Shown: positions 1-64,000 of the stretch, one piece after another
Numbering within the stretch: position 1 is the first letter of the stretch
Layout of the letters: the number at the start of each line of letters is the position of its first letter
From: Escherichia phage vB_EcoP_EP32B
Sequence record: OR544955
Strand: one strand, 5' to 3'
DNA: 64,000 bases
Notes under the pieces: generated by a model
Databases searched by the model: none
What the model saw: the letters and a program-made list of their open reading frames with translations, nothing else
Told to the model about the DNA's origin: nothing
Program-made: the position numbers and the translations under genes

Positions 1-774
1 TTTACGACCGTAAAATAATTTATCGTACCCAAGAACATACGTGGTATAATCTGTCTGGTAATACACTGTTCTTGATACAGGGTACCCTACACGGTCATTA
101 AACAATTTAACCGATTTCCAGGTTTGTCCCTTATCATTAGAGACTTTAACCACAGGCTGATACCGTTCAAACAAATAAAGAATTCCTTCGGATTCCATCA
201 AATAAACACGGTTTATATCATGACACACCTGTTGAATCGAACCTTGAATTTCATGATACTCATTTTCGCCAATAATGAAATTTTTAATAGATGAAATATC
301 TGCATAAGCAGGGCTAAATTGGAACGATTCATTCATTAGAGCTGCCATTATAGTGTCGTTATTAAAATCGACATAAGCCATGTTGTTATTTGTAAATTTT
401 TCTCTAATAAAAGTGTTAGCCAATTGCATTTCAATCATATGTTGAAATGTATACGCGTTAGTCTGAAATGATTCAAATATTTCGGTATATACCCAATCAG
501 ATCTCTCGAAGCCTTCGGCGGCAGTTGATACACGAATAATATAAGAAGTTAATGGGTCTAAGCTATTTTCGAACCAGTTGCTATTAGGAGTATATCCTAA
601 ATTTATCCATCTGTAGCTGGCAGGGGGAATTATTCCACCGTCTGCCGTTTTAGTCTCAGCGATTTCTACGAAATAGTAGAAATTAGCACCAACGTCATCC
701 CAGCGTATTTGAACTTGGTTAGCGGACAACTTGGATATTCTGAGACTTGTGACTGCTGGCGCTTTTACTGTCAT
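1..774 (-). CDS. 7: baseplate wedge protein gp7, N-terminal part only (gene continues past the left edge)
   Basis: minus-strand ATG at 772-774 overlapping gp6 stop (ATGA); translation begins MTVKAPAVTSLRISKLSANQVQIRWDD; T4 order 7-6-5.4-5.1-5-53. Confidence 0.7.
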   Translation of the reverse strand, partial: MTVKAPAVTSLRISKLSANQVQIRWDDVGANFYYFVEIAETKTADGGIIPPASYRWINLGYTPNSNWFENSLDPLTSYIIRVSTAAEGFERSDWVYTEIFESFQTNAYTFQHMIEMQLANTFIREKFTNNNMAYVDFNNDTIMAALMNESFQFSPAYADISSIKNFIIGENEYHEIQGSIQQVCHDINRVYLMESEGILYLFERYQPVVKVSNDKGQTWKSVKLFNDRVGYPVSRTVYYQTDYTTYVLGYDKLFYGRK

Positions 775-2744
775 TGTGAAATAGGCTCCAAATCTATAGT
801 TAAGTACTGAGGACGTAAGTCATTTTCGAATACGATTAAAGAACCATCCTTTGTAAAAATAATATCATCTGCAGGGTCGGAATAAAGTTCAATTGTTTGA
901 ACTTCAAAACGGTCTGAAGTGAGGTCAATTTTAGCAATGTTCCAATAAATCGAATCGGCAGGATAATTCACTTCACCAATTGAATAGTATTTGTTTCGTC
1001 CGTCAGTAACAGTAAGTTTATTAAAATCATTACCTGTATAAGGTTGTATATTTTCGTTTTCAACAACATCACCGTCTGCAAATGGACCAATAATAACTTG
1101 ACCTATGCCACGGTCATTACGGTCAGAAGATACTATGCGAACACCGTATTTAATAGTTTCGTTTGCATTTTCTGGATTAGGTCTGTGCGAATCAAACGAG
1201 AATATATTAGATTCCATCGATCTATCTTTAATCTGATTATTGTATTTAATACCGGCCTCAGGCGTTTTATAGAAGTTTTGTACTTCGCGAACCATTTGAA
1301 TAGTAGCTGAAGAACCAATAATAGAAATATCTGCATCATCGACATAAGTTAGCATTTTAGATTTTGCAAACGATGAGTTAAAAATTTCTACATCTTCGAT
1401 ATAATATCGGTCTATTTTATTAATAATCTGCCCTTCAAGATATTGTTCTGATTCTTGGAGTTTATTCAACGCGTATGTAACTTTGATATTCATTTTGATA
1501 AACAAATAATCAGGCGAAATAACAACAGGTGTAATAGTCCCTAAGTTATAATCATTTAAATAGTTTTTGATATCATCGCGTTGGACAGAAGTCAAATACA
1601 ATCCAGATTTAGGCTTAGCAGCAATATATGCGTACCCTGGTTTAGATGAATCTGTGAATGTTTGAACCGCTTGAATAATAGAACCAAACCGCTCAGAGAC
1701 GAATGTGTCATAGTCGGAAGCGGTTACACAACGTTGTTGAGTTTCGCGTTTAATTGTGCCTAATTCGCGGATACGTTCAATATCTTCAGGGTCACCGCCA
1801 CCGTCGGCCCCGACAAAGTCTGGGTTATTGCTAGGGTTCTCGTTAATATCGATTACCGTGATATTAGCTAATGTATCAGCATAAGAAAATCCTACAGCAC
1901 CGTTGGCATCTGCGCCATTAGTAGAAATATACTCAATTACGATTTTAGAACCCTGAACAGGTTTAAGGCCACCAATATAGTTAGATGTTAACGCACCTTC
2001 TGATGTGTTAATAGAGATTTCGCCTTCACCAAAATAAAATTCTGTGTTCCCATCAACTGTTTCACGCATATAATAGATTGTTGACGTAGAACCAGCGTGA
2101 ACCATCGACTTACGAGTCCAGTTAATCCATTCTGCTCCGTCAACATACAACTTAACCAAATTACGGTCAATATTCTTATCACGAATAATGATAGGTTTTA
2201 ATCTATCAAATGTTAATTCAGTGCGAACAATACGTCCTTGAGCTAATCGAAGACGTGGAAAATATTGGTTATTTTTGTCTTTAACTACAATGACATCTTC
2301 GGTAGAAACAAAGTTATATGGGTTAACAGAAGTATCTTTAGCGTATGCTAAGAAACGAGTGCCACGTGGAATGGTGATATAGTTTCTATTTAATGCATCC
2401 GTACATGTGAGCATAATTTCTGTTTGTGCTGCTGATTTAGATGAAGGCAGATATCCGTTATCTTGAGCCGCTTGTACAACAGAACTACGCAAGTTTGCAG
2501 TACGCATAAAACTTTCATACACCGCACTATTACTGAACTGTTGGATGTAAAGAGTGTTATATGCTAAAAGGTCGCACAATACGTTTAAGCGTGAACCTTC
2601 AAAATCATAATCAAGAAATTCATTCTGCCCATTAAGCCATTCGATAATGTTCTGTTTGATTTCGGCAAATGTGCCCCCGATAAAAATCTCGGGAATAGCA
2701 TTCGCTGTTCTGGTTAATTGATAATTTACAGGAGTGTTTGCCAT
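771..2744 (-). CDS. 6: baseplate wedge protein gp6
   Basis: ORF 771..2801; start placed at internal Met MANTPVNYQLTRTANAIPEIF (T4 gp6-like N-terminus) with AGGA upstream; 657 aa. Confidence 0.85.
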   Translation of the reverse strand: MANTPVNYQLTRTANAIPEIFIGGTFAEIKQNIIEWLNGQNEFLDYDFEGSRLNVLCDLLAYNTLYIQQFSNSAVYESFMRTANLRSSVVQAAQDNGYLPSSKSAAQTEIMLTCTDALNRNYITIPRGTRFLAYAKDTSVNPYNFVSTEDVIVVKDKNNQYFPRLRLAQGRIVRTELTFDRLKPIIIRDKNIDRNLVKLYVDGAEWINWTRKSMVHAGSTSTIYYMRETVDGNTEFYFGEGEISINTSEGALTSNYIGGLKPVQGSKIVIEYISTNGADANGAVGFSYADTLANITVIDINENPSNNPDFVGADGGGDPEDIERIRELGTIKRETQQRCVTASDYDTFVSERFGSIIQAVQTFTDSSKPGYAYIAAKPKSGLYLTSVQRDDIKNYLNDYNLGTITPVVISPDYLFIKMNIKVTYALNKLQESEQYLEGQIINKIDRYYIEDVEIFNSSFAKSKMLTYVDDADISIIGSSATIQMVREVQNFYKTPEAGIKYNNQIKDRSMESNIFSFDSHRPNPENANETIKYGVRIVSSDRNDRGIGQVIIGPFADGDVVENENIQPYTGNDFNKLTVTDGRNKYYSIGEVNYPADSIYWNIAKIDLTSDRFEVQTIELYSDPADDIIFTKDGSLIVFENDLRPQYLTIDLEPISQ

Positions 2745-2752
2745 TTTAATTC

Positions 2753-3046
2753 CTATTTTATAAAGACTTTTGACGAGGCCTGAGAAACAGTATCCCCGCA
2801 TGAAATTGGGTCGGCCATTTGAACGGCCTTTTTACCGGTGACGTATACTTTAGATGTACGAGGTTCAGTAACACCTCCATGAGTCTCGTATGGTTTTTTA
2901 ATTTCTGTATGAGGTGTTATTTGGTCTCCTGCCACTAGAACAGGAATACCGCCTGTGAACACTTTAGATTGGGAAGCATTTATTACAGTAGGAGGCCATG
3001 CTTCATGACCTGCTGTAACGCACTTGTCGTAACTTAAGCCAGACAT
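2753..3046 (-). CDS. 5.4: PAAR-repeat baseplate spike tip protein gp5.4
   Basis: 97 aa from Met [21 protein letters not shown]; matches recalled T4 gp5.4 almost along its length; position between 5.1 and 6. Confidence 0.85.
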
Positions 3047-3048
3047 TT

Positions 3049-3564
3049 TCACGGCCTCACATAAACATAGTTTCGTAATTGATGAGCCCATTTGCTCCAA
3101 TTTCCTACTATAGTTTTTGTATAAACCTTAGTAAGAGTTTTTTGTACTGGAGCCGGTGGAGGTTCTGTACCAGAGTCACTTCTAGAACCGCCTGATGAAC
3201 TTTCTTCTTGGTAGTTATAAATCATTTCAACCGTATAACTAAACACTTTACGAAGATTCTGAGGAGCTCTCCACAAATATAACTGTGTGGACTCATCTTT
3301 TGGTAAATCATCCCATGAAGATGCGGTTTCAAAATCATCATTTAATCGATATTTCAATGCGTCCGAAGAAAAGCTAAACACACTTTCATATGTTCCATAT
3401 AAACGATTACCGTCTACCGTAATGCCTTGTGTCGGTTCATAATCTGTTATATTTATTGACACTAAAGTTTCGGTTGTTTCTAACTGTGGAGTAAAAAGGA
3501 CGTCAATAGACGCCCCTTCCATGTCTTCTCCTAAGTCGGTATTTAAAGGAAGTATTTGTGCCAT
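3049..3564 (-). CDS. 5.1: hypothetical protein at gp5.1 position
   Basis: 171 aa ORF immediately downstream of gp5 on minus strand; assigned by synteny only. Confidence 0.55.
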
Positions 3565-3567
3565 ATA

Positions 3568-5301
3568 TTACCCAATATCAATACGAGATCCGTCAACAGT
3601 GTATTGTCCTGAAGCTACTGAGCTCATTGTAGACATTGTTTCGGCCCAATCCCCGGCAACAGTCATATCAACATTACCATTAACAGTCCATTTAACGTTT
3701 CCGTTGACGGTGTAATCATGATTCCCTTCGACCTGAGTTTTAGCATCACCTTTAACAAGAATATCTGCATTTCCGTCAACAACTATTTTGATATTACCCT
3801 TAACGTAAAGAGTTCCATCGCCTTCAACAGTTTTAGATTGGTTACCACGAATAAAGATTGTGTCATTGCCGTCTATTTGATGGAGGCGGTCTGCCATGTT
3901 ATAATATATTTCATTAGCACCAACGTTAACAAGCTTATCGCCAGAAATCAAGAAGTTCCCATCACCATTAGTGATGTCAAAAAGGTCTTCTACAGTTTTA
4001 CGAGTACGACGCCCAGATGGAGAAACTTCCTCATATGACCCTGTTGGATGAACTAAACGATAACGTTCATTACCTGGAGTGTCATCAAATTCTTGGATAT
4101 GACCGCTTTCTGTTTCCATAGCATGAACGTATGGATACTCACCACGATAACTTGATTCCGGTTCTTTAAAAAGGATGCGTGAATCTAATGGAACAGGAGG
4201 ACCAGCCGGGTCTTCTGAATCGGTATTTCTAGTAACTAAATCGGCACCAACTCCTGGTGAAGGCGGTGTTTTAACAGGAACACCGTATGATTCCATGTTA
4301 CCGGTTAAAATAATTGTTGTTACACGTGAAGCGCGTCCTTTAGTCTGTTGGAACCATAATGAATCGCGCCCAGATTTGTATGCAGTTTTCCAATCACCTT
4401 CGGCCATTGCTTTAAGCATAGTATTGAATTTTGCTACACCACCAACGCCCATTTGGAAGCACATGTTTTCTAATGCCATTTGGCGAGATCTGTTCATTTT
4501 AGCATAAACAGGACCTACTTTAGAATTAGAACGAATGTCTTTCTGCATCTTAGCAAGGTCCTTCTCAAATAACGCTGTTGCTTCTTCTAATGTAATAGTT
4601 CCCGGATTTCCTGTTACTTCACGCCCTACTTGATCAGATAACAATTTATTAATTCGAGACATATCTCGGGTCTTTTCCATTACGATAAGGTGTCCAATAC
4701 CTACGGTAGGATATCCGAGATGGTCCCAATACACTTTATCACGAAGACCTTCGTCACGACGTAACATTTCTGTTATTGTAAAATTAGGGTCGTCATCTTC
4801 TGGAATATTTGCTAAATCTGTATCGTCTGGGTTTATACCATAATCTAAGTTGTTATCTTGAATTACGTTAGAGTTCGAATAATAACCAGCTTCACCACCT
4901 TGGTTTAATACGTTCGTATCATTACCTAAACGTCGCGGATACTGACCTGTCGGGTCTGAAAAACCTTCAAGTCTATTAGGCTTTTCACGTACAATTCCGC
5001 CATACGTACCAAGTACAATCCCGTTTGTTTTCCATTTGTCTAAGAAATGACCATATACTCGAGTTCCTTCAACAGGACCTGTAACAGAACCACCAATACC
5101 TGACATTGATGCAGACGTAATAGGTTGAATAACAGTCATCCATGGAAGTTTTTCTGTAGGAATACCTTGTACATCACCTTGTGCTCTCTGTGCCGGATGA
5201 AGTCCAACTACTCGCACTCGAACTCGCCCTTGTTTTAATGGGTCCATTCTGTCCTCGACAACACCCACGAACCAATTAAGGCTACTACTAATCATTTCCA
5301 T
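3568..5301 (-). CDS. 5: baseplate hub subunit and tail lysozyme gp5
   Basis: 577 aa; N-terminus [33 protein letters not shown], central lysozyme-like region, C-terminal VxGxxxxx beta-helix repeats. Confidence 0.95.
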   Translation of the reverse strand: MEMISSSLNWFVGVVEDRMDPLKQGRVRVRVVGLHPAQRAQGDVQGIPTEKLPWMTVIQPITSASMSGIGGSVTGPVEGTRVYGHFLDKWKTNGIVLGTYGGIVREKPNRLEGFSDPTGQYPRRLGNDTNVLNQGGEAGYYSNSNVIQDNNLDYGINPDDTDLANIPEDDDPNFTITEMLRRDEGLRDKVYWDHLGYPTVGIGHLIVMEKTRDMSRINKLLSDQVGREVTGNPGTITLEEATALFEKDLAKMQKDIRSNSKVGPVYAKMNRSRQMALENMCFQMGVGGVAKFNTMLKAMAEGDWKTAYKSGRDSLWFQQTKGRASRVTTIILTGNMESYGVPVKTPPSPGVGADLVTRNTDSEDPAGPPVPLDSRILFKEPESSYRGEYPYVHAMETESGHIQEFDDTPGNERYRLVHPTGSYEEVSPSGRRTRKTVEDLFDITNGDGNFLISGDKLVNVGANEIYYNMADRLHQIDGNDTIFIRGNQSKTVEGDGTLYVKGNIKIVVDGNADILVKGDAKTQVEGNHDYTVNGNVKWTVNGNVDMTVAGDWAETMSTMSSVASGQYTVDGSRIDIG

Positions 5302-5876
5302 TATGCAATCTCCATCTCACGAATCAAATCAGTAATAAACGAGTTTATATCTTCTTTTGCAACAATTTTTATTTTACGAAGTTTTTCATTATCTAATACT
5401 GCCGCTTCGTAAGTATCTACTGCAGCTAAAGGTCCTTTATATTGCGGATACTTACGAGCTTCATCACCTTTATCGTACCACACTAAAGGCTCGTCCGGAT
5501 ATGAAACTAAATTGTAAAATTTCTCACGATTTTCATTGATATGATAAAGAACTTGGTCTCCACCGGCATTAGCATATTTCTGAATAGAAGCTTGATACGC
5601 TGCTTCCTGAGATGTAATCCAACCATAATACGGGTCGTAGTTATCGTTACACATCAAAAGAACCCAGTATAATTGAGGGTTGCCATAAATTATGTTTGCT
5701 AGTTCTTCAGGACGCGGAGAGCCTTTAATATAATAAGAACGTAATCTATAATTGGCAGCAACACGCTTAAAGTACTCTTTATAGTTACGAAATATGTCTG
5801 TCATAGGAATAGTAGGTGCATTCTTATTAACTGTTTTAGCACTATATCCTATTGGGTCGAAGAATGTAAATAACAA
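5301..5876 (-). CDS. 53: baseplate wedge protein gp53
   Basis: 191 aa, [33 protein letters not shown], matches recalled T4 gp53; upstream of gene 5. Confidence 0.9.
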
Positions 5877-5903
5877 GATAGTCTCCTTCCAATATGAAAT
5901 TGG

Positions 5904-5911
5904 TATAAATA
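5904..5911 (+). promoter_or_regulatory. T4-type late promoter TATAAATA upstream of gene 4/2 ORF
   Basis: exact TATAAATA about 27 bp before ATG 5938, followed by AGGAGG. Confidence 0.5.
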
Positions 5912-5918
5912 ATAATAC

Positions 5919-5926
5919 TATTTATA
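5919..5926 (-). promoter_or_regulatory. T4-type late promoter TATAAATA (minus strand) upstream of gene 53
   Basis: plus-strand TATTTATA reads TATAAATA on minus strand, about 43 bp upstream of gp53 start; divergent arrangement with the gene 4 promoter. Confidence 0.45.
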
Positions 5927-5937
5927 AGGAGGACAAC

Positions 5938-7134
5938 ATGGCCTACTCTGGTAAATGGGTCCCAAAAAATTTAAAAAAATACCGTGGAGACCATACCAAA
6001 ATAACGTATCGTTCAAACTGGGAAAAATTCTTTTTCGAATGGTTAGATAAAAATCCAGAAATTATTGCATGGGGTAGTGAAACAGCAGTAATTCCATATT
6101 TTTGTAATGCTGAAGGTAAAAAACGTCGATACTATATGGACATATGGATGAAAGATGCATCAGGTCAAGAGTTCTTTGTAGAAATAAAACCAAAGAAAGA
6201 AACTCAACCACCTATTAAGCCTGCAAATCTTACTACCGCAGCAAAGAAACGTTATATGAATGAAATATATACCTGGTCTGTGAACTGTGACAAATGGAAA
6301 GCTGCCTCAGCTATGAGCATATTCCAAATTATATCTGAAGGCGTACAAGCCCCTAAGATTGCTCAGTCTATGAATGAAAGAAAATGGATTGAGATAGGAT
6401 TAGAATACAAGAAAGCTAAAGAGAAAGGAATCACTGCAAAAGCATTTGCAGAATCAAAAGGAATAAAATACTCGTCGTTTACATCTGCAATGTCTAGATA
6501 TGCATCATCTATTAAGACCGCACAGAAAATTGAAACGCTTGAATCTAAACCTAAAAATAAACTCAATAAGCAAGAACGTCAACTTCTGATGATAAACTCG
6601 TTTCGCAGTTCAATACGAGAAAAGATTAGAAATGAAGGCGCAGCAGTAAACAACAAATCATCTAAGTGGTTTGTTGAAACAATTAAGAAAAGTGTAAAAG
6701 GTCATAAAGTAGTCAAGCCTACGCCAGGCAAAATTTATACTTACGTGTATGATGCTAAACATAAAGATACTCTGCCGTATTGGGACAGATATCCTTTGAT
6801 TATTTATTTAGGATTAGGTAAACATAATTTGATGTATGGATTAAACTTGCACTATATCCCACCTAAAGCACGACAACAGTTTCTTGAAGAATTGCTGAAG
6901 CAATATGCTAGCACAACTACTATTACTAATAACACAAAGTTGAAGATAGACTGGAGCAAGGTGAAAGGATTTCAAGGTGCTGACAAAATGATTAAAGCAT
7001 ACCTGCCTGGCCACATTAGAGGAACAATAACAGAAATAGCTCCTAAAGACTGGGCTAACATAATCATGTTACCTACTCAGCAGTTTATGTCAAAAGGAAA
7101 ACGTTTCTCTGCGAATACTGTTTGGAAATCTTAA
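5938..7134 (+). CDS. single 398-codon ORF combining a head completion (gp4-like) N-terminal region and a DNA end protector (gp2-like) C-terminal region
   Basis: ATG 5938 preceded by AGGAGG; [19 protein letters not shown]...; no in-frame stop until 7134; total length close to T4 gp4 (150 aa) plus gp2 (274 aa); internal Met at codon 126 (MSIFQII) leaves 273 codons. Confidence 0.55.
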
Positions 7135-7236
7135 TTCTATTCTCTTCCGTTCGTCTGATATTCTGTTGAACCGGATTAATGGAAGAGACCTAAAACCATT
7201 ATACTGTATTTTTATTAAAGCGTTTTTGAGGTGCTT

Positions 7237-7821
7237 ATGACTCGTCCAGCGAGACAGATTTTTAACCAAACAAATATAACAAACTTTGTTGTGGATATCC
7301 CAGATAGTACACGAACTTCGGGTTTTGTGCTCAATGCCCAAACGGCTCCATTGCCAGGTGTGAGAATTCCTGTTGTTGAAACCGTGACAGGCACAATGGG
7401 GTTAGGACGTGCAATGCGTGCAGGCACCACATTTGAATATGACCCTTTTATTGTACGATTTATAGTTGATGAAGACATGACGTCCTGGATGAACATGTAT
7501 AAATGGATGCTCAGCACTAATAACTATATAACCGGACATAATACGGCACACTCTGATGGTCCTGAGTTTGTTACTTTGCACATTTTAAACAACAATAAGA
7601 CCGAAGTAGTTTTGACGGCAAATTTCTATAAACCGTGGATTTCCGATCTGAGCGAAATTGAATTTAGTTACACTGAAGACTCTGACCCTGCCGTTACGTG
7701 CGTAGCAACTATTCACTACGCGTATATGACGATAGAAAAAGATGGCGAAGTCATTGTATCTCAACAACCACGTCAATCGGTCGAATCTAAATCCATTTCT
7801 AGACACCCTTCCTTGCGTTAA
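7237..7821 (+). CDS. 3: tail completion / sheath stabilizer protein gp3 (by synteny)
   Basis: 194 aa from MTRPARQIF; sits between 2 and 1 as in T4. Confidence 0.55.
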   Translation: MTRPARQIFNQTNITNFVVDIPDSTRTSGFVLNAQTAPLPGVRIPVVETVTGTMGLGRAMRAGTTFEYDPFIVRFIVDEDMTSWMNMYKWMLSTNNYITGHNTAHSDGPEFVTLHILNNNKTEVVLTANFYKPWISDLSEIEFSYTEDSDPAVTCVATIHYAYMTIEKDGEVIVSQQPRQSVESKSISRHPSLR

Positions 7822-7875
7822 TCGCTTCTAGCTCCGTATGTTATAATCACTCATAAATTATATGAGGAAAAACCT

Positions 7876-8610
7876 ATGGAGCTAATCTTTTTAAGTGGCA
7901 TCAAACGTAGCGGTAAAGACACTACTGCTGATTACATCAATTCAAACTTTAAATCCGTAAAATACCAATTGGCATATCCGATTAAAGACGCTCTAGCAAT
8001 AGCCTGGGGACGTAAACATGCTGAAAATCCTAATGTATTCACAGAGTTGAAATACGAATACTTTGAAGGCATTGGATACGACCGTGAAACACCATTAAAT
8101 CTCAATAAGTTGGATGTTATTGAATTATTGGAAGAAGCGCTAATTTATTTGCAAAGCCAATATTTACCAATTAATAATGTTAAAGTATTATCATCGTTAG
8201 AAGGTGGATATTCATATCTAGATATTAAACCGTATGAAGCCCTGCGTGAAGCTATAAATAATATCAACGACACATGGTCAATCCGCCGTCTTATGCAAGC
8301 CCTCGGTACGGATGTTGTCGTTAATTTATTTGACCGTATGTATTGGGTTAAACTTTTTGCATTAAACTATATGGATTATATTGGAAGTGATTTCGATTAC
8401 TATGTCGTAACCGATACACGCCAAGTCCATGAAATGGAAACCGCTAGAGCGATGGGTGCTACAGTTATTCATGTGGTTCGCTCTGGTACGGAATCCACCG
8501 ATAAACATATTACAGAAGCTGGGTTGCCTATTGAAGAAGGCGATTTAGTTATTACAAACGACGGCTCTTTAGAAGAGCTTTATTCTAAAATTGAAACAAT
8601 CTTAAGGTAA
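7876..8610 (+). CDS. 1: deoxynucleoside monophosphate kinase gp1
   Basis: 244 aa; MELIFLSGIKRSGKDTTADYI P-loop; C-terminal region matches recalled T4 gp1 closely. Confidence 0.9.
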   Translation: MELIFLSGIKRSGKDTTADYINSNFKSVKYQLAYPIKDALAIAWGRKHAENPNVFTELKYEYFEGIGYDRETPLNLNKLDVIELLEEALIYLQSQYLPINNVKVLSSLEGGYSYLDIKPYEALREAINNINDTWSIRRLMQALGTDVVVNLFDRMYWVKLFALNYMDYIGSDFDYYVVTDTRQVHEMETARAMGATVIHVVRSGTESTDKHITEAGLPIEEGDLVITNDGSLEELYSKIETILR

Positions 8611-8614
8611 TAAA

Positions 8615-9300
<686 letters not shown>

Positions 9301-9301
9301 T

Positions 9302-9360
9302 TTTCACAAAACAGTTTACATAAGGATGATGGTGTGATACTATCATCCTATCAAATAAAC
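9302..9360 (+). promoter_or_regulatory. early promoter in inverted repeat (PeSL-like)
   Basis: TTTTCACAAAACAGTTTAC upstream element and -35 GTTTAC at 9314-9319; inverted repeat GGATGATGG...CTATCATCC spanning a -10-like GATACT. Confidence 0.45.
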
Positions 9361-9440
9361 AACCTCAAGGAAATAAAATGAAAACATATCAAGAATTTAT
9401 ATATGTTATAGTAGTCCTATCAAAACAAGAGGATAATAAA

Positions 9441-9626
9441 ATGAAACGCGCTGAACTGATTCGTAATGTTGCTGTAGTAATTGCTTCAATGGCTTTTAGT
9501 TTTTCGATGTTTGTAGGATTCATTTGTGGACTACTGACAACAACTGAAAACTCTATCTCATTGGTAGTAGCATTTCTAATCGGCTTAATCGCTATCGTTA
9601 TGGATAAAATTGCAAAAGGTGAGTAA
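9441..9626 (+). CDS. small hydrophobic membrane protein (61 aa)
   Basis: track ORF 9378..9626 begins MKTYQEFI (internal-protein targeting-sequence-like) but a PeSL-like fragment lies inside; likely start MKRAELIR after GAGGA. Confidence 0.4.
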   Translation: MKRAELIRNVAVVIASMAFSFSMFVGFICGLLTTTENSISLVVAFLIGLIAIVMDKIAKGE

Positions 9627-9989
9627 ATGAAATATCATGTATATGCAGATTTTGAAGCAAATCCTTCTAAAGACCATGATTGTCGTTTGATACGCAGACC
9701 ATTTGATTCAGCAGCTCAAGCCTGGGCTTGGATTAAATCTAAATCGCCTGGTTATATGTTCTTTGAAGTAGTCGATGACAATGGTACACTGCATCCGGCC
9801 CCTACAGAAACTATTAATTTCCTTCTGTTTGCTGGTTATGACTGTTATCCTCTTGGTGGTATTGACGACCTTGTTGCTACAGGAAAAACTGTTGAGGCTC
9901 TTCGCGAAATTTATAAAAACGCAGAAGAAAATTTTGACTGGTATCATATTGTTGATGCTCATACCTTTGAAATAGTGGAACATTCATGA
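9627..9989 (+). CDS. hypothetical protein (120 aa)
   Basis: ORF abutting upstream gene, compact T4-style packing. Confidence 0.6.
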   Translation: MKYHVYADFEANPSKDHDCRLIRRPFDSAAQAWAWIKSKSPGYMFFEVVDDNGTLHPAPTETINFLLFAGYDCYPLGGIDDLVATGKTVEALREIYKNAEENFDWYHIVDAHTFEIVEHS

Positions 9990-10276
9990 TTCTTTATGCT
10001 AAGGTAAAATCCGTTGAGAATGGATATGAAAGCGACCGGGGTGCAGCTAAAGCACTAGTCGATGACTACGGTATTCTGACTAACTTTGAGGTTGAAAAGG
10101 TTTATATCGACCGTTCATCTTCACAGGTTAAATTACTCTGTGAAGACAATAAATTTAACACAGTTAATTTTGATTTCTTTATTGAAACTGAATCAGGTCC
10201 TCTTGAATATGATATTTTCAAGAATCCTTTGAAATTACGTTGCATTGAATATAATTACATTAATATGGTACGGTGA
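9986..10276 (+). CDS. hypothetical protein (96 aa)
   Basis: ATGA overlap with upstream ORF. Confidence 0.55.
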   Translation: MILYAKVKSVENGYESDRGAAKALVDDYGILTNFEVEKVYIDRSSSQVKLLCEDNKFNTVNFDFFIETESGPLEYDIFKNPLKLRCIEYNYINMVR

Positions 10277-10280
10277 GTAA

Positions 10281-10772
10281 ATGAATATTTGTTTAGGCAG
10301 TACAATTCCTAAGGGTTACGTAATTGATGTCACTACTTGGGAAAATGACGGTGACAACTATAAAACCAAAACATTATTTGGTGTAGAAGAGCATGAGCTC
10401 CAACAGTTTAAATATCTCTTGAAGAAATTTAAGAGTCGTCATTCTAGTACTAAAGCTGAACGTTACTGTGGTAATACACTATTCAGTGATTGCTCGCTTT
10501 TAATCTATGAATACTTGGTTGAAGGACTGTTCTCAGACCAGCTTTATCCAGAATTCATTAAAAAGGTCTTTGATATTGAAGTCGACCTTGGTAATAAATC
10601 TGAAGAAGACGAATCACGTGTATTTGACCTGTTCCAAGGTCTCATTGATATTCTTGGCCATGCTTCTGAATATTATGACTATGATTTCTTGCGTGTAGTT
10701 GAACGTGTTGAATTCGCTTATATTGAAGAAGAAATTGTTTTGCCGACTGTTAAAATGATTGATTTGCTTTAA
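10281..10772 (+). CDS. hypothetical protein (163 aa)
   Basis: ORF with upstream GTGAGTAA-ATG context. Confidence 0.6.
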   Translation: MNICLGSTIPKGYVIDVTTWENDGDNYKTKTLFGVEEHELQQFKYLLKKFKSRHSSTKAERYCGNTLFSDCSLLIYEYLVEGLFSDQLYPEFIKKVFDIEVDLGNKSEEDESRVFDLFQGLIDILGHASEYYDYDFLRVVERVEFAYIEEEIVLPTVKMIDLL

Positions 10773-11029
10773 GAATTATGTGTTATTATTAATTCATACC
10801 CTCTATTACCAAAGGTGCTCTAAAGTGCCTTTCATAATAGAAAGTTATTTAGGCCCTGTAGCTCAATGGTGCAGTAGCTGCTCTGGAAAACCTGTTCCAA
10901 ATTGCAACAGAAGAACGCGAAGAAGTTACATTATGGATTGAAGATAACGCAGGTCTGAATCTCCAGGACGCGATCTCATTATCCCACAATAGTATCACTG
11001 TTCAAGGCTGGGTATCATCTAGTTATTCT

Positions 11030-11080
11030 TGCTAAAACAGTTTACAACAAGATAGGGCTATGTTATAGTAGTCCTATCAA
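11030..11080 (+). promoter_or_regulatory. early promoter in inverted repeat (PeSL-like)
   Basis: AAAACAGTTTAC -35, inverted repeat GATAGG...CCTATC around TGTTATAGT, then AAATGGAG Shine-Dalgarno. Confidence 0.45.
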
Positions 11081-11097
11081 AACAAATGGAGTCCACA

Positions 11098-11337
11098 ATG
11101 ATTTATTACGAAAGTATCGGAACCAAAGTGGTTGGTAAAACCATTACTCGTGAAAAGTTTGCAAAGATATTCGATATGCGTTATAAAAAATCTGAACACA
11201 AAGGCATCCGATTCGAAGATGCGCACTGTACAATTTGCCCTTATAATGAAGACATAAACGGTACAATCGTTCCATTGGTAGAGGCTTCACATGATGACCT
11301 CTGGGATGAATATAATATCGCATGTCGTGAAATTTAA
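11098..11337 (+). CDS. hypothetical protein (79 aa)
   Basis: ORF 11086..11337, start taken at MIYYES after GGAG. Confidence 0.5.
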   Translation: MIYYESIGTKVVGKTITREKFAKIFDMRYKKSEHKGIRFEDAHCTICPYNEDINGTIVPLVEASHDDLWDEYNIACREI

Positions 11338-11365
11338 GTTAATGAATTAATCCGAGGAAAATATT

Positions 11366-12322
11366 ATGATGTTAGTTATTGGTTCTCGTGCACTTCACTA
11401 TCACGGTCTTATTGATTCTAGCGCTATTAAAAATAGTGATTGGGACTTTATTGCGGACCAAGGTTCTTGGAATGCATTCAAAAATCAAATGATGGGTGTA
11501 TATGTTCACCAAGATAACCCTGATGTCCAAGTTTTCAAATGCTTCCATAATGGACGCGAAACTCATTTTGAAGCATATATTGTTCCGGCAATCACTAGTG
11601 TCCGTGAATTAGTCGGTGAACTCACTCCTGAAGATTTCACGTCTTCTTATGACCTTTTAAAATACGCCAAGAAAAATTTGACTAAAGACCGTTTGAACGG
11701 GTTTTACTGGGCAACTCCTGAGATATGTCTTGCAATTAAGATGTCTCATCGTTTCAAGAAAAATAATCCATTCTTTTTAAAGACTATGAACCATATTCAG
11801 TATCTTCGTGGTAAAGGTGTTAAACTGAACGATGAACTTACTGAAATTATGCTGAAACGCCAGAAAGAAACCTTGAACTATGCTCACCCTGTTCTTGACA
11901 CTTCTAAAAGTGCGTTCTTTAAAGATGACATCTATACATATGACCATGATACTATTCACGAAGCTATTGCACTAACAGACCGTCCGGCTTATACATTTTA
12001 CATGAAAGATGGTTCTGAAGTCATGACCTCACGCGAGAAGTTTGAATCACTTCCGGAAATGGTCAAATTGGCCGGTGTATATGAAGAAACATGTGTACTA
12101 GCGTTAGAACGTTCTCAGATTCCTAATGGCTTTGAAATCCATCCTCGTGATAGTTTTATGATGGCATTAGAAAAGGTCTGTACTTCAATCACATCAGGCT
12201 GGTTCCGTGAGTTCGCTTGGGAAAATTATAGCAAAGTAGTAAGTATGTACCAAAGCTTAGGACACGACGATTACGTCAAGCGTTTCAAACAAAACTTTCA
12301 TATGGTAAAACCTTTCAAATAA
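11366..12322 (+). CDS. hypothetical protein with possible Pol-beta-type nucleotidyltransferase N-terminal motif
   Basis: 318 aa; LVIGSRALHYHGLIDSSAIKNSDWDFIAD resembles the GS...DxD nucleotidyltransferase signature. Confidence 0.6.
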   Translation: MMLVIGSRALHYHGLIDSSAIKNSDWDFIADQGSWNAFKNQMMGVYVHQDNPDVQVFKCFHNGRETHFEAYIVPAITSVRELVGELTPEDFTSSYDLLKYAKKNLTKDRLNGFYWATPEICLAIKMSHRFKKNNPFFLKTMNHIQYLRGKGVKLNDELTEIMLKRQKETLNYAHPVLDTSKSAFFKDDIYTYDHDTIHEAIALTDRPAYTFYMKDGSEVMTSREKFESLPEMVKLAGVYEETCVLALERSQIPNGFEIHPRDSFMMALEKVCTSITSGWFREFAWENYSKVVSMYQSLGHDDYVKRFKQNFHMVKPFK

Positions 12323-12372
12323 TTTCACAAAACAGTTTACAAGGTCTGTAGTTGTTGATACTATAGACCTAT
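12323..12372 (+). promoter_or_regulatory. early promoter in inverted repeat (PeSL-like)
   Basis: TTTCACAAAACAGTTTAC, inverted repeat AGGTCTGTAG...CTATAGACCT spanning GATACTATAG. Confidence 0.45.
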
Positions 12373-12402
12373 CAAAACAAATGAGTGAATGGAGATATCA
12401 AA

Positions 12403-12603
12403 ATGACTACTTTGAATAAACGTTTCGGTAAAGCTAAACCTGGTTGTGCAGCAGAACGTCGTTATGTTTTCGCTCAGTTAGAAGATGTAGAGTATCAGAT
12501 TAATCAAGTTCACATTACTGGTATCGAGCCTATGTGTGGCCTTGAAGCTCTTCGTGAAGTTCGTGATGGGTATCGTCGTGACATCGAAGAAATGTCAAAA
12601 TAA
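12403..12603 (+). CDS. hypothetical protein (66 aa)
   Basis: ORF 12385..12603, start at MTTLNKRFG. Confidence 0.5.
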   Translation: MTTLNKRFGKAKPGCAAERRYVFAQLEDVEYQINQVHITGIEPMCGLEALREVRDGYRRDIEEMSK

Positions 12604-12650
12604 GTGTACAAACTGATAGGACTATGTTATAGTAGTAGTCCTATTAAAAC
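12604..12650 (+). promoter_or_regulatory. early promoter in inverted repeat (PeSL-like)
   Basis: GTGTAC -35 variant, inverted repeat ATAGGACTATGTTATAGTAGTAGTCCTAT, then GAGGAG. Confidence 0.4.
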
Positions 12651-12664
12651 ATGAGGAGAATATT

Positions 12665-12970
12665 ATGAAATTAACAGAAACCAATCGAATTGGTCTTTTA
12701 ACAATACTTGCATCACCTTTTTACGCAACTCTTTCTGTTGCAGTATTACAAAAGGCTTACGATATGGATGGTGTTCCTGGTTTTGTATTCTTATCGCCGT
12801 TTTTGCTATTCGTTGGAGCATTGTTATTATATGCCACGACTGGTTTCGACCATAATGTCTGGGTCAATTATAAACGTAAATTGTCCGAAGAAGAACACGC
12901 AGAAGCTCGTAAAAAAGCTATTGAATCTACCAATCTAGAAAATTTCATTAAAGAATGTCGAGGAAAATAA
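12665..12970 (+). CDS. membrane protein (101 aa, two hydrophobic segments)
   Basis: hydrophobic stretches ILASPFYATLSVAVL and FVFLSPFLLFVGALLLY. Confidence 0.6.
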   Translation: MKLTETNRIGLLTILASPFYATLSVAVLQKAYDMDGVPGFVFLSPFLLFVGALLLYATTGFDHNVWVNYKRKLSEEEHAEARKKAIESTNLENFIKECRGK

Positions 12971-12971
12971 T

Positions 12972-13566
12972 ATGAATAGTTCTAAAGTGTTTAATAGTCA
13001 AGCTCGTGCAGTAGGTGGTTTTGCTCATGCGATTAAAAATGACCAGATTAAAAACGAGCCTATGTTCTTTTGTATTTGATTCACGAGTCCACATGCTGAT
13101 GCCTGGTTGGTATCCTGCTATCCCAGGTTATCACCATGATGACGTACCACGCCCGGATATTCCGGTTGGTCAACATTTTATTACTGCAGGACAACCTGAC
13201 TATGACAATCCTCGCTATTTGTCTGAACATATTCTTGGTCTTGTTAACGCTGATGTGTGTCCTACTCATTTTGCAACAGGAACTGCGGAGTTCAGTCAGA
13301 TTCCTGATGGCGAACTTATCTATCGCCAGTGGCACAAAGAAGTCCTCGAAAAAATCGAAAAAGGCGAACTAGAGAAATGGGAAGCTCCAGACCGTACTCT
13401 TCTTCAGTTTGATTGGCAAACATGGCACACTGGTTCTCGTGCAATTAGTAATGGATGGCGTTGGTTCGGACGTGTATCTCGTAATACAGACCGAGTTAAA
13501 AAGATTACCAATGAAATTCGCGTCAATGCCCAAGTTTATCTGGAATTCCCTATGGAAGGCTGGTAA
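12972..13566 (+). pseudogene. hypothetical gene apparently split by a frameshift
   Basis: ATG 12972 with GAGGAAAA Shine-Dalgarno opens a 34-codon ORF that stops about 13076; the 183-codon ORF 13015..13566 continues in the +1 frame across A5 runs. Confidence 0.4.
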
Positions 13567-13925
13567 TGATTAACAAAACATATTGGTCTAATATTGACGA
13601 CGGCAATGAAGGTATTTCGTACTATTCAGTGGATTGGACAGGATGTCCATCCTACTTAGTGAAACGTATTTGCCAAGAATTTAAAATCGACAAACCAGCA
13701 GGTATTATCGTGAACAGATACATTAATGGATATCAACCTATCGATGAAGTAATACGAACAACTCAAGCTGATCTTGAAAAGTTTTTCAATAAGTGCCAAT
13801 GGATAACAGGATGGATTATATTTGTACCGTCGGTATGGTTTTTTAGTACTAAGGTGAGTTCTTTCGGTTTTGTTGATATTATTGCTATCTTATTAGCATC
13901 TGCTATCATAAGTCATCATTATTAA
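13566..13925 (+). CDS. hypothetical protein with C-terminal transmembrane segment (119 aa)
   Basis: ATGA overlap with upstream ORF; hydrophobic C-terminus. Confidence 0.55.
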   Translation: MINKTYWSNIDDGNEGISYYSVDWTGCPSYLVKRICQEFKIDKPAGIIVNRYINGYQPIDEVIRTTQADLEKFFNKCQWITGWIIFVPSVWFFSTKVSSFGFVDIIAILLASAIISHHY

Positions 13926-14018
13926 TCTTGTTAAAAGTAGTTTACAGGAACGTAAAGACAAGATAAAGGCCAAGAATAACGAAGTTGAACGTTTTATTAC
14001 TGAATGCAGGAATTTGAG

Positions 14019-14255
14019 ATGAGTATAGCAATTTACATTAAATCAGAATCATGTGATAGTTATCTGTACACATACGATAAAGATGTGTCAGAAGAAAAAA
14101 TCAAAGACGACCTTAATACGGATCTTGATATGTTCTGTCCTATTGCAGATTACAAACTTGCGGTCTCTAATAGTGAAAGTCCATCTAAAGAAACGCGCAT
14201 TGAAGAATTTATGTCCGAATTAATGGCCAAATCATGGGACCGAGATGATGAGTAA
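14019..14255 (+). CDS. hypothetical acidic protein (78 aa)
   Basis: ORF 14004..14255; start MSIAIY preceded by AGGAA. Confidence 0.5.
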   Translation: MSIAIYIKSESCDSYLYTYDKDVSEEKIKDDLNTDLDMFCPIADYKLAVSNSESPSKETRIEEFMSELMAKSWDRDDE

Positions 14256-14703
14256 GAAAAATAAAGTGAAAGAACTATCAGCCGGTATTATTTTCCTTAC
14301 CGAAGATAAAGAATTATTCATGGGGCGTGTAACTGGTTCTCGTCCTAAAGGTTCTTTAGCTCATCGCTGGGATATTCCTAAAGGACGTGTCGAGCCCGGT
14401 GAATCTCCTATTGAAGCCGCTATTCGCGAATGCGAAGAAGAAACTGGGTTTACACAATATGACCCTGCCTTCCTGAAAGACCTAGGTGAACATCATTACT
14501 CAGACAATAAGAATATTCATCTGTTCCTATATACCATCCCTGTAGAGCACGAGCAATTCAGAAACAGTGCTTGTAATTCCTATCATACATTCCCAGACGG
14601 ACGACAGATTCCTGAATTTGATGCGTTCGCTTTAATTAAACCTTCTCAATGGGAATATGTGATGGGCAAATCATTATATAAGGTGCTCACTACTATCCTA
14701 TAA
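14245..14703 (+). CDS. nudE: Nudix hydrolase (NudE / e.1-like)
   Basis: Nudix box GRVEPGESPIEAAIRECEEETG; located just upstream of gene e as in T4. Confidence 0.85.
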   Translation: MMSKKNKVKELSAGIIFLTEDKELFMGRVTGSRPKGSLAHRWDIPKGRVEPGESPIEAAIRECEEETGFTQYDPAFLKDLGEHHYSDNKNIHLFLYTIPVEHEQFRNSACNSYHTFPDGRQIPEFDAFALIKPSQWEYVMGKSLYKVLTTIL

Positions 14704-14737
14704 GTAATAAATATCTCCTATAAACGTGGGAGGTATT

Positions 14738-15226
14738 ATGAATATATTTGAAATGCTTCGTAATGACGAAGGTCTTAGACTGACTTTATACAAAGACACT
14801 GAAGGCTTTTGGACGATTGGCATAGGCCACTTGGTAACAAAGAACCCGTCTTTAGCCGTAGCTAAAGCTGAACTTGACAGAATGATCGGTCGTAAATGCA
14901 ACGGTACAATTACCCTTGATGAGGCTGAAAAGCTATTTAATGAAGACGTCGATAAAGCCGTTCGCGGAATCTTGGGTAATGCTAAACTTAAACCGGTATA
15001 TGATTCTTTAGATGCAGTTCGTCGATGTGCATTGGTCAATATGGTCTTCCAAATGGGTGTAGCAGGCGTTGCTGGTTTTACTAATTCTCTTCGTATGCTT
15101 CAACAGAAGCGTTGGGATGAAGCGGCAGTAAATCTAGCCCAATCTAAATGGTACCGTCAGACACCTAATCGAGCGAAACGCGTAATCTCAACATTTAAAA
15201 CAGGAACTTGGAAAGCGTATATATGA
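14738..15226 (+). CDS. e: lysozyme (endolysin), gene e
   Basis: 162 aa [32 protein letters not shown]; about 80% identical to T4 lysozyme as recalled. Confidence 0.95.
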
Positions 15227-15504
15227 AAACATATAGTGAATTTTTATCAGAATCTATTCTTAACGAAGCTACTGACACATTTGCAACTAAGCTAGGTGCA
15301 GCTTTGGTTGAAGCTGAAAGTCTATTAGCACGTATTTCTGAACTTGCCAGTAAGATAGATACTCGCAAATTTGAGCGCACCAGTGATATCGTTAAGCTTG
15401 AAGCCTTGTTACGTATGTGCGATAAACCGGAAGAAATCGCTAAGAACGGCTCGCTGATGAAACAACGTCTTGAAAAATATATTTCAGGCGCTTCAGAAAA
15501 ATAG
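15223..15504 (+). CDS. internal protein (IP-like) with capsid targeting sequence
   Basis: begins [10 protein letters not shown], resembling the T4 IP targeting sequence MKTYQEFIAE with an LxE protease site; located between e and denV. Confidence 0.6.
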
Positions 15505-15505
15505 T

Positions 15506-15558
15506 GTTTACTTCCTCCAAGGACTTTGATACTATACATTCATCAACTACTTGGAGGA
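15506..15558 (+). promoter_or_regulatory. early promoter in inverted repeat (PeSL-like) upstream of denV
   Basis: GTTTAC -35, inverted repeat TCCTCCAAG...CTTGGAGGA whose 3-prime arm contains the Shine-Dalgarno sequence. Confidence 0.5.
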
Positions 15559-15562
15559 AATT

Positions 15563-15976
15563 ATGACTCGTATCAATTTAACACTTGTTTCTGAACTGAC
15601 TGACCAACATCTTATGGCTGAGTATCGTGAATTACCACGCGTATTTGGTGCAGTCCGTAAACATGTTCAAAACGGTAAACGTGTAAAGGATTTTAAAATC
15701 TCTCCAACATTTATCTTAGGCACAGGTCACGTAACATTCTTTTACGACAAACTTGAATTTTTACGTTTACGACAAATCGAGCTAATCGCCGAATGCTTGA
15801 AACGTGGTTTCAAAATCAAGGACACGACTGTCCAGGATATTTCCGACATCCCTGCAGAATTTCGTAATAATTATGTCCCATCCGAAGCGTCCATTGCGAT
15901 AAGTCAAGCACGCTTAGATGAAAAAATTGCTCAACGTCCGACTTGGTACAAATACTATGGTAAATCAATTTACTAA
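15563..15976 (+). CDS. denV: endonuclease V (pyrimidine dimer DNA glycosylase), denV
   Basis: [35 protein letters not shown], near identical to T4 endo V as recalled. Confidence 0.95.
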
Positions 15977-16068
15977 GGAACAAAATGAAAACTCCAACCT
16001 GTAATAATGTCGAGCCCAAGTGCGGTAATGGGTTGCCACGGAATGGCCCAACATAAAAGAGAAACTAA

Positions 16069-16590
16069 ATGAGAACATTTTTAACTGGACCTTATCTATC
16101 CCTGATGAATGCTTTTACACACCATTCTGATGCTAGAGTAGAAGAAATTTGTAAGAACGGTTATGTCCCACCATTTGAAGACGTACTCAAGCAGTACTGT
16201 ACACTTCGTTTAGACGGTGGCAGACAATCCGGTAAATCAATTGCTGTGACTAACTTTGCTGCTAATTGGCTGTATGATGGCGGAACAGTTATTGTTCTTT
16301 CTAATACTTCAGCTTATGCTAAAATTTCTGCTGGTAACATTGAAAAAGAATTTTCTCGATATTCTAGCGATGATATTCGATTCCGTTTATTTACTGATTC
16401 TGTTCGTAGTTTTATTGGCAATGAAGGTTCTAAATTCCGTGGATTAACGCTTTCTCGTATTCTGTATATAATTGACGAGCCTATTAAAGCTCCTGATATG
16501 GATAAGATTTACAATGTCCATATTAAAACAGTTACTGTTGCAAAAGCAAATATTGCATCGGCGGTAATGCTCGTCCTCAATTTTTTGTGA
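16069..16590 (+). CDS. small P-loop NTPase-like protein (173 aa)
   Basis: Walker A GGRQSGKS and Walker B-like LYIIDEP. Confidence 0.6.
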   Translation: MRTFLTGPYLSLMNAFTHHSDARVEEICKNGYVPPFEDVLKQYCTLRLDGGRQSGKSIAVTNFAANWLYDGGTVIVLSNTSAYAKISAGNIEKEFSRYSSDDIRFRLFTDSVRSFIGNEGSKFRGLTLSRILYIIDEPIKAPDMDKIYNVHIKTVTVAKANIASAVMLVLNFL

Positions 16591-16600
16591 TTGGAATGCA

Positions 16601-16909
16601 ATGATGACCACTATTGAAGTTTTTGAATATTGTTATAACAGTCCAGTATGCAATAAAAGGGCCCTTGTAGAAAATTACGAGATTTACCATTTTAAACCTA
16701 AACGATATCGTTTGACTAAAGGTCCGTTCGCAGGGCAGCAGGTTCTTTGTACTGCTCCTAATGCACGACTGATGACTAGTATTCCACATTTCAAAATGGA
16801 ATTTATTGATGGGCCATTTAAGGGATTAACCACTCAAAGTTTAATGGCGTTTAGTTCTGACCCATTTTTGATTAAAGAAAAAACTTGGATAAATTTATTT
16901 TCTAATTGA
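16601..16909 (+). CDS. hypothetical protein (102 aa)
   Basis: ORF following upstream gene. Confidence 0.5.
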   Translation: MMTTIEVFEYCYNSPVCNKRALVENYEIYHFKPKRYRLTKGPFAGQQVLCTAPNARLMTSIPHFKMEFIDGPFKGLTTQSLMAFSSDPFLIKEKTWINLFSN

Positions 16910-16915
16910 GGTTAT

Positions 16916-17278
16916 ATGAAAGCATATCAAATTCTTGAAGGTGCACATAAAGGCACTATTTATTTTGAAGACGGTACTCAAGCCCGGATTATTGTCTCTA
17001 AGACTTTTAAAGAAGACGCTATTGTAGACCCGGAAATTTTCTACGGTTTGAATGCCCGTGAAATTGAAATTGAACATCAACCTAAAGTTAAAATTGAAGG
17101 TGGTCAACACCTGAACGTTAACGTTCTGCGTCGCGAAACTCTGGAAGATGCAGTTAAGCATCCAGAAAAATATCCGCAGCTGACCATCCGTGTATCCGGT
17201 TATGCAGTTCGCTTTAACTCTCTAACTCCGGAACAGCAGCGCGACGTTATCGCTCGTACCTTTACTGAGAGTCTATAA
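16916..17278 (+). CDS. autonomous glycyl radical cofactor (GrcA/YfiD-like, T4 Y06I-like)
   Basis: C-terminal 60 residues [61 protein letters not shown] contain the RVSGY glycyl radical motif and match E. coli GrcA as recalled; local GC visibly higher. Confidence 0.85.
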
Positions 17279-17502
17279 TGGCTAAATTGATTATAGAAGG
17301 GTCTGAAGATGTTTTAAAATGTTTTGCCGCCTGGTTTAGTTGCTCAGGCGAGCAATCATTCATTGAAGCATTTAGAATGGGTGATATTACTGGAAACTAT
17401 CCGACAACTGATATCACTGTACGTGGATATGGTATTAATGAGCCTATCCAATTGGTCGAATATGACCTTGCCACCGATGAGGAAATTCCTTATGTCGATT
17501 GA
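17278..17502 (+). CDS. hypothetical protein (74 aa)
   Basis: ATAATG overlap with GrcA stop. Confidence 0.5.
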
Positions 17503-17890
17503 AGACATCAAAGGCTATAAGCCGCATACCGACGATAAAATCGGTAAAGTGAACGCTATTAAAGATGCAGAAGTTCGAGGAAAAATACTAATGGCTCAAA
17601 TCCTATCAGGCTTTGGAACTCATTATGAAGCATCTAGACGCATAACTGAAAGCAATCCTTTTGGCCTTGTTCCGAAGCACAAGAAAATTCAAAGCCTTGA
17701 TGACTTTGAGAACCGCCTATGGGCCCTCTTTAATGAGTACAAGGCATATCTGAAAGAAGACGCTGACGATTGTCTTGAAGAAGATGAGATTGCGTATTAC
17801 GAACAACGCCTTGAACAGCTCAAGAACTTCCATCAGGTTCGTGACGAAGTATCTAAAGCAGTTAAAAAGTTAATTCCTTTCAAAGAGTAG
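17492..17890 (+). CDS. hypothetical protein (132 aa)
   Basis: start at [12 protein letters not shown] overlapping upstream stop (ATGTCGATTGA); frame of track ORF 17324..17890. Confidence 0.5.
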
Positions 17891-17939
17891 TTTACTTCTC
17901 CTCTAGTTGTGTTACTATAGACATGTCAACTAGAGGAGA
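17890..17939 (+). promoter_or_regulatory. early promoter in inverted repeat (PeSL-like) upstream of regB
   Basis: GTTTAC, arms TCTCCTCTAGTTG / CAACTAGAGGAGA flanking GTTACTATAG. Confidence 0.5.
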
Positions 17940-17946
17940 AATCAAA

Positions 17947-18405
17947 ATGACTATCAATTCAGACGTTTTTATCCGCCGTAATAAACTCCGTCGAATCTTT
18001 GAAACGGAGTTCCGCAAAATAAATGCCGGTATAAAAGATGCTGCAAAGTCTCTTGGACTACCAGGCTTTCATATCAAGTATTCTCAACATCTCTTAGATC
18101 GTGCCATCCAGAGAGAAATAGATGAGAATTACGTTTTTGAATTATTTCATAAAGTAAAAAATCATGTTAAAGAAGTTGCAGAATTTTTATCAATGCCGGC
18201 ACGTCCAGATGTTGATGAAGATTTTGTCGAAGGTGTCGAGTATCGTCCAGGCCGTTTAGAAATAACTGATGGAAATCTTTGGTTAGGACTTACAGTCTGT
18301 CGCGAAAATCCAGCATTCAAAATGAAGACTCTTCAATGCAGAATGGCTATTATTAACAGTAAACGACTACCAGGAAAAGCTTCTAAAGCAGTGATTAAAA
18401 TCTAG
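17947..18405 (+). CDS. regB: endoribonuclease RegB
   Basis: MTINSDVFIRRNKLRRIFETEF...NSKRLPGKASKAVIKI, matches recalled T4 RegB. Confidence 0.9.
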   Translation: MTINSDVFIRRNKLRRIFETEFRKINAGIKDAAKSLGLPGFHIKYSQHLLDRAIQREIDENYVFELFHKVKNHVKEVAEFLSMPARPDVDEDFVEGVEYRPGRLEITDGNLWLGLTVCRENPAFKMKTLQCRMAIINSKRLPGKASKAVIKI

Positions 18406-18413
18406 AGGTAAAC

Positions 18414-18956
18414 ATGAGAAAAGCACTACTCGCTGGTCTATTTGCTCTTTCATTATCAGCACATAGCTCCGAGCATACTTTTAGTAATGTCCAACTCGAT
18501 AACTTGAATTATGCTTATCAGTTTGGGGAACAGTTTTCTAAGGACGGAAAATTTAAAACGCATGAAAATATGCATAAGAAAGGACTTGGATACATAATGG
18601 CCGCAATACTATGGCAGGAATCATCTGCCGGTATTAATCTTAAAGATAAGAAAGGTCACCATGCGTATGGAATGTTCCAAAATTATCTACCAACAATGAG
18701 GGTAAGAATTAACCAGCTTGGTTATAATATGACTGATGCCCAAATTAAGAAAATGCTATCTAAGCGGTCTAATTCAGCCAGATGGGCTTATATCGAATTT
18801 TCTTATTGGTTAAATATACATAACGGGGATATAAGAAAAGCTATATCCTCATATAATGCGGGATGGAAGACAAGTGCTGGAAGTAAATATGCTTCTGAAG
18901 TCCTAGAAAAGGCTAATTACCTTAAATCAAATAAACTACTGGAAATAAAAGAATGA
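18414..18956 (+). CDS. secreted lytic transglycosylase-like protein
   Basis: signal peptide MRKALLAGLFALSLSAHS; SLT-like motifs WQESSAG, GMFQ, SYNAGW. Confidence 0.6.
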   Translation: MRKALLAGLFALSLSAHSSEHTFSNVQLDNLNYAYQFGEQFSKDGKFKTHENMHKKGLGYIMAAILWQESSAGINLKDKKGHHAYGMFQNYLPTMRVRINQLGYNMTDAQIKKMLSKRSNSARWAYIEFSYWLNIHNGDIRKAISSYNAGWKTSAGSKYASEVLEKANYLKSNKLLEIKE

Positions 18957-19300
18957 CCAAAATGTTGGCTTTAATAGTTGGCTTGGTTTCATTTAGCGCT
19001 CTTGCTAATACTACATATACTGATGTAACGGAGTATACAAACAGAACGGCGTCTGATTATTGTGGTAAAAGTCAAGAGTGTAAAGTAGATTTTTCACAAA
19101 AATTGTTATATGCGTATAAAGACGGAGAAAAAGATGGGGCGTCTAGTAGGTTCAAGGCGTCTACCTTAATTAAAAGATACTATAAAAAATGGCAAATATT
19201 AGAATGCTCGGTGGCGGAACCTAAAGATAAGGCAGCATGCAATTCTATGGTGGACCGTCTAGTTGACTCTTATAATAGAGGACTTGCAGCAAGTGATTAA
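18953..19300 (+). CDS. secreted Cys-containing protein (115 aa)
   Basis: signal peptide MTKMLALIVGLVSFSALA. Confidence 0.55.
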   Translation: MTKMLALIVGLVSFSALANTTYTDVTEYTNRTASDYCGKSQECKVDFSQKLLYAYKDGEKDGASSRFKASTLIKRYYKKWQILECSVAEPKDKAACNSMVDRLVDSYNRGLAASD

Positions 19301-19760
19301 AAACTATATCAAGGGCGATATTGTCGCCCTGTTTTCTAAAGGTAATAATATTGCTCATGGGTGTAATTGTTTTCATACAATGGGCGCTGGTGTGGCAGGA
19401 CAATTAGCAAAGGCTTATCCAAAAATTTTAGAAGCCGATAAACTTCAAACCGAATTCGGAGACGAGTCTAAACTCGGGACTTATTCGGTTTATGAAAAAT
19501 ATTTTAAGACCCATAAAGCTTATTGCTTTAATCTTTATACACAGTTTGAGCCTGGACCTAATTTTGAGTACTATGCTTTAATGAATTGTATAATAGAATT
19601 AAATGAATTCGGAAAGAATAAGATAACAAAGCCTGTAATTTATATGCCAAGAATTGGTGCAGGTATCGGTGGCGGAAACTGGGATGTCATCGAAGAGATT
19701 TTAGACACATATTCCACTAAACTAGAAATTGTGATTGTTGATTGGGAACCATTATTATGA
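19293..19760 (+). CDS. macro domain protein (ADP-ribose binding/processing)
   Basis: NCFHTMGAGVAGQLAKAY and PRIGAGIGGGNWD resemble the two glycine-rich macro-domain motifs; start uncertain (GTG 19293 or TTG 19263). Confidence 0.6.
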   Translation: MIKNYIKGDIVALFSKGNNIAHGCNCFHTMGAGVAGQLAKAYPKILEADKLQTEFGDESKLGTYSVYEKYFKTHKAYCFNLYTQFEPGPNFEYYALMNCIIELNEFGKNKITKPVIYMPRIGAGIGGGNWDVIEEILDTYSTKLEIVIVDWEPLL

Positions 19761-19969
19761 ATATACATTATCCACATCCATATGACCCAAAGAATAAGGC
19801 AGTAATTATTCGTCAATGGGAACGCATTTGCCGTACTAAATGCCCAATTAATAGTCCACATGATGTAGATAAAGACTATATTGGAACATTCGTTGAATAT
19901 ACCTTTATTGATAAGAAAGGTCGTAAACAACATGTAGAAGAATATTGCTTAAAGGTTACATGGTTATGA
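19757..19969 (+). CDS. hypothetical protein (70 aa)
   Basis: ORF 19742..19969, start at MNIHYPHPYD. Confidence 0.45.
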   Translation: MNIHYPHPYDPKNKAVIIRQWERICRTKCPINSPHDVDKDYIGTFVEYTFIDKKGRKQHVEEYCLKVTWL

Positions 19970-20496
19970 GTCTTACTGCCGCCCATAACTATAAAGAACG
20001 TGGCATGGGTGTATTAGTTCTTAAACCGGCTATTGATACTCGCGATTCAAAAGGTGAAATAGTCTCTCGTATTGGTATTCGTCAGGACGCCAATATAATT
20101 ACAAAAGACATGGATATCTTTGAATTCTATAAATGGGCTGCAGCACAAAAGGATATTCATTGTGTATTTGTTGACGAAGCTCAGTTCTTAACTACTGAAA
20201 AGGTGTATCAACTTAGTCGTATTGTTGACGTATACAATGTGCCGGTAATGGCATATGGACTACGAACAGATTTTAAAGGTAATCTATTTGAAGGTTCTCA
20301 AGCATTAATGGCTATTGCCGATAAGCTTGTTGAACTTAAAGGTGTCTGTCATTGCGGTAAAAAGGCCACAATGGTAGCTAGAGTCACGGAAGACGGACTT
20401 CCAATTACAGATGGCAGTCAAATTGAAATTGGTGATACTGATAGATATGTGTCATTATGCCGGAAGCATTGGAATGATTTGACAGGGTTGTTATAA
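19960..20496 (+). CDS. tk: thymidine kinase homolog lacking the N-terminal P-loop (probable remnant)
   Basis: MVMSLTAAHNYKERGMGVLVLKPAIDTRD... aligns with TK1-family Tk from just after the GKS Walker A; in-frame stop 19924-19926 upstream. Confidence 0.7.
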   Translation: MVMSLTAAHNYKERGMGVLVLKPAIDTRDSKGEIVSRIGIRQDANIITKDMDIFEFYKWAAAQKDIHCVFVDEAQFLTTEKVYQLSRIVDVYNVPVMAYGLRTDFKGNLFEGSQALMAIADKLVELKGVCHCGKKATMVARVTEDGLPITDGSQIEIGDTDRYVSLCRKHWNDLTGLL

Positions 20497-20523
20497 ATAC
20501 TAATATCTAACCAAGAGGTATAT

Positions 20524-20736
20524 ATGCAGCAATTAAACGAAAGACAACTTCGTAATCTTACTGTAACCCAATTGGATGAAATCCGAAGAGAATTAGGACA
20601 TTCTATTTCTCATTTAAACGAGGATATCCGTCAAACTGGTTCTAAAGCTGATTATACACGCAAGCGCAAGCTGGAAAAATACCTCACAGATGTTAAGGCC
20701 GTCCAAAGGCGAAAAATAAATACTGGCCAAAATTAA
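20524..20736 (+). CDS. hypothetical basic protein (70 aa)
   Basis: ORF with Shine-Dalgarno GAGG. Confidence 0.5.
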
Positions 20737-20748
20737 CAGGAGGCCTAT

Positions 20749-21051
20749 ATGGCCTTAAGAGCGATAGCTGTCATGGCGATGCTGGGGTTTTTTGCAGCAA
20801 CAACTCCTATCGTTGGTACTGCATATACCGACCCATATTTTGACAACTTTATGGAATCAGGGATTAAAAACGTATATACTTTGTTTGAAATTCAAAATGT
20901 CGAGAATTCTGAAAAATTCTATAAGTATATGGCAAAGCATTACAAAAATAGCCCCTGTGATGATGCATTTGAATGTCATGAACAAGGCATAAAAACTGCC
21001 AGACAATTTGCCGAGTTCATGAAAATAAAATTAGAGCCTACATCTATCTAA
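20749..21051 (+). CDS. rI: lysis inhibition regulator rI
   Basis: MALRAIAVMAMLGFFAATTPIVGTAYTDPYFDNFMESGI...KIKLE matches recalled T4 RI; N-terminal signal-anchor. Confidence 0.85.
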   Translation: MALRAIAVMAMLGFFAATTPIVGTAYTDPYFDNFMESGIKNVYTLFEIQNVENSEKFYKYMAKHYKNSPCDDAFECHEQGIKTARQFAEFMKIKLEPTSI

Positions 21052-21058
21052 TTTACTA

Positions 21059-21085
21059 GCCCCTTCCTTACGGTTGGGGCTTTTT
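21059..21085 (+). terminator. rho-independent terminator after rI
   Basis: GCCCC-TTCCTTACGGTT-GGGGC stem-loop followed by TTTTT. Confidence 0.6.
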
Positions 21086-21096
21086 GGCATCTATCA

Positions 21097-21146
21097 GTTT
21101 ACTTCTCCTCAGGTTGTGTTATAGTAGACCTTACTTACTAGAGGAG
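21097..21146 (+). promoter_or_regulatory. early promoter in inverted repeat (PeSL-like)
   Basis: GTTTAC, arms CTCCTC / GAGGAG around GTTATAGTAG. Confidence 0.45.
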
Positions 21147-21152
21147 AACGTT

Positions 21153-21332
21153 ATGTCACGTAAAGAAAAAATTTCTAAGTTGATGTTTTTGATTGAAGAG
21201 TATGCTAATGCGGTGTCTGATTGGGAAAATGCTCATGGGTGCGAAGATGGAGACATCGACATTAACAGAGCTATGAAAAAGATGGCTGATACTCACACCG
21301 AATTGCAAATGTATGTTAACGAGATTATGTGA
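21153..21332 (+). CDS. hypothetical protein (59 aa)
   Basis: ORF 21084..21332, start MSRKEKISKL after the promoter hairpin. Confidence 0.5.
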   Translation: MSRKEKISKLMFLIEEYANAVSDWENAHGCEDGDIDINRAMKKMADTHTELQMYVNEIM

Positions 21333-21339
21333 GGACATT

Positions 21340-21546
21340 ATGCTTTACGATTATACTGGAAAATCTGAAGACGGTGTACTTGAACTTTTACCTGAAAGCG
21401 CTGAAGACGATGATATGGTGGTGATGTTTTGTAAAAATGGCCCTGGGGATAAGGGATGGATTTATCTTCGCCAAGAAAATGACTTAATTGTTTTGGACCC
21501 TAAACAAGTTGAAGAACTTTATCAACATTTAAAACACAATCGGTAG
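21340..21546 (+). CDS. hypothetical acidic protein (68 aa)
   Basis: ATG preceded by GAGGAC. Confidence 0.5.
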   Translation: MLYDYTGKSEDGVLELLPESAEDDDMVVMFCKNGPGDKGWIYLRQENDLIVLDPKQVEELYQHLKHNR

Positions 21547-21590
21547 TTTACGTCTTGGTAGGACTATGATATAGTAATCCTACCAAAACA
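21546..21590 (+). promoter_or_regulatory. early promoter in inverted repeat (PeSL-like)
   Basis: GTTTAC, inverted repeat TTGGTAGGA...TCCTACCAA around TGATATAGT, then AAATGGAG. Confidence 0.45.
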
Positions 21591-21603
21591 AATGGAGAAC
21601 AAA

Positions 21604-21714
21604 ATGAAACTTTTGCTTATCGCTTATGTTGTAGTACAATACAATTATCCGATGTTTACTTATAACATGGTAAACGGCATAGTGAATCTTATTGAAACGA
21701 GTATGGTAAAATGA
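21604..21714 (+). CDS. small hydrophobic peptide (36 aa)
   Basis: ATG right after the PeSL with GGAGA Shine-Dalgarno; below track length cutoff. Confidence 0.35.
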   Translation: MKLLLIAYVVVQYNYPMFTYNMVNGIVNLIETSMVK

Positions 21715-21891
21715 CCCGTGAACAAGCTAATAAATTGATGGACCTTATCCGTGACTTACGTGAAGCCGATTCAGATTTGAGTGATGTAGCTTATCATGCG
21801 GTAAATGATAACGGAGACTTTTATGAAAATCAGGTTGATGCTTGCCAGAATGCTTTGGTGAATTTTGTTGAAACTTTAATTGGTGAATAAT
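21712..21891 (+). CDS. hypothetical protein (59 aa)
   Basis: MTREQANKLMDLIRDLREADSDL...; ATGA overlap with previous small ORF. Confidence 0.4.
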
Positions 21892-22422
21892 ATGAAAACT
21901 GTAATTGAAACAACCGAGTTGTTTGGTGATTTATGTATCGAAAAACGTGGTTATGTGTATGTTCTGACACAAGAAGATGATGCTGCTACTATTCTTCCTA
22001 TGGAACTGGACAAGATTTTGAAACTCAATCCGCCAGGCCATGCATCTGTAATTAACATCGATGAAGACCTTCAAGTTCGTTTTTATCACGGTCTTTATAG
22101 TGGGGTTAATATCGAAACTGAAGACGAATGTTTTTCTATCAATAATTGGAAAACATTCGTCACTAAGGTGAAAGAATTAATGGAATCTGAAACAGCCAAA
22201 AAGGCCAAACTTCAATGGGCTAAATGCCGTAATGCTTTTATTACAAATCAGGACCGCCCTGACTATACAACGGTCCTAGGCGTTAATCCTTCTTATGAAG
22301 ATGGTGATGTCGTAGTTATTCGTCAAATTGATGACCTTCGTCAACATATCGTTACATTAGACAAAGATGAAGCAGTTGCTCTTAAAGCTTATCTTGATTC
22401 TATTATACCGACTTTGAAATAA
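21892..22422 (+). CDS. hypothetical protein (176 aa)
   Basis: ORF 21880..22422, start MKTVIETTELFG. Confidence 0.6.
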   Translation: MKTVIETTELFGDLCIEKRGYVYVLTQEDDAATILPMELDKILKLNPPGHASVINIDEDLQVRFYHGLYSGVNIETEDECFSINNWKTFVTKVKELMESETAKKAKLQWAKCRNAFITNQDRPDYTTVLGVNPSYEDGDVVVIRQIDDLRQHIVTLDKDEAVALKAYLDSIIPTLK

Positions 22423-22431
22423 GGAATTATT

Positions 22432-22905
22432 ATGATTATCAATGAAAACTCTTGGCACTTTAAAATTTATGCCGCGTTTAATAGTACATGGAATCGCCCG
22501 AAAACGTTGTGTGCTTATTTTTGGAAAACGTTAATCCCGGTATTGGCTGTTTCAATTATTGGATTTGCGATTTTAGCAGCAGTCGTAATCATTGGCCAGG
22601 AAATTTTAACTAAATTCTTTGTTTTTAGTAGTCTATGGACATTAGTTCCGGCCTCAATTGGCGTAGGCATTTTAATGGTAGCAGTCATGGCTTTTATTGC
22701 TACCGGGTTGGTAATTGGTCCGTCTTGGTTGTTAGACAAATATAACGACAGAAAATATTATAAAGAAATCGAGCTCATTGCACAAAACCAAGAACGAATT
22801 AAAAATGGACTTGAACCTATTGAACGTAAGAAATCATTAATAGGTGAATACCTTAAAGCTCGTAAAGAAAAAATCTGTCCTACTCTTGAATATAAGGCTA
22901 AATGA
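22432..22905 (+). CDS. membrane protein (157 aa)
   Basis: three hydrophobic segments followed by a basic C-terminal tail. Confidence 0.6.
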   Translation: MIINENSWHFKIYAAFNSTWNRPKTLCAYFWKTLIPVLAVSIIGFAILAAVVIIGQEILTKFFVFSSLWTLVPASIGVGILMVAVMAFIATGLVIGPSWLLDKYNDRKYYKEIELIAQNQERIKNGLEPIERKKSLIGEYLKARKEKICPTLEYKAK

Positions 22906-23891
22906 TGAAAACAATTATGAAAGGCTACTTTGGTAGCCACCTTTATGGAACGTCTACTCCTGAATCTGACGTCGATTTTAAAGAAATTTATGTCCCTCAT
23001 GCTCGTGATATCTTGACCGGTAACGTTAAAGAACACATGAGCAAGAACACGAATAACACATCTTCTAAGAACACAAAAGACGACGTGGACCATGAGTTGT
23101 ATAGTCTCAAATATTTCTTTAAACTAGCTGCGGATGGTGAAACCGTCGCATTAGATATGCTTCACACTCCACCAAGTTTAGTAGTTAAATCTGATTTGCC
23201 TGATGTATGGAAGTATATTCAAGATAACAGGTCTCGTTTCTATACCACTAACATGAAATCTTATTTAGGGTATGTCCGTAAGCAAGCTTCTAAATATGGT
23301 GTCAAGGGTTCTCGACTGGCTGTTCTTCGTCAAGCCCTTAAACGTTCTAATGAATGGGGACAATACTTTGATAATGGTGCAGTAATTCGTTTATCACATA
23401 TGAAGAATGTTCTGCCTGTAGGTGAATTTGCTTCGTGGGTTGAAACTGAAAACGAGAAAACAGGTAAGCAAACATTCTATAATCTGTTAGACCGTAAATT
23501 CCAAGACACATTAACTAATAAAGAGTTCAATGCCATCCTGGTTAAACTGGAAGAGAACTATGGTGAACGTGCTCGTAAGGCAGAAGCTAACGAAGGTATT
23601 GACTGGAAAGCATTGAGTCATGCATGTCGTGGTGGACTTCAATTATTAGAAATTTACAAAACAGGCGATCTGGTTTACCCACTTCAGGATGCTCCATTTA
23701 TTCTCGATGTTAAGCTTGGTAAACATACGTTTAAAACTGTACAAGAATTCCTAGAAGATATCGTTGACCAAGTTGAACATGCGTCAGAACAAGCTGCCAA
23801 GAACGGTATGCAACAAAAAGTAGATATGAGTTTCTGGGATGACTTCCTTGAACAAGTCTATCTCGAAAATCATAATTCTTACTATAAATAA
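22902..23891 (+). CDS. putative Pol-beta-type nucleotidyltransferase-fold protein
   Basis: N-terminus MKGYFGSHLYGTSTPESDVDFKEIYV fits the GS-x(n)-DxD minimal nucleotidyltransferase signature; 329 aa. Confidence 0.6.
   Translation: MMKTIMKGYFGSHLYGTSTPESDVDFKEIYVPHARDILTGNVKEHMSKNTNNTSSKNTKDDVDHELYSLKYFFKLAADGETVALDMLHTPPSLVVKSDLPDVWKYIQDNRSRFYTTNMKSYLGYVRKQASKYGVKGSRLAVLRQALKRSNEWGQYFDNGAVIRLSHMKNVLPVGEFASWVETENEKTGKQTFYNLLDRKFQDTLTNKEFNAILVKLEENYGERARKAEANEGIDWKALSHACRGGLQLLEIYKTGDLVYPLQDAPFILDVKLGKHTFKTVQEFLEDIVDQVEHASEQAAKNGMQQKVDMSFWDDFLEQVYLENHNSYYK
23884..23891 (+). promoter_or_regulatory. late promoter TATAAATA
   Basis: exact TATAAATA about 32 bp before ATG 23923. Confidence 0.4.
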
Positions 23892-23922
23892 GTAGATAAA
23901 TAACCATTAACTTGAGGTAAAT

Positions 23923-24204
23923 ATGAAAAAATTAGTAATTGGTTTATTCGCAGTAATGATGGCATTCTCTGTTGGTGCTACCACGGGTGCTGCTGGCGGT
24001 AGTGCAGGAGCTGGTGGTAACCAGTCTTCTGGGCCTTCTAATGGTTCGGTAAATGCATCACATTCTCAGGGTATTGAGAACATTAGATCAAGCTATATTA
24101 ATAGCACGGCCGGACAAGCAACTGAAGCATGGTCAAAGGGCCGAGTAGTTACTCGCTCCGTATTCTGTGATATGCCTAATTATGTTGCTAAGTGCGATAA
24201 GTAA
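23923..24204 (+). CDS. secreted Gly/Ser-rich protein (93 aa)
   Basis: signal peptide MKKLVIGLFAVMMAFSVGA, low-complexity Gly-rich region, two Cys near C-terminus. Confidence 0.6.
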   Translation: MKKLVIGLFAVMMAFSVGATTGAAGGSAGAGGNQSSGPSNGSVNASHSQGIENIRSSYINSTAGQATEAWSKGRVVTRSVFCDMPNYVAKCDK

Positions 24205-24207
24205 ATG

Positions 24208-24232
24208 TGGGGACCTTCGGGTCCCTTTAGGG
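24208..24232 (+). terminator. UUCG-tetraloop hairpin terminator
   Basis: GGGGACC-TTCG-GGTCCC followed by TTT. Confidence 0.55.
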
Positions 24233-24256
24233 GGTCAAAATATTTTTAAAAAGTAG

Positions 24257-24296
24257 TGTACATGCTTTTAGGATATGTTATTATAGACCTATCGAA
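24257..24296 (+). promoter_or_regulatory. early promoter (PeSL-like)
   Basis: GTGTAC -35 variant, -10-like TTATTATAGACCTATC. Confidence 0.4.
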
Positions 24297-24322
24297 ACGA
24301 AATGAGTAAATTGGAGAATAAA

Positions 24323-25303
24323 ATGTTCAACGTTCAAATCAAAAAAGGTATCTATCGTAATAACGAAATCTCTGGTTCTTATGTTGCCACAAAGACCTGG
24401 TTCCCGGCAAAGCTTAATCCTGAATGTTCCCACTTAGGTGATGGTAAAATTTTCGTTATGATTGATGGTTCTGAACGTGGAGTATGGGTCTTCAAATCAG
24501 ACATCGTAATGGAAGGAGTTGAGACATCACCGGTTGCAGTTGTTGAAAGCACTGAAGATATGAAAACTCGTATCAACAAACGCTTTAAAGTAATGAACAT
24601 GATGACGAATGGCATTATCGATGGTAAAATTCGTTCACTCATTATTTCAGGTGCAGCTGGTATTGGTAAGACGTATTCTCTGGATAAAGCACTTAATAAC
24701 GCTAATGATAATGGTTTCATCAAATACAAAAGCATTAATGGTAAAATCTCCGGTATTGGCCTTTACGAACAACTTTGGCTCAACCGTGATGCAGACAGCG
24801 TTCTCTTAATCGACGACGTTTACGTATTCTCGGATATGGACATCTTGAACCTTCTTAAAGCAGCATTAGATACTGGAGATAAACGCAAAGTTTGCTGGAG
24901 CACGGCGTCATCTTATCTCGATGATAAGGGTATTGATAAAGAATTTGAGTTTGAAGGTACTATCGTTTTCATTACAAACGTTGATATCGATAAAGAGTTA
25001 GAACGCGGTTCGAAACTTGCTCCGCACCTTCAAGCTTTAGTATCTCGTTCAGTGTATCTCGACCTTGGAGTACACTCTAATGAAGAGATTATGGTTCGAG
25101 TTGAAGATGTAATATTATCTACTGACATGATGCAGAAACGTGGTCTGACGGATGCAGAAACGTATAAAGCATTGTCCTGGATGAAGGCTAACGTATCTCG
25201 TCTTCGCAATGTATCATTACGTACGGCTCTTTATGTAGCAGATTTTATTTCAACTGATAAAGATGGTTGGGAGGAAATCTCCGAAGTAACTTTACTGAAA
25301 TAA
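24323..25303 (+). CDS. P-loop ATPase with N-terminal extra domain
   Basis: Walker A GAAGIGKT, Walker B VLLIDDV; ORF 24302..25303 with start MFNVQ after GGAGAATAAA. Confidence 0.65.
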   Translation: MFNVQIKKGIYRNNEISGSYVATKTWFPAKLNPECSHLGDGKIFVMIDGSERGVWVFKSDIVMEGVETSPVAVVESTEDMKTRINKRFKVMNMMTNGIIDGKIRSLIISGAAGIGKTYSLDKALNNANDNGFIKYKSINGKISGIGLYEQLWLNRDADSVLLIDDVYVFSDMDILNLLKAALDTGDKRKVCWSTASSYLDDKGIDKEFEFEGTIVFITNVDIDKELERGSKLAPHLQALVSRSVYLDLGVHSNEEIMVRVEDVILSTDMMQKRGLTDAETYKALSWMKANVSRLRNVSLRTALYVADFISTDKDGWEEISEVTLLK

Positions 25304-25441
25304 GCTTATAGGAAGTTCTGAGGTAACAAAAGCCATAAAGATGAATAATCATATGGCTTACCTCAAAGAAGGACACCAGGAACCTACTGAGGGCATAGAA
25401 ATATTTAAAAATAATGTTGTACAAATCAAAGAGGCTATGTT

Positions 25442-25729
25442 ATGGATTTTATGCAAAAAATTAAAGCCGCAGTCGAACTGTATGCTCATCGTATGGTTAG
25501 TTCTACAATGCAATATAGCGAGGAGGTTCGCCAGGACTCTTCCTTGAAAGGAAAAACTAAAGCCTTAATTACCTTAGACCGTTTGCAAAAGAATGTCATA
25601 GAGATGCTCCAGTACGACAAGGGTGTATATAAGAAAGAACAGGAAGAGAAACTTAAATCTGAAAAATTACAAAAAATCCCGAAGTCGGTTTGGTTCAGTG
25701 GAAAAAATACCGAAAAAAGTTTCTTTTAG
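25442..25729 (+). CDS. hypothetical protein (95 aa)
   Basis: ATG preceded by AAAGAGG; overlapping ORF 25341..25547 judged less likely. Confidence 0.45.
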   Translation: MDFMQKIKAAVELYAHRMVSSTMQYSEEVRQDSSLKGKTKALITLDRLQKNVIEMLQYDKGVYKKEQEEKLKSEKLQKIPKSVWFSGKNTEKSFF

Positions 25730-25731
25730 TT

Positions 25732-25780
25732 GTTTACAAGGTCTATGTTTATGTTATTATAGACCTATCAACTACTGGAG
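25732..25780 (+). promoter_or_regulatory. early promoter in inverted repeat (PeSL-like)
   Basis: GTTTAC, inverted repeat AGGTCTAT...ATAGACCT around GTTATTATAG, then ACTGGAGG. Confidence 0.45.
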
Positions 25781-25787
25781 GTAAAAC

Positions 25788-26315
25788 ATGAACGCTAAAG
25801 ATATTTTCAACCTGGTAAATTATAACGACGGTAAATTTAAATCCGAAGCACAAAGCAAGTTCTTTAATGACGTTGCTTATGGTAACGAGATTACTGTGGA
25901 CGGAGGTCAGATTTTCAAATCTCGCTGGAATTGGATTGTTATCATCGATTCAGTTGGAATTGTGGAAGTCTACAAAAACACTAACAAAAAACGTACATTA
26001 TTCTGGTCTCGTGAAACTAACGAGCAGTACAAAAAGGATAAAGCATCTCGTTTATCCAAAGTAACCCAGGAAGATATCGAGTTTATCAAGAAAGATATCG
26101 AGATGTACGAAAATTTAATCGCTGAAGACCAGGCAGTACTCGATAAGTTTGATGAAATTAAAGCTTCTCGTGAAATCCCTGACTTCATGAAAGAAACAGT
26201 AAACGAACGATACGCTCTCACTTCAGAACGTATTGCAAACTATACAAAACAGAAATCAGAACGTATTAGTACTCTTCGGAAATTTGAAGAACGTTTAAAG
26301 ACGGTTCACGCATAA
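25788..26315 (+). CDS. hypothetical protein (175 aa)
   Basis: ORF after promoter hairpin. Confidence 0.6.
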   Translation: MNAKDIFNLVNYNDGKFKSEAQSKFFNDVAYGNEITVDGGQIFKSRWNWIVIIDSVGIVEVYKNTNKKRTLFWSRETNEQYKKDKASRLSKVTQEDIEFIKKDIEMYENLIAEDQAVLDKFDEIKASREIPDFMKETVNERYALTSERIANYTKQKSERISTLRKFEERLKTVHA

Positions 26316-26377
26316 ACGCTTTACCCAAGGACGGGTTATAATGGTTTTGAGTTCCAATTCAATCTGAGGAAATAGTT

Positions 26378-27373
26378 ATGAGCATTACATCTGATGCTGT
26401 AAAACATGAAATTAACGGTTTATGTGCTTCACAGATTAAAGTGTGGTTTAAAGACCATAACGATCGCAGAGCACTTAATTATGAGCAAATTGCTATCCAA
26501 GTTCATCAATTACTGACTAGTAAATTTGATTTTCATATGCCGTCTGAAATCTATACTAATCTACCGCGAGCGCTTATTAAAGCGTGTAAAGGTTACGGAA
26601 AATCAATGGCTGATGGAATCTTCAGCGCGCTGAATAAACTTAACGTTCTGTCGATGATTAACTCTAACAACATCCTGCGTAATCTAGGACGTACTGATTT
26701 GTTCGGTCGTGAACAGTGTAAAATGCCTTTGAAATGGATTGTTGCTCATCTTAACGAGAACCAAACACGTTTTATGGCCGTATCAGCACGCTTACAAATG
26801 GGCCTAGATCGTCAGATGAACTTTAAAACTCATCCACGTTATTCAGGTTCAACAGACTTTTATAAATGTGAGCTTCAAAAGGTCGGTGGCAAAACCGTCT
26901 TAGTAGTTCGTGTAACGTTTGAAGGACGACGTCAAGGATATTTTGACCTAATCGGCTCTGGTCTTAAACATTGTGGATTTATTGACGAAGTTGATATCAA
27001 GCGAGACGGCATTGGATACCGTATTGGATATGTTTGTACTCTTAAAGAAGAGATTTCAGGACCAGCACCAGGACTAAAAGACGTTAGATATAAAGACGAG
27101 CTCATTGAAGAAATAAAAGAAGTTGAATATGATATCAACCAAGAAGATGCTCTTAAAGACCTTATTGATGAACTAAACCAAGACGTTATTCCGGTTCAGA
27201 AATTTGAATCAAAACACGCTGAGCAAATCAAATACTTTGAAGCTTTGATTAACGAACTTAATGTAACTATTCAACAAACTGATGATGAAATCTCACGATT
27301 AGCAGGCTTAAACGGTAAAAATAAAACAGAACGAGCTAATCTTATTCAGGTAGTAAAACTTCTTAAGGAATGA
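26378..27373 (+). CDS. hypothetical protein with C-terminal coiled coil (331 aa)
   Basis: preceded by GCTTTAC / GTTATAATG promoter-like pair and GAGG. Confidence 0.6.
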   Translation: MSITSDAVKHEINGLCASQIKVWFKDHNDRRALNYEQIAIQVHQLLTSKFDFHMPSEIYTNLPRALIKACKGYGKSMADGIFSALNKLNVLSMINSNNILRNLGRTDLFGREQCKMPLKWIVAHLNENQTRFMAVSARLQMGLDRQMNFKTHPRYSGSTDFYKCELQKVGGKTVLVVRVTFEGRRQGYFDLIGSGLKHCGFIDEVDIKRDGIGYRIGYVCTLKEEISGPAPGLKDVRYKDELIEEIKEVEYDINQEDALKDLIDELNQDVIPVQKFESKHAEQIKYFEALINELNVTIQQTDDEISRLAGLNGKNKTERANLIQVVKLLKE

Positions 27374-27402
27374 TGTACAACCAAGGATGGTTGGAGTATA
27401 AT
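27371..27402 (+). promoter_or_regulatory. early promoter; first copy of a 27-bp direct repeat
   Basis: TACAACCAAGGATGGTTGGAGTATAAT at 27376-27402, -10 TATAAT. Confidence 0.45.
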
Positions 27403-27428
27403 AAATTTTTCAACATGAGGAATATAAA

Positions 27429-28250
27429 ATGGCTTTTATTACACGTAGAGAACTTATCAAAGAATTTACCTCGAACGCATATACTCCAGGACCTAATCCT
27501 ATCCGTATGCCTGTAAAGACTCCTGAAGAGATTGAGGAAATCTGTTCATATTATGGGATTACTTCTCGTAAGTTTACTCAATTTGAATGCGTTACTAACA
27601 CACCCGTTAAAGAGTTCATTAAAAATGGTGAGTTCAGCCGTTTATTAGCCAAACAGAAACTTCGTAATTTTTGTATTGGCGGTGAAGGACAATATTTCGC
27701 TAAGCAGTTTCGGAATAACCTTAACAATCTGATGGCCATTGCTTCTCGTATTCGTCCTCAAGCAATTAATATGAAACATTTGAAATATACTTACGATAAG
27801 TTGGAAATCATGGTTATCAGTGAGAATGAGTTCACTCTCACGTATAAACCTAAGAATGATAACGTTGCTCGTGTATTCCACCAAGCGTTGGAAGTGTTAG
27901 GTGATAATATTCACCAGATTAAAGCAATTTATTCTCGTGAGCTTAATATTATCAACCCTATCAAGAATAAGGGCCATATCGCTATCCAGGCTCGTGTATC
28001 TATTGGTAAAAAGGTTCCTGCGCCATGGTGGCACAAAGACTCCGAATATTATCAAAATCTTAAAAAGGAAAATGCACTAATGACCTTCTTCCGGCCGAAG
28101 ATTACCATTACAATCAAATCAAGGCCACTATGGACCAACTGTCTGTTGAACTTGACAAAGCACAAGCTAAGCTTCGTGATGCTCAAAGTGTTGTAACGAA
28201 TCTCCAGTTGCAGTACTCTAAACTTTTTAACGCAATGAATGCATTAAAAT
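27429..28250 (+). CDS. hypothetical protein, apparently frameshifted near its 3-prime end
   Basis: 255-codon ORF 27429..28196 ends in an implausible hydrophobic tail while the +2 frame encodes a coiled-coil C-terminus MDQLSVELDKAQAKLRDAQSVV...NALKS ending about 28250. Confidence 0.5.
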
Positions 28251-28257
28251 CATAAAT

Positions 28258-28289
28258 CAGTTTACAACCAAGGATGGTTGGAGTATAAT
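28258..28289 (+). promoter_or_regulatory. early promoter; second copy of the 27-bp direct repeat
   Basis: GTTTAC plus identical TACAACCAAGGATGGTTGGAGTATAAT at 28263-28289. Confidence 0.45.
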
Positions 28290-28318
28290 GAAATCTATCT
28301 TAACGAGAGGAAAATATT

Positions 28319-29263
28319 ATGACACGTTCACATTACGTTGATTATTTTGCAGGTCTTATCGCTAACGTTCATGCCCAACGTGCTTCTGGTGCACTAGGAT
28401 TTGATGTTCCACACCGAGATGTAGTAAGTGGCATTCTTCGAGATTTTGGTACATACACAGGTCAAGAAAATCATATCTGTAAAGATACTCAGAATGCGTA
28501 TTCTCATTCATTAGGGACGCTGCTTCAATGGTTTAAACGTTCTCGTTTATTATCTTCTACTGTGGCTCGTGATAACATTAAAAACTTTATGAAGCCGAGC
28601 TTTATTAAATCTGTGACATCTAAAACCGATTTGGTTGAATTCACTATTGTTAATGATGTTAAAAAGGCTCATTTGGCTGATTGGTTCTCTACCATTCCTG
28701 AAACTAAATTTGCTGATAAATTTGCTTGTGAATTCAATAACCAAGTGAATATGCTTTTTAAACATTCACGTAAATTATTCACTGGCGGCGATGGCCGTAC
28801 AAATAAAGTTCATGTTAAAGATTGGGTTACTGCAGTATTCAAACCAACTGGTAATGGTAACGCATCGTTATCAATTGATATCCAGGTTCCTTATTATTAC
28901 TCACGTAATCTCGGTACCATGAAAGCCGAAGAAATTAATAAGCGCAACAAAACCATTCGTTCTCTGTCTTATAAACTTCGCATGATGTTACAGACTATGG
29001 ATGTTGTTGAAATGTTCGACGAAACCGAAGATAACGGTTCAATGTTATTCAGTTCTCGAATTAAAATTAAACTGAAGAACCCTAATGTGTTTAAGCCTAT
29101 TAAAGAACCTAAAGCAGAAAAGGTCGATATCATGGCCGAAGAACGCGAATATCTCAAATCTCGTCTGAAAGAAGTCGAAGCCCAGATTGCAGAACAAACT
29201 AAATCGTTAAAAGCTCTGAATGCGAAAGCGGACGGTTTACGAAATGCCATTGAGGTGTTATAA
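28319..29263 (+). CDS. hypothetical protein with C-terminal coiled coil (314 aa)
   Basis: ORF with GAGAGG Shine-Dalgarno. Confidence 0.6.
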   Translation: MTRSHYVDYFAGLIANVHAQRASGALGFDVPHRDVVSGILRDFGTYTGQENHICKDTQNAYSHSLGTLLQWFKRSRLLSSTVARDNIKNFMKPSFIKSVTSKTDLVEFTIVNDVKKAHLADWFSTIPETKFADKFACEFNNQVNMLFKHSRKLFTGGDGRTNKVHVKDWVTAVFKPTGNGNASLSIDIQVPYYYSRNLGTMKAEEINKRNKTIRSLSYKLRMMLQTMDVVEMFDETEDNGSMLFSSRIKIKLKNPNVFKPIKEPKAEKVDIMAEEREYLKSRLKEVEAQIAEQTKSLKALNAKADGLRNAIEVL

Positions 29264-29568
29264 TGAACCTACGTCTTCTAGAGGATATTGATATGAGCAC
29301 TAATCATGGCTTGGTTAAGTTTATTGACGATAGTTCAAAGATTGAATTTGTTCAGCGAGATAAAATCCACGGTGAAGAAGAGTTCGTTCCTCCGGCATGG
29401 AACGAAATAATGAAAATGGTTGAACGACGTGAAAATGCTGCCAAATCGGCAGCAAAACATCCATGTCCGGAATGTGGAACTATCCAAGTCCAACTGGTTA
29501 ACTGGACCACTGATAACTTGAAATTGAAATGCCGTAAATGCTTCCACAAATTTGAGAGAACATTATAA
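29263..29568 (+). CDS. zinc-ribbon protein (101 aa)
   Basis: CPECG...CRKC four-cysteine motif. Confidence 0.55.
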   Translation: MNLRLLEDIDMSTNHGLVKFIDDSSKIEFVQRDKIHGEEEFVPPAWNEIMKMVERRENAAKSAAKHPCPECGTIQVQLVNWTTDNLKLKCRKCFHKFERTL

Positions 29569-29981
29569 TGAGATATAGCCTTCGTTGTTTTATCGCAGCT
29601 TTAGTTTTTGCCATCATTCCATTCATTTGGAACAGCCAGAATACTTACATGGAAACTAAAGTAATTCCTGTGGAGGTAGTGGAATTAATTTCAGGTCAAT
29701 CTACAGGAAAATATTCTAAATTGGAATTTATTGCAGTTTATAAAGATGAACAAGGTCGAGTTTTTGACAGGCATGTATCACCATCGTTTTATACGCTTCT
29801 TAATAAAGGTGATACGATAGCTATAGAAATTCGTGAGATGGATATCAAACAAACTACTAAAGATAACCTGATTTGGTTCTTTGGTACAGTGTTGATGTTC
29901 TCTATCGGTATCACAGGTTTTATTACATGCATTGTATTTGGTGTTGCATATTTAATCGATGAAAGGAAAAATAATGTTTAA
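29568..29981 (+). CDS. membrane protein (137 aa)
   Basis: N- and C-terminal hydrophobic segments. Confidence 0.55.
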   Translation: MRYSLRCFIAALVFAIIPFIWNSQNTYMETKVIPVEVVELISGQSTGKYSKLEFIAVYKDEQGRVFDRHVSPSFYTLLNKGDTIAIEIREMDIKQTTKDNLIWFFGTVLMFSIGITGFITCIVFGVAYLIDERKNNV

Positions 29982-30237
29982 AGTGTACGGGTATGACTCT
30001 ACTATTCATAAATGCATTTATTGCGATAATGCGAAACGATTGCTGACTGTTAAGAAACAGCCATTCGAATTCATTAATGTTATGCCAGAAAAAGGTGTGT
30101 TCGATGATGAGAAAATTGCTGAGCTTCTGGTTAAGCTTGGCCGTGAATCACAAGTCGGATTGACTATGCCTCAAGTGTTTGCTCCTGATGGAACTTCGAT
30201 CGGTGGCTTTGACCAACTACGAGAATATTTTAAATGA
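29974..30237 (+). CDS. nrdC: thioredoxin/glutaredoxin NrdC
   Basis: MFKVYGYDSTIHKCIYCDNAKRLL...GGFDQLREYFK, CxxC motif, matches recalled T4 NrdC. Confidence 0.9.
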   Translation: MFKVYGYDSTIHKCIYCDNAKRLLTVKKQPFEFINVMPEKGVFDDEKIAELLVKLGRESQVGLTMPQVFAPDGTSIGGFDQLREYFK

Positions 30238-30377
30238 CAATGGTTACCATTACCGTTGAAGAATATAATCGCCTGCAAGCCATTGAAGAGCTTCTTTGGG
30301 AAATTGAATCTGATTTGCCATCTGGGCTAGAATCCTGGGTTGATTATGAAGAGATCAATAAGCTCCGCGGTTAAACC
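30237..30377 (+). CDS. small acidic protein (46 aa)
   Basis: ATGA overlap with nrdC stop; below track cutoff. Confidence 0.35.
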
Positions 30378-30502
30378 GTGGTATTCGGCTCGATGGGAGA
30401 CAGTCGAGCCAGACGTCGAAACGGTTTACAACTACGAAGAACCATGTTATGATGAACCTTCAATAAATGAATTAATTGATATGGAAATGGGAAGAGATTA
30501 TT

Positions 30503-30673
30503 ATGCAAGTTAAATTATTATACCGTTTATTAAAAAATGGCAAGCATGATTGGTATTTGCTTATTAAAACCGATCCGAATTTTTTCTCTGGACAACCATT
30601 TACAGTTCGTCCTACTAAACGTCAGCTTCGCAAAGCTAAACGTTCTCATCGTAACTTTTATAGAGAATATTGA
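30503..30673 (+). CDS. small basic protein (56 aa)
   Basis: frame of track ORF 30476..30673, start MQVKLLYRLL. Confidence 0.35.
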   Translation: MQVKLLYRLLKNGKHDWYLLIKTDPNFFSGQPFTVRPTKRQLRKAKRSHRNFYREY

Positions 30674-30674
30674 T

Positions 30675-31088
30675 ATGAATATTTCTGAAACTCGCGGTAA
30701 ATGGTTCAAGATTGTTAAAGAAGACGAAGAACTCCAAGATAAGTTTCCTGAATTAAAGAAAGATACGATCATCAAGGTAATTGGTACTACTACCGAAGAT
30801 GGTTATGGCGACCATGGCATTATCGAAGTGATGTTGAACACAGGTGAGAAACTTTGCATCTATGACCGTGATACTTCTCTTTGGTGCTTCTGGGAATCCC
30901 ATTCAATAGATGAACTCGAAGAAATTGACCAAGTAGTTTGTGATGGTGGTCTTGGCGAATTCGAAGGTGAACGTATTTCTTATGCTTTAGCTAAATTAGC
31001 CGGTCAAGAAAATAACGACGGTTATGAAGGTAATCTGATGCAAGCAGCCGCAGAATACATTGAATATTTAGAAAGACGTTTAAGTTAA
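30675..31088 (+). CDS. hypothetical acidic protein (137 aa)
   Basis: start MNISETRGKWF overlapping upstream stop (TGATATG). Confidence 0.55.
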   Translation: MNISETRGKWFKIVKEDEELQDKFPELKKDTIIKVIGTTTEDGYGDHGIIEVMLNTGEKLCIYDRDTSLWCFWESHSIDELEEIDQVVCDGGLGEFEGERISYALAKLAGQENNDGYEGNLMQAAAEYIEYLERRLS

Positions 31089-31127
31089 GTAATAAATACC
31101 CTTATCTATTTAAGGTAAGGGTTTATC

Positions 31128-31601
31128 ATGTTATTATCAGGCGCAAAATATAAAGAAGAAAAACAAAAATTTTATGATGCACAGAATGGTAAGTGTCCTA
31201 TTTGCCACCGTGAATTAGACCCTGATGTTCAAGGTAACCATCTTGACCACGACCATGAATTAAACGGGCCAAAAGCCGGTAGAGTTCGTGGGTTACTATG
31301 TAACCTGTGCAATGCAGCAGAAGGTCAAATGAAGCATAAGTTCAACCGTTCTGGTCTTAAAGGTCAAAACGTTGACTACCTCGAATGGCTTGAAGCTCTT
31401 CTTGCTTATTTGAAACAAGATTATTCTGATAATAATATCCATCCTAATTTTGTTCCAGACAAAACTAAAGAGTTCTCAAGACTAGGTAAAGAGGAAATGA
31501 TGGCCGAGATGCTTCAAAGAGGATTTGAATATAATGAATCTGATACTAAAACACAATTAATAGCTTCATTCAAAAAGCAGCTTAGAAAGAGTTTAAAATG
31601 A
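31128..31601 (+). CDS. 49: endonuclease VII (Holliday junction resolvase) gp49
   Basis: MLLSGAKYKEEKQKFYDAQNGKCPICHRELDPDVQGNHLDHDHELNGP..., matches recalled T4 endo VII. Confidence 0.95.
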   Translation: MLLSGAKYKEEKQKFYDAQNGKCPICHRELDPDVQGNHLDHDHELNGPKAGRVRGLLCNLCNAAEGQMKHKFNRSGLKGQNVDYLEWLEALLAYLKQDYSDNNIHPNFVPDKTKEFSRLGKEEMMAEMLQRGFEYNESDTKTQLIASFKKQLRKSLK

Positions 31602-33415
31602 AAATTGAAAAAGAAATTGAAGGATTAATTCGTAAAACTAATAAAGATCTTTTAAACGAGAATGCTAATAAAGATTCTCGTGTTTTTCCAACTCAACGGG
31701 ACCTTATGGCTGGTATTGTGTCTAAGCACATTGCCAAAAATATGGTCCCGTCTTTTATTATGAAAGCGCATGAAAGTGGAATTATCCACATGCATGATAT
31801 TGATTATTCTCCTGCTCTTCCGTTTACTAATTGTTGTTTAGTCGATTTAAAGGGGATGCTTGAGAACGGATTTAAATTAGGCAATGCTCAAATTGAAACG
31901 CCTAAATCGATTGGTGTTGCTACTGCAATTATGGCACAAATTACTGCACAAGTTGCTTCACATCAGTATGGCGGAACTACATTTGCAAATGTCGATAAAG
32001 TTCTTTCTCCTTATGTTAAACGCACATACGCTAAACATGTTGAAGATGCGGAAAAATGGCAAATCGCTGATGCGTTGAATTATGCTCAATCCAAAACAGA
32101 AAAAGATGTCTATGACGCGTTCCAAGCTTATGAATATGAAGTAAATACTCTCTTTAGTTCAAATGGGCAAACGCCTTTTGTAACAATTACATTTGGTACG
32201 GGAACCGACTGGACTGAACGAATGATTCAGAAGGCAATTCTTAAAAACCGCATTAAAGGTCTTGGTCGTGATGGAATAACTCCTATTTTCCCTAAGCTTG
32301 TTATGTTTGTTGAAGAAGGTGTTAATCTTTATAAAGATGATCCGAACTATGATATTAAGCAGCTTGCTCTAGAGTGTGCAAGTAAAAGGATGTATCCTGA
32401 CATTATTTCGGTTAAGAATAATAAAGCTATTACCGGTTCTTCAATTCCAGTTTCTCCAATGGGTTGCCGTAGTTTCTTGGGCGTATGGAAAGATTCGACT
32501 GGTAATGAAATTCTTGATGGACGTAATAATCTCGGTGTTGTAACGCTGAATCTTCCTCGAATTGCGTTAGATTCTTATATTGGAACACAATTTAACGAAC
32601 AGAAATTTGTTGAATTATTCAATGAACGAATGGATTTGTGTTTTGAAGCATTGATGTGTAGAATTAGTTCCTTAAAAGGAGTTAAAGCGACTGTTGCTCC
32701 TATTCTTTACCAAGAAGGTGCATTCGGGGTTCGTCTTAAACCCGATGACGATATAATTGAGTTATTTAAAAACGGTAGAAGTTCAGTGTCCTTAGGATAC
32801 ATTGGTATTCACGAATTGAATATTCTTGTTGGTCGTGATATTGGACAAGAAATTTTAACTAAAATGAATGCTCTTCTTAAACAATGGACTGAAAGAACTG
32901 GGTTTGCTTTTAGCTTGTATTCTACACCTGCTGAAAACCTTTGTTATCGTTTCTGTAAACTAGACACAGAAAAATATGGAAGTGTAAAGGATGTTACTGA
33001 TAAAGGATGGTATACTAACAGTTTCCACGTTTCAGTAGAAGAAAATATTACTCCGTTTGAAAAGATTTCTCGTGAAGCACCATATCATTTCATTGCGACA
33101 GGTGGTCACATTTCTTATGTTGAACTTCCTGATATGAAAAACAACCTAAAAGGACTTGAGGCTGTATGGGATTATGCTGCACAGCATTTAGATTATTTTG
33201 GTGTTAATATGCCAGTAGATAAATGTTTTACATGTGGAAGTACCCATGAAATGACTCCGACTGAAAATGGATTTGTTTGTTCTATTTGTGGAGAAACTGA
33301 TCCTAAAAAGATGAACACAATAAGAAGAACATGCGGCTATTTGGGGAATCCGAACGAACGAGGATTTAATCTCGGCAAAAATAAAGAAATCATGCATAGG
33401 GTTAAACACCAATGA
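31598..33415 (+). CDS. nrdD: anaerobic ribonucleoside-triphosphate reductase NrdD
   Basis: 605 aa contiguous ORF; C-terminal Cys cluster CFTCGSTHE...CSICG and glycine-radical region. Confidence 0.95.
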   Translation: MKIEKEIEGLIRKTNKDLLNENANKDSRVFPTQRDLMAGIVSKHIAKNMVPSFIMKAHESGIIHMHDIDYSPALPFTNCCLVDLKGMLENGFKLGNAQIETPKSIGVATAIMAQITAQVASHQYGGTTFANVDKVLSPYVKRTYAKHVEDAEKWQIADALNYAQSKTEKDVYDAFQAYEYEVNTLFSSNGQTPFVTITFGTGTDWTERMIQKAILKNRIKGLGRDGITPIFPKLVMFVEEGVNLYKDDPNYDIKQLALECASKRMYPDIISVKNNKAITGSSIPVSPMGCRSFLGVWKDSTGNEILDGRNNLGVVTLNLPRIALDSYIGTQFNEQKFVELFNERMDLCFEALMCRISSLKGVKATVAPILYQEGAFGVRLKPDDDIIELFKNGRSSVSLGYIGIHELNILVGRDIGQEILTKMNALLKQWTERTGFAFSLYSTPAENLCYRFCKLDTEKYGSVKDVTDKGWYTNSFHVSVEENITPFEKISREAPYHFIATGGHISYVELPDMKNNLKGLEAVWDYAAQHLDYFGVNMPVDKCFTCGSTHEMTPTENGFVCSICGETDPKKMNTIRRTCGYLGNPNERGFNLGKNKEIMHRVKHQ

Positions 33416-33882
33416 ATTATGATAGATTTTATCCTTGCGATTTTGTGAATGGCCCTGGTTGCAGGGTCGTTCTTTTCGTTACGGGTTGTTTGCATAAATG
33501 CGAAGGGTGTTATAATAAATCAACATGGAATGCTAGAAATGGTACTCCATTCACTGGAGAGACACTAGAACAATTAATTGAATGTTTGAATAATGATTAT
33601 ATAGAAGGATTGACTATAACCGGAGGAGACCCTCTCTATCCTGATAACCGAGATGTTATTCATCGCATTGCTCAAACAGTAAAAAATCTTTATCCTAATA
33701 AAAGCATTTGGTTGTGGACAGGATACAAGTTTGAAGATATTAAACAACTAGAAATGCTTAAATATGTTGATGTTATTATTGATGGGAAGTATGAGAAAAA
33801 TCTTCCGACTAAAAAGCTGTGGCGAGGATCAGATAATCAGCGACTTTGGTCAAATACCGATGGGGTGTGGAAACATGATTAA
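33412..33882 (+). CDS. nrdG: anaerobic RNR activating enzyme NrdG (radical SAM)
   Basis: CLHKCEGCYN radical-SAM cysteine motif. Confidence 0.9.
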   Translation: MNYDRFYPCDFVNGPGCRVVLFVTGCLHKCEGCYNKSTWNARNGTPFTGETLEQLIECLNNDYIEGLTITGGDPLYPDNRDVIHRIAQTVKNLYPNKSIWLWTGYKFEDIKQLEMLKYVDVIIDGKYEKNLPTKKLWRGSDNQRLWSNTDGVWKHD

Positions 33883-33992
33883 ATTGAATTACATTATGGA
33901 TACTATAAATGATATGATTTTTCGTTTTGGTCCAGAATTTTATTCGCAATATAGTTTAATGATTATCAATGCTTAGTTAATTAAGGGTAAAT

Positions 33993-34208
33993 ATGTACAA
34001 ATTTCGTAAAGGTTTAGCTGATTTTCTTACAACTGTAACGTTCTTTTTGTTTATGGCAGTTGGAGCTATTTTTCTTATTCCTTTTACTGCTGTATTTTTC
34101 GTGATTAGTTTAATTTCTCCGGAAAAGGGTTTATCCTCCAGCGAATTCAATGAACGTTTGGACAAAATTACTAATAAACTGAATTCTGTTCTTGATAAAA
34201 AGGCTTAA
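33993..34208 (+). CDS. membrane protein (71 aa)
   Basis: two hydrophobic helices. Confidence 0.5.
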   Translation: MYKFRKGLADFLTTVTFFLFMAVGAIFLIPFTAVFFVISLISPEKGLSSSEFNERLDKITNKLNSVLDKKA

Positions 34209-34210
34209 TT

Positions 34211-34519
34211 ATGATTAGTTTTGAGATTGAAATTTATGGCATCCCTGAAGAAGTAGGACGTTGTCCAGGATGTTATACTGTTACAAAACTTTTAAAGGAA
34301 CTCAATGCTCCTTATACATTTTATAAAGTCCTCACTAATAATGGTAAGATTGAATATGACCGTCCTTTAATCGTATCTCTTGCTAAACGTGCAGGATTCA
34401 CTTCACTTAATATTCGTTATCCTGTCATATTTTTAAATGGTAAGAAACAAAAGAATATTGCAGAGTTTAAAAAGTCCTTGATTTCATTAGGATACGACTC
34501 TGATATCATAGAAGATTGA
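34211..34519 (+). CDS. glutaredoxin-like protein (NrdH-like?)
   Basis: CPGC redox motif near N-terminus, about 100 aa, adjacent to nrdG. Confidence 0.5.
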   Translation: MISFEIEIYGIPEEVGRCPGCYTVTKLLKELNAPYTFYKVLTNNGKIEYDRPLIVSLAKRAGFTSLNIRYPVIFLNGKKQKNIAEFKKSLISLGYDSDIIED

Positions 34520-34545
34520 CCAGGTGCTGCCTGGTCTTCTTTATC
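34519..34545 (+). terminator. possible terminator hairpin
   Basis: ACCAGG-TGCTG-CCTGGT followed by a T-rich tract. Confidence 0.4.
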
Positions 34546-34685
34546 CCATTTCTAATATAATCCATTGGAATCTTCACTTCACTATCTCCTTGTGCCCCTC
34601 TCAAATCAAAAATATTTTCATAAAACAGTTTACATCCTCAATAGATATGTTAAGATTAACACCATCTACCACAGAGGAAAATAAA

Positions 34686-34868
34686 ATGACAATTGAAGAT
34701 AAAGAAATTAAGGCTGACCAGTACTATTCTGTCAACGGTAATGCAGTACAGATAACCAGAGTTTCAAGCCTGGATGTTTGGTACCGTTCAATCAAATATC
34801 CAGAAATTGGTGAAATGCTTTGTGACCGTGGTATCTTCTGTTCAATTGCGAAGGAAATTAAGCCATGA
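34686..34868 (+). CDS. hypothetical protein (60 aa)
   Basis: start MTIEDKEIK after GAGGAAAATAAA; upstream CAGTTTAC promoter. Confidence 0.5.
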   Translation: MTIEDKEIKADQYYSVNGNAVQITRVSSLDVWYRSIKYPEIGEMLCDRGIFCSIAKEIKP

Positions 34869-35092
34869 TTAGTTTAGATTCAAAGAAAGTTGTTCTAACC
34901 CTTAAAGTTAATGCGATTTGCATGTTGAAATTGCTAATGGCGTTCGTACTTATCAAGCAAATAAAACTCATTGGGATTATATCCCGATGTTGACGCTTAC
35001 TCAGCGTTTAGAATCAATCGGTCTTAAAGACCTTTCAGTAAGTGAAGTGAATTTTATCAAACGCGTTGTATCAATCAACCTCTGAGGTACTT

Positions 35093-35254
35093 ATGGGTAA
35101 AACGTATCGTCGTAAAGATTTGAAAGTTCGCGATTATGACTATTTTGGTAAACGTAAAGCTCCTGACGGTGTTAGCCACAAAGACATGGTTGAAAACATA
35201 TTCCGCTCTGATAAATGGAAGCGTATGAAAGGCGTTGATTCTGAAGTCAAATGA
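35093..35254 (+). CDS. hypothetical basic protein (53 aa)
   Basis: start MGKTYRRKDL after GAGGTA. Confidence 0.45.
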   Translation: MGKTYRRKDLKVRDYDYFGKRKAPDGVSHKDMVENIFRSDKWKRMKGVDSEVK

Positions 35255-35255
35255 A

Positions 35256-35384
35256 ATGAATCGACAACTCCGCAAAGAAGTTCGTAAGTTGAAAAAAGAT
35301 GTTTACAGTAAAGAAGAGTATGATTATAATACTTCTCATACTGAAGCCAAACGTAAAGCTAACGAATGTTATCGTTACAGTTGA
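35256..35384 (+). CDS. small basic protein (42 aa)
   Basis: MNRQLRKEVRKLKKD...; below track cutoff. Confidence 0.3.
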   Translation: MNRQLRKEVRKLKKDVYSKEEYDYNTSHTEAKRKANECYRYS

Positions 35385-35391
35385 GGAAATT

Positions 35392-35526
35392 ATGAATATC
35401 AAACGAATGCTTTTTAAGCAGGGATTATATACTTTAAATGTTAATCCAAAGGGTGATACAACTAAATGGTCTGTAAATGACTGGATTAAGTTCATCGATG
35501 AAAATGGGGCGTGGAACACAAAATGA
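35392..35526 (+). CDS. small protein (44 aa)
   Basis: MNIKRMLFKQG after GAGGAAATT. Confidence 0.35.
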   Translation: MNIKRMLFKQGLYTLNVNPKGDTTKWSVNDWIKFIDENGAWNTK

Positions 35527-35723
35527 ATCCTGAAAATATTGTGTCATGGCAACTTCGTGAAGAACGTGCCGAATTCTTTGCCAATATGAAACTCAACGGT
35601 GTTGAGGATGAAGACTTTTTACGTTGGTTCTGGATTTACAAATACAAAGAATGCCAACATGCTGTGCTATTGACTTGCGCAGTTATGTACGAAGGCTGGA
35701 AAGGCGCTAAAAAGTTCGGTTAA
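35523..35723 (+). CDS. hypothetical protein (66 aa)
   Basis: ATGA overlap; MNPENIVSWQL. Confidence 0.45.
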   Translation: MNPENIVSWQLREERAEFFANMKLNGVEDEDFLRWFWIYKYKECQHAVLLTCAVMYEGWKGAKKFG

Positions 35724-35786
35724 TAATATACAACGATAGGAAGATAATAACATGACTTCCTATCGTCTTAAAATGAGGAAAATATC

Positions 35787-36026
35787 ATGGCCCAAGAATT
35801 AGATTTTATCAAATTCAAAAAACACCTCGACGTTAAAATTGGGGATTCAATTGTTAGGATTGAGTATGACATTTTAACAGATGCTATTACTGTTAGTTGT
35901 GATGGAAATAGTTTCAGCTTCGATACAACCGAAAACAAATACCCAATATATAAAGGTATCTTTGATATGGGTGTCGATATCAGCCCACGCGATACAAATT
36001 ACTTGCTTTTCATGCTTAAAAAATAG
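35787..36026 (+). CDS. hypothetical protein (79 aa)
   Basis: ORF with GAGGAAAAT Shine-Dalgarno. Confidence 0.5.
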   Translation: MAQELDFIKFKKHLDVKIGDSIVRIEYDILTDAITVSCDGNSFSFDTTENKYPIYKGIFDMGVDISPRDTNYLLFMLKK

Positions 36027-36055
36027 TGTACAGACTCTTGAGAGCAGAGTATAAT
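36027..36055 (+). promoter_or_regulatory. early promoter
   Basis: GTGTAC -35 variant and GAGTATAATG -10. Confidence 0.4.
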
Positions 36056-36092
36056 GCCCTCGTTGGATAATAAAATAACCGAGGAAAATAAT

Positions 36093-36425
36093 ATGTCTAC
36101 TAAAATCAAAAACGTAGTTAATTCTTTCGCTTTCGATAAAGTTGTTGCTCTTCTGGAATCCGGCAATATTGTTACTCCTCAAGTTCTTGACGCGTGGGAA
36201 TTCCGTCTTTATGAAATCATGCAAAAACACGACCAGAAAATTGGACGTAATTCTATTCGTGAAATTCTAGTACAATATATTCTTTCTGAATTTGACGTTG
36301 CTGCATTTGGTGTTGAATCTAAAGCTTATCAGAAACATGAAATCTCTGAAAAGACTATCCGTCGTATGAAAAATCAACGTAAGAAAAAATTCGCTGACTT
36401 GAAAATTGTTAAGGCGGTAAAATGA
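36093..36425 (+). CDS. hypothetical protein (110 aa)
   Basis: start MSTKIKNVV after GAGGAAAATAAT. Confidence 0.55.
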   Translation: MSTKIKNVVNSFAFDKVVALLESGNIVTPQVLDAWEFRLYEIMQKHDQKIGRNSIREILVQYILSEFDVAAFGVESKAYQKHEISEKTIRRMKNQRKKKFADLKIVKAVK

Positions 36426-36649
36426 GCGTATTAACAGAAACTTTGATTAATGACCTGCGTCTAGCTGGTTACGAAGTTGGTACAAATAGCCTAGGTCTTC
36501 CTCAGATTGAAGGTCCTGGATTTATTTTGGAATATGAATTCAAACAATGGTGGTTATATGCTACGGTTGACGATGCGTTGAATATTGATTTCGTTGACCA
36601 ATTTGATTCGCTGGATGCTGCTCTTGAAGCAGCAAAGGAACTAGAATGA
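36422..36649 (+). CDS. hypothetical acidic protein (75 aa)
   Basis: ATGA overlap. Confidence 0.5.
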   Translation: MSVLTETLINDLRLAGYEVGTNSLGLPQIEGPGFILEYEFKQWWLYATVDDALNIDFVDQFDSLDAALEAAKELE

Positions 36650-36915
36650 AATTAACTCGAATCAGTATAACTGAAGAAAAGCTGGGCGAATTTTATGTTG
36701 ACGAATACATGAAAGTTACGTATTTTCCATTCGTTAAAGGTGTTGGTTTTTGGGAAACTCATGTATCTCAATTAAACGAAGGCGACTATAACGAAACACA
36801 TGAGAACTTTTTAGATTTTCTTTATAATGCCGGTCTTACTGAGCTTTATATCGATATCCATGAGTTCAAACGTTTAATGGAAAAAGTGTTTCAGGCTTAT
36901 TGTTTGCTCCGATAG
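36646..36915 (+). CDS. hypothetical protein (89 aa)
   Basis: ATGA overlap. Confidence 0.5.
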   Translation: MKLTRISITEEKLGEFYVDEYMKVTYFPFVKGVGFWETHVSQLNEGDYNETHENFLDFLYNAGLTELYIDIHEFKRLMEKVFQAYCLLR

Positions 36916-36922
36916 TATCTCG

Positions 36923-36958
36923 TGCTTTAAGATAGGTCTCTAAATATTATGATATAAT
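36923..36958 (+). promoter_or_regulatory. possible MotA-dependent middle promoter for gene 55
   Basis: TGCTTTA MotA-box-like element about 20 bp upstream of GATATAAT; inverted repeat AGGTCT...AGACCT. Confidence 0.4.
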
Positions 36959-36987
36959 AGACCTATGAATTGAGCCAAGAGGTACTT

Positions 36988-37545
36988 ATGACTGAACAAA
37001 AACCTAAAAATAACTATGTGAATAATAAAGAGCTTCTCGCCGCTATAATCGAGTGGAAAAAGGAGCTCTTAAATAATAAAGACCCAAACAAAATTATTCG
37101 TCAGAATGATACCATCGGTTTAGCAATTATGCTTATCGCCGAAGGCCTGTCCAAACGTTTCAACTTTTCAGGATATACCCAGTCTTGGAAGCAGGAGATG
37201 ATTGCAGATGGGATTGAAGCCTCTATTAAGGGACTTCATAATTTCGACGAAACTAAGTACAATAACCCACATGCATACATAACTCGAGCTTGTTTTAATG
37301 CTTTTGTCCAACGTATCAAAAAAGAACGTAAGGAAGTTGCAAAGAAATATAGTTACTTCGTTCATAATGTCTACGACAGTCATGACGATGATATGGTAGC
37401 GTTGGTAGATGAAACGTTTATTCAAGACATCTACGATAAAATGACGCATTATGAAGAATCCGCTTATAAAGCTCCTGGGGCTGAAAAGAAGGAAGTTGTT
37501 AGCGATTCGCCTAGTTTGGATTTTTTATATGAGGATGACAATTGA
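36988..37545 (+). CDS. 55: late transcription sigma factor gp55
   Basis: [63 protein letters not shown]..., matches recalled T4 gp55. Confidence 0.9.
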
Positions 37546-37744
37546 CATCTCTAACTACTTAGAAGAACCTTTTGACGAAGCAATCCCTTATTTGGTAAAA
37601 CTGTTGGGTCGTGAATTTAAAATTAATTTTGACATCGACCCTTTGAACCCACACGACGTGTCATTTTCGATAAATGGGACTCCAGTTGAGTACGAGTTCT
37701 GTATTGAAGAGGATGGACGTTTTTATTTTAATTTAATGAGATAA
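37529..37744 (+). CDS. hypothetical protein (71 aa)
   Basis: frame of ORF 37451..37744; start [10 protein letters not shown] overlapping gp55 end. Confidence 0.4.
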
Positions 37745-37745
37745 T

Positions 37746-38069
37746 ATGACTACCGAGATTATTGAAAATAAAGAAGCAGAAGATGCAGTAGCTAAAATGC
37801 TACAAGAAATCCAAAAGAAAAATGAAGCTGAAGCACGTAAAAAATCCGAAAAGATTCTTAAAAAGAATCGTTTTGAACTAAACCGTCTTTATGCTCACGC
37901 TCAAGAAGCAGCAATTCAAAACAACTTCGAAGCTTACGAATATGCTATTAAGAAATCTCGGGATATTCTACGACAACCATATAATGACAAGTTAATTAAA
38001 ATCCAGTGGGTTACTACTCGTCAGGCTATTGAGGACATTATTAATGGCGCTAGTTCAAACAAAGTTTAA
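37746..38069 (+). CDS. hypothetical protein (107 aa)
   Basis: charged helical ORF. Confidence 0.5.
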   Translation: MTTEIIENKEAEDAVAKMLQEIQKKNEAEARKKSEKILKKNRFELNRLYAHAQEAAIQNNFEAYEYAIKKSRDILRQPYNDKLIKIQWVTTRQAIEDIINGASSNKV

Positions 38070-38250
38070 ACGTCTGAAACTGAACGCAGGGTTCACCCTT
38101 AAATTGGGAGGTCCTCTTTGTGTTAAAATTTCTGAAAAGGAATATCACGACGGTTCTATTACAGAAATTTGTCCGCCTATTGTAAAGGCAGACCCAAAAC
38201 AACTCGTATGGGTCGATTCATTTCAAGTTAAGAAATGGTGGAAACGATGA
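38044..38250 (+). CDS. hypothetical protein (68 aa)
   Basis: frame of ORF 38029..38250, start MALVQTKFKRL. Confidence 0.4.
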   Translation: MALVQTKFKRLKLNAGFTLKLGGPLCVKISEKEYHDGSITEICPPIVKADPKQLVWVDSFQVKKWWKR

Positions 38251-38289
38251 GAGAAATTGATTTAGGCATTTTCTGAGAGGTGCTTATGC

Positions 38290-38463
38290 ATGACGAACAT
38301 CCCGACTTCTGAAAATTTCGATAAAATCCGTAAAGGCAAAGCAGAAAGAATGAGACGTTTTAAAGAGTCTTATGATAAAGCTAAAGCCGAAGGAACTATT
38401 ACATACAAGCCCATTCGATTTAAAAGTTCAAATGAGCCTCTGTACGGCGTACTATGTGGATAG
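38290..38463 (+). CDS. small basic protein (57 aa)
   Basis: MTNIPTSENFDKIRKGKAE...; GAGGTG upstream; ends at terminator. Confidence 0.35.
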   Translation: MTNIPTSENFDKIRKGKAERMRRFKESYDKAKAEGTITYKPIRFKSSNEPLYGVLCG

Positions 38464-38487
38464 GAACTCTTCGGAGTTCCTTTTTTT
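38463..38487 (+). terminator. UUCG-tetraloop hairpin terminator
   Basis: GGAACTC-TTCG-GAGTTCC followed by TTTTTTT. Confidence 0.6.
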
Positions 38488-38533
38488 GCTTTATAAACGG
38501 ATGATAGAATGAATTAATTAATGAGGAAATAAT

Positions 38534-39553
38534 ATGAAAATTTTGCACTTAGGCGACTTCCATATCGGAGTCAAACAAGACGACCCATGGGTTCAAGATA
38601 TTCAACGTGATGGTATTCGTCAAGCAATTGAATACTCTAAGAAACACGGGATTAAAACTTGGATTCAGTACGGTGATTGGTTTGACGTCCGTAAAGCAAT
38701 AACGCATCGTACAATGGAATTCAATCGTGAAATCGTTGATATGATTTCTAAAGCAGGCATTCACGTTCATGTCACGATAGGAAACCATGACATGGCGTTT
38801 AAGAATACAATAACACCTAACACTGTTTCTGAATTGTTAACTCAATTTGAAAACTTTACTATTTACGAACATCCAACTACTGTAGATTTTGACGGATGTC
38901 TGATTGATATCGTTCCATGGATGTGTGAAGAAAATACAGGTGAAATCTTAGAGCACATCAAGACTTCTTCTGCGGCGTATTGTGTTGGTCACTGGGAACT
39001 GAACGGCTTCTATTTCTATAAAGGAATGAAGTCTCATGGGCTTGAACCTGATTTCTTAAAGACCTATAAACAAGTTTGGTCCGGCCACTTCCACACAATC
39101 TCTGAAGCTGCTAACGTCAAATATATTGGAACACCGTGGACCCTTACTGCAGGCGATGAGAACGATCCTCGCGGATTCTGGGTATTTGACACTGATGTTG
39201 AACGTATGGAATTTATTCCTAATGAAACAACATGGCATCGACGAATCACTTATCCATTTAAAGGCAAAATCAATTATTCTGATTATACTAATCTAGCCGT
39301 ACGTGTTATAGTATCAGAAATTGATTCAGAGTTGACTAAGTTTGAATCTGAACTTGAAAAAGTAGTTCACTCTCTTCGTATGGTTTCTAAAGTTGATAAC
39401 AGTGTTGAATCTGATGACGACCAGGAAATCGAGATTAAATCACTTCAAGATATCATTAAAGAATATATTGACGCGATTCCGGATATCTCAGACGAAGACA
39501 GAGAAGCGCTGGTCAAATATTCAAACGAACTTTATATTGAGGCAACACAATGA
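38534..39553 (+). CDS. 47: recombination nuclease subunit gp47 (Mre11/SbcD-like)
   Basis: 339 aa; phosphoesterase motifs LGDFHIG, GDWFD, GNHDM. Confidence 0.9.
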   Translation: MKILHLGDFHIGVKQDDPWVQDIQRDGIRQAIEYSKKHGIKTWIQYGDWFDVRKAITHRTMEFNREIVDMISKAGIHVHVTIGNHDMAFKNTITPNTVSELLTQFENFTIYEHPTTVDFDGCLIDIVPWMCEENTGEILEHIKTSSAAYCVGHWELNGFYFYKGMKSHGLEPDFLKTYKQVWSGHFHTISEAANVKYIGTPWTLTAGDENDPRGFWVFDTDVERMEFIPNETTWHRRITYPFKGKINYSDYTNLAVRVIVSEIDSELTKFESELEKVVHSLRMVSKVDNSVESDDDQEIEIKSLQDIIKEYIDAIPDISDEDREALVKYSNELYIEATQ

Positions 39554-39807
39554 CTTTAGATGAATTTAACAATGCCGGGCTTGGGCTTGAAGTTGAAATA
39601 GACGTTAAAGATGATGATGGATTCGAGAACACTATTAAGTATTGGATTGAGCCATTACGCGTTGAAGGCAATGAAGTTAAAGCCGTTCATGTCTGTACCG
39701 ACTGGGCTATTGAATTTAGCTTTAATATAATGGACACTGATACTCCTGGCTCTATTCTTAAAATGGCTGAAGCGTGTATTGAGGATGCGTATAATGACGA
39801 AGACTGA
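39550..39807 (+). CDS. hypothetical acidic protein (85 aa)
   Basis: ATGA overlap with gp47. Confidence 0.5.
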   Translation: MTLDEFNNAGLGLEVEIDVKDDDGFENTIKYWIEPLRVEGNEVKAVHVCTDWAIEFSFNIMDTDTPGSILKMAEACIEDAYNDED

Positions 39808-40015
39808 TTATGAAATCCATCGTCATGAATTTAGTATTGGTGACGGTTATATTGGTATAGTTTTATGAGGAGACAACTCCTCGTTTCTTTGGAACCATGT
39901 ATGTTACTTGTGAGTACGCACCAGGTGTTGTTATGTATGCAGAACTAGATGAATATTTTGCTGATAGAGATGACATGTTAAAATATGTAGAGGACTTCAT
40001 TCGAAGAGAATACAT

Positions 40016-41578
40016 ATGAAATCATTTAAATTAAATCGTGTTCGTTATCAAAACATCATGTCAGTAGGTGGGAATCCTATTGATATCCAATTAGATAAAG
40101 TCCAAAAGACATTAATCACTGGTAAAAATGGCGGTGGTAAATCTACGATGTTAGAAGCCATTACTTTCGGACTTTTCGGTAAACCATTTCGTGATGTTAA
40201 GAAAGGACAAATCATTAATAGCATGAACAAGAAAGAGCTCTTAGTTGAGCTTTGGATGGAATTCGATGATAAAAAATACTTCATTAAACGTGGCCAAAAG
40301 CCCAATATTTTCGAAATCTCCGTTGACGGTGTTCGTCTCGATGAATCTGCCAGCAGTCGTGACTTCCAAGAAGAATTTGAACGTAGCATCGGAATGTCAT
40401 ACGCGTCTTTTAAACAAATCGTTGTGCTTGGGACGGCAGGGTATACCCCTTTCATGGCTCTTAGCACCCCTGCTCGTAGAAAGCTTGTTGAAGACTTATT
40501 AGAAGTTGGCACACTCGCTGAAATGGATAAAATCAATAAGTCTCAAGTTCGCGAACTTAATTCTCAGGGACAAGTTCTTGATGCCAAGAAAGATGGTATT
40601 ATCCAACAAATTAAGATTTATAACGAGAATATCGAACGTCAAAAGAAATTATCTGGTGATAATGTAGCGCGTCTACAGAATATGTATGACGACCTAGCCA
40701 AAGAAGCTCGGTCATTAAAAGCAGAAATCGAAGAAGCTAATGAGCGACTACTTAATATCGTTCTTGATGAAGACCCTACTGAGGCATTCAACAAGATAGG
40801 ACAAGAAGCATTCTTGATTAAATCTAAAATTGACTCATATAACAAAGTTATTAAGATGTATCATGATGGCGGTACATGTCCTACTTGTGCATCACAGTTG
40901 CACCAGGGTGACCCTATTGTCTCTAAGATTACCGATAAGCTTCATGAATGTAATCACTCATTCGAGCAACTTACATGTCACAGAGATAATCTGAGTGTCC
41001 TAGTGGACGAATATAGAGCTAATGTCAAGACTAAACAGGACCTTGCATCTGATATTCGTACCAAGAAACAAGCAATGATTGCCACTATTGATAAAGCTAA
41101 GAAAGTTAAAGCTGCAATAGAACAAGCCTCAGCAGAATTTATCGACCATGCCGATGAGATAGCTTTGCTTCAAAAAGAACTTGATAAAATCATTAAAACA
41201 AAATCGGATATCGTTCTTGAAAAATACCATCGTGGTATTATCACAGATATGTTAAAAGATTCTGGTATTAAAGGTGCTATCATTAAAAAATATGTGCCTC
41301 TGTTCAACAAGCAGATTAACCATTATCTTAAAATCATGGAAGCTGATTACGTGTTTTCTATTGACGAAGAATTCAATGAATCTATAAAATCACGTGGCCG
41401 TGAAGAGTTCAGTTATGCTTCATTTAGTCAAGGCGAAAAAGCGCGTATCGATATCGCATTGTTGTTTACATGGCGAGATATTGCTGAAAAGGTCTCTGGT
41501 GTTAAAATCAACACAACGTGTTCATTATTTCTCACAGAGACCATGACCCACAAGCTTATGGACAACATCTTCAAATGA
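40016..41578 (+). CDS. 46: recombination ATPase subunit gp46 (Rad50/SbcC-like)
   Basis: 520 aa; Walker A GKNGGGKST, long coiled-coil, CPTC zinc hook. Confidence 0.9.
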   Translation: MKSFKLNRVRYQNIMSVGGNPIDIQLDKVQKTLITGKNGGGKSTMLEAITFGLFGKPFRDVKKGQIINSMNKKELLVELWMEFDDKKYFIKRGQKPNIFEISVDGVRLDESASSRDFQEEFERSIGMSYASFKQIVVLGTAGYTPFMALSTPARRKLVEDLLEVGTLAEMDKINKSQVRELNSQGQVLDAKKDGIIQQIKIYNENIERQKKLSGDNVARLQNMYDDLAKEARSLKAEIEEANERLLNIVLDEDPTEAFNKIGQEAFLIKSKIDSYNKVIKMYHDGGTCPTCASQLHQGDPIVSKITDKLHECNHSFEQLTCHRDNLSVLVDEYRANVKTKQDLASDIRTKKQAMIATIDKAKKVKAAIEQASAEFIDHADEIALLQKELDKIIKTKSDIVLEKYHRGIITDMLKDSGIKGAIIKKYVPLFNKQINHYLKIMEADYVFSIDEEFNESIKSRGREEFSYASFSQGEKARIDIALLFTWRDIAEKVSGVKINTTCSLFLTETMTHKLMDNIFK

Positions 41579-41617
41579 GCAAAGTTGGACGATTTACGGT
41601 AATGACTGTTTCATAAA

Positions 41618-41651
41618 CGCTTTAACACGATGTGGTTATAATGACCACATC
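41618..41651 (+). promoter_or_regulatory. promoter in inverted repeat
   Basis: GCTTTAAC, inverted repeat GATGTGG-TTATAAT-GACCACATC with TATAAT in the loop. Confidence 0.4.
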
Positions 41652-41670
41652 AAATTAAATGGAGAACAAC

Positions 41671-41859
41671 ATGGAGTATTCAACCGGTCAACATCTTCTT
41701 GTTGTCCCTGAAATTAAAAAATATGTTTTGACCAATACGTTTTCAGGTGAAGAACATATTGTTACTGAACAAATGCTCAAATCTGCTTTTAAAGATGAGT
41801 ATAATAAAATAATGTCTAATCGCAATTCCGCATGGACAGTTACCGACTTCTACGAATAA
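41671..41859 (+). CDS. hypothetical protein (62 aa)
   Basis: start MEYSTGQHL after GGAGAACAAC. Confidence 0.45.
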   Translation: MEYSTGQHLLVVPEIKKYVLTNTFSGEEHIVTEQMLKSAFKDEYNKIMSNRNSAWTVTDFYE

Positions 41860-41871
41860 GAGAGAAATAAT

Positions 41872-42288
41872 ATGTTTACTACTGCTAAAGGTTTTACCGC
41901 TGCTGATCTGAAAGTTACTTCTATCCGTACTGACGCTAACCCGCATAACCATAATCGTGTTCGTAAAGCATGGGTCCTGCATTGTGATGACGCAAGTGCT
42001 AAAAAGCTTCAATCTTTGCCACAAGAAACTCGTTTTATGATTTATGGTTTTATTGATAACGATGTATCTGATATGTGGATTCATTTGATGCGTAAGCACT
42101 ATAAAGATTCTATCGAAGCAGGTGCTAAAATCGTTCTTGATAAAGATGGTTCTGAGCGTCTGGAAGATTTCTACTGTGTTGATGCCGATGAACAATTAAT
42201 TGCAGCTGGCGAAATTGTTGCTTCTAAAATTCCAGAATATATTGAATCACTGCCTGAAGCTATTAAAAAGCAGATGGTTGCTGCATAA
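41872..42288 (+). CDS. rpbA: RNA polymerase binding protein RpbA (by synteny)
   Basis: 138 aa between gene 46 and gene 45 as in T4. Confidence 0.6.
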   Translation: MFTTAKGFTAADLKVTSIRTDANPHNHNRVRKAWVLHCDDASAKKLQSLPQETRFMIYGFIDNDVSDMWIHLMRKHYKDSIEAGAKIVLDKDGSERLEDFYCVDADEQLIAAGEIVASKIPEYIESLPEAIKKQMVAA

Positions 42289-42330
42289 TAAATTTGTTAT
42301 AAACTTTGAATTGTCTTGAAAGGAAATAAA

Positions 42331-43017
42331 ATGAAACTGTCTAAAGATACTATCGCTATTCTGAAAAACTTTGCCTCTATTAACTCAGGCATTCTGCTGA
42401 GTCAAGGTAAATTTATTATGACTCGTGCAGTTAATGGCACCACTTATGCGGAAGCAAATATCTCTGATGAAATTGATTTTGACGTAGCACTTTATGATTT
42501 GAATAGCTTCTTAAGCATTTTGAGTCTAGTGTCTGATGATGCTGAAATTTCAATGCACACCGATGGCAATATTAAAATTGCAGACACACGTTCCACAGTT
42601 TATTGGCCTGCCGCTGACAAGAGCACCATTGTTTTTCCTAATAAGCCAATTCAATTCCCAGTGGCTTCTGTGATTACTGAAATTAAAGCTGAAGACCTTC
42701 AACAATTGCTTCGAGTTTCACGTGGTCTTCAGATTGATACAATTGCTATTACAAATAAAGATGGTAAAATTGTTATCAACGGCTATAATAAAGTTGAAGA
42801 TTCCGGACTAACTCGTCCTAAGTATTCTTTGACTCTTACCGATTATGATGGCTCTAATAACTTTAACTTTGTAATCAATATGGCTAATATGAAAATCCAG
42901 CCAGGTAACTATAAAGTAATGTTGTGGGGAGCTGGTGATAAAGTTGCAGCTAAGTTTGAAAGCTCTCAAGTAAGTTATGTTATTGCAATGGAAGCCGATT
43001 CTACTCACGACTTCTAA
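42331..43017 (+). CDS. 45: sliding clamp gp45
   Basis: 228 aa from MKLSKDTIAILKNFASINSGILL. Confidence 0.9.
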   Translation: MKLSKDTIAILKNFASINSGILLSQGKFIMTRAVNGTTYAEANISDEIDFDVALYDLNSFLSILSLVSDDAEISMHTDGNIKIADTRSTVYWPAADKSTIVFPNKPIQFPVASVITEIKAEDLQQLLRVSRGLQIDTIAITNKDGKIVINGYNKVEDSGLTRPKYSLTLTDYDGSNNFNFVINMANMKIQPGNYKVMLWGAGDKVAAKFESSQVSYVIAMEADSTHDF

Positions 43018-43092
43018 GACAAAGATTTACGTTTAATGTGATACGATTATGGAGGAGAAATCCTCCAGTTTAATGATAATGAGGAAAATTAC

Positions 43093-44055
43093 ATGATTAC
43101 TATCAATTCCAAAGAACACATTCTAGAACAGAAATATCGTCCTTCTTCCATTGACGAATGTATTCTGCCTGCGTATGACCATGAAACATTCAAGTCTTTA
43201 GTATCTAAAGGAAAACTTCCTCATATTATTTTACACTCTCCATCTCCTGGTACCGGTAAAACCACCGTGGCAAAAGCATTATGTAATGATATCAACGCTG
43301 AAATGATGTTTGTCAACGGTTCTGATTGTAAAATTGATTTTGTACGCGGTCCGTTAACTGCATTTGCTCGTTCAGTCTCAATGGAAGGCAAGCCTAAAGT
43401 TATTGTTATTGATGAATTTGACCGTAGTGGCCTCGCCGAATCACAACGTCACCTTCGTACGTTTATGGAAGAATTCTCTAGTAACTGCTCTATTGTTATT
43501 ACTGCTAACAACATTGATGGAATTATTGAACCATTACGTAGCCGTTGTCGAGTTATAGAATTCGGTCGTCCGACTGAAGAAGATAAAATCTCGATGATGA
43601 AGAAAATGATTCATCGTATGGTTGAAATCTGTAAGAATGAAAATATCGAAATCGCTGATATGAAAGTTGTTGCAGCTCTGGTTAAAAAGAACTTCCCGGA
43701 CTTTCGTCGTACAATTGGTCAATTAGACCAGTACTCGTCTAAAGGTGTTCTTGATGCAGGTATTTTGTCTATCGTAACTAATGACCGTGGCACAGTCTCT
43801 GATGTTATCGAAGCAATGAAGAACAAAGATATCAAACAACTTCGTGCATTAGCTCCAAAATATGCTGCAGATTATTCATGGTTCATCGATAAATTAGTTT
43901 CAGAATGTTATGACCAAGTTGCACCTGGTAAAAGTATTATTTCGCTTTATGAAATTGCAGGCGAAAATAATAAGTTTCATGGATTAGCAAGTAATATTGA
44001 ATTACATGTTATGTATATGCTTCTTCAACTGACCTGCGAACTGACTTGGAAATAA
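43093..44055 (+). CDS. 44: clamp loader large subunit gp44
   Basis: [22 protein letters not shown], Walker [11 protein letters not shown], motif VIVIDEFDR. Confidence 0.95.
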
Positions 44056-44056
44056 T

Positions 44057-44620
44057 ATGAACTTATTTGATGATGACGTCCGGCTTAACGAGCACCAAAT
44101 TGCATGGAAGTCTAATGACGCTGATGCGATTCAAAAATGTGCTGACATGTTTAAAGAAAAACCTGAGAATGAATTCTTTAAAATCATTAATGCTATTAAT
44201 GAAAAGAAATCTATGTCAATTGCTCAGGTCGACTACTCAAAATTTATGGTTGAGAACTCATTATCACAGTTCCCGGAATGTATGCCAGCTGTTTACATGA
44301 TGAACTTAGTCGGTTCTGAATTAAGTGATGAAGCGCACTTCAACTATATGATGGCGGCAATTCCGCATGGTCGTCGATTCTCTAAATGGGCTAAACTAGT
44401 CGAAGACACTTCAGAGTTACTAGTTATCAAACTGTTGATGAAACGTTACACAATCAACATGAATGATGCTACCGAGTATAAGCGGCTCCTTGAAAAAAAT
44501 AACAAGCTGCCAATAGTCCTTAAAGAACTGAAGGCCATGGTCACTGATGAGTTTCTCAAAGAAGTTACAAAAAATGTGAAAGAACAAAAACAATTTAAAA
44601 AATTAGCATTGGAATGGTAA
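44057..44620 (+). CDS. 62: clamp loader small subunit gp62
   Basis: 187 aa directly downstream of gene 44. Confidence 0.85.
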
Positions 44621-44622
44621 AA

Positions 44623-44991
44623 ATGATCGAAATTAAATTGAAGAACCCCGAAGATTTTCTTAAAGTCAAAGAGACTCTGACCCGTATGGGCATCGCTAAT
44701 AACAAGGATAAAGTTCTTTATCAGTCCTGTCATATCCTCCAAAAGCAAGGTAAATATTACATCGTCCACTTTAAAGAAATGTTGCGTATGGACGGGCGTC
44801 AAGTTGATATTGATGGTGAAGACTACCAACGACGTGATTCGATTGCCCAGTTGCTTGAAGACTGGGGATTGATTGCTATTGAAGACTCTGCTCGTGAAGA
44901 TCTGTTTGGCCTAACTAATAACTTCCGTGTTATCTCTTTTAAACAGAAAGATGACTGGACTTTGAAAGCAAAATATACAATTGGTAATTAA
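44623..44991 (+). CDS. regA: translational repressor RegA
   Basis: MIEIKLKNPEDFLKVKETLTRMGIANNKDKVLYQSCHILQKQGKYYIVHFKEM, matches recalled T4 RegA. Confidence 0.9.
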   Translation: MIEIKLKNPEDFLKVKETLTRMGIANNKDKVLYQSCHILQKQGKYYIVHFKEMLRMDGRQVDIDGEDYQRRDSIAQLLEDWGLIAIEDSAREDLFGLTNNFRVISFKQKDDWTLKAKYTIGN

Positions 44992-44997
44992 AGCAAT

Positions 44998-45011
44998 GGG
45001 ACTTCGGTCCC
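44998..45011 (+). other. UUCG-tetraloop RNA hairpin between regA and gene 43
   Basis: GGGAC-TTCG-GTCCC with no following T-run; possible gene 43 operator or RNA stability element. Confidence 0.4.
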
Positions 45012-45072
45012 ATTTGGAGTATAATAAGTTCATCAACAAACAAAAGACAATAACTCGTCTAAAGGAAATTAA

Positions 45073-47757
45073 ATGAAAGAATTTTACTTAACGGTTGAAC
45101 AGATTGGTGATTCAATTTTTGAACGTTACATCGATTCTAATGGCCGTGAACGTACTCGTGAAGTAGAATATAAACCATCACTGTTTGCTCATTGTCCAGA
45201 AAGTCAGGCTACGAAATATTTCGATATCTACGGTAAGCCGTGTACTCGTAAGTTGTTCGCTAATATGCGTGATGCCTCCCAATGGATTAAACGTATGGAA
45301 GATATCGGACTTGAAGCACTTGGCATGGACGATTTCAAATTGGCGTATTTGTCTGACACTTATAACTATGAAATCAAATACGACCATACAAAAATTCGTG
45401 TGGCTAACTTCGACATCGAAGTAACATCTCCGGACGGGTTCCCTGAGCCGTCACAAGCAAAACATCCGATTGATGCTATCACCCATTATGACTCAATTGA
45501 CGACAGGTTCTACGTATTTGATCTATTGAATTCTCCATATGGTAATGTAGAAGAATGGTCTATCGAAATTGCAGCTAAGCTTCAAGAACAAGGTGGTGAT
45601 GAAGTTCCATCCGAAATTATCGATAAAATCATTTATATGCCGTTCGATAACGAAAAAGAATTGTTGATGGAATATCTCAACTTCTGGCAACAGAAAACTC
45701 CTGTCATTTTGACTGGATGGAACGTTGAGTCATTTGATATTCCATATGTGTATAACCGAATCAAGAATATTTTTGGCGAATCTACTGCGAAACGTTTATC
45801 ACCACATCGTAAAACTCGTGTTAAAGTTATCGAAAACATGTATGGTTCTCGTGAAATCATTACATTGTTCGGTATCTCTGTTCTTGATTATATTGACCTT
45901 TACAAAAAATTCTCTTTTACCAATCAACCGTCGTATTCTCTGGATTACATTTCAGAATTTGAATTGAACGTTGGTAAACTGAAATACGACGGTCCTATTT
46001 CTAAACTTCGTTATAACATCATCGACGTATATCGTGTATTGCAAATTGATGCTAAACGCCAGTTCATTAACTTGAGTTTGGACATGGGTTATTATGCTAA
46101 GATACAGATTCAATCTGTGTTTAGCCCAATTAAAACATGGGATGCTATTATTTTTAATAGCCTTAAAGAACAAAACAAGGTGATTCCACAAGGTCGTTCG
46201 CATCCAGTTCAACCTTACCCGGGTGCTTTTGTTAAGGAACCTATTCCAAATCGATACAAATATGTAATGAGTTTCGACCTTACATCTCTGTATCCAAGTA
46301 TTATTCGCCAAGTGAATATTAGCCCGGAAACAATAGCAGGAACGTTTAAAGTAGCTCCACTGCATGATTATATTAACGCAATCGCTGAACGTCCTTCAGA
46401 TGTGTACAGTTGCTCTCCTAACGGCATGATGTATTATAAAGACCGTGACGGTGTTGTTCCAACTGAAATCACTAAGGTCTTTAATCAACGTAAAGAACAT
46501 AAAGGTTATATGCTTGCAGCTCAACGTAATGGTGAAATAATTAAAGAGGCATTGCATAATCCTAATCTTTCTGTTGACGAACCATTAGATGTTGATTATC
46601 GTTTCGACTTCAGCGATGAGATTAAAGAAAAGATTAAAAAGTTGTCTGCTAAATCTCTTAATGAAATGTTGTTTAGAGCTCAACGTACTGAAGTTGCAGG
46701 TATGACTGCACAGATTAACCGTAAATTGCTTATCAACTCACTTTATGGTGCACTTGGAAACGTTTGGTTCCGTTATTATGATTTGCGTAATGCTACTGCA
46801 ATCACAACATTCGGACAAATGGCTTTACAGTGGATTGAACGTAAAGTTAATGAATATCTGAATGAAGTTTGCGGTACAGAAGGTGAAGCTTTCGTTCTTT
46901 ATGGTGATACAGACTCTATTTACGTATCTGCTGATAAAATTATCGATAAGGTTGGTGAATCTAAATTCCGTGATACCAACCATTGGGTAGACTTCTTAGA
47001 TAAGTTCGCTCGTGAACGTATGGAACCTGCTATTGATAGAGGTTTCCGTGAAATGTGCGAATACATGAATAATAAGCAACATTTGATGTTCATGGACCGA
47101 GAAGCTATCGCTGGTCCTCCGCTCGGTTCTAAAGGTATTGGTGGATTTTGGACTGGTAAGAAACGTTATGCATTAAACGTGTGGGATATGGAAGGTACTC
47201 GTTACGCTGAGCCTAAACTCAAAATCATGGGTCTAGAGACTCAGAAATCTTCGACACCTAAAGCAGTACAGAAAGCTCTTAAAGAATGTATTCGTCGTAT
47301 GCTTCAAGAAGGTGAAGAATCATTACAAGAATATTTTAAAGAGTTTGAAAAAGAATTCCGTCAATTGAATTATATTAGCATCGCGTCGGTATCTTCTGCG
47401 AATAACATTGCTAAATATGATGTCGGTGGATTCCCTGGCCCCAAATGTCCGTTCCATATTCGTGGAATTCTGACATATAACCGAGCTATCAAAGGTAATA
47501 TCGATGCACCGCAAGTTGTAGAAGGTGAAAAAGTATATGTTCTGCCTTTACGTGAAGGAAACCCATTCGGTGATAAATGTATCGCATGGCCTTCTGGTAC
47601 GGAAATCACTGATTTAATCAAAGATGATGTACTTCATTGGATGGACTACACGGTTCTCCTTGAGAAGACATTTATTAAACCACTTGAAGGATTCACATCA
47701 GCAGCTAAACTCGATTACGAGAAGAAAGCATCTCTGTTCGATATGTTTGATTTTTGA
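45073..47757 (+). CDS. 43: DNA polymerase gp43 (family B)
   Basis: 894 aa; exonuclease motif FDIEV, polymerase motifs DxxSLYPS and YGDTDS. Confidence 0.95.
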   Translation: MKEFYLTVEQIGDSIFERYIDSNGRERTREVEYKPSLFAHCPESQATKYFDIYGKPCTRKLFANMRDASQWIKRMEDIGLEALGMDDFKLAYLSDTYNYEIKYDHTKIRVANFDIEVTSPDGFPEPSQAKHPIDAITHYDSIDDRFYVFDLLNSPYGNVEEWSIEIAAKLQEQGGDEVPSEIIDKIIYMPFDNEKELLMEYLNFWQQKTPVILTGWNVESFDIPYVYNRIKNIFGESTAKRLSPHRKTRVKVIENMYGSREIITLFGISVLDYIDLYKKFSFTNQPSYSLDYISEFELNVGKLKYDGPISKLRYNIIDVYRVLQIDAKRQFINLSLDMGYYAKIQIQSVFSPIKTWDAIIFNSLKEQNKVIPQGRSHPVQPYPGAFVKEPIPNRYKYVMSFDLTSLYPSIIRQVNISPETIAGTFKVAPLHDYINAIAERPSDVYSCSPNGMMYYKDRDGVVPTEITKVFNQRKEHKGYMLAAQRNGEIIKEALHNPNLSVDEPLDVDYRFDFSDEIKEKIKKLSAKSLNEMLFRAQRTEVAGMTAQINRKLLINSLYGALGNVWFRYYDLRNATAITTFGQMALQWIERKVNEYLNEVCGTEGEAFVLYGDTDSIYVSADKIIDKVGESKFRDTNHWVDFLDKFARERMEPAIDRGFREMCEYMNNKQHLMFMDREAIAGPPLGSKGIGGFWTGKKRYALNVWDMEGTRYAEPKLKIMGLETQKSSTPKAVQKALKECIRRMLQEGEESLQEYFKEFEKEFRQLNYISIASVSSANNIAKYDVGGFPGPKCPFHIRGILTYNRAIKGNIDAPQVVEGEKVYVLPLREGNPFGDKCIAWPSGTEITDLIKDDVLHWMDYTVLLEKTFIKPLEGFTSAAKLDYEKKASLFDMFDF

Positions 47758-47797
47758 TATAATGCCAAGGACGGCCAACTAATTAAATGAGAGAAAT

Positions 47798-48273
47798 ATG
47801 AAAACTACTCCTATTACTATCGCTATTGACGCAATCATAAAACAAGCTTCTTCTTTGGCCGCTATGGCCAAAGTAATTAGTCAAAACCCTGCTCGTTATA
47901 ATGCTATTCTAGAAACTCTTCGACGCCCTGGACTGAGTAATTATGAAAGTCGTGTAATTATTACAGGTGTTGGTAAGAACGCTAATATCGCAACTAAAGC
48001 TTCCGAGACATTTGCTTCACTCGGTATCCCGAGTATGTACTTGAACACTGGGCATTATTCTCACGGTGATGCAGGATTCATTGCGCCTAATGAGGCATCG
48101 CGGTAGAGGTTGATGAGAATTCTCTGGCTCCGACAATGTCTACTACATTGTTGTTAGCGCTTATCGATACGTTCGCTATCAACCTTTCGTCTGAACGTGG
48201 ATTTACCTCTAATGATTTCCTTAAGTTCCATCCAGGCGGTGCACTAGGTGCCATGTTACGAGGCGAACAATGA
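47798..48273 (+). pseudogene. SIS-domain sugar-phosphate isomerase (arabinose-5-phosphate isomerase KdsD/GutQ-like), disrupted
   Basis: N-terminal fragment RVIITGVGKNANIATKASETFASLGIPSMYLNTGHYSHGDAGFI stops at 48106; a different frame encodes the SIS C-terminus LAPTMSTTLLLALIDTFAINL...FHPGGALGAMLRG; central segment missing. Confidence 0.6.
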
Positions 48274-48413
48274 AAGCAATAACAATAGGACTTTTACTAT
48301 TGATGCTTGTCATGACTATCTACTGGAGCTTAACGGCTCCGGTAATGATTCCAACACTTGTAATTGGATGGATTATGATTGGACTACAAGCAAAGTATGA
48401 ATGCTTTAACTAG
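48270..48413 (+). CDS. small hydrophobic membrane peptide (47 aa)
   Basis: MKAITIGLLLLMLVMTIYWSLTAPVMIPTLVIGWIMIGL; ATGA overlap; below track cutoff. Confidence 0.35.
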   Translation: MKAITIGLLLLMLVMTIYWSLTAPVMIPTLVIGWIMIGLQAKYECFN

Positions 48414-48454
48414 AATAGTGTACAATACACCTACTTACCAATGAGGACTTCAAC

Positions 48455-50140
48455 ATGAAAAAAGCTGTTATTCTTGGTGCTGGACTGGCAACTCGTTTGT
48501 ATCCAATAACGCATCATATTCCAAAAGTTCTTGTGAACTATAAACAAGACACTATTCTGAGCAATTTGTATACAATTTATTCTGACCTTGGCGCAGATGA
48601 AATTATTGTAGTAGTTCATTCAAAATTTGCTGAAACTGTTCGAGCTTATTGTGAGCAAGAAGGGTTCAATGTGACTATTCGTACAGTTGATGAAGCGTAT
48701 GGTTCTGCTTATGCTCTTGCTAAATTACACAAAGATTTAGATGGCCATAACGTAATTGTTAACTGGTGTGATATTATTCCTGATTTTGGTTCATGGTCTT
48801 GGAATGTTAATGCAATCTATGTTAAGGGTGACGAATGTCGATATAATTTTGACGGTGAAAATATCACTAACGTAGGTTCAACAGGTGGTAATGTTGTAGG
48901 AATTTATCAGTTCAAAGACTGGGAATTCTACATGGGTTCTACTGATGAGGAAATTCACGAATACTGCAAAGGTCGTGATTTCGTAGAATTCCTTTACGGC
49001 AGCGCATTCAATAAATCAGAGCTTATGAATCTAATTGATTTAGGTGATATGCCTAAACTTGAAAAAGCTCATGAAGTTCGTGAACTTAATCGTAGTTTTA
49101 ATGCAGTTGAAATTGGTGAAGAAACTGTAACTAAATTCGCATTAACCGAACAAGGTCGAGCTCTTCAAAAAGATGAGATTTCATGGTATTTGAAAGTGAA
49201 ATCAGATTCAGTTCCTCAGTTAGTTTCGGTAAATGAAAATAATTTTGAAATGGAACGCATTAAAGGTAAGCCGGCATTTGAATATATTAAATCCAAATCA
49301 AGTCTTGCTCGTCCACAAATTGTTGATGCAATTTTAGATGCACTGAAATTCAGCACAGACACTTATTTTGTAAGTCCTGAAACTGTTCGTCGTGATTTCA
49401 CTAAAGAATTCTATACGAAAGTTATTGATCGTTGTGAAAGCATTCAGCCATTGATTGATTCATTTGGTAAAATCACACACGTGAACTACACTAAGATTGG
49501 ACGTCTGAAGCCAATGCTGAAGCAAGCTTTAGAACATCTTATTCGTTATCATACCCGTTCTCAGGGACAGTACTCTGTTATTCATGGTGACCCGAACTTC
49601 AGTAATACTATGATTACTGATAATGGCGAAGTCAAGTTTATCGACCCTCGTGGATATTTTGGCGAAACCAAGATTTACGGGCCAAAATTGTACGATGAAG
49701 CTAAAGTGCTTTATGCTGTTTCAGGTTATGATGAATTCAACGCTAATCCGACCTGGGGACAGTTTACTATTGACGAAACAACTTGTAATGTGACTATTAA
49801 CATCAATCCATTAGTTTACAAATATGGAAAGATGAGTTCGTTTAACGAGTATCATCATTTGGCTGTAGCAATTATCTGGATTGCATTAGGTGGTTATTTC
49901 AAGAATAATCCACTTAAAGCGGTAGCCGCATATTATAAAGGTATGGAACTTCTGACTAAGCAATTACGTAACATGGGCCGTGTACTTCAAGACGGCTCTA
50001 TTAGTTATGACGTAGCAGAACCTGTAACGGCTACTCTGATTACAAAAAATCCTGGTAAATGGGTACTAACTGATAAAGAAACTGGTGTTTCTTATCGTCC
50101 AATCGGTGGCGATATCACTCATCAATGGGAACGAATCTAA
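48455..50140 (+). CDS. bifunctional sugar-phosphate nucleotidyltransferase / sugar kinase
   Basis: N-terminus VILGAGLATRLYP (NTP-transferase G-x-G-x-R signature); C-terminal kinase motifs HGDPNFSNTMI and FIDPRGYFG (aminoglycoside/choline kinase-like fold); 561 aa. Confidence 0.75.
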   Translation: MKKAVILGAGLATRLYPITHHIPKVLVNYKQDTILSNLYTIYSDLGADEIIVVVHSKFAETVRAYCEQEGFNVTIRTVDEAYGSAYALAKLHKDLDGHNVIVNWCDIIPDFGSWSWNVNAIYVKGDECRYNFDGENITNVGSTGGNVVGIYQFKDWEFYMGSTDEEIHEYCKGRDFVEFLYGSAFNKSELMNLIDLGDMPKLEKAHEVRELNRSFNAVEIGEETVTKFALTEQGRALQKDEISWYLKVKSDSVPQLVSVNENNFEMERIKGKPAFEYIKSKSSLARPQIVDAILDALKFSTDTYFVSPETVRRDFTKEFYTKVIDRCESIQPLIDSFGKITHVNYTKIGRLKPMLKQALEHLIRYHTRSQGQYSVIHGDPNFSNTMITDNGEVKFIDPRGYFGETKIYGPKLYDEAKVLYAVSGYDEFNANPTWGQFTIDETTCNVTININPLVYKYGKMSSFNEYHHLAVAIIWIALGGYFKNNPLKAVAAYYKGMELLTKQLRNMGRVLQDGSISYDVAEPVTATLITKNPGKWVLTDKETGVSYRPIGGDITHQWERI

Positions 50141-50526
50141 TGCACCGTGTAGAAAACATGCTTAATCTTTGTTTTGATGTCGATGATTGTATAACAGAGT
50201 GGAATAACAATCGTGATTACGTGAACTTCAAACCAGACGTCGAAATGGTGACTGCTATTAATGCCCTGTATGATGCAGGGCATACCATAACGCTTTACAC
50301 TGCTCGTGGTATGAAGTCAGTAGGTCCTGGTCGTATAGCAATTGACATTCTCCCAAGTCTGATTCAGAACTTGGAAAACATTGGTTTGAAGTACCATAAT
50401 TTGCTAACACATAAACCAGTATATGATTGGATTATCGACGACAAAGCTATGCGTCCCGACGAATTCAAAGCTCTTATGAATAAAGGCGAATTCGAAACAT
50501 TTAAATCATATAAACCGAATCTATAA
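50140..50526 (+). CDS. HAD-superfamily phosphatase
   Basis: motif I FDVDDCIT, later DWIIDDK; start MHRVEN overlapping upstream stop. Confidence 0.6.
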   Translation: MHRVENMLNLCFDVDDCITEWNNNRDYVNFKPDVEMVTAINALYDAGHTITLYTARGMKSVGPGRIAIDILPSLIQNLENIGLKYHNLLTHKPVYDWIIDDKAMRPDEFKALMNKGEFETFKSYKPNL

Positions 50527-50582
50527 TAATTTAAGTAAGACCTGCAAAAACCATCGCATAAATTAACGTGAGATGCAAAAAA

Positions 50583-51743
50583 ATGAATACTTTTAAAATT
50601 GGAACGAATTTTGATTTAGCTCTTCTTGATAAAATCGTAGAGCTCAATAAAACTTATCCTAATAGCTTGATAAACGAAGTATACGGCTCTACAAGAGAAA
50701 TGGCTTTTGTAGCAGCCAGACCTGATTTTAGGCTTCCTGACGTTGACAAAAAGATGTTAGAAGATTACGTTAAACGTTGTAACGAATTAGGTATTTGCTT
50801 TAACTATACACTCAACACGATAAATCCTGGTTCAAAAAGAGAACTAGTCGAGTGGAAGAAGAAAGCTATTCAGGATTATGTTCAGTATCTTTGGTCAATA
50901 GGCGTATGGCGTATTACTATCGCTAACCCTGTTGTTATGGAAATTGTTCGTGAAGTCAATAAAGACATTGAGATTGAAGTTTCAACAATTCTACATGTCG
51001 ATGCTGTAACTCAAATAAAATACTTGCATGACCAATATAATATCAAAAAGGTCTGCTGTGGAATTCATAAGAACCGTTCAGTTTCTTTCCTGAAGCGTGC
51101 AGCAGAGTTTTGCAATAAGAACAATATAATATTTGAAGTTCTTGTAAATGAGTTCTGTTCTAATGCTGGTAAAGGGTATACAACACATTGTAGCTATCGT
51201 GACTCTTGCTATATTTTCCATAGTACTGATGTTACAGCCGATGATGCTAAATCCTTAAACGGGTATCCTATGCAGCACTGTATTAAAGCTCGTGATACAG
51301 ACCCATTTAACTGGTTGAGAACTCGTTTTGTTCGTCCTCAAGATTTGAAACTTTATAATGATATTGGTATCACTCAATTCAAAGTTTCAGGACGTACAGG
51401 TAGCACAGACTACATTTTGAAAGTTCTTGAAGCATACGCTTCTGAAAAGTTTGAAGGTAATTTGTTAGAACTGTGGAAGCCTTTAGAGACTATTTTCACT
51501 CTTGAAAATGAAACTGAGTTTTCACATACAGTAAATATTGAAACCTCTTTGTTAGATGGCTTTTTAGAAAAAAGGTGGTTCAGACATCCAGATTTTGATT
51601 GTGCTAATGAAATCTGTGGATCAACGTGTACATATTGTGAAAGATATTATAAACGTCAATTATCTAAAAACGGGTTAGCAGAAAACTCTATATCTATTAT
51701 TGATATAACTAACTCTGATGACGCTTTGAGGTACCCGGAATGA
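50583..51743 (+). CDS. Cys-rich enzyme-like protein of unknown function (386 aa)
   Basis: large ORF inside the modification cluster; cysteine clusters CCGIHKN, EFCSNAGKGYTTHCSYRDSC and CANEICGSTCTYCE. Confidence 0.6.
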   Translation: MNTFKIGTNFDLALLDKIVELNKTYPNSLINEVYGSTREMAFVAARPDFRLPDVDKKMLEDYVKRCNELGICFNYTLNTINPGSKRELVEWKKKAIQDYVQYLWSIGVWRITIANPVVMEIVREVNKDIEIEVSTILHVDAVTQIKYLHDQYNIKKVCCGIHKNRSVSFLKRAAEFCNKNNIIFEVLVNEFCSNAGKGYTTHCSYRDSCYIFHSTDVTADDAKSLNGYPMQHCIKARDTDPFNWLRTRFVRPQDLKLYNDIGITQFKVSGRTGSTDYILKVLEAYASEKFEGNLLELWKPLETIFTLENETEFSHTVNIETSLLDGFLEKRWFRHPDFDCANEICGSTCTYCERYYKRQLSKNGLAENSISIIDITNSDDALRYPE

Positions 51744-51979
51744 TTTCTAGAAAAACTTTTAATCACCAACTTAATGAAGAGATTTTGACTATTAAAATTA
51801 ACACTAACGAACAAATTCTTAAAAAGGCCCTTATGGGCCTGTTTGAAACTAAAGCGGCTAAAGTGATTAAAGAACCTGTTCAATTGGAATACTACGCTGA
51901 TGCATTTCTTCATAGTGTTCTTGGAAGTATCGATGCTGAAGCTTTACGTTATATCAACATTGTCAAGAAATTCAAATAA
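51740..51979 (+). CDS. hypothetical protein (79 aa)
   Basis: ATGA overlap. Confidence 0.5.
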   Translation: MISRKTFNHQLNEEILTIKINTNEQILKKALMGLFETKAAKVIKEPVQLEYYADAFLHSVLGSIDAEALRYINIVKKFK

Positions 51980-52003
51980 GCTTTACGAATTGAGTATATA
52001 ATA
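51980..52003 (+). promoter_or_regulatory. promoter upstream of the hydroxymethylase-like gene
   Basis: GCTTTAC then GTATATAAT at about 17 bp spacing. Confidence 0.4.
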
Positions 52004-52021
52004 AATTGTATTGAGGTAAAC

Positions 52022-52738
52022 ATGGGAAAACATAACACAATGAAATATATCAAAGCCGCAGATTTTCAAACCGCATTTAAAGCAGTCAATCGTGAAATTT
52101 TAGAAAACCCGGAATTCGTAACTGATTCTCGTATTGGACGTTGTAATGAAATTGGGTCTATGACAGTAGTTGTTGACACTCCATCATCATTCAAAATGAC
52201 CGACCCGCGTATTAACCGCATCTCTTATGAATATGCCGAAGACTTCTGGAAGTTTATGATTTCTGGTGGTACTGACGCAGAAGAAGCGTTTAAGGCATAT
52301 CCTAATGTCGCTAAATTTATTTCTAAACCAAAATCAGATGCTTTGCCTGCAAACTTCAACACTTTCTATGGTCCTCGCATTGCGGCCCAATTACCAGCTC
52401 TTCTAAAAGAACTTAAAGAGAAGCCTAACTCCAGAAGAGTTGTGTTCCAAATTCTAGAAAGTTCTGATCAGGCTTTGCTTGATTCGGACGAAACGCTTGA
52501 ATATCCATGTACTGACTCAGTGACTTATTATATTCGTGACGGTAAGCTTTATACCCACTGTCATATGCGTTCCCAGAACTGTGCTGTTGTTATGCAGTTG
52601 GATTTTTATCTCCAAGGAAAATTACTTCATTATATCGCTAACGAATGCGGTGTAGAAGTTGGTGATTATACTCATACCATGGTAAGTGCCCATGTGTTTG
52701 AACGTGATTTTGATTATGTTAAAGGATTCCTTGACTAA
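52022..52738 (+). CDS. thymidylate synthase-fold enzyme, divergent deoxypyrimidine nucleotide hydroxymethylase (gene 42 position)
   Basis: YPCTDSVTYYIRDGKLYTHCHMRSQNCAVVMQLDFYLQ aligns with the catalytic Cys and MRSxD region of TS / dCMP hydroxymethylase; rest of protein unlike T4 gp42 as recalled. Confidence 0.7.
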   Translation: MGKHNTMKYIKAADFQTAFKAVNREILENPEFVTDSRIGRCNEIGSMTVVVDTPSSFKMTDPRINRISYEYAEDFWKFMISGGTDAEEAFKAYPNVAKFISKPKSDALPANFNTFYGPRIAAQLPALLKELKEKPNSRRVVFQILESSDQALLDSDETLEYPCTDSVTYYIRDGKLYTHCHMRSQNCAVVMQLDFYLQGKLLHYIANECGVEVGDYTHTMVSAHVFERDFDYVKGFLD

Positions 52739-53637
52739 TGGCTATTTTCCGCGTACCAATCTTGAGTATGCGGTCTTATGAAACTGGTCAGTATGCTATC
52801 CTTAAGGATGGCAACTTCCAACTTCATTTGCACCGTGCTAATCCGGGTGATGTGATTACATATCCACGTAATGCATCTGATATTAAAGAATGCGAACGTC
52901 TTTTTCCGGAATTTAAGTTTGTTCCATTATGGTATAAAGATAACGCGTATAACACTCGTAAATATTTCTGGTCTGAAAATGAATTTGTGGTTGATTCATT
53001 AATTGCTTATTATGATTGTGATTTTCTAATCACAGATATCACTGGTTATGATGGCGCTTTTGACGTAGAATTCAATTTCAATATCACTGCAGACCCTAAT
53101 AAACCACGTTTTTATATTGATGAATTCTTAAAAACTGATATGTTGTCGGTTAATCGTTCACTTCAAACTACTGTGTTGAATGAACGTCAAAAAGAAGTGC
53201 TGGTTAACGCAGGTGCAGATGGTAATAAGATTATCGTAACGCAGAAAGTTATACGTCCTTCCGTCATGCAGCGTCTTGTAGGTGATTTGGCTCCTATTCA
53301 TCTAGATGGTATTTTTCATCCATTTCGAATTAGTGACCCATGCTATCGTTTTGAACAAGTGGTTGAATGCGCAATTCAATTAGGTCAACCGCTTTATATA
53401 ACTGATCCAAATAATAGTTTCGACAGAAATAAGTATCCTGAAGAAGCGCTGATTCGAATTTTTAATCCAACTAAAACTGAGTACTATCAAATTCTTAAAG
53501 GACGTCCGAAGATTCAATATTTCGAAAATCCTGAAGAAGTATTCCATCCAGGTCTTGGTGAGTTCATCTACTTTAATGCTTTAATTTCTTCACCGTATAA
53601 TATACCTAAATACGAAGATGTCGTAATCGAGGAATAA
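52738..53637 (+). CDS. hypothetical protein (299 aa), candidate DNA sugar transferase by position
   Basis: occupies the slot after the hydroxymethylase where T4 carries beta-glucosyltransferase; no recognised motif. Confidence 0.5.
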   Translation: MAIFRVPILSMRSYETGQYAILKDGNFQLHLHRANPGDVITYPRNASDIKECERLFPEFKFVPLWYKDNAYNTRKYFWSENEFVVDSLIAYYDCDFLITDITGYDGAFDVEFNFNITADPNKPRFYIDEFLKTDMLSVNRSLQTTVLNERQKEVLVNAGADGNKIIVTQKVIRPSVMQRLVGDLAPIHLDGIFHPFRISDPCYRFEQVVECAIQLGQPLYITDPNNSFDRNKYPEEALIRIFNPTKTEYYQILKGRPKIQYFENPEEVFHPGLGEFIYFNALISSPYNIPKYEDVVIEE

Positions 53638-53638
53638 A

Positions 53639-54187
53639 ATGGCTAAAATTATTTTAGTAGACGGGCCGGATAATGCTGGTAAAACAACTTTCATTAATGA
53701 CATAATGGAAATTAGTGAAAGATATGTAAAGATTGATTTCCCTAAACGAACAGTTGATGGGCGTTTCGATGTTAAGTCTCGAAATGAAGTCGGCTGTTTC
53801 GAAACGATGTTGAATTATTTGGACCCTACTAAGATTTATCTGTTAGACCGTGGATATATTAGTAACTGGGTTTATGGACGTATTCGACAAGATGTGGACT
53901 CGGTTCTTGACGTTTATGAACAGGATTATGTTCGTCTTTGCCAAAACCATGATGTGTTCACAATTATTTTAACACGTAACGAAATGACTGAAAGTTTTGA
54001 AGACGACCTTATTACTTTGTCTTCATTCGGTTTTAATACAGTCATTTCATATTTTGAAGAGTTTGCAATTCATAACAAAATCCAAACGTATCAATTACTT
54101 AATCATGATGGTGCTAATAAAGTTATAGGATTTAACGCAAGCGAACGTAATAATTTGATTACAGAAATCATCAAATGGGCTCGTTAA
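53639..54187 (+). CDS. P-loop nucleoside/nucleotide kinase-like protein
   Basis: Walker A GPDNAGKTT at N-terminus, LLDRGY region; 182 aa. Confidence 0.65.
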   Translation: MAKIILVDGPDNAGKTTFINDIMEISERYVKIDFPKRTVDGRFDVKSRNEVGCFETMLNYLDPTKIYLLDRGYISNWVYGRIRQDVDSVLDVYEQDYVRLCQNHDVFTIILTRNEMTESFEDDLITLSSFGFNTVISYFEEFAIHNKIQTYQLLNHDGANKVIGFNASERNNLITEIIKWAR

Positions 54188-54204
54188 GAGCCATTTAAAG
54201 TTTT

Positions 54205-54232
54205 AAATGCTGTATAACCCTTAGTATATAAT
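54205..54232 (+). promoter_or_regulatory. possible MotA-dependent middle promoter for uvsX
   Basis: AAATGCTGTA element about 20 bp upstream of GTATATAAT. Confidence 0.3.
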
Positions 54233-54285
54233 CATCTTATCTTTTAAACATGAGTAAAATATAATGATGCCTATGGAAAAATACA

Positions 54286-55458
54286 ATGTCTGATTTAAAA
54301 TCTCGTCTGATTAAAGCTTCTACTTCTAAAATGACTGCAGACTTGACTAAGTCTAAGCTGTTTAATAATCGTGATGAAGTCCCTACTCGTATTCCGATGT
54401 TGAATATTGCATTAGGTGGTGCACTGAATGCCGGGTTGCAATCAGGCTTAACTATTTTTGCTGCTCCTTCTAAACACTTTAAAACGTTGTTTGGACTAAC
54501 TATGGTTGCAGCGTATATGAAGAAATATAAAGATGCAATCTGTTTGTTTTATGACTCAGAATTCGGTGCTTCGGAATCTTATTTTCGTTCAATGGGTGTT
54601 GATTTAGACCGTGTAGTTCATACTCCGATTCAATCTGTCGAACAACTTAAGGTTGATATGACTAATCAGCTTGACGCGATTGAACGCGGTGATAAAGTTA
54701 TTATCTTTATCGATTCAATCGGTAATACTGCATCTAAGAAAGAAACCGAAGATGCGTTGAACGAGAAAGTTGTAGGTGATATGTCTCGTGCTAAGGCACT
54801 TAAATCTCTGTTCCGCATTGTGACTCCTTATCTGACTATTAAAGATATTCCGTGTGTTGCAATTAACCATACTGCAATGGAAATTGGCGGACTATATCCT
54901 AAAGAGATTATGGGCGGTGGTACAGGTATTCTTTATTCTGCCAACACGGTATTTTTTATCTCTAAACGTCAGGTTAAAGAAGGTACAGAATTGACCGGTT
55001 ATGACTTTACGTTGAAAGCGGAAAAATCTCGTACAGTTAAAGAGAAATCTACTTTCCCGATCACGGTTAATTTTGATGGCGGTATTGACCCATTCAGTGG
55101 CTTGTTAGAAATGGCAACTGAAATTGGATTTGTTGTTAAGCCTAAAGCCGGGTGGTATGCTCGTGAATTCCTTGACGAAGAAACAGGTGAAATGATTCGT
55201 GAAGAAAAATCATGGCGTGCTAAAGCTACTGATTGTGTAGAATTCTGGGGACCTTTGTTTAAACACAAACCTTTCCGAGATGCAATTGAAACTAAATATA
55301 AACTAGGTGCTATCTCTTCTATTAAAGAAGTTGATGACGCTGTTAACGACCTTATTAATTGCAAAGCAACAACTAAAGTTCCGGTTAAAACTTCTGATGC
55401 TCCGTCTGCAGCAGATATAGAAAACGACCTTGACGAAATGGAAGATTTCGATGAATAA
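54286..55458 (+). CDS. uvsX: RecA-like recombinase UvsX
   Basis: 390 aa; MSDLKSRLIKASTSKMTADLTKSKLF, RecA-fold ATPase with acidic C-terminus. Confidence 0.95.
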   Translation: MSDLKSRLIKASTSKMTADLTKSKLFNNRDEVPTRIPMLNIALGGALNAGLQSGLTIFAAPSKHFKTLFGLTMVAAYMKKYKDAICLFYDSEFGASESYFRSMGVDLDRVVHTPIQSVEQLKVDMTNQLDAIERGDKVIIFIDSIGNTASKKETEDALNEKVVGDMSRAKALKSLFRIVTPYLTIKDIPCVAINHTAMEIGGLYPKEIMGGGTGILYSANTVFFISKRQVKEGTELTGYDFTLKAEKSRTVKEKSTFPITVNFDGGIDPFSGLLEMATEIGFVVKPKAGWYAREFLDEETGEMIREEKSWRAKATDCVEFWGPLFKHKPFRDAIETKYKLGAISSIKEVDDAVNDLINCKATTKVPVKTSDAPSAADIENDLDEMEDFDE

Positions 55459-55792
55459 TCTCGATGATTTAAATCTAGAAATCGTTGATGAATCCCCTTC
55501 TTTGGAAGGGGAGGACATTCGCAAAGAACGAGTGTTTAATGAATCTCTTAAAATTGTCCGTTCAGCAATGGAAAATGTCATTCAAGAGATTCTGATTACA
55601 CTTGAAGACGGTTCCCATCATATAGTCTATATTACAAAACTAGACTGGGTTGATGGTAAAATCGTAATGGACTTTGCAGTTCTTGACCAGGACAGAAAAG
55701 CAGAACTTGCGCCACATGTTGAAAAATGTGTTACAATGCAAGTACAACAAGCTTTTAATGAACGGACCAAGAAAAAATTTAAATTCTTTTAA
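55451..55792 (+). CDS. 40: gp40-like protein (by synteny between uvsX and 41)
   Basis: start MNNLDDLN overlapping uvsX stop. Confidence 0.55.
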   Translation: MNNLDDLNLEIVDESPSLEGEDIRKERVFNESLKIVRSAMENVIQEILITLEDGSHHIVYITKLDWVDGKIVMDFAVLDQDRKAELAPHVEKCVTMQVQQAFNERTKKKFKFF

Positions 55793-55801
55793 GGAGTTAT
55801 C

Positions 55802-57244
55802 GTGGTAGAAATTATTTTGTCTCATCTCGTATATGACCAGGCTTATTTTTCTAAGGTCTGGCCTTATATGGATTCTGAGTATTTTGAGCGTGGACCGGCA
55901 AAAAACGTCTTTAAAATTATAAAGAGCCACGTTAACGAATATAATGCAATGCCATCTATCAATGCATTAAAGGTGGCTTTAGATAACAGTTCTTTAACTG
56001 AAGCCGAATATAAAGGAACTTCAGACCTAATTGAAAAATTGGCTGATACTCCTGAAGACCATGAATGGTTGGTTAAAGAAACTGAGAAATATGTCCAGCA
56101 AAAAGCGATGTATAATGCTACATCCAAAATTATTGAGATTCAGTCTAATGCTGAACTACCTCCAGAACAACGTAACAAGAAAATGCCTGATGTAGGAGCT
56201 ATTCCTGATATTATGCGTCAAGCACTTTCAATTTCGTTCGATAGTTATGTTGGGCATGACTGGATGGAAGACTATGAAGCACGTTGGCTTTCTTATCTAA
56301 ATAAAGCACGTAAGGTCCCGTTCAAATTAAACATTTTGAATAAAATCACCAAAGGCGGCGCAGAAACAGGTACACTAAACGTTTTAATGGCTGGTGTTAA
56401 CGTCGGTAAATCTTTAGGCCTTTGTTCACTTGCTGCAGATTATCTTCAAACAGGTCATAATGTTCTTTATATTTCCATGGAAATGGCTGAAGAAGTTTGT
56501 GCTAAGCGTATAGATGCAAACATGCTTGACGTATCACTTGATGATATTGATGATGGTAACGTATCTTATGCTGAATATAAAGCCAAGATGGAAAAATGGC
56601 GTTCAAAAACAACATTAGGACGTTTAGTAGTTAAACAGTATCCTACTGGTGGAGCTAATGCTAATACATTTCGTGCATTGCTTAATGAGTTAAAACTTAA
56701 GAAGAACTTTGTGCCATCTGTAATCATGGTTGATTACTTAGGTATTTGTGGGTCTTGTCGTATCAGAGTTTACACTGAAAATAGCTACACATTAGTTAAA
56801 GCTATCGCAGAAGAACTTCGTGCATTAGCAGTAGAATCTGAAACAGTTCTATGGACTGCAGCTCAAGTAGGACGTGCAGCATGGGATGCTTCGGATATGA
56901 ACATGAGCGATATTGCAGAATCAGCAGGTTTACCAGCAACGGCAGATTTCATGTTGGCCGTAATTGAAACCGAAGAACTTGCACAAGCTGAACAACAACT
57001 TATCAAACAAATCAAATCACGATACGGTGATAAGAATAAGTGGAACAAGTTCTTGATGGGTGTACGTAAAGGCAACCAGAAATGGATTGAGATTGAGCAA
57101 GAAGGCATGAACACACCTAACACAGTAAATGAAAACGCAGGTGCTCAGATGCGTCAGGCAGAGGTGAATCGTACGGAACGCGTAGGTAAAGCCAAAGCAA
57201 CACGTGCTGACCTAGATAGCTTAGCCAATGAGTTAAAATTTTAA
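55802..57244 (+). CDS. 41: replicative DNA helicase gp41
   Basis: 480 aa; GTG start; MVEIILSHLVYDQAYFSKVWPYMDSEYFE, Walker A MAGVNVGKSLG. Confidence 0.95.
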   Translation: MVEIILSHLVYDQAYFSKVWPYMDSEYFERGPAKNVFKIIKSHVNEYNAMPSINALKVALDNSSLTEAEYKGTSDLIEKLADTPEDHEWLVKETEKYVQQKAMYNATSKIIEIQSNAELPPEQRNKKMPDVGAIPDIMRQALSISFDSYVGHDWMEDYEARWLSYLNKARKVPFKLNILNKITKGGAETGTLNVLMAGVNVGKSLGLCSLAADYLQTGHNVLYISMEMAEEVCAKRIDANMLDVSLDDIDDGNVSYAEYKAKMEKWRSKTTLGRLVVKQYPTGGANANTFRALLNELKLKKNFVPSVIMVDYLGICGSCRIRVYTENSYTLVKAIAEELRALAVESETVLWTAAQVGRAAWDASDMNMSDIAESAGLPATADFMLAVIETEELAQAEQQLIKQIKSRYGDKNKWNKFLMGVRKGNQKWIEIEQEGMNTPNTVNENAGAQMRQAEVNRTERVGKAKATRADLDSLANELKF

Positions 57245-57250
57245 TAAAAA

Positions 57251-57270
57251 GGAGACTTCGGTCTCCTTTC
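57251..57270 (+). terminator. UUCG-tetraloop hairpin terminator after gene 41
   Basis: GGAGAC-TTCG-GTCTCC followed by TTTC. Confidence 0.5.
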
Positions 57271-57273
57271 GGG

Positions 57274-57305
57274 GTTTACATCTTCCTCTAGGCATGATAT
57301 GATGT
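57274..57305 (+). promoter_or_regulatory. early promoter
   Basis: GTTTAC then GATATGATG -10-like. Confidence 0.4.
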
Positions 57306-57332
57306 ACTTACACAAACCAAGAGGAAAACATT

Positions 57333-57707
57333 ATGAATATGTCTCAAGCAATTTTTACTGCAATCACCGAAAACACAACTGTTGAAGTAGTTTCTCCGCT
57401 GGCAACCTACGTTATTCTTGCTCCTAAAACTATTGTATCTCGTATGGAAAACATGGGCAAACGTATCGTACAAATAGTTGGAGCTGGAAATCAAAAACTT
57501 GATTATCTACGAACCATCAAAGCTTATGAACATTTCCAACTCGAAAAAGGTTCTCCTATCCAGGTAGAACTCGTAAATGGTGATATCGTTCGAGCAATGT
57601 TCCATCATTTCTATGCATTGAATGACCCATCTAAAGCGGTTCGTTTAATTGCATACGACGCAAACCAAAACGAAATCAACGCAGACATATCTAAATTACG
57701 TTTTTAA
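57333..57707 (+). CDS. hypothetical protein (124 aa)
   Basis: ORF with GAGGAAAAC Shine-Dalgarno. Confidence 0.6.
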   Translation: MNMSQAIFTAITENTTVEVVSPLATYVILAPKTIVSRMENMGKRIVQIVGAGNQKLDYLRTIKAYEHFQLEKGSPIQVELVNGDIVRAMFHHFYALNDPSKAVRLIAYDANQNEINADISKLRF

Positions 57708-57756
57708 GTTTACTTCTCCAGTAGTTGTGTTATTATAGACCTATCAACTACTGGAG
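57708..57756 (+). promoter_or_regulatory. early promoter in inverted repeat (PeSL-like)
   Basis: GTTTAC, arms CTCCAGTAGTTG / CAACTACTGGAG around GTTATTATAGACC. Confidence 0.5.
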
Positions 57757-57762
57757 AACAAA

Positions 57763-58080
57763 ATGAAAACCATCGATTGTAAAGCAGAATTTAAGATTTT
57801 TTATCACGGTTCAAGTAGTTCAGCTAACATCGAAAACATGCTTTGTCCTCCTGAGGAAACAGGAGTTCTGTCTGAAACTGGACGTAAGAAAAACTTGGAT
57901 CGTGTATTCTTTACTGAAGATATCGGTTTAGCAAAGATTTATGCAGGACGAGCAGCACGCTCTTATGGAGGTGAACCACGTCTCTATCGAGTAATTTCTC
58001 CGGTAGATGTAGTTCAAATGAATGATACTAAAGGTGCTACAGTTTATCACGCTGAATGGGCATTTTGCGAGGAAATATGA
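57763..58080 (+). CDS. hypothetical protein (105 aa)
   Basis: ORF after PeSL. Confidence 0.55.
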   Translation: MKTIDCKAEFKIFYHGSSSSANIENMLCPPEETGVLSETGRKKNLDRVFFTEDIGLAKIYAGRAARSYGGEPRLYRVISPVDVVQMNDTKGATVYHAEWAFCEEI

Positions 58081-58331
58081 GCAAATTAACTAAGGTTACT
58101 TTTATCGGTTGGTTTAAAAGCGGTGAGATGTTCACTAAAGATATCATGTTATCAGGTGATCGCGAAGAAATCGAGTGGGTTACGGTACAACTTGCTGAAG
58201 TGAACAAAGCATTAGTTAAAGCGTTTGTTAATGACGAGAAAGTTTTTGAAGCTGATTTCAAGTTTAAAATAGCTGTTTACAAGCCCCACATATTGTGTTA
58301 CTATCTTTCTATCAACTACAGAGGAAATTGA
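58077..58331 (+). CDS. hypothetical protein (84 aa)
   Basis: start MSKLTKVTFIGW after GAGGAAAT; ATGA overlap. Confidence 0.45.
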   Translation: MSKLTKVTFIGWFKSGEMFTKDIMLSGDREEIEWVTVQLAEVNKALVKAFVNDEKVFEADFKFKIAVYKPHILCYYLSINYRGN

Positions 58332-58332
58332 A

Positions 58333-58701
58333 ATGAAAAAATTAATCGCTTTAGCAATGGTATTTGGATTAACCGGATGTGGTGCCCATGGCTTTATCCC
58401 TAATAACGTTGGCCAATTGATTTACAATCCGAATGTTAAACAGTATGACCAACCTAAAGTTGAAGTGGAAGACCCGGTTACTGTAGGTAATCGAATGATT
58501 CAAGCTGATGCCCATGCTCAACGTTATCGTGACTCTGATACTGTAGCATTGTCAAAAGAACAACGCGTTAAAGAACATTGTCTACAGGCTACTGAAATCG
58601 CATTCATTCGCTATGTTGAAACAACTGGTAAAGAGCCTACCCAGAAACAAATAGCGAATAACTACGTCCAGTGTATTGAACGTTTAAACAAATTTAATTA
58701 A
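58333..58701 (+). CDS. lipoprotein (122 aa)
   Basis: signal peptide with lipobox LTGC. Confidence 0.6.
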   Translation: MKKLIALAMVFGLTGCGAHGFIPNNVGQLIYNPNVKQYDQPKVEVEDPVTVGNRMIQADAHAQRYRDSDTVALSKEQRVKEHCLQATEIAFIRYVETTGKEPTQKQIANNYVQCIERLNKFN

Positions 58702-58762
58702 TTGGTTTACACCAAAGTTAAAACAAGATACTATAAACATAACAAATCAAGAGGAAATTAAC

Positions 58763-59011
58763 ATGGAATTATTCGTGGCTAGTTCAGTAGCAGTTTTAAT
58801 CGCAGGTATTGGTTCAATCATCATTTACATGTTGCCTTGGGTAATCGCACTTATTCGTGGCACAAAAAGCACAACAGCAATCTTCTTTGTATCTTTACTC
58901 TTTAACTGGACGATGGTTGGTTGGATTGGAACTTTAATTTGGTCTATCGTTGCCGAAAAGAAATCTGCTCAGCAGCCTCAACAAGTAATTATTATTCGCG
59001 AAAAAGAATAA
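58763..59011 (+). CDS. membrane protein (82 aa)
   Basis: two hydrophobic helices. Confidence 0.55.
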   Translation: MELFVASSVAVLIAGIGSIIIYMLPWVIALIRGTKSTTAIFFVSLLFNWTMVGWIGTLIWSIVAEKKSAQQPQQVIIIREKE

Positions 59012-59015
59012 ACTT

Positions 59016-59055
59016 GTTTACATTATAGATGGACTATAGTATAGTAGTCCTATCA
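59016..59055 (+). promoter_or_regulatory. early promoter in inverted repeat (PeSL-like)
   Basis: GTTTAC, inverted repeat GGACTATAGTATAGTAGTCC, then AAGGAG. Confidence 0.45.
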
Positions 59056-59074
59056 AATCAACTAAGGAGTTAAA

Positions 59075-59368
59075 ATGAAAAAGTTATCATTGGCAGCAAT
59101 CTTACTTGCAGTATCATGTGCACCGGCTCCAGTTACGGCAGGTTATGATAAAGACCTCTGTGAGTGGTCAATGACTGCAAATCAAGAAGATGTTGAACAA
59201 CAAATCTTCTCTGATATCATGAACATCACTAAACGAGACCGTCCTAATATGGTTAATAAAGTTGTTGAACAACTTAAGTCTGGCGGTATCATGCAGTACA
59301 ACTATGTTTTGTATTGTGACCCTAATTTCGATAACAAAGATATCGTAACCGAAATCACAGGTGAATAA
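59075..59368 (+). CDS. sp: Spackle (sp) periplasmic protein
   Basis: signal peptide then AGYDKDLCEWSMTANQ...LKSGGIMQYNYVLYCDPNF, matches recalled T4 Sp. Confidence 0.8.
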   Translation: MKKLSLAAILLAVSCAPAPVTAGYDKDLCEWSMTANQEDVEQQIFSDIMNITKRDRPNMVNKVVEQLKSGGIMQYNYVLYCDPNFDNKDIVTEITGE

Positions 59369-59369
59369 T

Positions 59370-59786
59370 ATGATTTATTATATGCACAAAAATGCGCCAT
59401 TTAAATATGGTAAATTTCCTAATGCACAATGTTATAATATAACGCCTAATGAAAATAATAACGGATACCATCTCGGTGTAATTTTTGTAATTGTTAAAGA
59501 TAACGAAATCGTTGCCTGGGCAGATTTTAAAGGTACAACATATGATGTTAATCCTGTGCCTTTCACATATTATAATTTAATGGATTTGGCATATGATTAT
59601 AATTGGTTTAATCATGAAGGATTTGACATCTCTTATTCTAGCTATTCATTATGTCCTATGAGCCGAGCTCACGGTAAAGATGTATCATATCTTTCAATTC
59701 GGAAACGTGTAAACTTCAAACGTAGTACAGAGTATGTTGGTGGACTCTTTGTTAAAGATAATAAAATAACATTAGTTATCCTCTAA
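59370..59786 (+). CDS. hypothetical protein (138 aa)
   Basis: ORF 59361..59786, start MIYYMHKN. Confidence 0.5.
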   Translation: MIYYMHKNAPFKYGKFPNAQCYNITPNENNNGYHLGVIFVIVKDNEIVAWADFKGTTYDVNPVPFTYYNLMDLAYDYNWFNHEGFDISYSSYSLCPMSRAHGKDVSYLSIRKRVNFKRSTEYVGGLFVKDNKITLVIL

Positions 59787-59993
59787 GTGTAGGCCAAAAA
59801 GATGTTGATGTTGATTTGGACTTAACTGAAAATAACATTAATCGTATTGCTTCTGTATATTTTGATATCGATGAAAAAATTGTAGTGTGTGGATACGAAT
59901 TACCACCTGAAGAAAAGGCCGAAACAATTGAAGTCGAATTAGAAATTTCTGTTGATGACCAAATATTTAATGCATTTATGAATCGAGGTTAAA

Positions 59994-60179
59994 ATGACTA
60001 CTGCAATTTGCACTGGTTCTAAAATTAGTGTTTTTACAAGTTTTGAAGATTATGAAGTTGTTTCAAAACACCAATGCCATATTAGCGTAAAAGCTAATGA
60101 CGGTGTAATTTGGAATATTCCACAGTATGAAGGCACTACATATGAAGTCACAGATAAAGCAATCTTTGTAATTGATTAA
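59994..60179 (+). CDS. hypothetical protein (61 aa)
   Basis: short ORF. Confidence 0.45.
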   Translation: MTTAICTGSKISVFTSFEDYEVVSKHQCHISVKANDGVIWNIPQYEGTTYEVTDKAIFVID

Positions 60180-60198
60180 ATATACTCAGGAGGTACCT

Positions 60199-60666
60199 AT
60201 GGGTATTATTAACACTGCAATAGATTCTGTTTACGCATATAAGTTTATTCGACTAATGCAAAAACCTTTTACCGAATGGAAAGCGTACGAAGCCAAAATA
60301 ATCGATGAACGTGGAAGTGTTCTTAAACGTCCTTCTACTCCTGAAGAGAAAGCGGCTTATACACCTTTTCATGCTTCAGTTCGTTCAATGAAGCGAATGA
60401 TGAGTACTGTTCCAGGTCTTAATGGAATGGCCTCAATGATGTCTGCCTGGAGTGCTGTAGCTTCACGCTATAACATTACTGAAGAACAACAGAAAGAAAT
60501 ATTTAAAGAACTCCCTTTATTTGAGGATATGGTTGCTGGTGATTCAGGCGGCAGTCCTCAAGCTATTGCATCAGGAACAACTACAGGTGCAGTCGTAAAT
60601 AAAGGTCCAGAACAAATTCCTTCCAAGAAAAGAAAGCGAATTAAAGTAAATATTAATAAGTTGTGA
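60199..60666 (+). CDS. hypothetical protein (155 aa)
   Basis: start MGIINTAIDS after AGGAGGTACCT. Confidence 0.55.
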   Translation: MGIINTAIDSVYAYKFIRLMQKPFTEWKAYEAKIIDERGSVLKRPSTPEEKAAYTPFHASVRSMKRMMSTVPGLNGMASMMSAWSAVASRYNITEEQQKEIFKELPLFEDMVAGDSGGSPQAIASGTTTGAVVNKGPEQIPSKKRKRIKVNINKL

Positions 60667-60705
60667 TAAGATGGCCTTATTAATTTAAGGCCTCTGGAGA
60701 ATACT

Positions 60706-61728
60706 ATGGCTGAATGGATAGATAATGAATTTGCTTATCGTGCGTTTTCTCACCTACCTCGTTTTAGACAAATCAATAATTCAAGTACATTTAAATTAAC
60801 ATTTCGATGTCCAGTTTGTGGCGACTCCCAGACAGATGCAATGAAAGCTCGCGGATGGTATTATGGCGGTACTCCTGGTAATGTACATTGCTATAACTGT
60901 CAATACCACAATACAATTTCAGGATACTTAAAAGAGTATGATGAAGAGCTTTATCGCGAATATCTAATGGAAGTTCGTAAAGAAAAAGCTAGAATGGAAC
61001 CAAAGATTGAAAAGGTTCCTGAACATAAACCAGAACCGGAGAAAAAGACTATAAATTCTTTGCCGTCTTGTTCTCGTCTAGACAAGTTGCCTGAAGAGCA
61101 TCCTATTGTGAAATATGTTAAGTCTCGGTGTATTCCTAAAGAATCGTGGAATAGATTATGGTTCACATTAGAATGGCCTAAATTGGTCAACAAGATTCAA
61201 CCTGGTACGTATAAGAAAGAGATTCCCGAGCCACGTTTAGTGATTCCTATTTTTAATAAAGACGGGAAGGCCGAGTCATTCCAAGGACGTGCACTTCGTA
61301 AAGATGCTCCTCAGAAATATATCACTATTAAAGCGTTTGAGTCTGCAACAAAAATTTATGGCGTTGAACGTGTTAAGGAAGGAGACGTCTGGGTAATGGA
61401 AGGCCCTATTGATAGTTTATTCATACCCAATGCAATCGCTATTACAGGCGGCTCGATAGATTTAGATGTGGTACCATTTAAAGAACGACGGGTATGGGTA
61501 ATGGATAATGAACCTAGGCATCCGGATACTATAGCTCGCATGAAGCGATTAGTTGATGCAGGCGAACGTGTCATGTTCTGGGATAGAGCTCCATGGAGTT
61601 CAAAGGATGTGAATGATATGGTAATGAAAGAAAATGCAACACCACAAGAAATTTTAGAATATATGAAACAGAATATTTCAAGTGGGTTGCATGCTAAAAT
61701 GAGATTATCTCGTTATTCGAAGATTTAA
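60706..61728 (+). CDS. 61: DNA primase gp61
   Basis: zinc ribbon CPVCGDS...CYNCQ and TOPRIM region VWVMEGPIDS / VMDNEPRH. Confidence 0.9.
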   Translation: MAEWIDNEFAYRAFSHLPRFRQINNSSTFKLTFRCPVCGDSQTDAMKARGWYYGGTPGNVHCYNCQYHNTISGYLKEYDEELYREYLMEVRKEKARMEPKIEKVPEHKPEPEKKTINSLPSCSRLDKLPEEHPIVKYVKSRCIPKESWNRLWFTLEWPKLVNKIQPGTYKKEIPEPRLVIPIFNKDGKAESFQGRALRKDAPQKYITIKAFESATKIYGVERVKEGDVWVMEGPIDSLFIPNAIAITGGSIDLDVVPFKERRVWVMDNEPRHPDTIARMKRLVDAGERVMFWDRAPWSSKDVNDMVMKENATPQEILEYMKQNISSGLHAKMRLSRYSKI

Positions 61729-61922
61729 ACAAGCCCTATAATAGCAAAGGCCAAATCAACTACAGTATCCAATGGAACAGAAGGAACTATAATACCATGG
61801 GCAACTAACAATGGTGCAATCCCGAAGTTCCATGAAATAATGCCACCTACAACTATTGCAGCGATAGCATTTTTCTTTTTATTGCCTTTAATAGCGTTGA
61901 TTAACGATGGAAGTTTAAACAT
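61725..61922 (-). CDS. small membrane protein (65 aa)
   Basis: only ORF in the 61729-61996 gap; minus-strand AAGGAG Shine-Dalgarno about 6 nt before ATG; two hydrophobic segments. Confidence 0.5.
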   Translation of the reverse strand: MFKLPSLINAIKGNKKKNAIAAIVVGGIISWNFGIAPLLVAHGIIVPSVPLDTVVDLAFAIIGLV

Positions 61923-62011
61923 AATATCTCCTTAGTTACCTATTATTTATTACGCTTTATAAAATTAATGTTAGAATTAACTCACTTATTACTGAATTGA
62001 AAGGAAAAATA

Positions 62012-62326
62012 ATGGCGCACTTTAATGAATGTTCACAACTTATTTCTGGTGTTGATAAAGCAGAAGAAGCTTATTTTAATGCTCTGATTCACGAAGATAA
62101 AGACCCACTTCAGGTAATGCTTGATATGCAGAAATCTTTACAGGTTCGTCTGGCAAATGACAAGCCTGAACATAACAAACATCCTGATGAATTGGCTACT
62201 GCCGGTGATGTTGTTGATTGGCTGCGTAATCAGAAAGATTATATTGATGATGAATTCCGTGAACTGTTGACTTCACTTGGTGGTATGATTATAAATACAC
62301 CTGTAATTAAACAACAAAGGAGTTAA
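62012..62326 (+). CDS. 56: dCTP pyrophosphatase gp56-like (MazG-type), short form
   Basis: MAHFNECSQLISGVDKAEEAYF...ATAGDVVDWLRNQKDYIDDEFRELLTSLG; 104 aa, shorter than T4 gp56 as recalled. Confidence 0.65.
   Translation: MAHFNECSQLISGVDKAEEAYFNALIHEDKDPLQVMLDMQKSLQVRLANDKPEHNKHPDELATAGDVVDWLRNQKDYIDDEFRELLTSLGGMIINTPVIKQQRS
62290..62297 (+). promoter_or_regulatory. late promoter TATAAATA upstream of soc
   Basis: exact TATAAATA about 32 bp before soc ATG, within the 3-prime end of gene 56. Confidence 0.5.
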
Positions 62327-62328
62327 TT

Positions 62329-62472
62329 ATGGGTGGTTATGTAAACATCAAAACCTTTACGCATCCTGCTGGTGAAGGCAAAGAAGTTAAAGGTATGGAA
62401 GTTTCTGTACCGTTTGAGATTTATTCAAACGAACATCGGATTGCTGATTCTCATTACCAAGTAAGTGGTTAA
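62329..62472 (+). CDS. soc: Soc-like small outer capsid protein, shortened (47 aa)
   Basis: GYVNIKTF...HYQVSG resembles Soc N-terminus and extreme C-terminus; AAGGAG Shine-Dalgarno; terminator immediately downstream. Confidence 0.55.
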   Translation: MGGYVNIKTFTHPAGEGKEVKGMEVSVPFEIYSNEHRIADSHYQVSG

Positions 62473-62481
62473 ATAATTTAA

Positions 62482-62506
62482 GGAATCCTTCGGGATTCCT
62501 TTTTTT
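62482..62506 (+). terminator. UUCG-tetraloop hairpin terminator after soc
   Basis: GGAATCC-TTCG-GGATTCC followed by TTTTTTT. Confidence 0.65.
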
Positions 62507-62573
62507 GTTTCTACAGTTTACAACCACTAAAAACTGTGTTAAGATATTTTTACTTACTCAAGAGGAGAACAAT

Positions 62574-62801
62574 ATGTTAAATCGTTGGATTAAACCTAAT
62601 AACACATTAGGTGCTTTGATTGCTCAAGAAGTTTCATTAAAGTACGGTCTTGGATATTACGATGATGTAGTCGTACACTCATTCATGATGGATGGTGAAG
62701 ACGTCAAATTTAATGCCGAAATCCGCTGGGATGACGGTGGTGTTCGTTTTGTTCGAGGAACAATTAATGCTTACGATACTGAAGAAGTTGTTTGCTGTTA
62801 A
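62574..62801 (+). CDS. hypothetical protein (75 aa)
   Basis: start MLNRWIKPNN after GAGGAGAAC; upstream CAGTTTAC promoter. Confidence 0.5.
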   Translation: MLNRWIKPNNTLGALIAQEVSLKYGLGYYDDVVVHSFMMDGEDVKFNAEIRWDDGGVRFVRGTINAYDTEEVVCC

Positions 62802-62814
62802 ACCAGGCGAAGGT

Positions 62815-63015
62815 ATGATGCCTATTCCTGATACACACGAAAAAAGTTGGGAATATATCGGTGACGGCATGATGGAAGAAGTTGTTCGTCCAAAAACAAA
62901 ACAGGTTAATGCTTCAAGCTCTTCAAGTTATAATCATTCATACGTATCGTCTTGGCCTGGTGATTCTGGGTCAAGTTATTCTGATTGTGGTTCAAACTCA
63001 GGGAGCTGCGAATGA
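62815..63015 (+). CDS. Ser-rich hypothetical protein (66 aa)
   Basis: frame of ORF 62692..63015, start MMPIPDTHEK. Confidence 0.4.
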   Translation: MMPIPDTHEKSWEYIGDGMMEEVVRPKTKQVNASSSSSYNHSYVSSWPGDSGSSYSDCGSNSGSCE

Positions 63016-63191
63016 ACAAGATAGTTAAATGGTTTAAAAGCTGGGACGATGGTGTCGGTCCAGAAGATTGGCTGGATGTTCTTGAAGAGAATATGGCTAA
63101 AGAATTCCAAAAACATGAAGAGAAGCTCGTCGAAGATGAAGGCGAACGTATTGTAAAACTTTATATGGGTGAACCATCGAGGAAATTATAA
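63012..63191 (+). CDS. hypothetical protein (59 aa)
   Basis: ATGA overlap; MNKIVKWFKSW. Confidence 0.45.
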   Translation: MNKIVKWFKSWDDGVGPEDWLDVLEENMAKEFQKHEEKLVEDEGERIVKLYMGEPSRKL

Positions 63192-63655
63192 TGGATGCTA
63201 TGTTATTTAAAATGTATTTGCTTGAAGCCAAGTCGTTTAAACATATACCAGTAGAAGATAAGACTCCACTAGAAATAGCTATTCTCATTAACAAAAGTCT
63301 AAATAATCCGCAATATATCGTAGAAGAATTCTGCAAATTGCAGATTCCTAAAGGTTACAAAATTCGTGTAGAGCGAGTTGGAGCTATTACTCGTTCTAAA
63401 AATTCTCCGTTTAGTCTTGAAGAAGGCATAAAGGACTTAGGTTATGAATCTACGGAAAATGCCGTTTATGCGAATCCTGAAAAGCGTTTAGACTTGTTTG
63501 AAAAGCGAGACCACAAATATTTTGCCAAAAAATACTTTATTACATCATTAGCAGATTTAATCCATTTGCAACGAGCTATTTGGAAATTTTTTAAGACAAA
63601 AGGTGTAGCGCTAGAAACATTTTCTGAACCGGCTAGTTTTTATCTCGGTGAATAA
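63191..63655 (+). CDS. hypothetical protein (154 aa)
   Basis: ATAATG overlap with upstream stop. Confidence 0.55.
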   Translation: MDAMLFKMYLLEAKSFKHIPVEDKTPLEIAILINKSLNNPQYIVEEFCKLQIPKGYKIRVERVGAITRSKNSPFSLEEGIKDLGYESTENAVYANPEKRLDLFEKRDHKYFAKKYFITSLADLIHLQRAIWKFFKTKGVALETFSEPASFYLGE

Positions 63656-63656
63656 T

Positions 63657-63836
63657 ATGGACTTGATGAGTATGTTTGATGAGCCTGAAGTTGAGGCTCC
63701 TAAAGTTCATCGTAGTGAACTTGTCGATGAACTAGATAGTATTATACAACGTCACGGCTTTAGTTTACCATTAGAAGTCCTGAAAGACCTTGCCTCTTAT
63801 TATGATGACCCTCCACCATGGAGTCCTTGGAAATGA
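63657..63836 (+). CDS. hypothetical acidic protein (59 aa)
   Basis: frame of ORF 63648..63836, start MDLMSMF. Confidence 0.45.
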   Translation: MDLMSMFDEPEVEAPKVHRSELVDELDSIIQRHGFSLPLEVLKDLASYYDDPPPWSPWK

Positions 63837-63997
63837 AAGAGAAATTGAAAGAGAAATTCTTACTAGAAATCAAGGAAAAAGACTTTGAGACATGGTATCG
63901 AATGGTGAAAGGGTTGACATTGCTTTTTAAAGCATCGTTATTCATGTTAGAACAACCTGGTCCTGATGGTCCTTTAGTAGGAAAGCTTAAAAAGTAG
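63833..63997 (+). CDS. hypothetical protein (54 aa)
   Basis: ATGA overlap; MKEKLKEKFLLEIKEKDFETWY; below track cutoff. Confidence 0.3.
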   Translation: MKEKLKEKFLLEIKEKDFETWYRMVKGLTLLFKASLFMLEQPGPDGPLVGKLKK

Positions 63998-64000
63998 TTT

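Follow-up and report, generated by a model that had tools for sequence, protein, structure and literature searches.

Background

Phage RB69 has no homologue of a glucosyltransferase and its DNA contains arabinose (PMC6024577). Thomas et al. 2018 set out from the absence of glucosyltransferases in RB69-type phages, and later work is reported to have resolved both the chemistry and the genes (Mahler 2025, He 2026, Lee 2026). RB69-type DNA contains mono- and di-arabinosyl-5-hydroxycytosine in place of cytosine, shown for RB69 by LC-MS/NMR in a study that also covers the activity of gp48 and the gene cluster (PMC13326640). NicPhage DNA contains 5-ara-dC and 5-ara-ara-dC, as determined by HPLC/MS (PMC13390438). 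RB69 gp48 was shown experimentally to be a dCMP 5-hydroxylase that makes 5-hydroxy-dCMP (5hodCMP), phosphorylation of 5hodCMP by RB69 gp159 was demonstrated, the gp52:53-type kinase/nucleotidyltransferase was assigned to UDP-arabinofuranose synthesis, and the function of the gp45-type nucleotide kinase was predicted (PMC13326640). Two putative arabinosyltransferases were described in Mosigvirus, one at the beta-gt slot and one at the ORF003c position (PMC13390438). No activity on 5hoC DNA was reported for the individual glycosyltransferases of phage DLP3, and arabinosylation of the nucleotide and of DNA could not be told apart as the first step (PMC13326640). Which sugar a phage carries on its DNA decides how sensitive it is to restriction, CRISPR and type IV (GmrSD/BrxU) defences, as well as whether gene exchange between T-even relatives is possible.

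We analysed a 64,000-nucleotide stretch of DNA from Escherichia phage vB_EcoP_EP32B (OR544955), referred to here as the window. The initial annotation, a reading of synteny made without tools, had proposed that both T4 glucosyltransferases are absent and that this fits a different DNA sugar, and it correctly predicted an alternative hypermodification: the relatives RB69 and NicPhage are arabinosylated, and the window encodes the published arabinosylation cluster. We put the probability at roughly 0.93 that this is an RB69-type phage that does not make glucosyl-hydroxymethylcytosine and whose DNA is predicted to carry arabinosyl-5-hydroxycytosine, with the chemistry taken from the literature on RB69 and NicPhage.

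The interval between genes 55 and 47

In T4, as the initial annotation had stated, and in RB32, a-gt (400 aa) lies between genes 47 and 55. We found that the corresponding interval in the window is made up, as had been described, only of small open reading frames and a terminator; these are homologues of a-gt.5, a-gt.4, a-gt.3 and a-gt.2, followed by a hairpin (Table 1). The four reading frames are the counterparts of RB69 gp70-gp67 (~95-100% identity). A literature search gave no paper on the functions of a-gt.2 to a-gt.5. The hairpin itself spans 38462-38481 in the terminator scan, and the T-run comes next. A terminator is also annotated 3' of a-gt.2 in several relatives, and RB32 has a GC-rich hairpin (GAGCTTCGGCTCC) at the aligned place.

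Table 1. Features of the window discussed in the text, in order of position.
Feature	Position	Strand	Evidence or remark
gene 1 dNMP kinase (RB69 gp159)	7876..8610	+	95.9% identity with RB69 gp159
gene 55 (late sigma factor)	36988..37545	+	left border; 185 aa, 99.5% identity with RB69 gp55; annotated in LR027383, p000v and RB69
a-gt.5 homologue, 69 aa, DUF5491	37535..37744	+	100% identity with RB69 a-gt.5; Pfam DUF5491 E 5e-13; phrog_1169
a-gt.4 homologue, 107 aa, DUF2654	37746..38069	+	100% identity with RB69 a-gt.4; Pfam DUF2654 E 1e-27
a-gt.3 homologue, 68 aa	38044..38250	+	100% identity with RB69 a-gt.3; phrog_1648 E 2e-34
a-gt.2 homologue, 57 aa, DUF5486	38290..38463	+	94.7% identity with RB69 a-gt.2; Pfam DUF5486 E 5e-28
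intrinsic terminator 3' of a-gt.2, AGGAACTC-TTCG-GAGTTCCT + T-run	38462..38490	+	terminator scan
70-nt non-coding spacer, a-gt.2 to 47	38464..38533	+	in the place of the T4-type 1379-bp a-gt + 47.1 cassette
gene 47 (SbcD-like nuclease subunit)	38534..39553	+	right border; 339 aa, 100% identity with RB69 gp47
arabinose-5-phosphate isomerase gene (RB69 gp55 homologue)	47798..48273	+	interrupted at 48093 by a gap of 159 nt that is specific to the window
bifunctional sugar-1-phosphate nucleotidyltransferase/sugar kinase (RB69 gp52:53, 561 aa; AfhE analogue)	48455..50140	+	99.4-99.5% identity with RB69 gp53, gp52
HAD-like phosphatase (RB69 gp51, AfhF analogue)	50140..50526	+	97.7% identity with RB69 gp51; function from PMC13326640
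Peptidase-U32-like protein (RB69 gp50)	50568..51743	+	99% identity with RB69 gp50; Pfam Peptidase_U32 E 7e-11
thymidylate-synthase homologue, 5-hydroxy-dCMP synthase	52022..52738	+	100% identity with RB69 gp48; E 4.5e-162 to PDB 9iqc/9ir2
299-aa GT-B fold glycosyltransferase, putative arabinosyltransferase 1 (RB69 gp46:47)	52738..53637	+	start overlaps synthase stop (TAATG)
thymidylate-kinase-like nucleotide kinase (RB69 gp45)	53639..54187	+	97.8% identity with RB69 gp45

When the locus is compared with those of T4 and RB32, only a-gt and 47.1 are missing and the boundary is clean. The spacer contains a TATAAA motif and the ribosome binding site of gene 47. It resembles the RB32 sequence upstream of a-gt (50 of 74 columns identical, GCTTTATAAA and AATGAGGA among them) more than the RB32 sequence upstream of gene 47 (43 of 82 columns). 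The interval is the ordinary conserved block from a-gt.5 to a-gt.2 with its terminator, minus a 1.38-kb cassette of a-gt and 47.1.

The same arrangement is found throughout the lineage. The window belongs to Mosigvirus (RB69 group) and is 96-99% identical to RB69, p000v, the O157 typing phages and NicPhage. Positions 34224-41515 form one collinear block with RB69 44333-36996, and the 990-nt interval has a single-piece match in about 146-147 deposited genomes (95-99% identity across 80% or more of the interval), and these genomes share its four small reading frames and terminator. Because the interval is collinear in about 146 genomes, a-gt is absent from the whole lineage and was not lost locally.

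Searches for glucosyltransferases

T4 and RB32 Agt, T4 Bgt, T4 47.1 and the RB32 T2-type transferase were compared by tblastn with the window and with the complete genome of RB69 (167,560 bp). None of the matches listed was significant; those of the RB32 T2-type transferase were listed for the RB69 genome. Matches to T4 and RB32 Agt were at chance level (best E 1.4 in the interval, 0.012 in the window and 0.042 in the whole RB69 genome), as were those to T4 47.1 in both targets. The best E for T4 Bgt (351 aa) was 1.2 in the window and 4.9 in the RB69 genome, and that for the RB32/T2-type beta-glucosyl-HMC-alpha-glucosyltransferase (280 aa) was 0.84 among the matches listed for the RB69 genome. 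No glycosyltransferase family emerged when all uncharacterised reading frames of appreciable size in the nrdC region and the cluster from gene 43 to uvsX were scanned with Pfam. Nor did tblastn, Pfam or phrog comparisons reveal a remnant of agt in the small reading frames of the interval. No homologue of T4 Agt or Bgt was found elsewhere in the window, and none of either gene in the whole RB69 genome. The absence of glucosyltransferases is correct and already known for the RB69 group, and the different DNA sugar is also published (Thomas 2018; Lee et al. 2026).

The best match to Agt in the window (24449-24688, 85 aa) lies inside the nrdC.10 homologue, a member of phrog_1250 with weak AAA/HTH hints in Pfam. 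We considered this protein as a substitute for agt and rejected it; T4 has nrdC.10 too.

A 5-hydroxylase and a predicted UDP-arabinose pathway

The base differs as well as the sugar: it would be 5-hydroxycytosine, not hydroxymethylcytosine. The gene at 52022-52738 had been called a hydroxymethylase, and that label is wrong, both here and for the lineage. Its product is identical to RB69 gp48, a 5hodCMP synthase, and is only 25% identical to T4 gp42. It is nearly identical to PDB 9iqc and has the signature of 5hodCMP synthases, L143E, D169N and N177D (E. coli ThyA numbering); the residues aligned with these in T4 gp42 are D, D and D.

Synthesis of UDP-arabinose is assigned to the genes that lie between 43 and uvsX. 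The kinase/nucleotidyltransferase and phosphatase genes are intact and 98-99% identical to those of RB69, and the isomerase gene is interrupted. The kinase/nucleotidyltransferase matches Pfam NTP_transferase (E 8e-10) and, weakly, kinase families; the phosphatase has no Pfam match. The isomerase gene gave two partial tblastn matches in different frames, corresponding to reading frames of 102 and 45 aa; the protein elsewhere is 211 aa.

Eight or more clean deletions, some of which fall inside essential genes, set the window apart from every public relative examined. Clean cuts affect genes 43, 46 and 56, a tRNA and the arabinose-5-phosphate (A5P) isomerase gene. Gaps are placed at 10870, 41515, about 46000 (27 nt, in gene 43), 48093 and 62289. 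These window-specific deletions are probably artefacts. If they were real, the interruption of the isomerase gene and of gene 56 (dCTPase) would impair the pathway. We rejected the idea that the absence of a-gt is one of these odd deletions on the basis of collinearity.

Taken together with the published work on RB69, the following route is proposed. The flavin-dependent thymidylate-synthase homologue would convert dCMP to 5-hydroxy-dCMP, which would then pass by way of the gene 1 kinase and later steps into DNA in place of cytosine. The A5P isomerase, the kinase/uridylyltransferase and the HAD phosphatase of the 43-uvsX cluster would make UDP-arabinofuranose, and GT-B glycosyltransferases would transfer arabinose onto the 5-hydroxyl. 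On this route, the lineage has no glucosyltransferases because glucosyl-hydroxymethylcytosine is not made; the phage belongs to the RB69 group, with arabinose on 5-hydroxycytosine, and for this reason has no genes for them.

A GT-B protein in the position of beta-gt

The initial annotation had also remarked that no recognisable glycosyltransferase of the size of beta-gt follows the supposed hydroxymethylase. This holds at the level of sequence but not at the level of fold, and the remark is misleading, because a 299-aa GT-B-fold protein occupies exactly that slot. The protein has two Rossmann-like domains, its structural resemblance to known GT-B enzymes extends over the full length, and it is most like GT4-type transferases in being GT4-like. 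It is recognisable as a glycosyltransferase solely by its fold. Invariant residues in the C-terminal domain (R197, K246 and H270-P271-G272) are candidate sugar-binding or catalytic residues, and homologues with 44-72% identity are found in phages of Acinetobacter, Serratia, Yersinia, Edwardsiella and Providencia. A GT-B glycosyltransferase gene immediately downstream of the synthase is a feature of the RB69-type system, and we infer that this protein is the putative first arabinosyltransferase. The corrected label of the synthase and the transferase that only its fold reveals in the beta-gt slot are what this analysis adds to what was known.

The second transferase would be a homologue of ORF003c adjoining rIIA, beyond the window. 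The ORF003c/HY126 glycosyltransferase (PDB 9iqz) had no tblastn match in the window, which ends near mrh and modA.2, and its locus between rIIA and gene 39 lies ~10 kb past that end.

It is conceivable, though unlikely, that the 299-aa protein acts on the 5-hydroxy-dCMP or dCTP nucleotide rather than on DNA. The TAATG coupling to the 5hodCMP synthase gene and the nucleotide kinase gene directly after it are compatible with a nucleotide-level metabolon. If so, the protein would be the first sugar transferase of a phage to hypermodify a pyrimidine ahead of replication.

Alternative explanations

The gaps in the window raise the concern that a-gt was lost by a local deletion or an assembly error in this sequence, with relatives still carrying it at this place. 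None of the gaps occurs in any relative examined, and several disrupt essential genes. Nonetheless, the collinearity with RB69 refutes this explanation, and neither the 147 deposited genomes with the interval in one piece nor the RB69 genome, which as a whole has no agt, leaves it any appreciable probability.

Two other explanations accept that a-gt is absent and differ about the DNA. Hydroxymethylcytosine might still be made and be glucosylated from UDP-glucose by a highly diverged enzyme, either the 299-aa GT-B protein, the ORF003c homologue or both. Against this, the thymidylate-synthase homologue is identical to a proven maker of 5hodCMP, not 5hmdCMP, and has the D169N change; a dedicated UDP-arabinofuranose pathway is encoded beside the transferase; and the DNA of RB69 and NicPhage contains arabinose, not glucose (PMC6024577, PMC13326640, PMC13390438). 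We regard glucosylation as very improbable. It is equally hard to credit that the modified cytosine (5hoC or hmC) is bare, with the sugar pathway inactive through the broken A5P isomerase gene. That gene does lack 159 nt and is left in two fragments, but its gap belongs to the set of clean cuts for which an artefact is argued above, and the 211-aa isomerase is intact in each of the six independent contigs that encode this 299-aa protein. In addition, the A5P isomerases of E. coli itself (KdsD and GutQ) could supply arabinose 5-phosphate. Arabinosyl-5-hydroxycytosine remains the preferred reading.

Comparison with known systems

The window has the gene order of RB69 and other Mosigvirus phages (p000v, O157 typing phage 3, JS09, NicPhage, Bas46/47 and HY126), which have the arabinosyl-5-hydroxycytosine system, and its proteins are 95-100% identical to theirs for gene 55, a-gt.5 to a-gt.2, gene 47 and the 43-uvsX cluster. 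There are two differences. gp46/gp47 and gp52/gp53 are split in the RB69 reference and are single reading frames in the window, as the literature expects. The gaps that interrupt genes 43, 46 and 56 and the isomerase gene are peculiar to the window and probably artefactual.

In T4, the locus of Agt (PDB 1XV5/1Y6F) has the order a-gt.2, (mobB), a-gt, 47.1, 47; RB32 has a-gt and 47.1, and mobB belongs to T4. The cassette of a-gt and 47.1 is absent from the window; in T4-type phages it sits precisely where the start codon of 47 begins the next gene. The relative of Agt by fold is at another locus in the window, and its donor and acceptor are likely to be UDP-Araf and 5hoC. T4 Bgt and the T2/T6/RB32 enzyme are encoded directly downstream of gene 42, and the 299-aa gene is in the same slot after the thymidylate-synthase-family gene. 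In contrast to those enzymes, to which it has no detectable sequence similarity, its product is GT4-like and its gene is translationally linked, through TAATG, to a 5-hydroxylase gene and not to a hydroxymethylase gene.

The same pathway logic is seen in Acinetobacter phage DLP3, which has tri-arabinosyl-5hoC, and in Shewanella phage Thanatos, which has mono-pentosyl cytosine. As in the window, a syntenic first transferase adjoins the thymidylate-synthase homologue in both (PMC13326640). The systems differ in the number of transferases, three in DLP3 and two in Mosigvirus, and in the number of arabinose units.

Interval between genes 55 and 47

We found that the interval between genes 55 and 47 of this T4-like segment, in which early and middle genes lie on the plus strand, contains four small ORFs and a terminator, as the initial annotation had described. 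The ORFs, whose names are taken from annotated near-identical genomes, are 95-100% identical to RB69 proteins. DUF5491, DUF2654 and DUF5486 are Pfam families without known function, a-gt.3 had no Pfam match, and all four ORFs (4/4) are assigned to PHROG families of unknown function. The 70-nt spacer before gene 47 contains the terminator, a GCTTTATAAA motif and a AATGAGGA ribosome-binding site.

At 95-99% identity, the interval with its flanks has counterparts in 135-151 deposited genomes, and in ~146 of these the match is one collinear piece. These genomes all belong to Mosigvirus (the RB69 group) and include p000v, O157 typing phages 3, 6 and 13, JS09, NicPhage and RB69. Collinearity matters because the window has many clean gaps of its own elsewhere, and the missing a-gt might have been another. 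Window 34224-41515 aligns with RB69 44333-36996 in one unbroken block. This block and the ~146 collinear genomes rule out a window-specific gap.

The tblastn queries for glucosyltransferases were the Agt proteins of T4 and RB32, T4 Bgt, and the T2/T6-type beta-glucosyl-HMC-alpha-glucosyltransferase. Agt and Bgt matched the 64-kb window only at chance level. Because the window is only 64 kb, we repeated the search on the full 167,560-bp RB69 genome, on which the result for the T2/T6-type enzyme rests. There, E was no lower than 0.042 for Agt, 4.9 for Bgt and 0.84 for the T2-type enzyme. That is, neither the window nor the whole RB69 genome had a significant match to agt or bgt, and none of the small ORFs is an agt fragment. 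The best Agt match in the window (E 0.012, Agt residues 211-295) is inside the nrdC.10 homologue. We rejected this protein as a hidden transferase: the E value is insignificant, the gene is also in T4, and its sub-threshold Pfam hints are to AAA/STAND NTPase and HTH domains, not to a transferase.

Features of the window and window-specific gaps
Feature	Position	Strand	RB69	Remarks
nrdC.10 homologue, 333 aa	24302-25303			phrog_1250, function unknown
gene 55	end 37545	+		left border of interval
a-gt.5, 69 aa	37535-37744	+		DUF5491
a-gt.4, 107 aa	37746-38069	+		DUF2654
a-gt.3, 68 aa	38044-38250	+		PHROG family, function unknown
a-gt.2, 57 aa	38290-38463	+		DUF5486
hairpin terminator	38462-38481			T-run; after a-gt.2
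gene 47	start 38534	+		right border of interval
gene 43	45073-47757			left of module
A5P isomerase (SIS-type)	47798-48273		gp55	arabinose-5-phosphate isomerase; broken
561-aa protein	48455-50140		gp53 + gp52	N-terminal NTP-transferase domain, weak kinase matches
128-aa protein	50140-50526		gp51	
peptidase-U32-like protein	50568-51743		gp50	
thymidylate-synthase homologue	52022-52738		gp48	
299-aa ORF	52738-53637		gp47 + gp46	
thymidylate-kinase-like protein	53639-54187		gp45	
uvsX	54286-55458			right of module
gap	6312			76 nt
gap	10870			5513 nt, begins mid-tRNA-Met
gap in gene 46	41515			87-88 nt, frameshift; 520 aa + 32-aa tail, not 562
gap in gene 43	~46000			27 nt, nine residues lost; DNA polymerase 894 vs 903 aa
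gap in A5P isomerase gene	48093			159 nt
gap in gene 56 (dCTPase)	62289			440 nt vs RB69, 250 nt vs p000v; 3' half lost
gap	62459			clean window-specific deletion

Modification module between gene 43 and uvsX

The window contains a module that is present in RB69 and not in T4, with proteins 97-100% identical to their RB69 counterparts. The 299-aa and 561-aa ORFs are uninterrupted in the window and also single in six independent public contigs, whereas the RB69 reference has each of them in two pieces (gp46/gp47 and gp52/gp53). The intact ORFs support the published claim that single-base sequencing errors split these RB69 genes.

The thymidylate-synthase homologue had been labeled a hydroxymethylase. 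This label is wrong. The protein is 100% identical to RB69 gp48 and 25% identical to T4 gp42, and it matches PDB 9iqc/9ir2 over its full length (E 4.5e-162). It has the published diagnostic residues L143E, D169N and N177D (E. coli ThyA numbering; the ThyA reference was entered by hand, and the T4 and RB69 sequences were from database records) and retains the catalytic Cys146 and Arg166. In contrast to the D169N of the window enzyme, T4 gp42 retains D169. In vivo 18O2 labelling showed RB69 gp48 to be a 5-hydroxy-dCMP synthase associated with flavin (PMC13326640). A useful correction is thus supported: the base itself differs and is 5-hydroxycytosine, not hydroxymethylcytosine.

The initial annotation had also found no beta-gt-sized glycosyltransferase with recognisable similarity after this gene. 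The 299-aa ORF located there matched neither a Pfam family at E 0.01 nor, by sequence, any PDB entry at E 10, and therefore the wording holds for sequence. It does not hold for fold. An AlphaFold2 model built with a 50-sequence homologue alignment was confident (mean pLDDT 95.1, pTM 0.89), and its top Foldseek matches were all GT-B proteins. Further GT-B structural matches were BshA (16.8), HepE (16.4) and PimA (16.0); the solved phage HY126 glycosyltransferase (9iqz) gave 14.4 and T4 DNA alpha-glucosyltransferase (1y6f) gave 13.1 over 247 residues. PDB 9iqz/9ir0 is not the orthologue of the 299-aa protein; by sequence it is the orthologue of RB69 ORF003c (E 5e-249). A second useful correction, based on the model, is that a predicted GT-B transferase, recognisable by fold only, occupies the beta-gt position.

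The synthase stop codon overlaps the transferase start (TAATG, 52736-52740) and the nucleotide-kinase gene begins one base after the transferase gene (TAAAATG), making the three a tightly coupled unit. At 36-41% identity, more distant homologues of the transferase are consistently larger proteins of about 340-380 aa, and none of them is annotated. The metagenomic contigs that encode them are large, reaching 356 kb. This distribution suggests a family that is not confined to T4-like phages and may include jumbo phages.

Window-specific gaps

Set against RB69 and p000v, the window is cut cleanly at the gap positions tabulated above, and the junctions lack microhomology. The cuts in the range from 42.9 to 63 kb are also seen when the six public contigs serve as the reference. 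Only amino acids 1-92 of 173 are left of the gene 56 product. A 446-aa plus-strand ORF (5794-7134) covers genes 4 and 2, which are separate in RB69; judged by coordinates, the gap at 6312 takes away the 3' end of gene 4, and it appears to fuse the two frames. Not every junction is of this kind: some reflect natural variation, such as the one at 58260, which a public contig shares. A T4-like phage without intact genes 46 and 56 should be crippled, and a viable phage is unlikely to have all of these gaps. The window-specific gaps are therefore probably assembly or data artefacts, and so we build no biology on the broken isomerase.

Arabinose as the probable replacement for glucose

The absence of both glucosyltransferases had been taken to fit a different DNA sugar modification. 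Our results support this: the RB69-type module is in the window, and arabinose is on RB69 and NicPhage DNA. Thomas et al. reported that RB69 has no glucosyltransferase homologue, found arabinose on its DNA and proposed that ORF003c is the arabinosyltransferase and that ORF53_52c and ORF055c are UDP-arabinose genes (PMC6024577). The chemistry was later revised by Lee et al. (2026), who identified the RB69 base as mono- and di-arabinosylated 5-hydroxycytosine and gave gp46:47 and gp3 as putative transferases (PMC13326640). In NicPhage (OY726582), 5-ara-dC and 5-ara-ara-dC were measured, and Mosigvirus has two putative arabinosyltransferases at exactly the gp46:47-type and ORF003c loci (PMC13390438). 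Across the 55-47 interval, NicPhage and the window are 98.6% identical. The lack of glucosyltransferases and the alternative sugar are already known for the RB69 group.

Our analysis covers the absence of agt and bgt, the identity of the cluster, the transferase fold and the hydroxylase signature; the chemical steps of the pathway come from the literature on near-identical proteins. The thymidylate-synthase homologue would turn dCMP into 5-hydroxy-dCMP, which the gene 1 kinase would then phosphorylate, as RB69 gp159 does (PMC13326640). The isomerase would make arabinose 5-phosphate from ribulose-5-P, and a bifunctional enzyme and a HAD phosphatase would convert it, by way of Araf-1,5-P2 and Araf-1-P, to UDP-Araf. 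The putative 299-aa transferase may place an alpha-arabinofuranose, the first of the two sugars, on the 5-hydroxyl, either in DNA or on the nucleotide, and the ORF003c homologue may attach the second arabinose. The latter had no tblastn match within the 64-kb window and lies outside it; the window ends about 10 kb before rIIA.

The locus in T4-type phages

In RB32, the gene order is 55, a-gt.5, a-gt.4, a-gt.3, a-gt.2, a-gt (400 aa), 47.1, 47; T4 has an extra mobB. Compared to RB32, the window is without exactly a-gt and 47.1. Window 38464-38536 aligns with RB32 4551-4619, upstream of a-gt. Of 74 aligned columns, 50 are identical, and the hairpin, a TATAAA motif and the ribosome-binding site are conserved. 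This match is better than that to the region preceding RB32 gene 47, which is inside 47.1. Given this homology, the difference is a clean 1379-bp cassette that starts exactly at a start codon. It consists of a-gt, a GC-rich hairpin after the a-gt stop codon (likely a terminator) and 47.1, placed exactly at the gene 47 start codon. The cassette either took over or donated the upstream signals, and either the T4 lineage acquired it or the lineage of the window lost it.

Follow-up and report, generated by a model that had tools for sequence, protein, structure and literature searches.

The region between positions 47798 and 54187 of Escherichia phage vB_EcoP_EP32B (OR544955), analysed here within a single 64,000-nucleotide stretch referred to as the window, is with high confidence the arabinosyl-5-hydroxycytosine (ara-5hoC) DNA hypermodification cluster of RB69-like (Mosigvirus) T-even phages. 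This cluster is already known and characterised in the literature (Thomas 2018; Lee/Weigele/Peters NAR 2026, in which He 2026 and Mahler 2025 are cited), no contradiction of its identification was seen, and its sole unexplained piece is a putative iron-sulfur protein of the U32 family.

All ORFs of the region exist on the + strand and are tightly packed between the genes of the gp43 DNA polymerase (45073..47757, +, 894 aa, from which ESNHQRYIS, residues 314-322 in RB69 and O157tp3, is missing) and the uvsX recombinase (54286..55458, +), which form the left and right module boundaries. From gp43 to uvsX the order is isomerase, small ORF, kinase/nucleotidyltransferase fusion, HAD phosphatase, U32 protein, small ORF, thymidylate synthase (TS) homolog, glycosyltransferase, and thymidylate kinase (TMK)-like protein, as in RB69, O157 typing phage 3, Bas47, and about 150 other records. 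The window belongs to Mosigvirus; the region shares 97.8–98.5% nucleotide identity with RB69 gp55-gp45 and about 150 relatives, its proteins are 98–100% identical to theirs, and its G+C equals that of the flanks. The initial annotation had placed here, in the T4 42/beta-gt position, a DNA hypermodification module with an arabinose sugar-nucleotide branch and a TS-fold base-modifying enzyme, and both the domains found and the alignment with the RB69 arabinosylation genes bear this out.

When compared with the RB69 gp45-gp55 / HY126 Afh cluster (Thomas 2018, Mahler 2025, He 2026, Lee 2026) the region has the same genes, order, and hydroxylase signature at 97.8% nucleotide identity, and neither its 561-aa nor its 299-aa ORF is interrupted, in agreement with resequenced RB69, while a private 160-bp frameshifting deletion in the isomerase is the one meaningful difference. 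Two small ORFs were absent from the list of the initial annotation, namely, the 79-aa ORF at 51740-51979 and the conserved 47-aa ORF at 48270..48413 (+; RB69 ORF054c), which is 100% identical to that of O157tp3 and for whose LC53 phage counterpart the annotation gives a transmembrane segment.

Base hydroxylation and glycosylation

In RB69-like coliphages cytosine is replaced by arabinose-decorated 5-hydroxycytosine, not hydroxymethylcytosine, the arabinose being ether-linked to the base according to NMR, MS, and 18O2 data (PMC13326640, PMC13390438). The 2018 paper named the base ara-hmC (PMC6024577), an assignment later stated to be erroneous (PMC13326640, PMC13390438). Published studies of RB69 and HY126 cover both the chemistry and the enzymes (PMC13326640, PMC13390438, PMC6024577) and show, for proteins nearly identical to those of the window, that the hydroxylase is active and uses O2, what AfhE and AfhF catalyse, and how the nucleoside is built.

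The base-modifying enzyme is the 238-aa TS-fold 5-hydroxy-dCMP synthase (52022..52738, +; RB69 gp48), a flavin (FMN)/O2-dependent dCMP 5-hydroxylase which makes 5-hydroxy-dCMP (PMC13326640). It matches Thymidylat_synt in Pfam at 2e-15, is 98.7% identical to PDB 9iqc/9ir2/9iqu, and carries E160, C163, N186, and D194, corresponding to ThyA L143E, C146, D169N, and N177D; the hydroxylase is recognised by Asn at ThyA position 169 together with N177D, L143E, and the catalytic Cys (PMC13326640). Asn186 disagrees with a T4 gp42-type dCMP hydroxymethylase, which is defined by Asp at ThyA position 169 and folate-dependent one-carbon transfer to hmC; nearly identical enzymes produce 5hodCMP using flavin and O2. 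The gene is still named dCMP hydroxymethylase in many GenBank records.

The initial annotation had taken this protein for a hydroxymethylase and proposed hydroxymethylcytosine decorated with a pentose obtained by salvage, from arabinose-5-phosphate (A5P) via free arabinose and Ara-1-P to NDP-Ara. The TS fold, the GenBank naming, and the ara-hmC of the 2018 paper (PMC6024577) are on the side of that proposal; however, the NMR, MS, and 18O2 data show 5-hydroxycytosine with an ether-linked sugar (PMC13326640, PMC13390438), the D169N signature is present in an enzyme 98.7% identical to the crystallised phage protein, and the route of He et al., as relayed in PMC13326640, runs from A5P through Araf-1,5-P2 to Araf-1-P. 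Already refuted for RB69, NP, and HY126, the hydroxymethylcytosine version is almost certainly wrong for this phage.

The next gene encodes the 299-aa GT-B glycosyltransferase (52738..53637, +; RB69 gp46:47). Sequence-family searches with this protein gave no match, while its confident AF2 model (pLDDT 95.3) has two Rossmann-like domains and Foldseek matches to 9v0w, 3c4q (MshA), and 5ze7 (TM up to 0.63), UDP-sugar GT4 enzymes being the nearest folds. The GT-B model and the literature predict that it attaches the first (base-proximal) arabinose to DNA. It had been suggested that either this protein or the Cys-rich one could be the transferase or perform an extra step; the former part of the suggestion agrees with the model, and the Cys-rich protein proved to belong to the U32 family. 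The 182-aa P-loop protein (53639..54187, +; RB69 gp45) resembles TMK in its P-loop alone (TIGR00041 16.8 bits versus a cutoff of 83; PF02223 E 0.14), so that of the second P-loop kinase noted earlier the P-loop stands and the similarity to dTMP kinase is marginal. Its homolog has structural (fold) matches to TMK in Table 1 of PMC13326640, and the protein is presumed to be a putative nucleotide kinase.

In the proposed scheme the dCTPase gp56 would supply dCMP, the TS homolog (52022-52738) with flavin and O2 would convert it to 5-hydroxy-dCMP, the gp1 homolog and possibly the TMK-like protein (53639-54187) would bring this to the triphosphate, and gp43 would incorporate the modified nucleotide into DNA. 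The GT-B enzyme (52738-53637) would then attach the first arabinose to the 5-OH and a second transferase, the RB69 gp3 homolog, the second one; the roles of the first transferase and of the TMK-like protein are those that we infer. The window ends near RB69 position 13,449; its 64 kb include neither the gp1-type dNMP kinase nor the gp3 homolog.

As in T4 with gp42 and the alpha/beta-glucosyltransferases, a TS-fold enzyme encoded in the same slot acts on dCMP ahead of replication, and glycosylation of the DNA by a GT-B enzyme follows. T4, however, uses folate-dependent hydroxymethylation and host UDP-glucose, whereas here hydroxylation depends on flavin and O2, the ether is formed directly at C5, and the donor UDP-arabinofuranose is made by phage enzymes. 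The hexosyl-5hoC system of Rhizobium phage RL38J1 / Pootjesviridae likewise combines a D169N TS-type hydroxylase with subsequent glycosyltransferases on 5hoC; in contrast, its sugars are Galf and Glc via UDP-galactopyranose mutase, and it has neither U32 nor arabinose genes.

Arabinose supply and the interrupted isomerase

The 561-aa bifunctional enzyme (48455..50140, +; RB69 gp52:53, HY126 AfhE-like) is 99.8% identical to that of O157tp3 and contains an NTP_transferase domain (8e-10 in Pfam) and a C-terminal half with a weak APH/fructosamine-kinase-like match and an intact HxDxxxxN motif. It is followed by the 128-aa HAD phosphatase (50140..50526, +; RB69 gp51, AfhF-like), which gave no match in the Pfam search but matches TIGR01689 at 1.7e-13 and PDB 9iqw over all 128 residues (E 2.4e-86), as well as 1xpj. 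According to He et al., in the part of the work relayed in PMC13326640, the C-terminal kinase of the AfhE-like enzyme converts A5P to Araf-1,5-P2, the AfhF-like phosphatase yields Araf-1-P, and the N-terminal nucleotidyltransferase joins the latter with UTP to UDP-Araf; a route via free arabinose, as assumed in the initial annotation, is at variance with this. The architecture and motifs of a bifunctional A5P 1-kinase / UDP-Araf pyrophosphorylase and of an Araf-1,5-P2 5-phosphatase are present in the window, where the kinase half would phosphorylate A5P, the HAD enzyme would take the 5-phosphate off the bisphosphate, and the nucleotidyltransferase half would form UDP-Araf. Among the domains expected earlier, HMM searches thus recovered NTP_transferase, Thymidylat_synt, and, in the intact isomerase orthologue, SIS, while APH was weak and HAD was found by TIGR01689 only.

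The A5P for this route would come from ribulose-5-P; the phage gene for this isomerisation is disrupted here, and host KdsD and GutQ are capable of the same reaction. The RB69 gp55 orthologue is reduced to an N-terminal stump (47798..48106, +) by a private 160-bp deletion at 48093/48094, leaving about 99 of 211 residues in frame before the frameshift, and the C-terminal remnant (48094..48270, +; orthologue residues ~153-211, tblastn frame 1) lies out of frame. There is consequently no intact phage A5P isomerase in the window; the stump itself had no match in the Pfam search, while the intact orthologue of the closest relative matches SIS at 1e-10 and KpsF/KdsD/GutQ at 2e-32.

The disruption reported in the initial annotation is therefore present in the sequence, but most likely it does not reflect biology. 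The isomerase deletion is one of about ten private cut-outs in the window. The other nine or so have 0–2 bp of microhomology and, in 6 of 8, a length that is not a multiple of three; among them are frameshifts or truncations of gp46, soc, and the dCTPase gp56 (62012..62287, +), in which a 594-bp deletion has left residues 1-92 of 173. In T4, gp46 and gp56 are essential. The isomerase deletion is therefore probably a sequence artefact, and with its isomerase disrupted and its dCTPase cut short the genome as written might not be functional. A genuine pseudogene, with the phage relying on host KdsD/GutQ, is unlikely: E. coli produces A5P for KDO synthesis, the isomerase orthologue is recognised by the NCBIfam models for KdsD and GutQ, and Dhakavirus coliphages are naturally without this gene and keep the remainder of the cluster, but the deletion is absent from all 100 related phage records, and the pattern of cut-outs points to a sequence that is collapsed, edited, or defective rather than to selection on one gene.

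The U32-family protein

The 386-aa protein (50583..51743, +; RB69 gp50) matches Peptidase_U32 (PF01136) at 7e-11, above the Pfam gathering score, and has the U32 TIM-barrel fold, which makes it a member of the family. The literature on the cluster gives no published function for it, although He 2026 and Mahler 2025 may already assign the gene. Characterised U32 proteins are tied to O2-independent hydroxylation, for which prephenate donates the oxygen, either at C5 of C/U in RNA or in the ubiquinone ring. With RlhA (ho5C2501), TrhP (ho5U34), and UbiU/UbiV the phage protein shares, besides family and fold, Cys209 and Cys233, which align with the proven Fe-S ligands UbiU C176/C193, UbiV C180/C193, TrhP C177/C193, and RlhA C176/C192; C192 and C203 are invariant too among 121 homologs. 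Unlike them, it lies outside all four equivalog subfamilies (best NCBIfam model UbiU, E 9e-4, 18.5 bits versus a cutoff of 440), has the spacing CX10CX5CX23C instead of the four-Cys [4Fe-4S] motif CX6CX15CX3/4C, with two of four cysteines aligned with proven ligands, contains an extra invariant C-terminal CX4CX3CX2C cluster, and has a deoxynucleotide or DNA as presumed substrate.

In all 7 sister genera examined a Pfam-significant chorismate mutase gene directly follows the U32 gene, and the two adjoin in 51 phage records; in Shewanella phage Thanatos the pair lies apart from the TS gene. Prephenate is the product of chorismate mutase. In the window this slot is held by the 79-aa ORF (51740..51979, +; RB69 ORF049c), whose first codon overlaps the stop of U32 (ATGA) and whose homologs were found in Mosigvirus only. 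An assignment of this ORF as AroQ chorismate mutase (CM_2, PF01817) was rejected, there being no Pfam/NCBIfam match and an hhalign probability of 0.1% against the syntenic phage chorismate mutases, and no chorismate mutase was found within the 64-kb window.

The prephenate dependence of its relatives, together with the adjoining chorismate mutase in sister genera, suggests an anaerobic route to 5-hydroxycytosine. By analogy we put forward, tentatively and at slightly less than even chances, that this phage-encoded protein, accompanied in sister genera by a chorismate mutase of its own, hydroxylates deoxycytidylate (or cytosine in DNA) at C5, depending on prephenate but not on O2; the pyrimidine C5-OH made by RlhA and TrhP is the chemistry that the phage needs. 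U32 (50583-51743) would then permit 5hoC in anoxic hosts, in parallel to TrhP/TrhO and UbiUV/UbiIHF. In favour of this, the intact nrdD and nrdG of the anaerobic ribonucleotide reductase (31598..33882, +, outside the cluster) point to an anaerobic dNTP supply, yet the one known hydroxylase of the phage requires O2. The U32 gene was found only in phages of facultative anaerobes and is missing from Acinetobacter and Rhizobium/Agrobacterium phages carrying the TS hydroxylase. Counted against the proposal are the identity of the 79-aa ORF and the lack of a chorismate mutase in the window, the off-motif Cys spacing, and the Dhakavirus coliphages, which are without U32 though their host is a facultative anaerobe.

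A role in the sugar branch, or as a reductase of a sugar or heterocycle, appears improbable. It agrees with the guess of the NAR 2026 authors (the putative "sugar or heterocycle reductase" in Table 1 of PMC13326640), with the gene position between the phosphatase and base-modifying genes, and with one metagenomic homolog among sugar genes (choline-kinase-like, KdsA/DAHP-synthase-like of the DAHP/KDO8P-synthase family, and epimerase), a locus that also counts against the hydroxylase proposal. However, the three-enzyme route to UDP-Araf, as relayed in PMC13326640, is complete without an extra step, arabinose genes occur without U32 in Acinetobacter phages (DLP3, Maestro) and Dhakavirus, all characterised U32 relatives are tied to ring or C5 hydroxylation, and the conserved partner gene encodes chorismate mutase, not a sugar enzyme. 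Metagenomic U32 homologs (50–58% identity) mostly adjoin deoxynucleotide enzymes (dCMP deaminase, TMK, dNK, NT5C) or a TAGT DNA glycosyltransferase; a TS hydroxylase was not found within 8–10 kb of them.

If the hydroxylase proposal is true, the TS-fold hydroxylase with its need for O2 and flavin would have an anaerobic counterpart in U32, and gut phages would be able to hypermodify DNA without oxygen. The related U32 clade of large metagenomic phages would then represent stand-alone base hydroxylases that serve further undescribed hypermodifications.

The gene module and the published arabinosyl-5-hydroxycytosine cluster

Between the gp43 DNA polymerase gene on the left (45073-47757, + strand) and uvsX on the right (54286-55458, + strand), the module at 47798-54187 is built of tightly packed + strand ORFs whose stops and starts overlap or abut. 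The 561-aa kinase/nucleotidyltransferase enzyme (48455-50140, +) possesses an N-terminal NTP_transferase domain (8e-10) and a C-terminal half with weak APH, fructosamine-kinase and RIO similarity, in which the HGDPNFSN catalytic loop is intact. The phosphatase (50140-50526, +) gave no match in the Pfam search; it matched TIGR01689 (1.7e-13) and, over its full length, PDB 9iqw (E 2.4e-86). Then come the Cys-rich Peptidase_U32 protein (U32; 50583-51743, +; 7e-11) and the thymidylate synthase (TS) homolog (52022-52738, +; Thymidylat_synt 2e-15). The 102-aa ORF at 47798 had no family match on its own, and its intact 211-aa orthologue (closest relative) is a SIS/KpsF/KdsD-type arabinose-5-phosphate (A5P) isomerase. 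Sequence-family searches with the 299-aa (52738-53637) and 182-aa (53639-54187) proteins gave nothing significant, PDB sequence searches with these two proteins and U32 gave nothing useful, and the one TMK-like feature seen here in the 182-aa protein is a P-loop. Overall, ORF calls and Pfam, NCBIfam and PDB matches bore out the module ORFs and the domains that the initial annotation had named. A compositionally foreign (horizontal) origin of the module was considered and set aside, its G+C content being no different from that of the flanks. Between the isomerase and kinase/nucleotidyltransferase genes there is also a 47-aa ORF (48270-48413), for which no discussion was found in the literature on the cluster; it is 100% conserved with O157 typing phage 3 (O157tp3), and its counterpart in phage LC53 carries a transmembrane-segment annotation.

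Over 47700-54300 the sequence is 97.8–98.5% identical, at full length, to RB69, O157 typing phages 3/6/13, Bas47 and about 150 other Mosigvirus records, with the same gene order as in Mosigvirus relatives and proteins 98–100% identical. Both the 561-aa and the 299-aa genes are intact in the window, whereas in the RB69 GenBank record they are split because of known sequencing errors (PMC13326640, PMC6024577). Arabinose in RB69 DNA was reported by Thomas et al. 2018, who proposed that UDP-arabinose probably comes from this module (PMC6024577), and Lee, Weigele, Peters et al. (NAR 2026) characterized the base as mono- or di-arabinosyl-5-hydroxycytosine (ara-5hoC), ether-linked at C5, not arabinosyl-hmC (PMC13326640); in a further 2026 paper the hmC assignment is called erroneous outright (PMC13390438). 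The module thus matches the published RB69/HY126 ara-5hoC cluster almost exactly and is real and already explained; it re-discovers a published pathway, and therefore no new biology comes from it as submitted. The logic of the initial annotation, in which isomerase, kinase/nucleotidyltransferase, phosphatase and TS fold together mean a glycosylated pyrimidine, does lead from the bare sequence to a system that exists.

Two enzymatic steps of that annotation were not borne out. It had read the TS homolog as a hydroxymethylase, while RB69 gp48, the orthologue, produces 5-hydroxy-dCMP with bound flavin and with oxygen derived from O2, and these hydroxylases are diagnosed by an Asn at the site of ThyA residue 169 (PMC13326640). 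In the window protein residues E160, C163, N186 and D194 correspond to ThyA L143E, C146, D169N and N177D, a signature also found in 8 relatives from other genera, and its identity to proteins of known structure (9iqc, 9ir2 and 9iqu) is 98.7%; therefore the window protein groups with the hydroxylases and, in contrast to T4 gp42-type hydroxymethylases, is devoid of their defining feature. The proposed sugar route through free arabinose disagrees with the bisphosphate intermediate described for HY126: according to the summary of He et al. 2026 in PMC13326640, AfhE is a bifunctional enzyme that first converts A5P to Araf-1,5-bisphosphate by phosphorylation and at a later step makes UDP-Araf, and the HAD enzyme AfhF takes off the 5-phosphate.

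The structure prediction suggested in the initial annotation for 52738..53637 agreed with the literature, where gp46:47 and gp3 are GT-B arabinosyltransferases by fold (PMC13326640). The AlphaFold model of the 299-aa protein (pLDDT 95.3) best matched 9v0w, MshA (3c4q) and 5ze7, all UDP-sugar GT-B enzymes, so that the published assignment is independently reproduced at the level of a predicted GT-B fold.

GenBank labels for the cluster lack consistency and mislead: the HAD phosphatase appears as "phosphoheptose isomerase", AfhE as "GlmU", U32 as "peptidase", and the hydroxylase as "thymidylate synthase" or "dCMP hydroxymethylase". These annotations could be corrected.

The isomerase lesion and other private deletions

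The isomerase gene lacks 160 bp at 48093/48094 in comparison with both RB69 and O157tp3, and the frame shifts after about residue 99; the deletion junction was present in none of 100 related phage records. In total about 10 private deletions of 27–594 bp relative to RB69 and O157tp3 were found in the window, at ~28076, 30239, 31088, 34225, 41515, 46012, 48093, 58260 (relative to RB69 only), 62288 and 62456. Most junctions show 0–2 bp of microhomology, and 6 of 8 deletions are not multiples of three. The SbcC-like gp46 is frameshifted by an 88-bp deletion, dCTPase gp56 is cut to 92 of 173 residues, soc is truncated, and several small ORFs are also frameshifted or truncated. The gap at ~46012 is in frame and removes from gp43 residues 314-322 (ESNHQRYIS), a stretch that both RB69 and O157tp3 have directly before the YNIID (Exo III) motif. 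Since private deletions are many and affect genes 46 and 56, both essential in T4, they are most simply explained by a sequence that is collapsed, edited or defective, and not by an adaptive loss of the isomerase. The isomerase had been described as disrupted; the frameshifting deletion is indeed seen, but this lesion, one of about ten, is probably an artefact.

If real, the isomerase loss would probably be tolerated, because E. coli KdsD and GutQ make A5P and Dhakavirus keeps the rest of the cluster without the isomerase gene. In Escherichia phage dhaeg (Dhakavirus) the ara-5hoC-type cluster is arranged as pol-imm-hyp-AfhE-HAD-TMK-TS-GT-uvsX, where GT is the glycosyltransferase gene, and includes no isomerase, U32 or chorismate mutase (CM); this gene set shows which cluster genes a phage can do without in an E. 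coli host.

The U32 protein and phage chorismate mutase

U32 is the one conserved gene of the cluster without a published role and now has a concrete testable hypothesis; the U32/CM lead is the testable element beyond what is already published. In the NAR paper RB69 gp50 (U32) occurs in a table alone, where its putative role is given as "sugar or heterocycle reductase", and U32, chorismate and prephenate are never mentioned in the text (PMC13326640). No published role was found in the literature, although He et al. 2026 or Mahler et al. 2025 may already assign one.

The characterized relatives of U32 are linked to O2-independent hydroxylation: RlhA at C5 of C2501 in 23S rRNA, TrhP at C5 of U34 in tRNA, and UbiU/V on the ubiquinone ring; these systems need prephenate, which was shown to be the oxygen donor, and each has an O2-dependent counterpart, namely TrhO or the flavin enzymes UbiI/H/F (PMC5727448, PMC6599085, PMC10990095, bioRxiv 587956). 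Across 121 U32 homologs with identity down to 47%, 10 cysteines are conserved (9 invariant and C177 at 98%). C192, C203, C209 and C233 are located in the region of the family [4Fe-4S] motif, and C209 and C233 align with the ligands that experiments have established for UbiU and UbiV and with the corresponding cysteines of TrhP and RlhA, whereas the cysteine spacing of the phage protein differs from the family motif. Unlike UbiU and TrhP, the U32 protein possesses a C-terminal CX4CX3CX2C motif (residues 340-352, with C340, C345, C349 and C352), invariant in 121/121 homologs, which may form an additional site for a metal or an Fe-S cluster.

Chorismate mutase produces prephenate. In E. coli a monofunctional chorismate mutase restored TrhP-dependent hydroxylation. 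In all seven other genera examined (Winklervirus LC53, Kanagawavirus Entb_45, a Klebsiella phage, Mosugukvirus PM2, Bragavirus Pm5461, Tegunavirus phiR1-RT and Shewanella phage Thanatos-2) the small ORF downstream of U32 is a Pfam type II chorismate mutase, with 32.8–46.8 bits against a gathering cutoff of 27. These loci (L011:5660-6004, L012:6158-6397, L014:3658-3903, L015:3825-4067, L016:3899-4285, L017:3875-4168, L018:3634-3891) belong to T4-like phages of Serratia, Enterobacter, Klebsiella, Pectobacterium, Proteus, Yersinia and Shewanella. The CM ORF directly overlaps the U32 stop codon, except that one small ORF intervenes in PM2, Pm5461 and phiR1-RT. In Thanatos the U32-CM pair is placed after TS-GT-TMK; therefore U32 and CM travel as a pair and not with the TS gene. 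A tblastn search with one phage CM found 51 phage records, against 68 non-Mosigvirus records with U32; those listed are all T4-like, with Enterobacterales or Shewanella hosts, and nearly all lie beside TS and/or U32 genes. No discussion of a phage CM downstream of U32 was found in the literature.

According to these data U32 would be an O2-independent C5 hydroxylase serving the ara-5hoC pathway, a role considered quite possible, if somewhat short of probable. nrdD/nrdG are intact in the window, so the phage is equipped for O2-free replication, although the only hydroxylase known for it needs O2 (PMC13326640). Several observations weaken the proposal: the cysteine spacing is unlike the family motif, one metagenomic U32 locus is sugar-flavoured, Dhakavirus coliphages are devoid of U32, and one Klebsiella phage carries U32 without the small ORF. 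The main rival, that U32 is a sugar or redox accessory, is judged unlikely. A further weakness for the hydroxylase is the 79-aa ORF in the CM slot of the window, which has no Pfam match, an hhalign probability of 0.1% and only Mosigvirus homologs; negative Pfam, NCBIfam, profile-profile (hhalign) and homolog searches ruled it out as a recognizable diverged CM. A phage-CM HMM likewise found no CM in the 64-kb window or the metagenomic U32 loci; thus, with none in that slot or elsewhere in the 64 kb, Mosigviruses would need host prephenate. If true, the hydroxylase proposal would make this protein the first U32 hydroxylase to act on a nucleotide or on DNA, explain why phages have a chorismate mutase gene, and show how a DNA modification that needs O2 is kept up in the anoxic gut.

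Distribution and metagenomic relatives of U32

U32 was found in 221 phage records, and host genera among the matches listed are all facultative anaerobes. For the TS hydroxylase the count is 373 records, among them phages of Acinetobacter (57), Rhizobium/Agrobacterium (about 20) and Pseudomonas (one); these host genera are missing from the listed U32 matches, and U32 is also absent from the inspected Maestro cluster. A strict aerobe/anaerobe partition of U32 was ruled out by the Dhakavirus coliphages, which do without it.

More than 100 metagenomic proteins (47–58% identity) belong to the same U32 clade, which counts at least 263 genes, and six neighbourhoods were sampled; no TS hydroxylase was found within 8–10 kb of U32 in these loci. 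In two large PolIII-alpha phage contigs, U32 homologs with 55–57% identity (L005:8001-9086, 466 kb; L008:8776-9858, 60 kb) lie directly downstream of dCMP deaminase, with TMK, UDG and SSB near, and may represent an undescribed 5-hydroxy-pyrimidine modification. Another contig (L006:8001-14360), apparently from a cellulolytic anaerobe because of a nearby dockerin/GH43 gene, has two U32 genes with NT5C, a PnuC-like transporter, deoxynucleoside kinase and nucleoside deoxyribosyltransferase. A radical-SAM/SPASM gene is close to U32 in this contig and also in L005. In a metagenomic phage (L010:10001-12000 and 15073-16179) a TAGT DNA glycosyltransferase gene (TET-associated type, 4e-8) comes after the U32 homolog, with a dUTPase/DCD gene and UDP-galactopyranose mutase nearby; the locus has the look of a hypermodification cluster in which U32 takes the place of the TS homolog.

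Follow-up and report, generated by a model that had tools for sequence, protein, structure and literature searches.

The DNA analysed here, referred to as the window, is a 64,000-nucleotide stretch of sequence record OR544955 (Escherichia phage vB_EcoP_EP32B). Judged by its matches, the window can be placed in the genome of an RB69-like T-even coliphage (Mosigvirus). A 761-bp query taken round the isomerase gene matched 154 phage records at 90-98% identity, all of them from Mosigvirus-type coliphages or Shigella phages, and the nearest relatives over 24 kb were E. coli O157 typing phages 3, 6 and 13 (97.9%), with a value of 97.5% for RB69, in which the counterpart of the window occupies roughly 13.4-86.6 kb of the genome. 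The order of genes at the locus (DNA polymerase, isomerase, small ORF, kinase/nucleotidyltransferase and HAD-like phosphatase) is the same as in RB69, pEB20 and typing phage 3, and the features are collected in Table 1. The isomerase gene, by its sequence, is a homolog of RB69 gp55, a predicted SIS-domain arabinose-5-phosphate isomerase; the RB69 counterpart is a continuous protein of 211 aa, annotated as arabinose 5-phosphate isomerase, and in the window the gene is found in two pieces. The start of the small ORF that follows overlaps the isomerase stop codon (ATGA), which suggests translational coupling; the RB69 annotation of this ORF is shorter. The 561-aa ORF carries a Pfam NTP_transferase match at its N-terminus and weak kinase-like matches at its C-terminus, whereas Pfam gave no match for the RB69 gp51 protein. 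Both the AfhE-like and the AfhF-like genes of the cluster are intact in the window. The arabinosyltransferase gene (RB69p003 type) is present in RB69, outside the genome part that corresponds to the window. A promoter and terminator scan returned nothing informative.

The cluster has been linked to the modification of phage DNA. RB69 ORF055c was proposed to take part in the synthesis of UDP-arabinose for the arabinosylated cytosine of RB69 DNA (Thomas et al., 2018; PMC6024577). In the pathway model of a 2026 NAR study, gp55 converts Ru5P to arabinofuranose-5-phosphate (Araf5P), the C-terminal kinase domain of gp52:53, the AfhE-like next enzyme in the arabinose-activation pathway, converts Araf5P to arabinofuranose-1,5-bisphosphate (Araf1,5P), gp51, an AfhF-like HAD-type phosphatase, converts Araf1,5P to arabinofuranose-1-phosphate (Araf1P), and the N-terminal domain of gp52:53 forms UDP-arabinofuranose from Araf1P, after which arabinosyltransferases modify the DNA (PMC13326640).

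Table 1. Features at the isomerase locus and gaps across the window, in window coordinates.
Feature	Position	Strand	Length of gap	Remarks
gp43 DNA polymerase	45073..47757	+		T-even; immediately 5' of isomerase; own 27-bp in-frame gap
Isomerase N-terminal part (RB69 gp55 homolog)	47798..48093	+		Codons 1-98 plus 2 nt
Gap junction in isomerase	48093..48094	.		Microhomology is a single ambiguous A only
Out-of-frame tail of 102-aa ORF	48094..48106	+		E-A-S-R, then stop
Isomerase C-terminal part	48094..48273	+		RB69 codons 153-211 plus stop, other frame
Conserved hydrophobic small ORF, 47 aa	48270..48413	+		Protein as in typing phage 3 (100% identity); hypothetical in relatives
Bifunctional nucleotidyltransferase/kinase (RB69 gp52:53, AfhE-like), 561 aa, intact	48455..50140	+		99.8% identity to typing phage 3
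RB69 gp51 homolog, 128 aa, intact	50140..50526	+		100% identity to typing phage 3
Gap	6312		77 bp	Last 25 codons of gp4 (head completion)
Gap	9402		614 bp	ipI-like gene and hypothetical gene
Gap	10636		24 bp	In frame
Gap	10870..10871		4925 bp	From 19 nt into tRNA-Met to inside small hypothetical gene
Gap	13070		92 bp	Frameshift, hypothetical gene
Gap	13913		35 bp	Frameshift, e.2 membrane protein
Gap	15992		about 419 bp	Internal-protein region, naturally variable
Gap	17577		146 bp	vs.4-like hypothetical gene
Gap	19972		446 bp	Two hypothetical genes and tk (thymidine kinase) codons 1-19, P-loop
Gap	28076		133 bp	Frameshift, nrdC.5-like gene
Gap	30239		216 bp	Codons 3-74 of hypothetical gene
Gap	31089		190 bp	Two tiny ORFs after pinA
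Gap	34225		298 bp	Hypothetical gene and first 9 codons of nrdH-type glutaredoxin
Gap	34914		28 bp	Frameshift, hypothetical gene
Gap	39863		14 bp	Frameshift, gp46.1
Gap	41514..41515		88 bp	gp46, out of frame, Walker B LILDEVFD lost
Gap	46030 (near 46012-46030)		27 bp	gp43, in frame
Gap	48093		160 bp	Isomerase
Gap	59618		24 bp	In frame
Gap	59771		4 bp	Frameshift, gp61.2-like gene
Gap	60156		12 bp	In frame
Gap	62287..62288		594 bp	gp56 dCTPase residues 93-173 and two small virion-protein ORFs
Gap	about 62459		94 bp	soc homolog cut after residue 45

The first reading of the window had described the gene as a KdsD/GutQ-type SIS isomerase divided between two frames with its central segment missing, and both parts of this description were borne out. 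In a three-way alignment of the window, RB69 and pEB20, the gap is clean, single and exactly 160 columns long, and residues 99-152 of RB69 gp55, DVLIHISRSGKTEEMIGVAKHLKMIRPNVKQILLHCNPDIPQENEALFDYSFCT, are gone, with the frame shifted by the loss. The first ORF (47798-48106, 102 aa) ends in ...HGDAGFIAPNEASR and a stop codon. The second frame reads ...FHPGGALGAMLRGEQ with its stop at 48273, and in the list of open reading frames it ends, in a frame different from that of the first ORF, in ...GGALGAMLRGEQ at 48273. The C-terminal frame had been said to begin about 10 bp after the first; it starts instead at the junction, at 48094, so that the first ORF runs on into it for its final 13 nt. In the C-terminal frame a TGA directly precedes 48094, and the first ATG is found at 48136, 42 nt in. 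In its amino acids the N-terminal part agrees with RB69, pEB20 and typing phage 3 at every position (100%), with 6-8 synonymous nucleotide differences, and the C-terminal part, with 5 synonymous nucleotide differences, is likewise 100% identical in amino acids to the relatives. Over the retained 476 bp this amounts to 11-13 nucleotide differences and 0 amino-acid differences against the same three phages. The complete agreement (100%) of both parts with the RB69 gp55 protein rules out a chance resemblance. When the 160 bp are re-inserted from any relative, a continuous ORF of 211 aa is restored, identical to the protein of the relatives and to RB69 gp55. In typing phage 3 the 160 bp occupy NC_041863.1 121237-121396. 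The earlier note had named a single continuous ORF of about 160-190 codons in a corrected sequence as the outcome that would refute it, and the restored ORF agrees with this in spirit, though not in length.

What is lost is the core of the SIS fold. The intact RB69 homolog matches Pfam SIS (PF01380) over residues 51-181, scoring 41.9 bits where the cut-off is 25, whereas the two window fragments (102 aa; 45 or 54 aa) are both without a Pfam match at E <= 1, so that no SIS profile match is obtained for the window copy. Nor does any single ORF span the whole fold, the first stopping at 48106 and the C-terminal frame lying behind the TGA. The intact phage protein matches 3ETN (E = 2.6e-25), 5UQI (4.1e-23) and the SIS domain of E. 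coli KdsD, 2XHZ (3.5e-19). In the alignment to 2XHZ, the N-terminal part corresponds to KdsD residues 49-97, and the GxGK block (KdsD Lys59) and the HGD block (KdsD His88) are retained within 47798-48093 as GVGKNANIA and YSHGD (2XHZ positions 56-64 and 86-90). The block that aligns to KdsD Glu152 is also retained. The lost block corresponds to KdsD residues 98-147 and includes the Ser/Thr-rich loop ISNSGESSE and the catalytic glutamate, Glu111. The Ser/Thr-rich phosphate-binding block I-S-x-S-G-x-T/S-x-E (KdsD 103-111) is therefore lost from the window copy, its phage version HISRSGKTEE falling wholly within the lost segment. The activity of RB69 gp55 as a Ru5P to A5P isomerase is predicted from sequence and fold.

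Comparison with related phages, as the earlier note had proposed, shows the break to be peculiar to the window. Among the matches listed for the 761-bp query, all relatives are covered in two pieces over about 921 bp, with the 160 bp present. Of 269 phage records, 261 carry an intact isomerase, counted as a single tblastn piece with coverage of 80% or more; T4-like phages of Serratia, Erwinia, Yersinia, Proteus, Enterobacter and Acinetobacter are among them, with identities as low as about 58%. In these tblastn matches no relative shows the split architecture. The 24-mer across the junction had no match in viral, metagenome and genome collections, which do not hold the window's own backbone either; a 32-mer with window-specific SNPs just upstream of the isomerase gave 0 matches in the same collections. 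No match was found in E. coli complete genomes and plasmids, and an exact-protein look-up returned no record for the truncated 102-aa product or for the intact 561-aa neighbour.

The break in the isomerase is not an isolated event. A full comparison with typing phage 3, with RB69 as a second reference, revealed about 23 gaps in the window, from 4 to 4925 bp long (Table 1), and the comparison with typing phage 3 comprised 15 large breaks and several small ones. Of the 15 large gaps, thirteen have a length not divisible by three; microhomology at the junctions amounts to 0-2 nt almost throughout and at no gap exceeds what chance would give. Nearly all lost segments are present and contiguous in RB69 as well as in typing phage 3, and the gaps are therefore specific to the window, where they far outnumber window-specific insertions. 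The lost segments have a GC content of 0.33-0.47 (window: 0.37), apart from one of 35 bp at 0.66; composition bias was rejected as a cause, the lost segments being neither GC-rich nor hard to sequence. ARAGORN found no tRNA genes in the window, whereas the relatives carry tRNA-Met and tRNA-Arg at this locus, a difference explained by the 4925-bp gap that begins in tRNA-Met. Two stretches, 15992-16034 and 17578-17879, gave no clean alignment to typing phage 3 or RB69 and belong to the hypervariable internal-protein/vs region. Gaps in hypervariable regions, for example those at 15992, 17577 and 31089, may be genuine strain differences.

Translation bears out the damage to several genes. Gene 46 (Rad50/SbcC-like, 40016-41613) has lost, on translation, everything after residue 500, including the C-terminal 62 residues, and every phage record among the matches listed has the 88 bp, its match breaking into two pieces at this junction. 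The translation of the gp56 dCTPase (62012-62460) ends after residue 92 of 173. DNA polymerase gp43 has 894 aa instead of 903, having lost residues 314-322 of the RB69 protein (ESNHQRYIS), which directly precede the Exo III motif Y323-NIID327; apart from this loss the protein differs from that of RB69 by a single amino acid. Genes 46, 56 and 4 are essential in T4. With gp46, gp56 and gp4 frameshifted or truncated, the genome as written could not be viable or make plaques.

Outside the gaps, the sequence bears the marks of a genome under purifying constraint. In eleven intact genes, 165 of the 183 substitutions against typing phage 3 are at third codon positions, and RB69 has the window allele at 85 of 179 informative differences. 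This third-position bias, together with the alleles common to RB69, indicates that the backbone is that of a real genome, moulded by selection and by recombination. A sequence randomised in silico was rejected on the same substitutions, 90% of them at third positions and half of them common to RB69. The rest of the window is of high quality, and no scattered frameshifts occur in the large genes; such accuracy is unusual for a merely sloppy assembly and to that extent counts against an artefact. A pseudogene of any age, or drift tolerated through compensation by the host, would not leave an isomerase with 0 amino-acid changes, and the remnants, being free of such changes, point to no time spent as a pseudogene.

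From the gap, its uniqueness, the pattern of gaps and the pattern of substitutions, we infer that the 160-bp gap very probably arose technically, as a deletion in the supplied sequence, and is not a property of the replicating phage. Contigs or low-coverage intervals may have been joined without Ns, runs of Ns may have been stripped, or the sequence may have been edited deliberately or by accident; such joining, stripping or editing fits the many clean N-free gaps, their broad range of lengths, their frame-random placement and the accuracy elsewhere. Because the break in the isomerase is one of about twenty clean and unselected gaps, some of which destroy essential genes, it is read as an artefact and not as a gene loss, and the phage itself most likely has no split gene at this position. 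Two ordinary mechanisms of deletion or insertion were considered and rejected. Replication slippage is unsupported, since no direct repeats bracket the endpoints of the 160 bp in an intact relative and the two sides have only one ambiguous A in common (microhomology of 1 nt). A mobile element or intron acquired by the relatives does not account for the difference either, since the 160 bp are read in frame and specify the conserved SIS core, which aligns to 2XHZ and 3ETN. The real gene at this position is almost certainly an intact, 211-codon homolog of gp55, predicted to encode an SIS-domain arabinose-5-phosphate isomerase. The predicted enzyme would convert ribulose-5-phosphate to arabinose-5-phosphate, which would feed the adjoining AfhE-like kinase/uridylyltransferase and AfhF-like phosphatase to yield UDP-arabinose, and this in turn would be used for the arabinosylation of modified cytosine in the phage DNA.

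The deletions could also be physically real on a defective, non-viable molecule, such as a genome maintained through co-infection, a construct made by mutagenesis or engineering, or a chimeric consensus derived from a mixed population. The clean junctions, the accurate remaining sequence and the excess of gaps over window-specific insertions agree with such a molecule. However, about twenty independent deletions would have had to accumulate within 64 kb, none of them seen in roughly 150 relatives, which demands an extraordinary unselected history, and we know of no T-even biology that yields about twenty such deletions on one molecule. This origin is regarded as unlikely; were it correct, the isomerase would be truly broken on that molecule, though not as an adaptation.

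A natural inactivation of the isomerase in a viable phage is a further alternative. E. coli encodes KdsD and GutQ, and loss of the phage isomerase alone might thus be tolerable, the host supplying arabinose-5-phosphate from either of its two arabinose-5-phosphate isomerases to downstream pathway genes that are intact in the window. Against this stand gp46, gp56 and gp4, broken in the same window and leaving a genome that as written is not viable, the remnants with their unchanged amino acids, the intact gene in 261 of 269 phage records, and the unique junction, whose 24-mer is absent from viral, metagenome and genome collections. Such inactivation is considered very improbable. The narrower variant, in which a plaque-forming phage truly carries the 160-bp deletion and dispenses with its isomerase through host KdsD/GutQ, while the other gaps are separate artefacts or tolerated losses, is likewise very improbable. 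The earlier note had left the choice between an inactivated gene and an assembly error: about 23 unfiltered gaps and the lack of any amino-acid change speak for the second and not for inactivation backed by host KdsD/GutQ, a reading that is superfluous here and fits poorly with the remainder of the window. Finally, a functional split or recoded gene, whose two polypeptides or programmed frameshift would rebuild the enzyme, could appeal to two open frames that jointly cover both ends of the SIS domain, but is effectively refuted by the absence of the fold core, as the lost part is 53 core residues, the S/T-rich loop among them, rather than a linker, a TGA stands directly before the C-terminal frame with its first ATG 42 nt in, neither fragment scores against Pfam SIS and no relative has this architecture, and its probability is close to nil.

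The technical reading of the gap has little to offer as biology, since this isomerase is well conserved and has been described before as part of the RB69-type DNA-arabinosylation cluster. Its weight lies in quality control. With about twenty silent, N-free gaps in the window, apparent gene losses in it are to be distrusted, and pseudogenes, truncations, a missing tRNA or gene fusions are suspect until checked against a relative. The same caution applies in the window to gp43, gp46, gp56, gp4, tk, soc and nrdH, and to other observations made on this stretch.

Among known systems, the window copy may first be set beside RB69 gp55 (RB69ORF055c, NP_861745.1): it occupies the same position, its 157 retained residues are 100% identical and its nucleotide identity is 97%, but 160 bp (codons 99-152) are absent and the frame is shifted. 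The intact phage protein aligns over residues 48-206 with bacterial enzymes of the KdsD/GutQ/KpsF type (2XHZ, E. coli KdsD; 3ETN, Bacteroides fragilis; 5UQI) and has the GxGK, HGD, ISxSGxTxE and PTxSTT blocks in common with the bacterial A5P isomerases; at 211 aa it consists of an SIS domain alone and has no counterpart to the CBS pair found in KdsD. In the window copy, the block aligned to KdsD residues 98-147 is gone. Apparent gene splits that proved to be errors of the record are known from the same genomic neighbourhood in the RB69 group. The 561-aa gene, fused in the window, is split into ORF053c/052c in the RB69 GenBank record by a 1-nt sequencing error (PMC6024577), a precedent from the very same cluster, and gp46:47 is likewise a gene split by an error of the record (PMC13326640). 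Those errors are of a single base, whereas the loss in the window is of 160 bp and forms part of a window-wide set of gaps.

Follow-up and report, generated by a model that had tools for sequence, protein, structure and literature searches.

A U32-family protein encoded in the 5-hydroxycytosine DNA modification cluster of Escherichia phage vB_EcoP_EP32B is a candidate O2-independent pyrimidine C5-hydroxylase

The characterised U32 proteins are O2-independent, prephenate-dependent hydroxylases for which prephenate is the oxygen donor or a requirement (PMC10990095). RlhA (YdcP) is the 5-hydroxycytidine synthase for C2501 of E. coli 23S rRNA. It is a 653-aa protein with a DUF3656 region, acts on pre-50S rRNA and needs prephenate and Fe-S assembly (PMC5727448). 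In the formation of ho5U34 in tRNA, one reaction is shared by a U32 prephenate-dependent, O2-independent enzyme (TrhP) and an unrelated O2-dependent enzyme (TrhO), a duality that suits facultative anaerobes (PMC6599085). UbiU and UbiV are U32 [4Fe-4S] proteins that replace the flavin monooxygenases UbiI/H/F under anoxia, and prephenate was proven to be their oxygen donor by 18O labelling (PMC10990095, PMC6747719). According to a 2024 PNAS paper, no U32 protein had been shown to hydroxylate in vitro and such assays were awaited (PMC10990095). The only solved U32 structure is that of Mk0906 (5d88), a 247-aa protein with no assigned function.

In phage RB69 the pathway product is 5-hydroxycytosine and the DNA modification is arabinosyl-5-hydroxycytosine (PMC13326640). 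RB69 gp48, DLP3 gp80 and the HY126 homolog are flavin-dependent 5-hydroxy-dCMP synthases with a ThyA fold. The oxygen of 5-hydroxy-dCMP made by gp48 comes from O2 as shown by 18O2 labelling, and this is the known aerobic route; gp48 binds FMN loosely, needs reducing equivalents and, with gp50 absent, still suffices to form 5hodC in E. coli (PMC13326640). Nor does any step between Ru5P and UDP-Araf in the published pathway call for gp50, which is listed only as a "sugar or heterocycle reductase" (NAR 2026, Table 1; PMC13326640). That paper cites He et al. 2026 and Mahler et al. 2025, yet assigns gp50 no hydroxylase role. In the Thanatos paper TH1_065 was modelled with no function reported. A search of the open-access literature found no prior art on U32, chorismate mutase and phage hydroxycytosine; two 2025-2026 reports might comment on the U32 gene.

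The gp50 homolog of phage EP32B was studied within a 64,000-nt stretch of sequence record OR544955, referred to here as the window (Table 1). The phage is RB69-like and the gene is the homolog of RB69 gp50 inside the arabosyl-5-hydroxycytosine (5hoC) DNA modification cluster. The sequence-only reading had placed the gene inside a modification cluster, which held: the sugar-activation genes precede it and the ThyA-like gene follows. The same reading took the neighbour for a hydroxymethylase and this part failed, as the 2026 literature describes the neighbour as a 5-hydroxy-dCMP synthase that uses flavin and O2, and a modification other than hydroxymethylcytosine (PMC13326640). The identity of this neighbour therefore makes the hydroxylase idea for gp50 more pertinent. 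The gp50 ORF (386 aa, ATG at 50583 to TGA at 51743) encodes 13 cysteines (3.4% of residues). An alternative in-frame GTG at 50568 would add five amino acids; 50583 is considered the best start because the homologs begin with MNTFK. Identical proteins (100%) are found in several sequenced Mosigvirus phages, 221 phage records have at least 80% identity, and the family profile reaches at least 459 clusters (50% identity) at E ≤ 1e-30, so that the ORF is a real and conserved gene. The gp52:53 and gp46:47 homologs are each one intact ORF in EP32B (561 aa and 299 aa). The gp55 truncation results from a 160-bp frame-shifting deletion relative to RB69, and all top phage matches of this homolog align in two pieces. 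The gp49 ATG overlaps the gp50 stop codon (ATGA), and gp48 starts approximately 280 bp downstream of the gp50 gene.

Table 1. Coordinates of the gp50 gene, its motifs and neighbouring genes in the window
Feature	Position	Strand	Evidence or remark
gp55 homolog (arabinose-5-phosphate isomerase), truncated to 102 aa	47798..48106	+	DNA alignment
gp52:53 homolog, bifunctional nucleotidyltransferase/kinase (UDP-arabinose synthesis)	48455..50140	+	Pfam NTP_transferase and kinase-like matches
gp51 homolog, HAD-type phosphatase (Araf1,5P2 to Araf1P, by analogy with AfhF)	50125..50526	+	
gp50 homolog, U32-family Fe-S protein (Fe-S binding inferred), candidate O2-independent prephenate-dependent pyrimidine C5-hydroxylase	50583..51743	+	ORF, Pfam, PHROG, AF2/Foldseek, RlhA profile match
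Core U32 motif region of gp50, E190 to C233	51150..51281	+	N189-E190-F-C192 ... C203-x5-C209-Y ... P229-x3-C233; proposed [4Fe-4S] ligands and catalytic Glu
C-terminal motif of gp50, C340-x4-C345-x3-C349-x2-C352	51600..51638	+	Proposed second metal or Fe-S site
gp49 homolog, 79-aa conserved small helical protein	51740..51979	+	Function unassigned
gp48 homolog, ThyA-like flavin- and O2-dependent 5-hydroxy-dCMP synthase	52022..52738	+	Pfam Thymidylat_synt; 100% identical to RB69 gp48
gp46:47 homolog, DNA arabinosyltransferase 1	52738..53637	+	Assignment: PMC13326640 Table 1
gp45 homolog, thymidylate-kinase-like nucleotide kinase	53639..54187	+	

By sequence, gp50 belongs to the U32 family. It matches Pfam Peptidase_U32 (PF01136) over residues 94-286 with 42.2 bits (gathering cutoff 22.4), its homologs carry a precomputed PF01136 assignment, and it falls into PHROG 5757. 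The AF2 model is of high quality (pLDDT 91.5, pTM 0.90) and predicts the U32 TIM-barrel fold: the top Foldseek match in the PDB is 5d88 (E = 1.8e-7, TM 0.70 normalised to target), and all other matches are generic TIM barrels (TM 0.25-0.47). The TIM-barrel core is common to Mk0906 and gp50, whereas identity is only 12% and Mk0906 is without the C-terminal Cys-rich region. A sequence search of the PDB with gp50 found no match. Among the E. coli paralogs RlhA is the best profile match (E = 2.3e-5), with identity of approximately 24% over 195 aligned columns. In the NCBIfam scan there was no RlhA match, and the sole match was UbiU below threshold (equivalog NF047963, 18.5 bits against a cutoff of 440). 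PF01136 alone was detected in gp50, and the DUF3656/C-terminal region of the approximately 650-aa RlhA architecture is absent. Thus gp50 is distant in sequence from every characterised U32 subfamily. GenBank and PHROG label the protein a "peptidase" or "collagenase-like protease". A genuine peptidase or collagenase function of gp50 is all but ruled out: the label stems from the historical family name, the genetically characterised members are hydroxylation factors, the gene context has no link to proteolysis, and the conserved Cys/Glu set is that of the hydroxylase triad.

The cysteines of gp50 are located at C66/C72; at C158, C159, C177, C192, C203, C209 and C233; and in the C-terminal motif (C340, C345, C349 and C352). 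Conservation was assessed in 121 divergent relatives with 24 to 47% identity (122 sequences in the counts). C203 and C233 are kept in all 122 sequences and C192 in 121/122, at the position of C209 there is a Cys in 74 sequences and a His in 47, and E190 is retained in 89/122. Each Cys of the C-terminal motif is retained in 115 to 117 of the 122. Conservation is lacking at C66, C72, C159 and C177 and is only partial at C158. Eight putative metal-ligand positions (one of them Cys or His) are therefore near-invariant over the divergent family, which is shown as conservation; Fe-S binding is inferred from it. In the hhalign alignment E190, C203 and C209 of gp50 pair with E161, C169 and C176 of RlhA, whose TrhP equivalents are E162, C170 and C177. 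This E/C/C triad is essential in the pyrimidine C5-hydroxylases RlhA and TrhP, and gp50 shares it with RlhA together with the U32 domain.

The gp50 motif is at the same time a variant one. The canonical CX6CX15CX3/4C of most U32 subfamilies is not met (C192-x10-C203-x5-C209-x23-C233). In the alignment to RlhA the first two canonical Cys alone match (x5 spacing); the positions of the third and fourth are non-Cys and the other ligands are displaced. The spacing in gp50, which differs from that in RlhA, reads CX10CX5[C/H]X23C plus CX4CX3CX2C. Variant U32 Cys motifs are known in UbiU and UbiV. RlhA also requires two C-terminal cysteines (C580 and C611), which can be likened to the C-terminal motif of gp50 by analogy only, there being no alignment between them. 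The sequence-only reading could not match the protein to any family, which failed given the Pfam match above the gathering cutoff. Its weak and speculative U32 hydroxylase resemblance held more strongly for the family (Pfam and the 5d88 fold match), and hydroxylase activity stays an inference. Of its three Cys clusters two are conserved. The metal or Fe-S binding it suggested is supported by the eight near-invariant positions and by the two Cys that align with essential Fe-S-motif cysteines of RlhA (PMC5727448, PMC6747719), in the absence of binding data.

RNA is the target of the two U32 enzymes known to act on nucleic acids, and RlhA is the closest E. coli paralog by profile, so gp50 might be thought to hydroxylate host or phage RNA (tRNA U34 or rRNA C2501) to tune translation in infection. 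We consider this very unlikely. In close and distant phages the gene sits in DNA modification modules (kinase, DNA glycosyltransferase and NDP-sugar genes), the accessory domains of RlhA and TrhP are missing, and E. coli has both enzymes already. The candidate C5-hydroxylase of the viral DNA-base pathway would yield the same chemical outcome as RlhA, a cytosine C5 hydroxyl.

Linkage to prephenate-supply genes is shown for the relatives of gp50. In 16 of 19 related Straboviridae loci an AroQ chorismate mutase (CM, prephenate synthase) gene adjoins the U32 gene, and in most of them it lies directly downstream with overlapping stop and start codons. Every Straboviridae CM scanned scores above the CM_2 GA threshold, and the phage CMs retain the equivalents of R11, R28, K39, S84 and Q88. 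The U32-CM pair moves as a unit in Thanatos-2. In all 51 phage records of this CM clade the CM gene is found in the modification cluster, beside a ThyA-like gene, a U32 gene or both. We also viewed 39 distant viral or anaerobe-bin loci, each over ±6 kb, whose DNA modifications are unknown. In 17 of the 39 a CM, DAHP synthase or DAHPS::CM fusion gene is near the U32 gene, mostly no more than one gene away and otherwise within approximately 2 kb. The suggestion of a candidate new modification enzyme, also made in the earlier reading, is supported by this repeated linkage and by the 5hoC-pathway synteny, without biochemical proof.

The DAHP_synth_1 neighbours were also considered as KDO8P synthases. 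This was rejected: NCBIfam favours DAHPS three- to four-fold (131-237 bits as DAHPS against 47-67 as KDO8PS) and several are fused to CM_2. A KDO8PS identity would have pointed to Kdo sugar synthesis with the A5P isomerase as its supplier.

The distant loci also bear on a possible role for gp50 as an Fe-S redox helper of gp48, e.g., a supplier of reduced flavin, in place of a hydroxylase. The loose FMN binding of gp48 and its need for reducing equivalents speak for it, as does the near neighbourhood of the two genes in Straboviridae. A ThyA-like gene was found by phmmer at 0/39 distant loci within ±6 kb (it could lie elsewhere in the genomes), and Thymidylat_synt had no match among 100 unclassified ORFs from 31 of these loci; all 39 thus carry the U32 gene without a gp48-like gene in that interval. 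Furthermore, gp48 is active in E. coli without gp50, and a flavin reductase would have no need of prephenate supply. The helper role is very improbable.

A role on the sugar branch is the assignment of PMC13326640 Table 1, with gp50 modifying, e.g., arabinose or its nucleotide sugar. In its favour, the gene directly follows the sugar-activation genes, and the TIM barrel shows weak Foldseek likeness to sugar isomerases, aldolases and glycosidases. However, the published route from Ru5P to UDP-Araf leaves no gap for gp50, and phage DLP3 makes tri-arabosyl-5hoC with no homolog. At the distant loci the U32 gene is found with a thymidylate-kinase-like gene and a gp46/47-like glycosyltransferase gene, and the minimal module is an overlapping kinase-GT-U32 trio with no arabinose genes. 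The Phocaeicola faecalis FXJYN30E22 scaffold, if a prophage, is a candidate cultivable carrier of this module. The sugar-branch role leaves the CM/DAHP synthase linkage unexplained, and the fold likeness is that of generic TIM barrels (TM 0.25-0.47). We regard it as having very little chance of being correct.

Our preferred reading, which we consider more likely than not, is that gp50 provides an O2-independent route to 5-hydroxy-dCMP and is the anaerobic counterpart of gp48. The reaction is inferred, and the lack of any biochemical or genetic data for gp50 and its homologs counts against the hydroxylase reading. In the proposed mechanism the U32 Fe-S protein would install the C5 hydroxyl of 5-hydroxycytosine without O2 and would take the oxygen from prephenate, in line with what has been proposed for RlhA, TrhP and UbiU/V. 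The likeliest substrate would be a deoxycytidine nucleotide (dCMP). After phosphorylation of the resulting 5-hydroxy-dCMP, the phage polymerase would build it into DNA, where arabinose would be attached, and full cytosine substitution would be maintained in an anoxic gut host. No phage CM gene is present in the EP32B window or its Mosigvirus lineage, therefore prephenate would come from host PheA/TyrA. The oxygen donor, the substrate level (dCMP, not DNA) and the aerobic/anaerobic division of labour are likewise inferences.

The gp50/gp48 pair would follow the same logic as TrhP/TrhO. The latter act on tRNA uridine, their genes are unclustered, and the aerobic role falls to a member of the rhodanese family where the phage pair has a ThyA-fold flavoenzyme. 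UbiU/V differ from gp50 in having a lipid aromatic ring as substrate, in ubiquinone biosynthesis, and in being a heterodimer that cooperates with the accessory protein UbiT. Between gp48 and gp50 fold and cofactor are unrelated and gp48 takes its oxygen from O2; the gp48 function is experimentally established and that of gp50 is inferred, with the same product proposed. The argument from need is circumstantial: gp48 depends on O2, whereas genes for the anaerobic RNR NrdD/NrdG are present in the window. The aerobic (NrdAB) and anaerobic (NrdDG) reductases of phages set a precedent for an O2-independent enzyme of nucleotide metabolism in T4-like phages, by conceptual analogy only since the proteins and reaction are unrelated.

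It is also conceivable that gp50 acts on cytosine in phage DNA after replication, or on dCTP or dUMP, and not on dCMP. RlhA and TrhP act on polynucleotides, and at one distant locus a dCMP deaminase gene overlaps the U32 start, which hints at other nucleotides. Against this, the linkage of distant U32 genes to thymidylate-kinase-like genes fits a monophosphate product, phage pyrimidine hypermodification generally begins at the mononucleotide (PMC13326640), and gp50 has no recognisable nucleic-acid-binding extension such as the RlhA DUF3656. We judge this alternative unlikely, and less so than the sugar, helper and RNA roles.

If gp50 is a 5-hydroxy-dCMP-forming U32 enzyme, U32/prephenate hydroxylation would extend from RNA and quinones to DNA precursors and viruses. 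It would also fill a gap in the 5hoC pathway, whose sole known synthase requires O2 although these phages of gut bacteria carry anaerobic nucleotide-reduction genes, and would matter for phage therapy and for the way phages evade restriction or CRISPR under anoxia. Phages of strict anaerobes would then be expected to glycosylate 5-hydroxypyrimidines, and phage CM and DAHP synthase to be cofactor-supply genes. As dCMP is cheap and soluble and the enzyme is small and monomer-sized, in vitro reconstitution of a U32 reaction might be feasible.

A bolder reading, to which we give slightly less than even odds, is that the U32 proteins of the gp50 type are a subfamily of their own, mostly viral, whose members hydroxylate deoxypyrimidine nucleotides at C5 without O2. 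In many uncultivated phages of anaerobes they would be the sole route to a glycosylatable 5-hydroxypyrimidine, with phage-encoded CM and DAHPS boosting the oxygen donor. No earlier U32 hydroxylase would have had a small soluble substrate, an organic oxygen donor would enter DNA-base biosynthesis for the first time, and the phages would carry auxiliary metabolic genes directed at the shikimate pathway.

The genome bins that carry the gp50 family are mostly from obligate anaerobes. Acinetobacter phages are not among the U32 matches and 57 of them carry gp48-like genes; the Acinetobacter phage DLP3 cluster is without U32 and CM genes. This correlation with host lifestyle is weak support, being confounded by phylogeny with the Acinetobacter phages forming one clade. 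The U32 gene is considered accessory because some enteric 5hoC-type phages, e.g., Dhakavirus VR5, do not have it.

The small gp49 protein was considered as a diverged chorismate mutase, given its length and its location in the slot of the Entb_45 CM. This was rejected for lack of a CM_2 signal or similarity: gp49 had no Pfam match at E ≤ 10, and BLASTP against the Entb_45 CM gave E = 7.1. Its AF2 model is poor (pLDDT 62). Window-level homologs of gp49 are found in RB69-like phages only and several are truncated. Four loci (L010, L016, L019 and L023) have both a gp49-like gene and a separate CM gene.

The gp50 homolog, the counterpart of RB69p050, lies in a window that shares about 98% identity with RB69-like Mosigvirus coliphages by database comparison, and several sequenced phages encode a protein 100% identical to it. 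RB69p050 is annotated as 'peptidase', and gp50 matched Pfam Peptidase_U32 with 42.2 bits (gathering score 22.4). The resemblance to U32 proteins, which the sequence-only reading had called weak and speculative, therefore held. A PDB sequence search with gp50 found no detectable relative and an NCBIfam search gave UbiU as the sole match, below threshold. The AlphaFold2 model (35 input sequences) is confident (pLDDT 91.5, pTM 0.90). A structural search with it gave one specific match, Mk0906 (5d88), the only solved U32 protein; the remaining matches are generic TIM barrels. Of the four U32 paralogs in E. coli, RlhA gave the best alignment with the gp50-family profile (E=2.3e-5; gp50 residues 54-285 vs RlhA 46-258). 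In this alignment E190, C203 and C209 of gp50 fall on RlhA E161, C169 and C176, which are essential for ho5C formation, as the TrhP equivalents E162, C170 and C177 are for ho5U formation. It was concluded that gp50 belongs to the U32 superfamily and to none of its characterised subfamilies.

The 13 cysteines of gp50 comprise C66/C72, a central group spanning C158 to C233, and the motif C340-x4-C345-x3-C349-x2-C352. An exhaustive profile search recovered at least 459 family clusters (50% identity) at E<=1e-30 and 1,658 at E<=1e-3. Conservation was counted over 121 full-length relatives with 24-47% identity. C192, C203 and C233 are near-invariant, and position C209 is Cys in 74 sequences and His in 47. 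C340, C345, C349 and C352 are each retained in 115-117 of 122 sequences; C66, C72, C159 and C177 are not conserved. These positions therefore indicate two four-ligand sites in the family, so the metal or Fe-S binding first suggested from three cysteine clusters is supported without the C66/C72 pair. The core site lacks the canonical CX6CX15CX3/4C spacing; from residue conservation alone we infer a variant U32 Fe-S motif.

Characterised U32 proteins depend on prephenate or replace oxygen-dependent enzymes. RlhA is needed for 5-hydroxycytidine at C2501 of 23S rRNA and requires prephenate and Fe-S assembly (PMC5727448). TrhP provides the O2-independent, prephenate-dependent route to ho5U34, with TrhO as its O2-dependent counterpart (PMC6599085). 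UbiU/V are [4Fe-4S] proteins that take over from flavin monooxygenases under anoxia (PMC6747719), and 18O labelling proved prephenate to be their oxygen donor (PMC10990095). The latter paper stresses that in vitro hydroxylation has not yet been shown for any U32 protein.

The main new observation is a link between the U32 gene and prephenate supply. In Serratia phage LC53 and Enterobacter phage Entb_45, an AroQ chorismate mutase (CM) gene overlaps the stop codon of the gp50 homolog (Pfam CM_2, 44.6 and 40.9 bits, respectively; GA 27). CM lies between or beside the U32 and ThyA-like genes in 16 of the 19 Straboviridae loci scanned; the three without it are two Mosigvirus loci, which the window matches in having no CM at its U32 locus, and one Klebsiella phage locus (L009). 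Gene order is rearranged in Shewanella phage Thanatos-2, yet U32 and CM remain paired with overlapping stop/start codons. All 51 phage-database records of this CM clade have the CM gene within the modification cluster, where it adjoins the ThyA-like gene, the U32 gene or both. The phage CMs retain equivalents of E. coli PheA R11, R28, K39, S84 and Q88, which we take to be the active-site residues from the EcCM structure. The link recurs among relatives with 45-58% identity, which come from genome bins and uncultivated viral contigs: CM, DAHP synthase or a fusion of the two is found near U32 in 17 of 39 distant loci, of which examples are tabulated below. Several distinct arrangements and fusions thus place shikimate/prephenate enzymes beside the gp50-type U32 subfamily. 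KDO8P synthase was rejected as the identity of the DAHP synthase-type neighbours (47-67 bits vs 131-237 bits as DAHP synthase).

No gp48-like gene was found in any of the 39 distant loci (±6 kb), and when 100 unclassified ORFs of suitable size, drawn from 31 of them, were scanned against Pfam, the positive control alone had a thymidylate-synthase domain. The U32 partners there are a thymidylate-kinase-like gene and a glycosyltransferase (GT) homologous to RB69 gp46/47, often with arabinose-activation gene homologs; other neighbours include dCMP deaminase, UDG, dNK, NT5C and replication genes. Five loci are reduced to an overlapping kinase-GT-U32 trio, which parallels the ThyA-GT-kinase trio of Straboviridae. 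This argues, without showing it, that U32 acts on the base, where it would provide the acceptor hydroxyl, and not on the sugar.

RB69 DNA carries arabinosylated 5-hydroxycytosine (5hoC), not hydroxymethylcytosine; 5-hydroxy-dCMP is produced by the FMN-binding ThyA homolog gp48, with O2 as oxygen source, on the evidence of 18O2 labelling and of a reconstitution in vitro for which He et al. are cited (PMC13326640). That paper mentions RB69p050 only in a table, where it is entered as 'Sugar or heterocycle reductase' and given fold hits to 5d88, and does not discuss it. In the literature searched, no earlier paper on these phages gives gp50 a function and none links it to U32 hydroxylation; two relevant subscription papers were out of reach. 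On the best-supported reading, which we hold with moderate confidence, gp50 would hydroxylate pyrimidines at C5 without O2 and in dependence on prephenate, with dCMP as the most likely substrate; reaction, donor and substrate are all inferred. Its product would enter the same 5hoC pathway fed by gp48. Since phage CM is absent, the host would be the prephenate source in this Mosigvirus. gp50 could instead act on DNA or another nucleotide, serve the sugar branch, assist gp48 as a redox helper, hydroxylate RNA, or be a true peptidase. Each of these five fits the U32-for-ThyA substitution pattern and the CM/DAHP synthase linkage less well.

The window encodes NrdD and its activase NrdG, so the phage is built for replication without O2. 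A second hydroxylase would be wanted because gp48 needs O2 while the phage is equipped for anoxic replication. Obligate anaerobes make up most of the genome bins in which the family occurs (Erysipelotrichales, Romboutsia, Clostridium, Gastranaerophilaceae and a Phocaeicola faecalis isolate). A gp48-like gene is present in 345 records of sequenced phages and a U32 gene in 221; 57 Acinetobacter phages have gp48-like genes and none is among the U32 hits. In the DLP3 cluster the HAD gene directly adjoins the ThyA-like gene with no U32 between. This host-lifestyle pattern is weak support because the Acinetobacter phages are one clade and some enteric phages (e.g., VR5) also lack U32.

Positions of features in the window and at compared loci (L-numbers)
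Feature	Sequence	Position	Strand	Remarks
TnsA-like endonuclease N-terminal domain	window	5794-7134		446-aa ORF; adjoins baseplate genes gp5 and gp6
NrdD, anaerobic class III ribonucleotide reductase	window	31598-33415		NRDD 569 bits; glycyl-radical domain
NrdG, radical-SAM activase of NrdD	window	33412-33882		stop/start codons overlap with NrdD
DNA polymerase gp43	window	45073-47757		894 aa; 903 aa (2712 nt) in RB69 record
Arabinose-5-phosphate isomerase, RB69 gp55 homolog	window	47798-48106		102-aa truncated ORF
Nucleotidyltransferase/kinase	window	48455-50140		561 aa, one intact ORF
gp50 homolog	window	50583-51743	+	386-aa ORF
gp49 homolog	window	51740-51979		79-aa ORF; ATG overlaps gp50 stop codon
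Glycosyltransferase	window	52738-53637		299 aa, one intact ORF
dCMP deaminase	L002	7447-8004		overlaps U32 gene start; 466-kb phage-like contig
Divergent second U32 paralog	L003	13227-14360		
Divergent second U32 paralog	L054	11227-12360		
RimK-like ATP-grasp pair	L039	1867-4678	minus	function there unknown
U32 then CM	L037, L039-41, L044-45, L057-58			
U32 then DAHP synthase::CM fusion	L043			
U32 then DAHP synthase alone	L005, L022			
DAHP synthase::CM fusion just upstream of U32	L032-34, L056			

The deaminase overlap at L002 hints that the hydroxylated nucleotide may in some phages be, or become, a uracil derivative. Some distant contigs (L003, L054) carry, ~4 kb downstream, a second U32 paralog that has diverged much further from gp50 (E about 1e-16). 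Beside it lie radical-SAM/SPASM, nucleoside deoxyribosyltransferase-like, dNK and NT5C genes, perhaps a further nucleoside-modification module. Jumbo-phage contigs with the U32-CM pair also encode, close by, two RimK-like proteins, of which one carries a fused NlpC/P60 domain.

In the window, gp50 is flanked upstream by the truncated isomerase, nucleotidyltransferase/kinase and HAD phosphatase genes, and downstream by the ThyA-like, glycosyltransferase and thymidylate-kinase-like genes, then uvsX. The poly-A run before its start (50568-50585) apparently has one A more than the RB69 annotation frame implies. With this extra A, the upstream ATG annotated for RB69 (MQKMNTF...) falls in another frame here, and a GTG at 50568, which is in frame, is still a possible start. 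The coupled gp49 is a separate conserved small protein of unknown role. Many of its database copies (P0142-P0152) are 47-58 aa and cover only 59-70% of the 79-aa form, which suggests frequent truncation or alternative starts. The gp55 homolog has a 160-bp deletion relative to RB69 (junction about 48093) that shifts the frame; all top database phages lack this deletion, their matches aligning in two pieces. The phage may rely on host KdsD/GutQ; alternatively, the genome may be defective or its assembly faulty. The gp43 length difference appears to be a 9-aa in-frame deletion. The TnsA-like ORF may be an insertion of a mobile or homing-endonuclease type. The intact 561-aa and 299-aa ORFs agree with PMC13326640, which attributes the splitting of ORFs 52/53 and 46/47 in the RB69 reference to sequencing errors.
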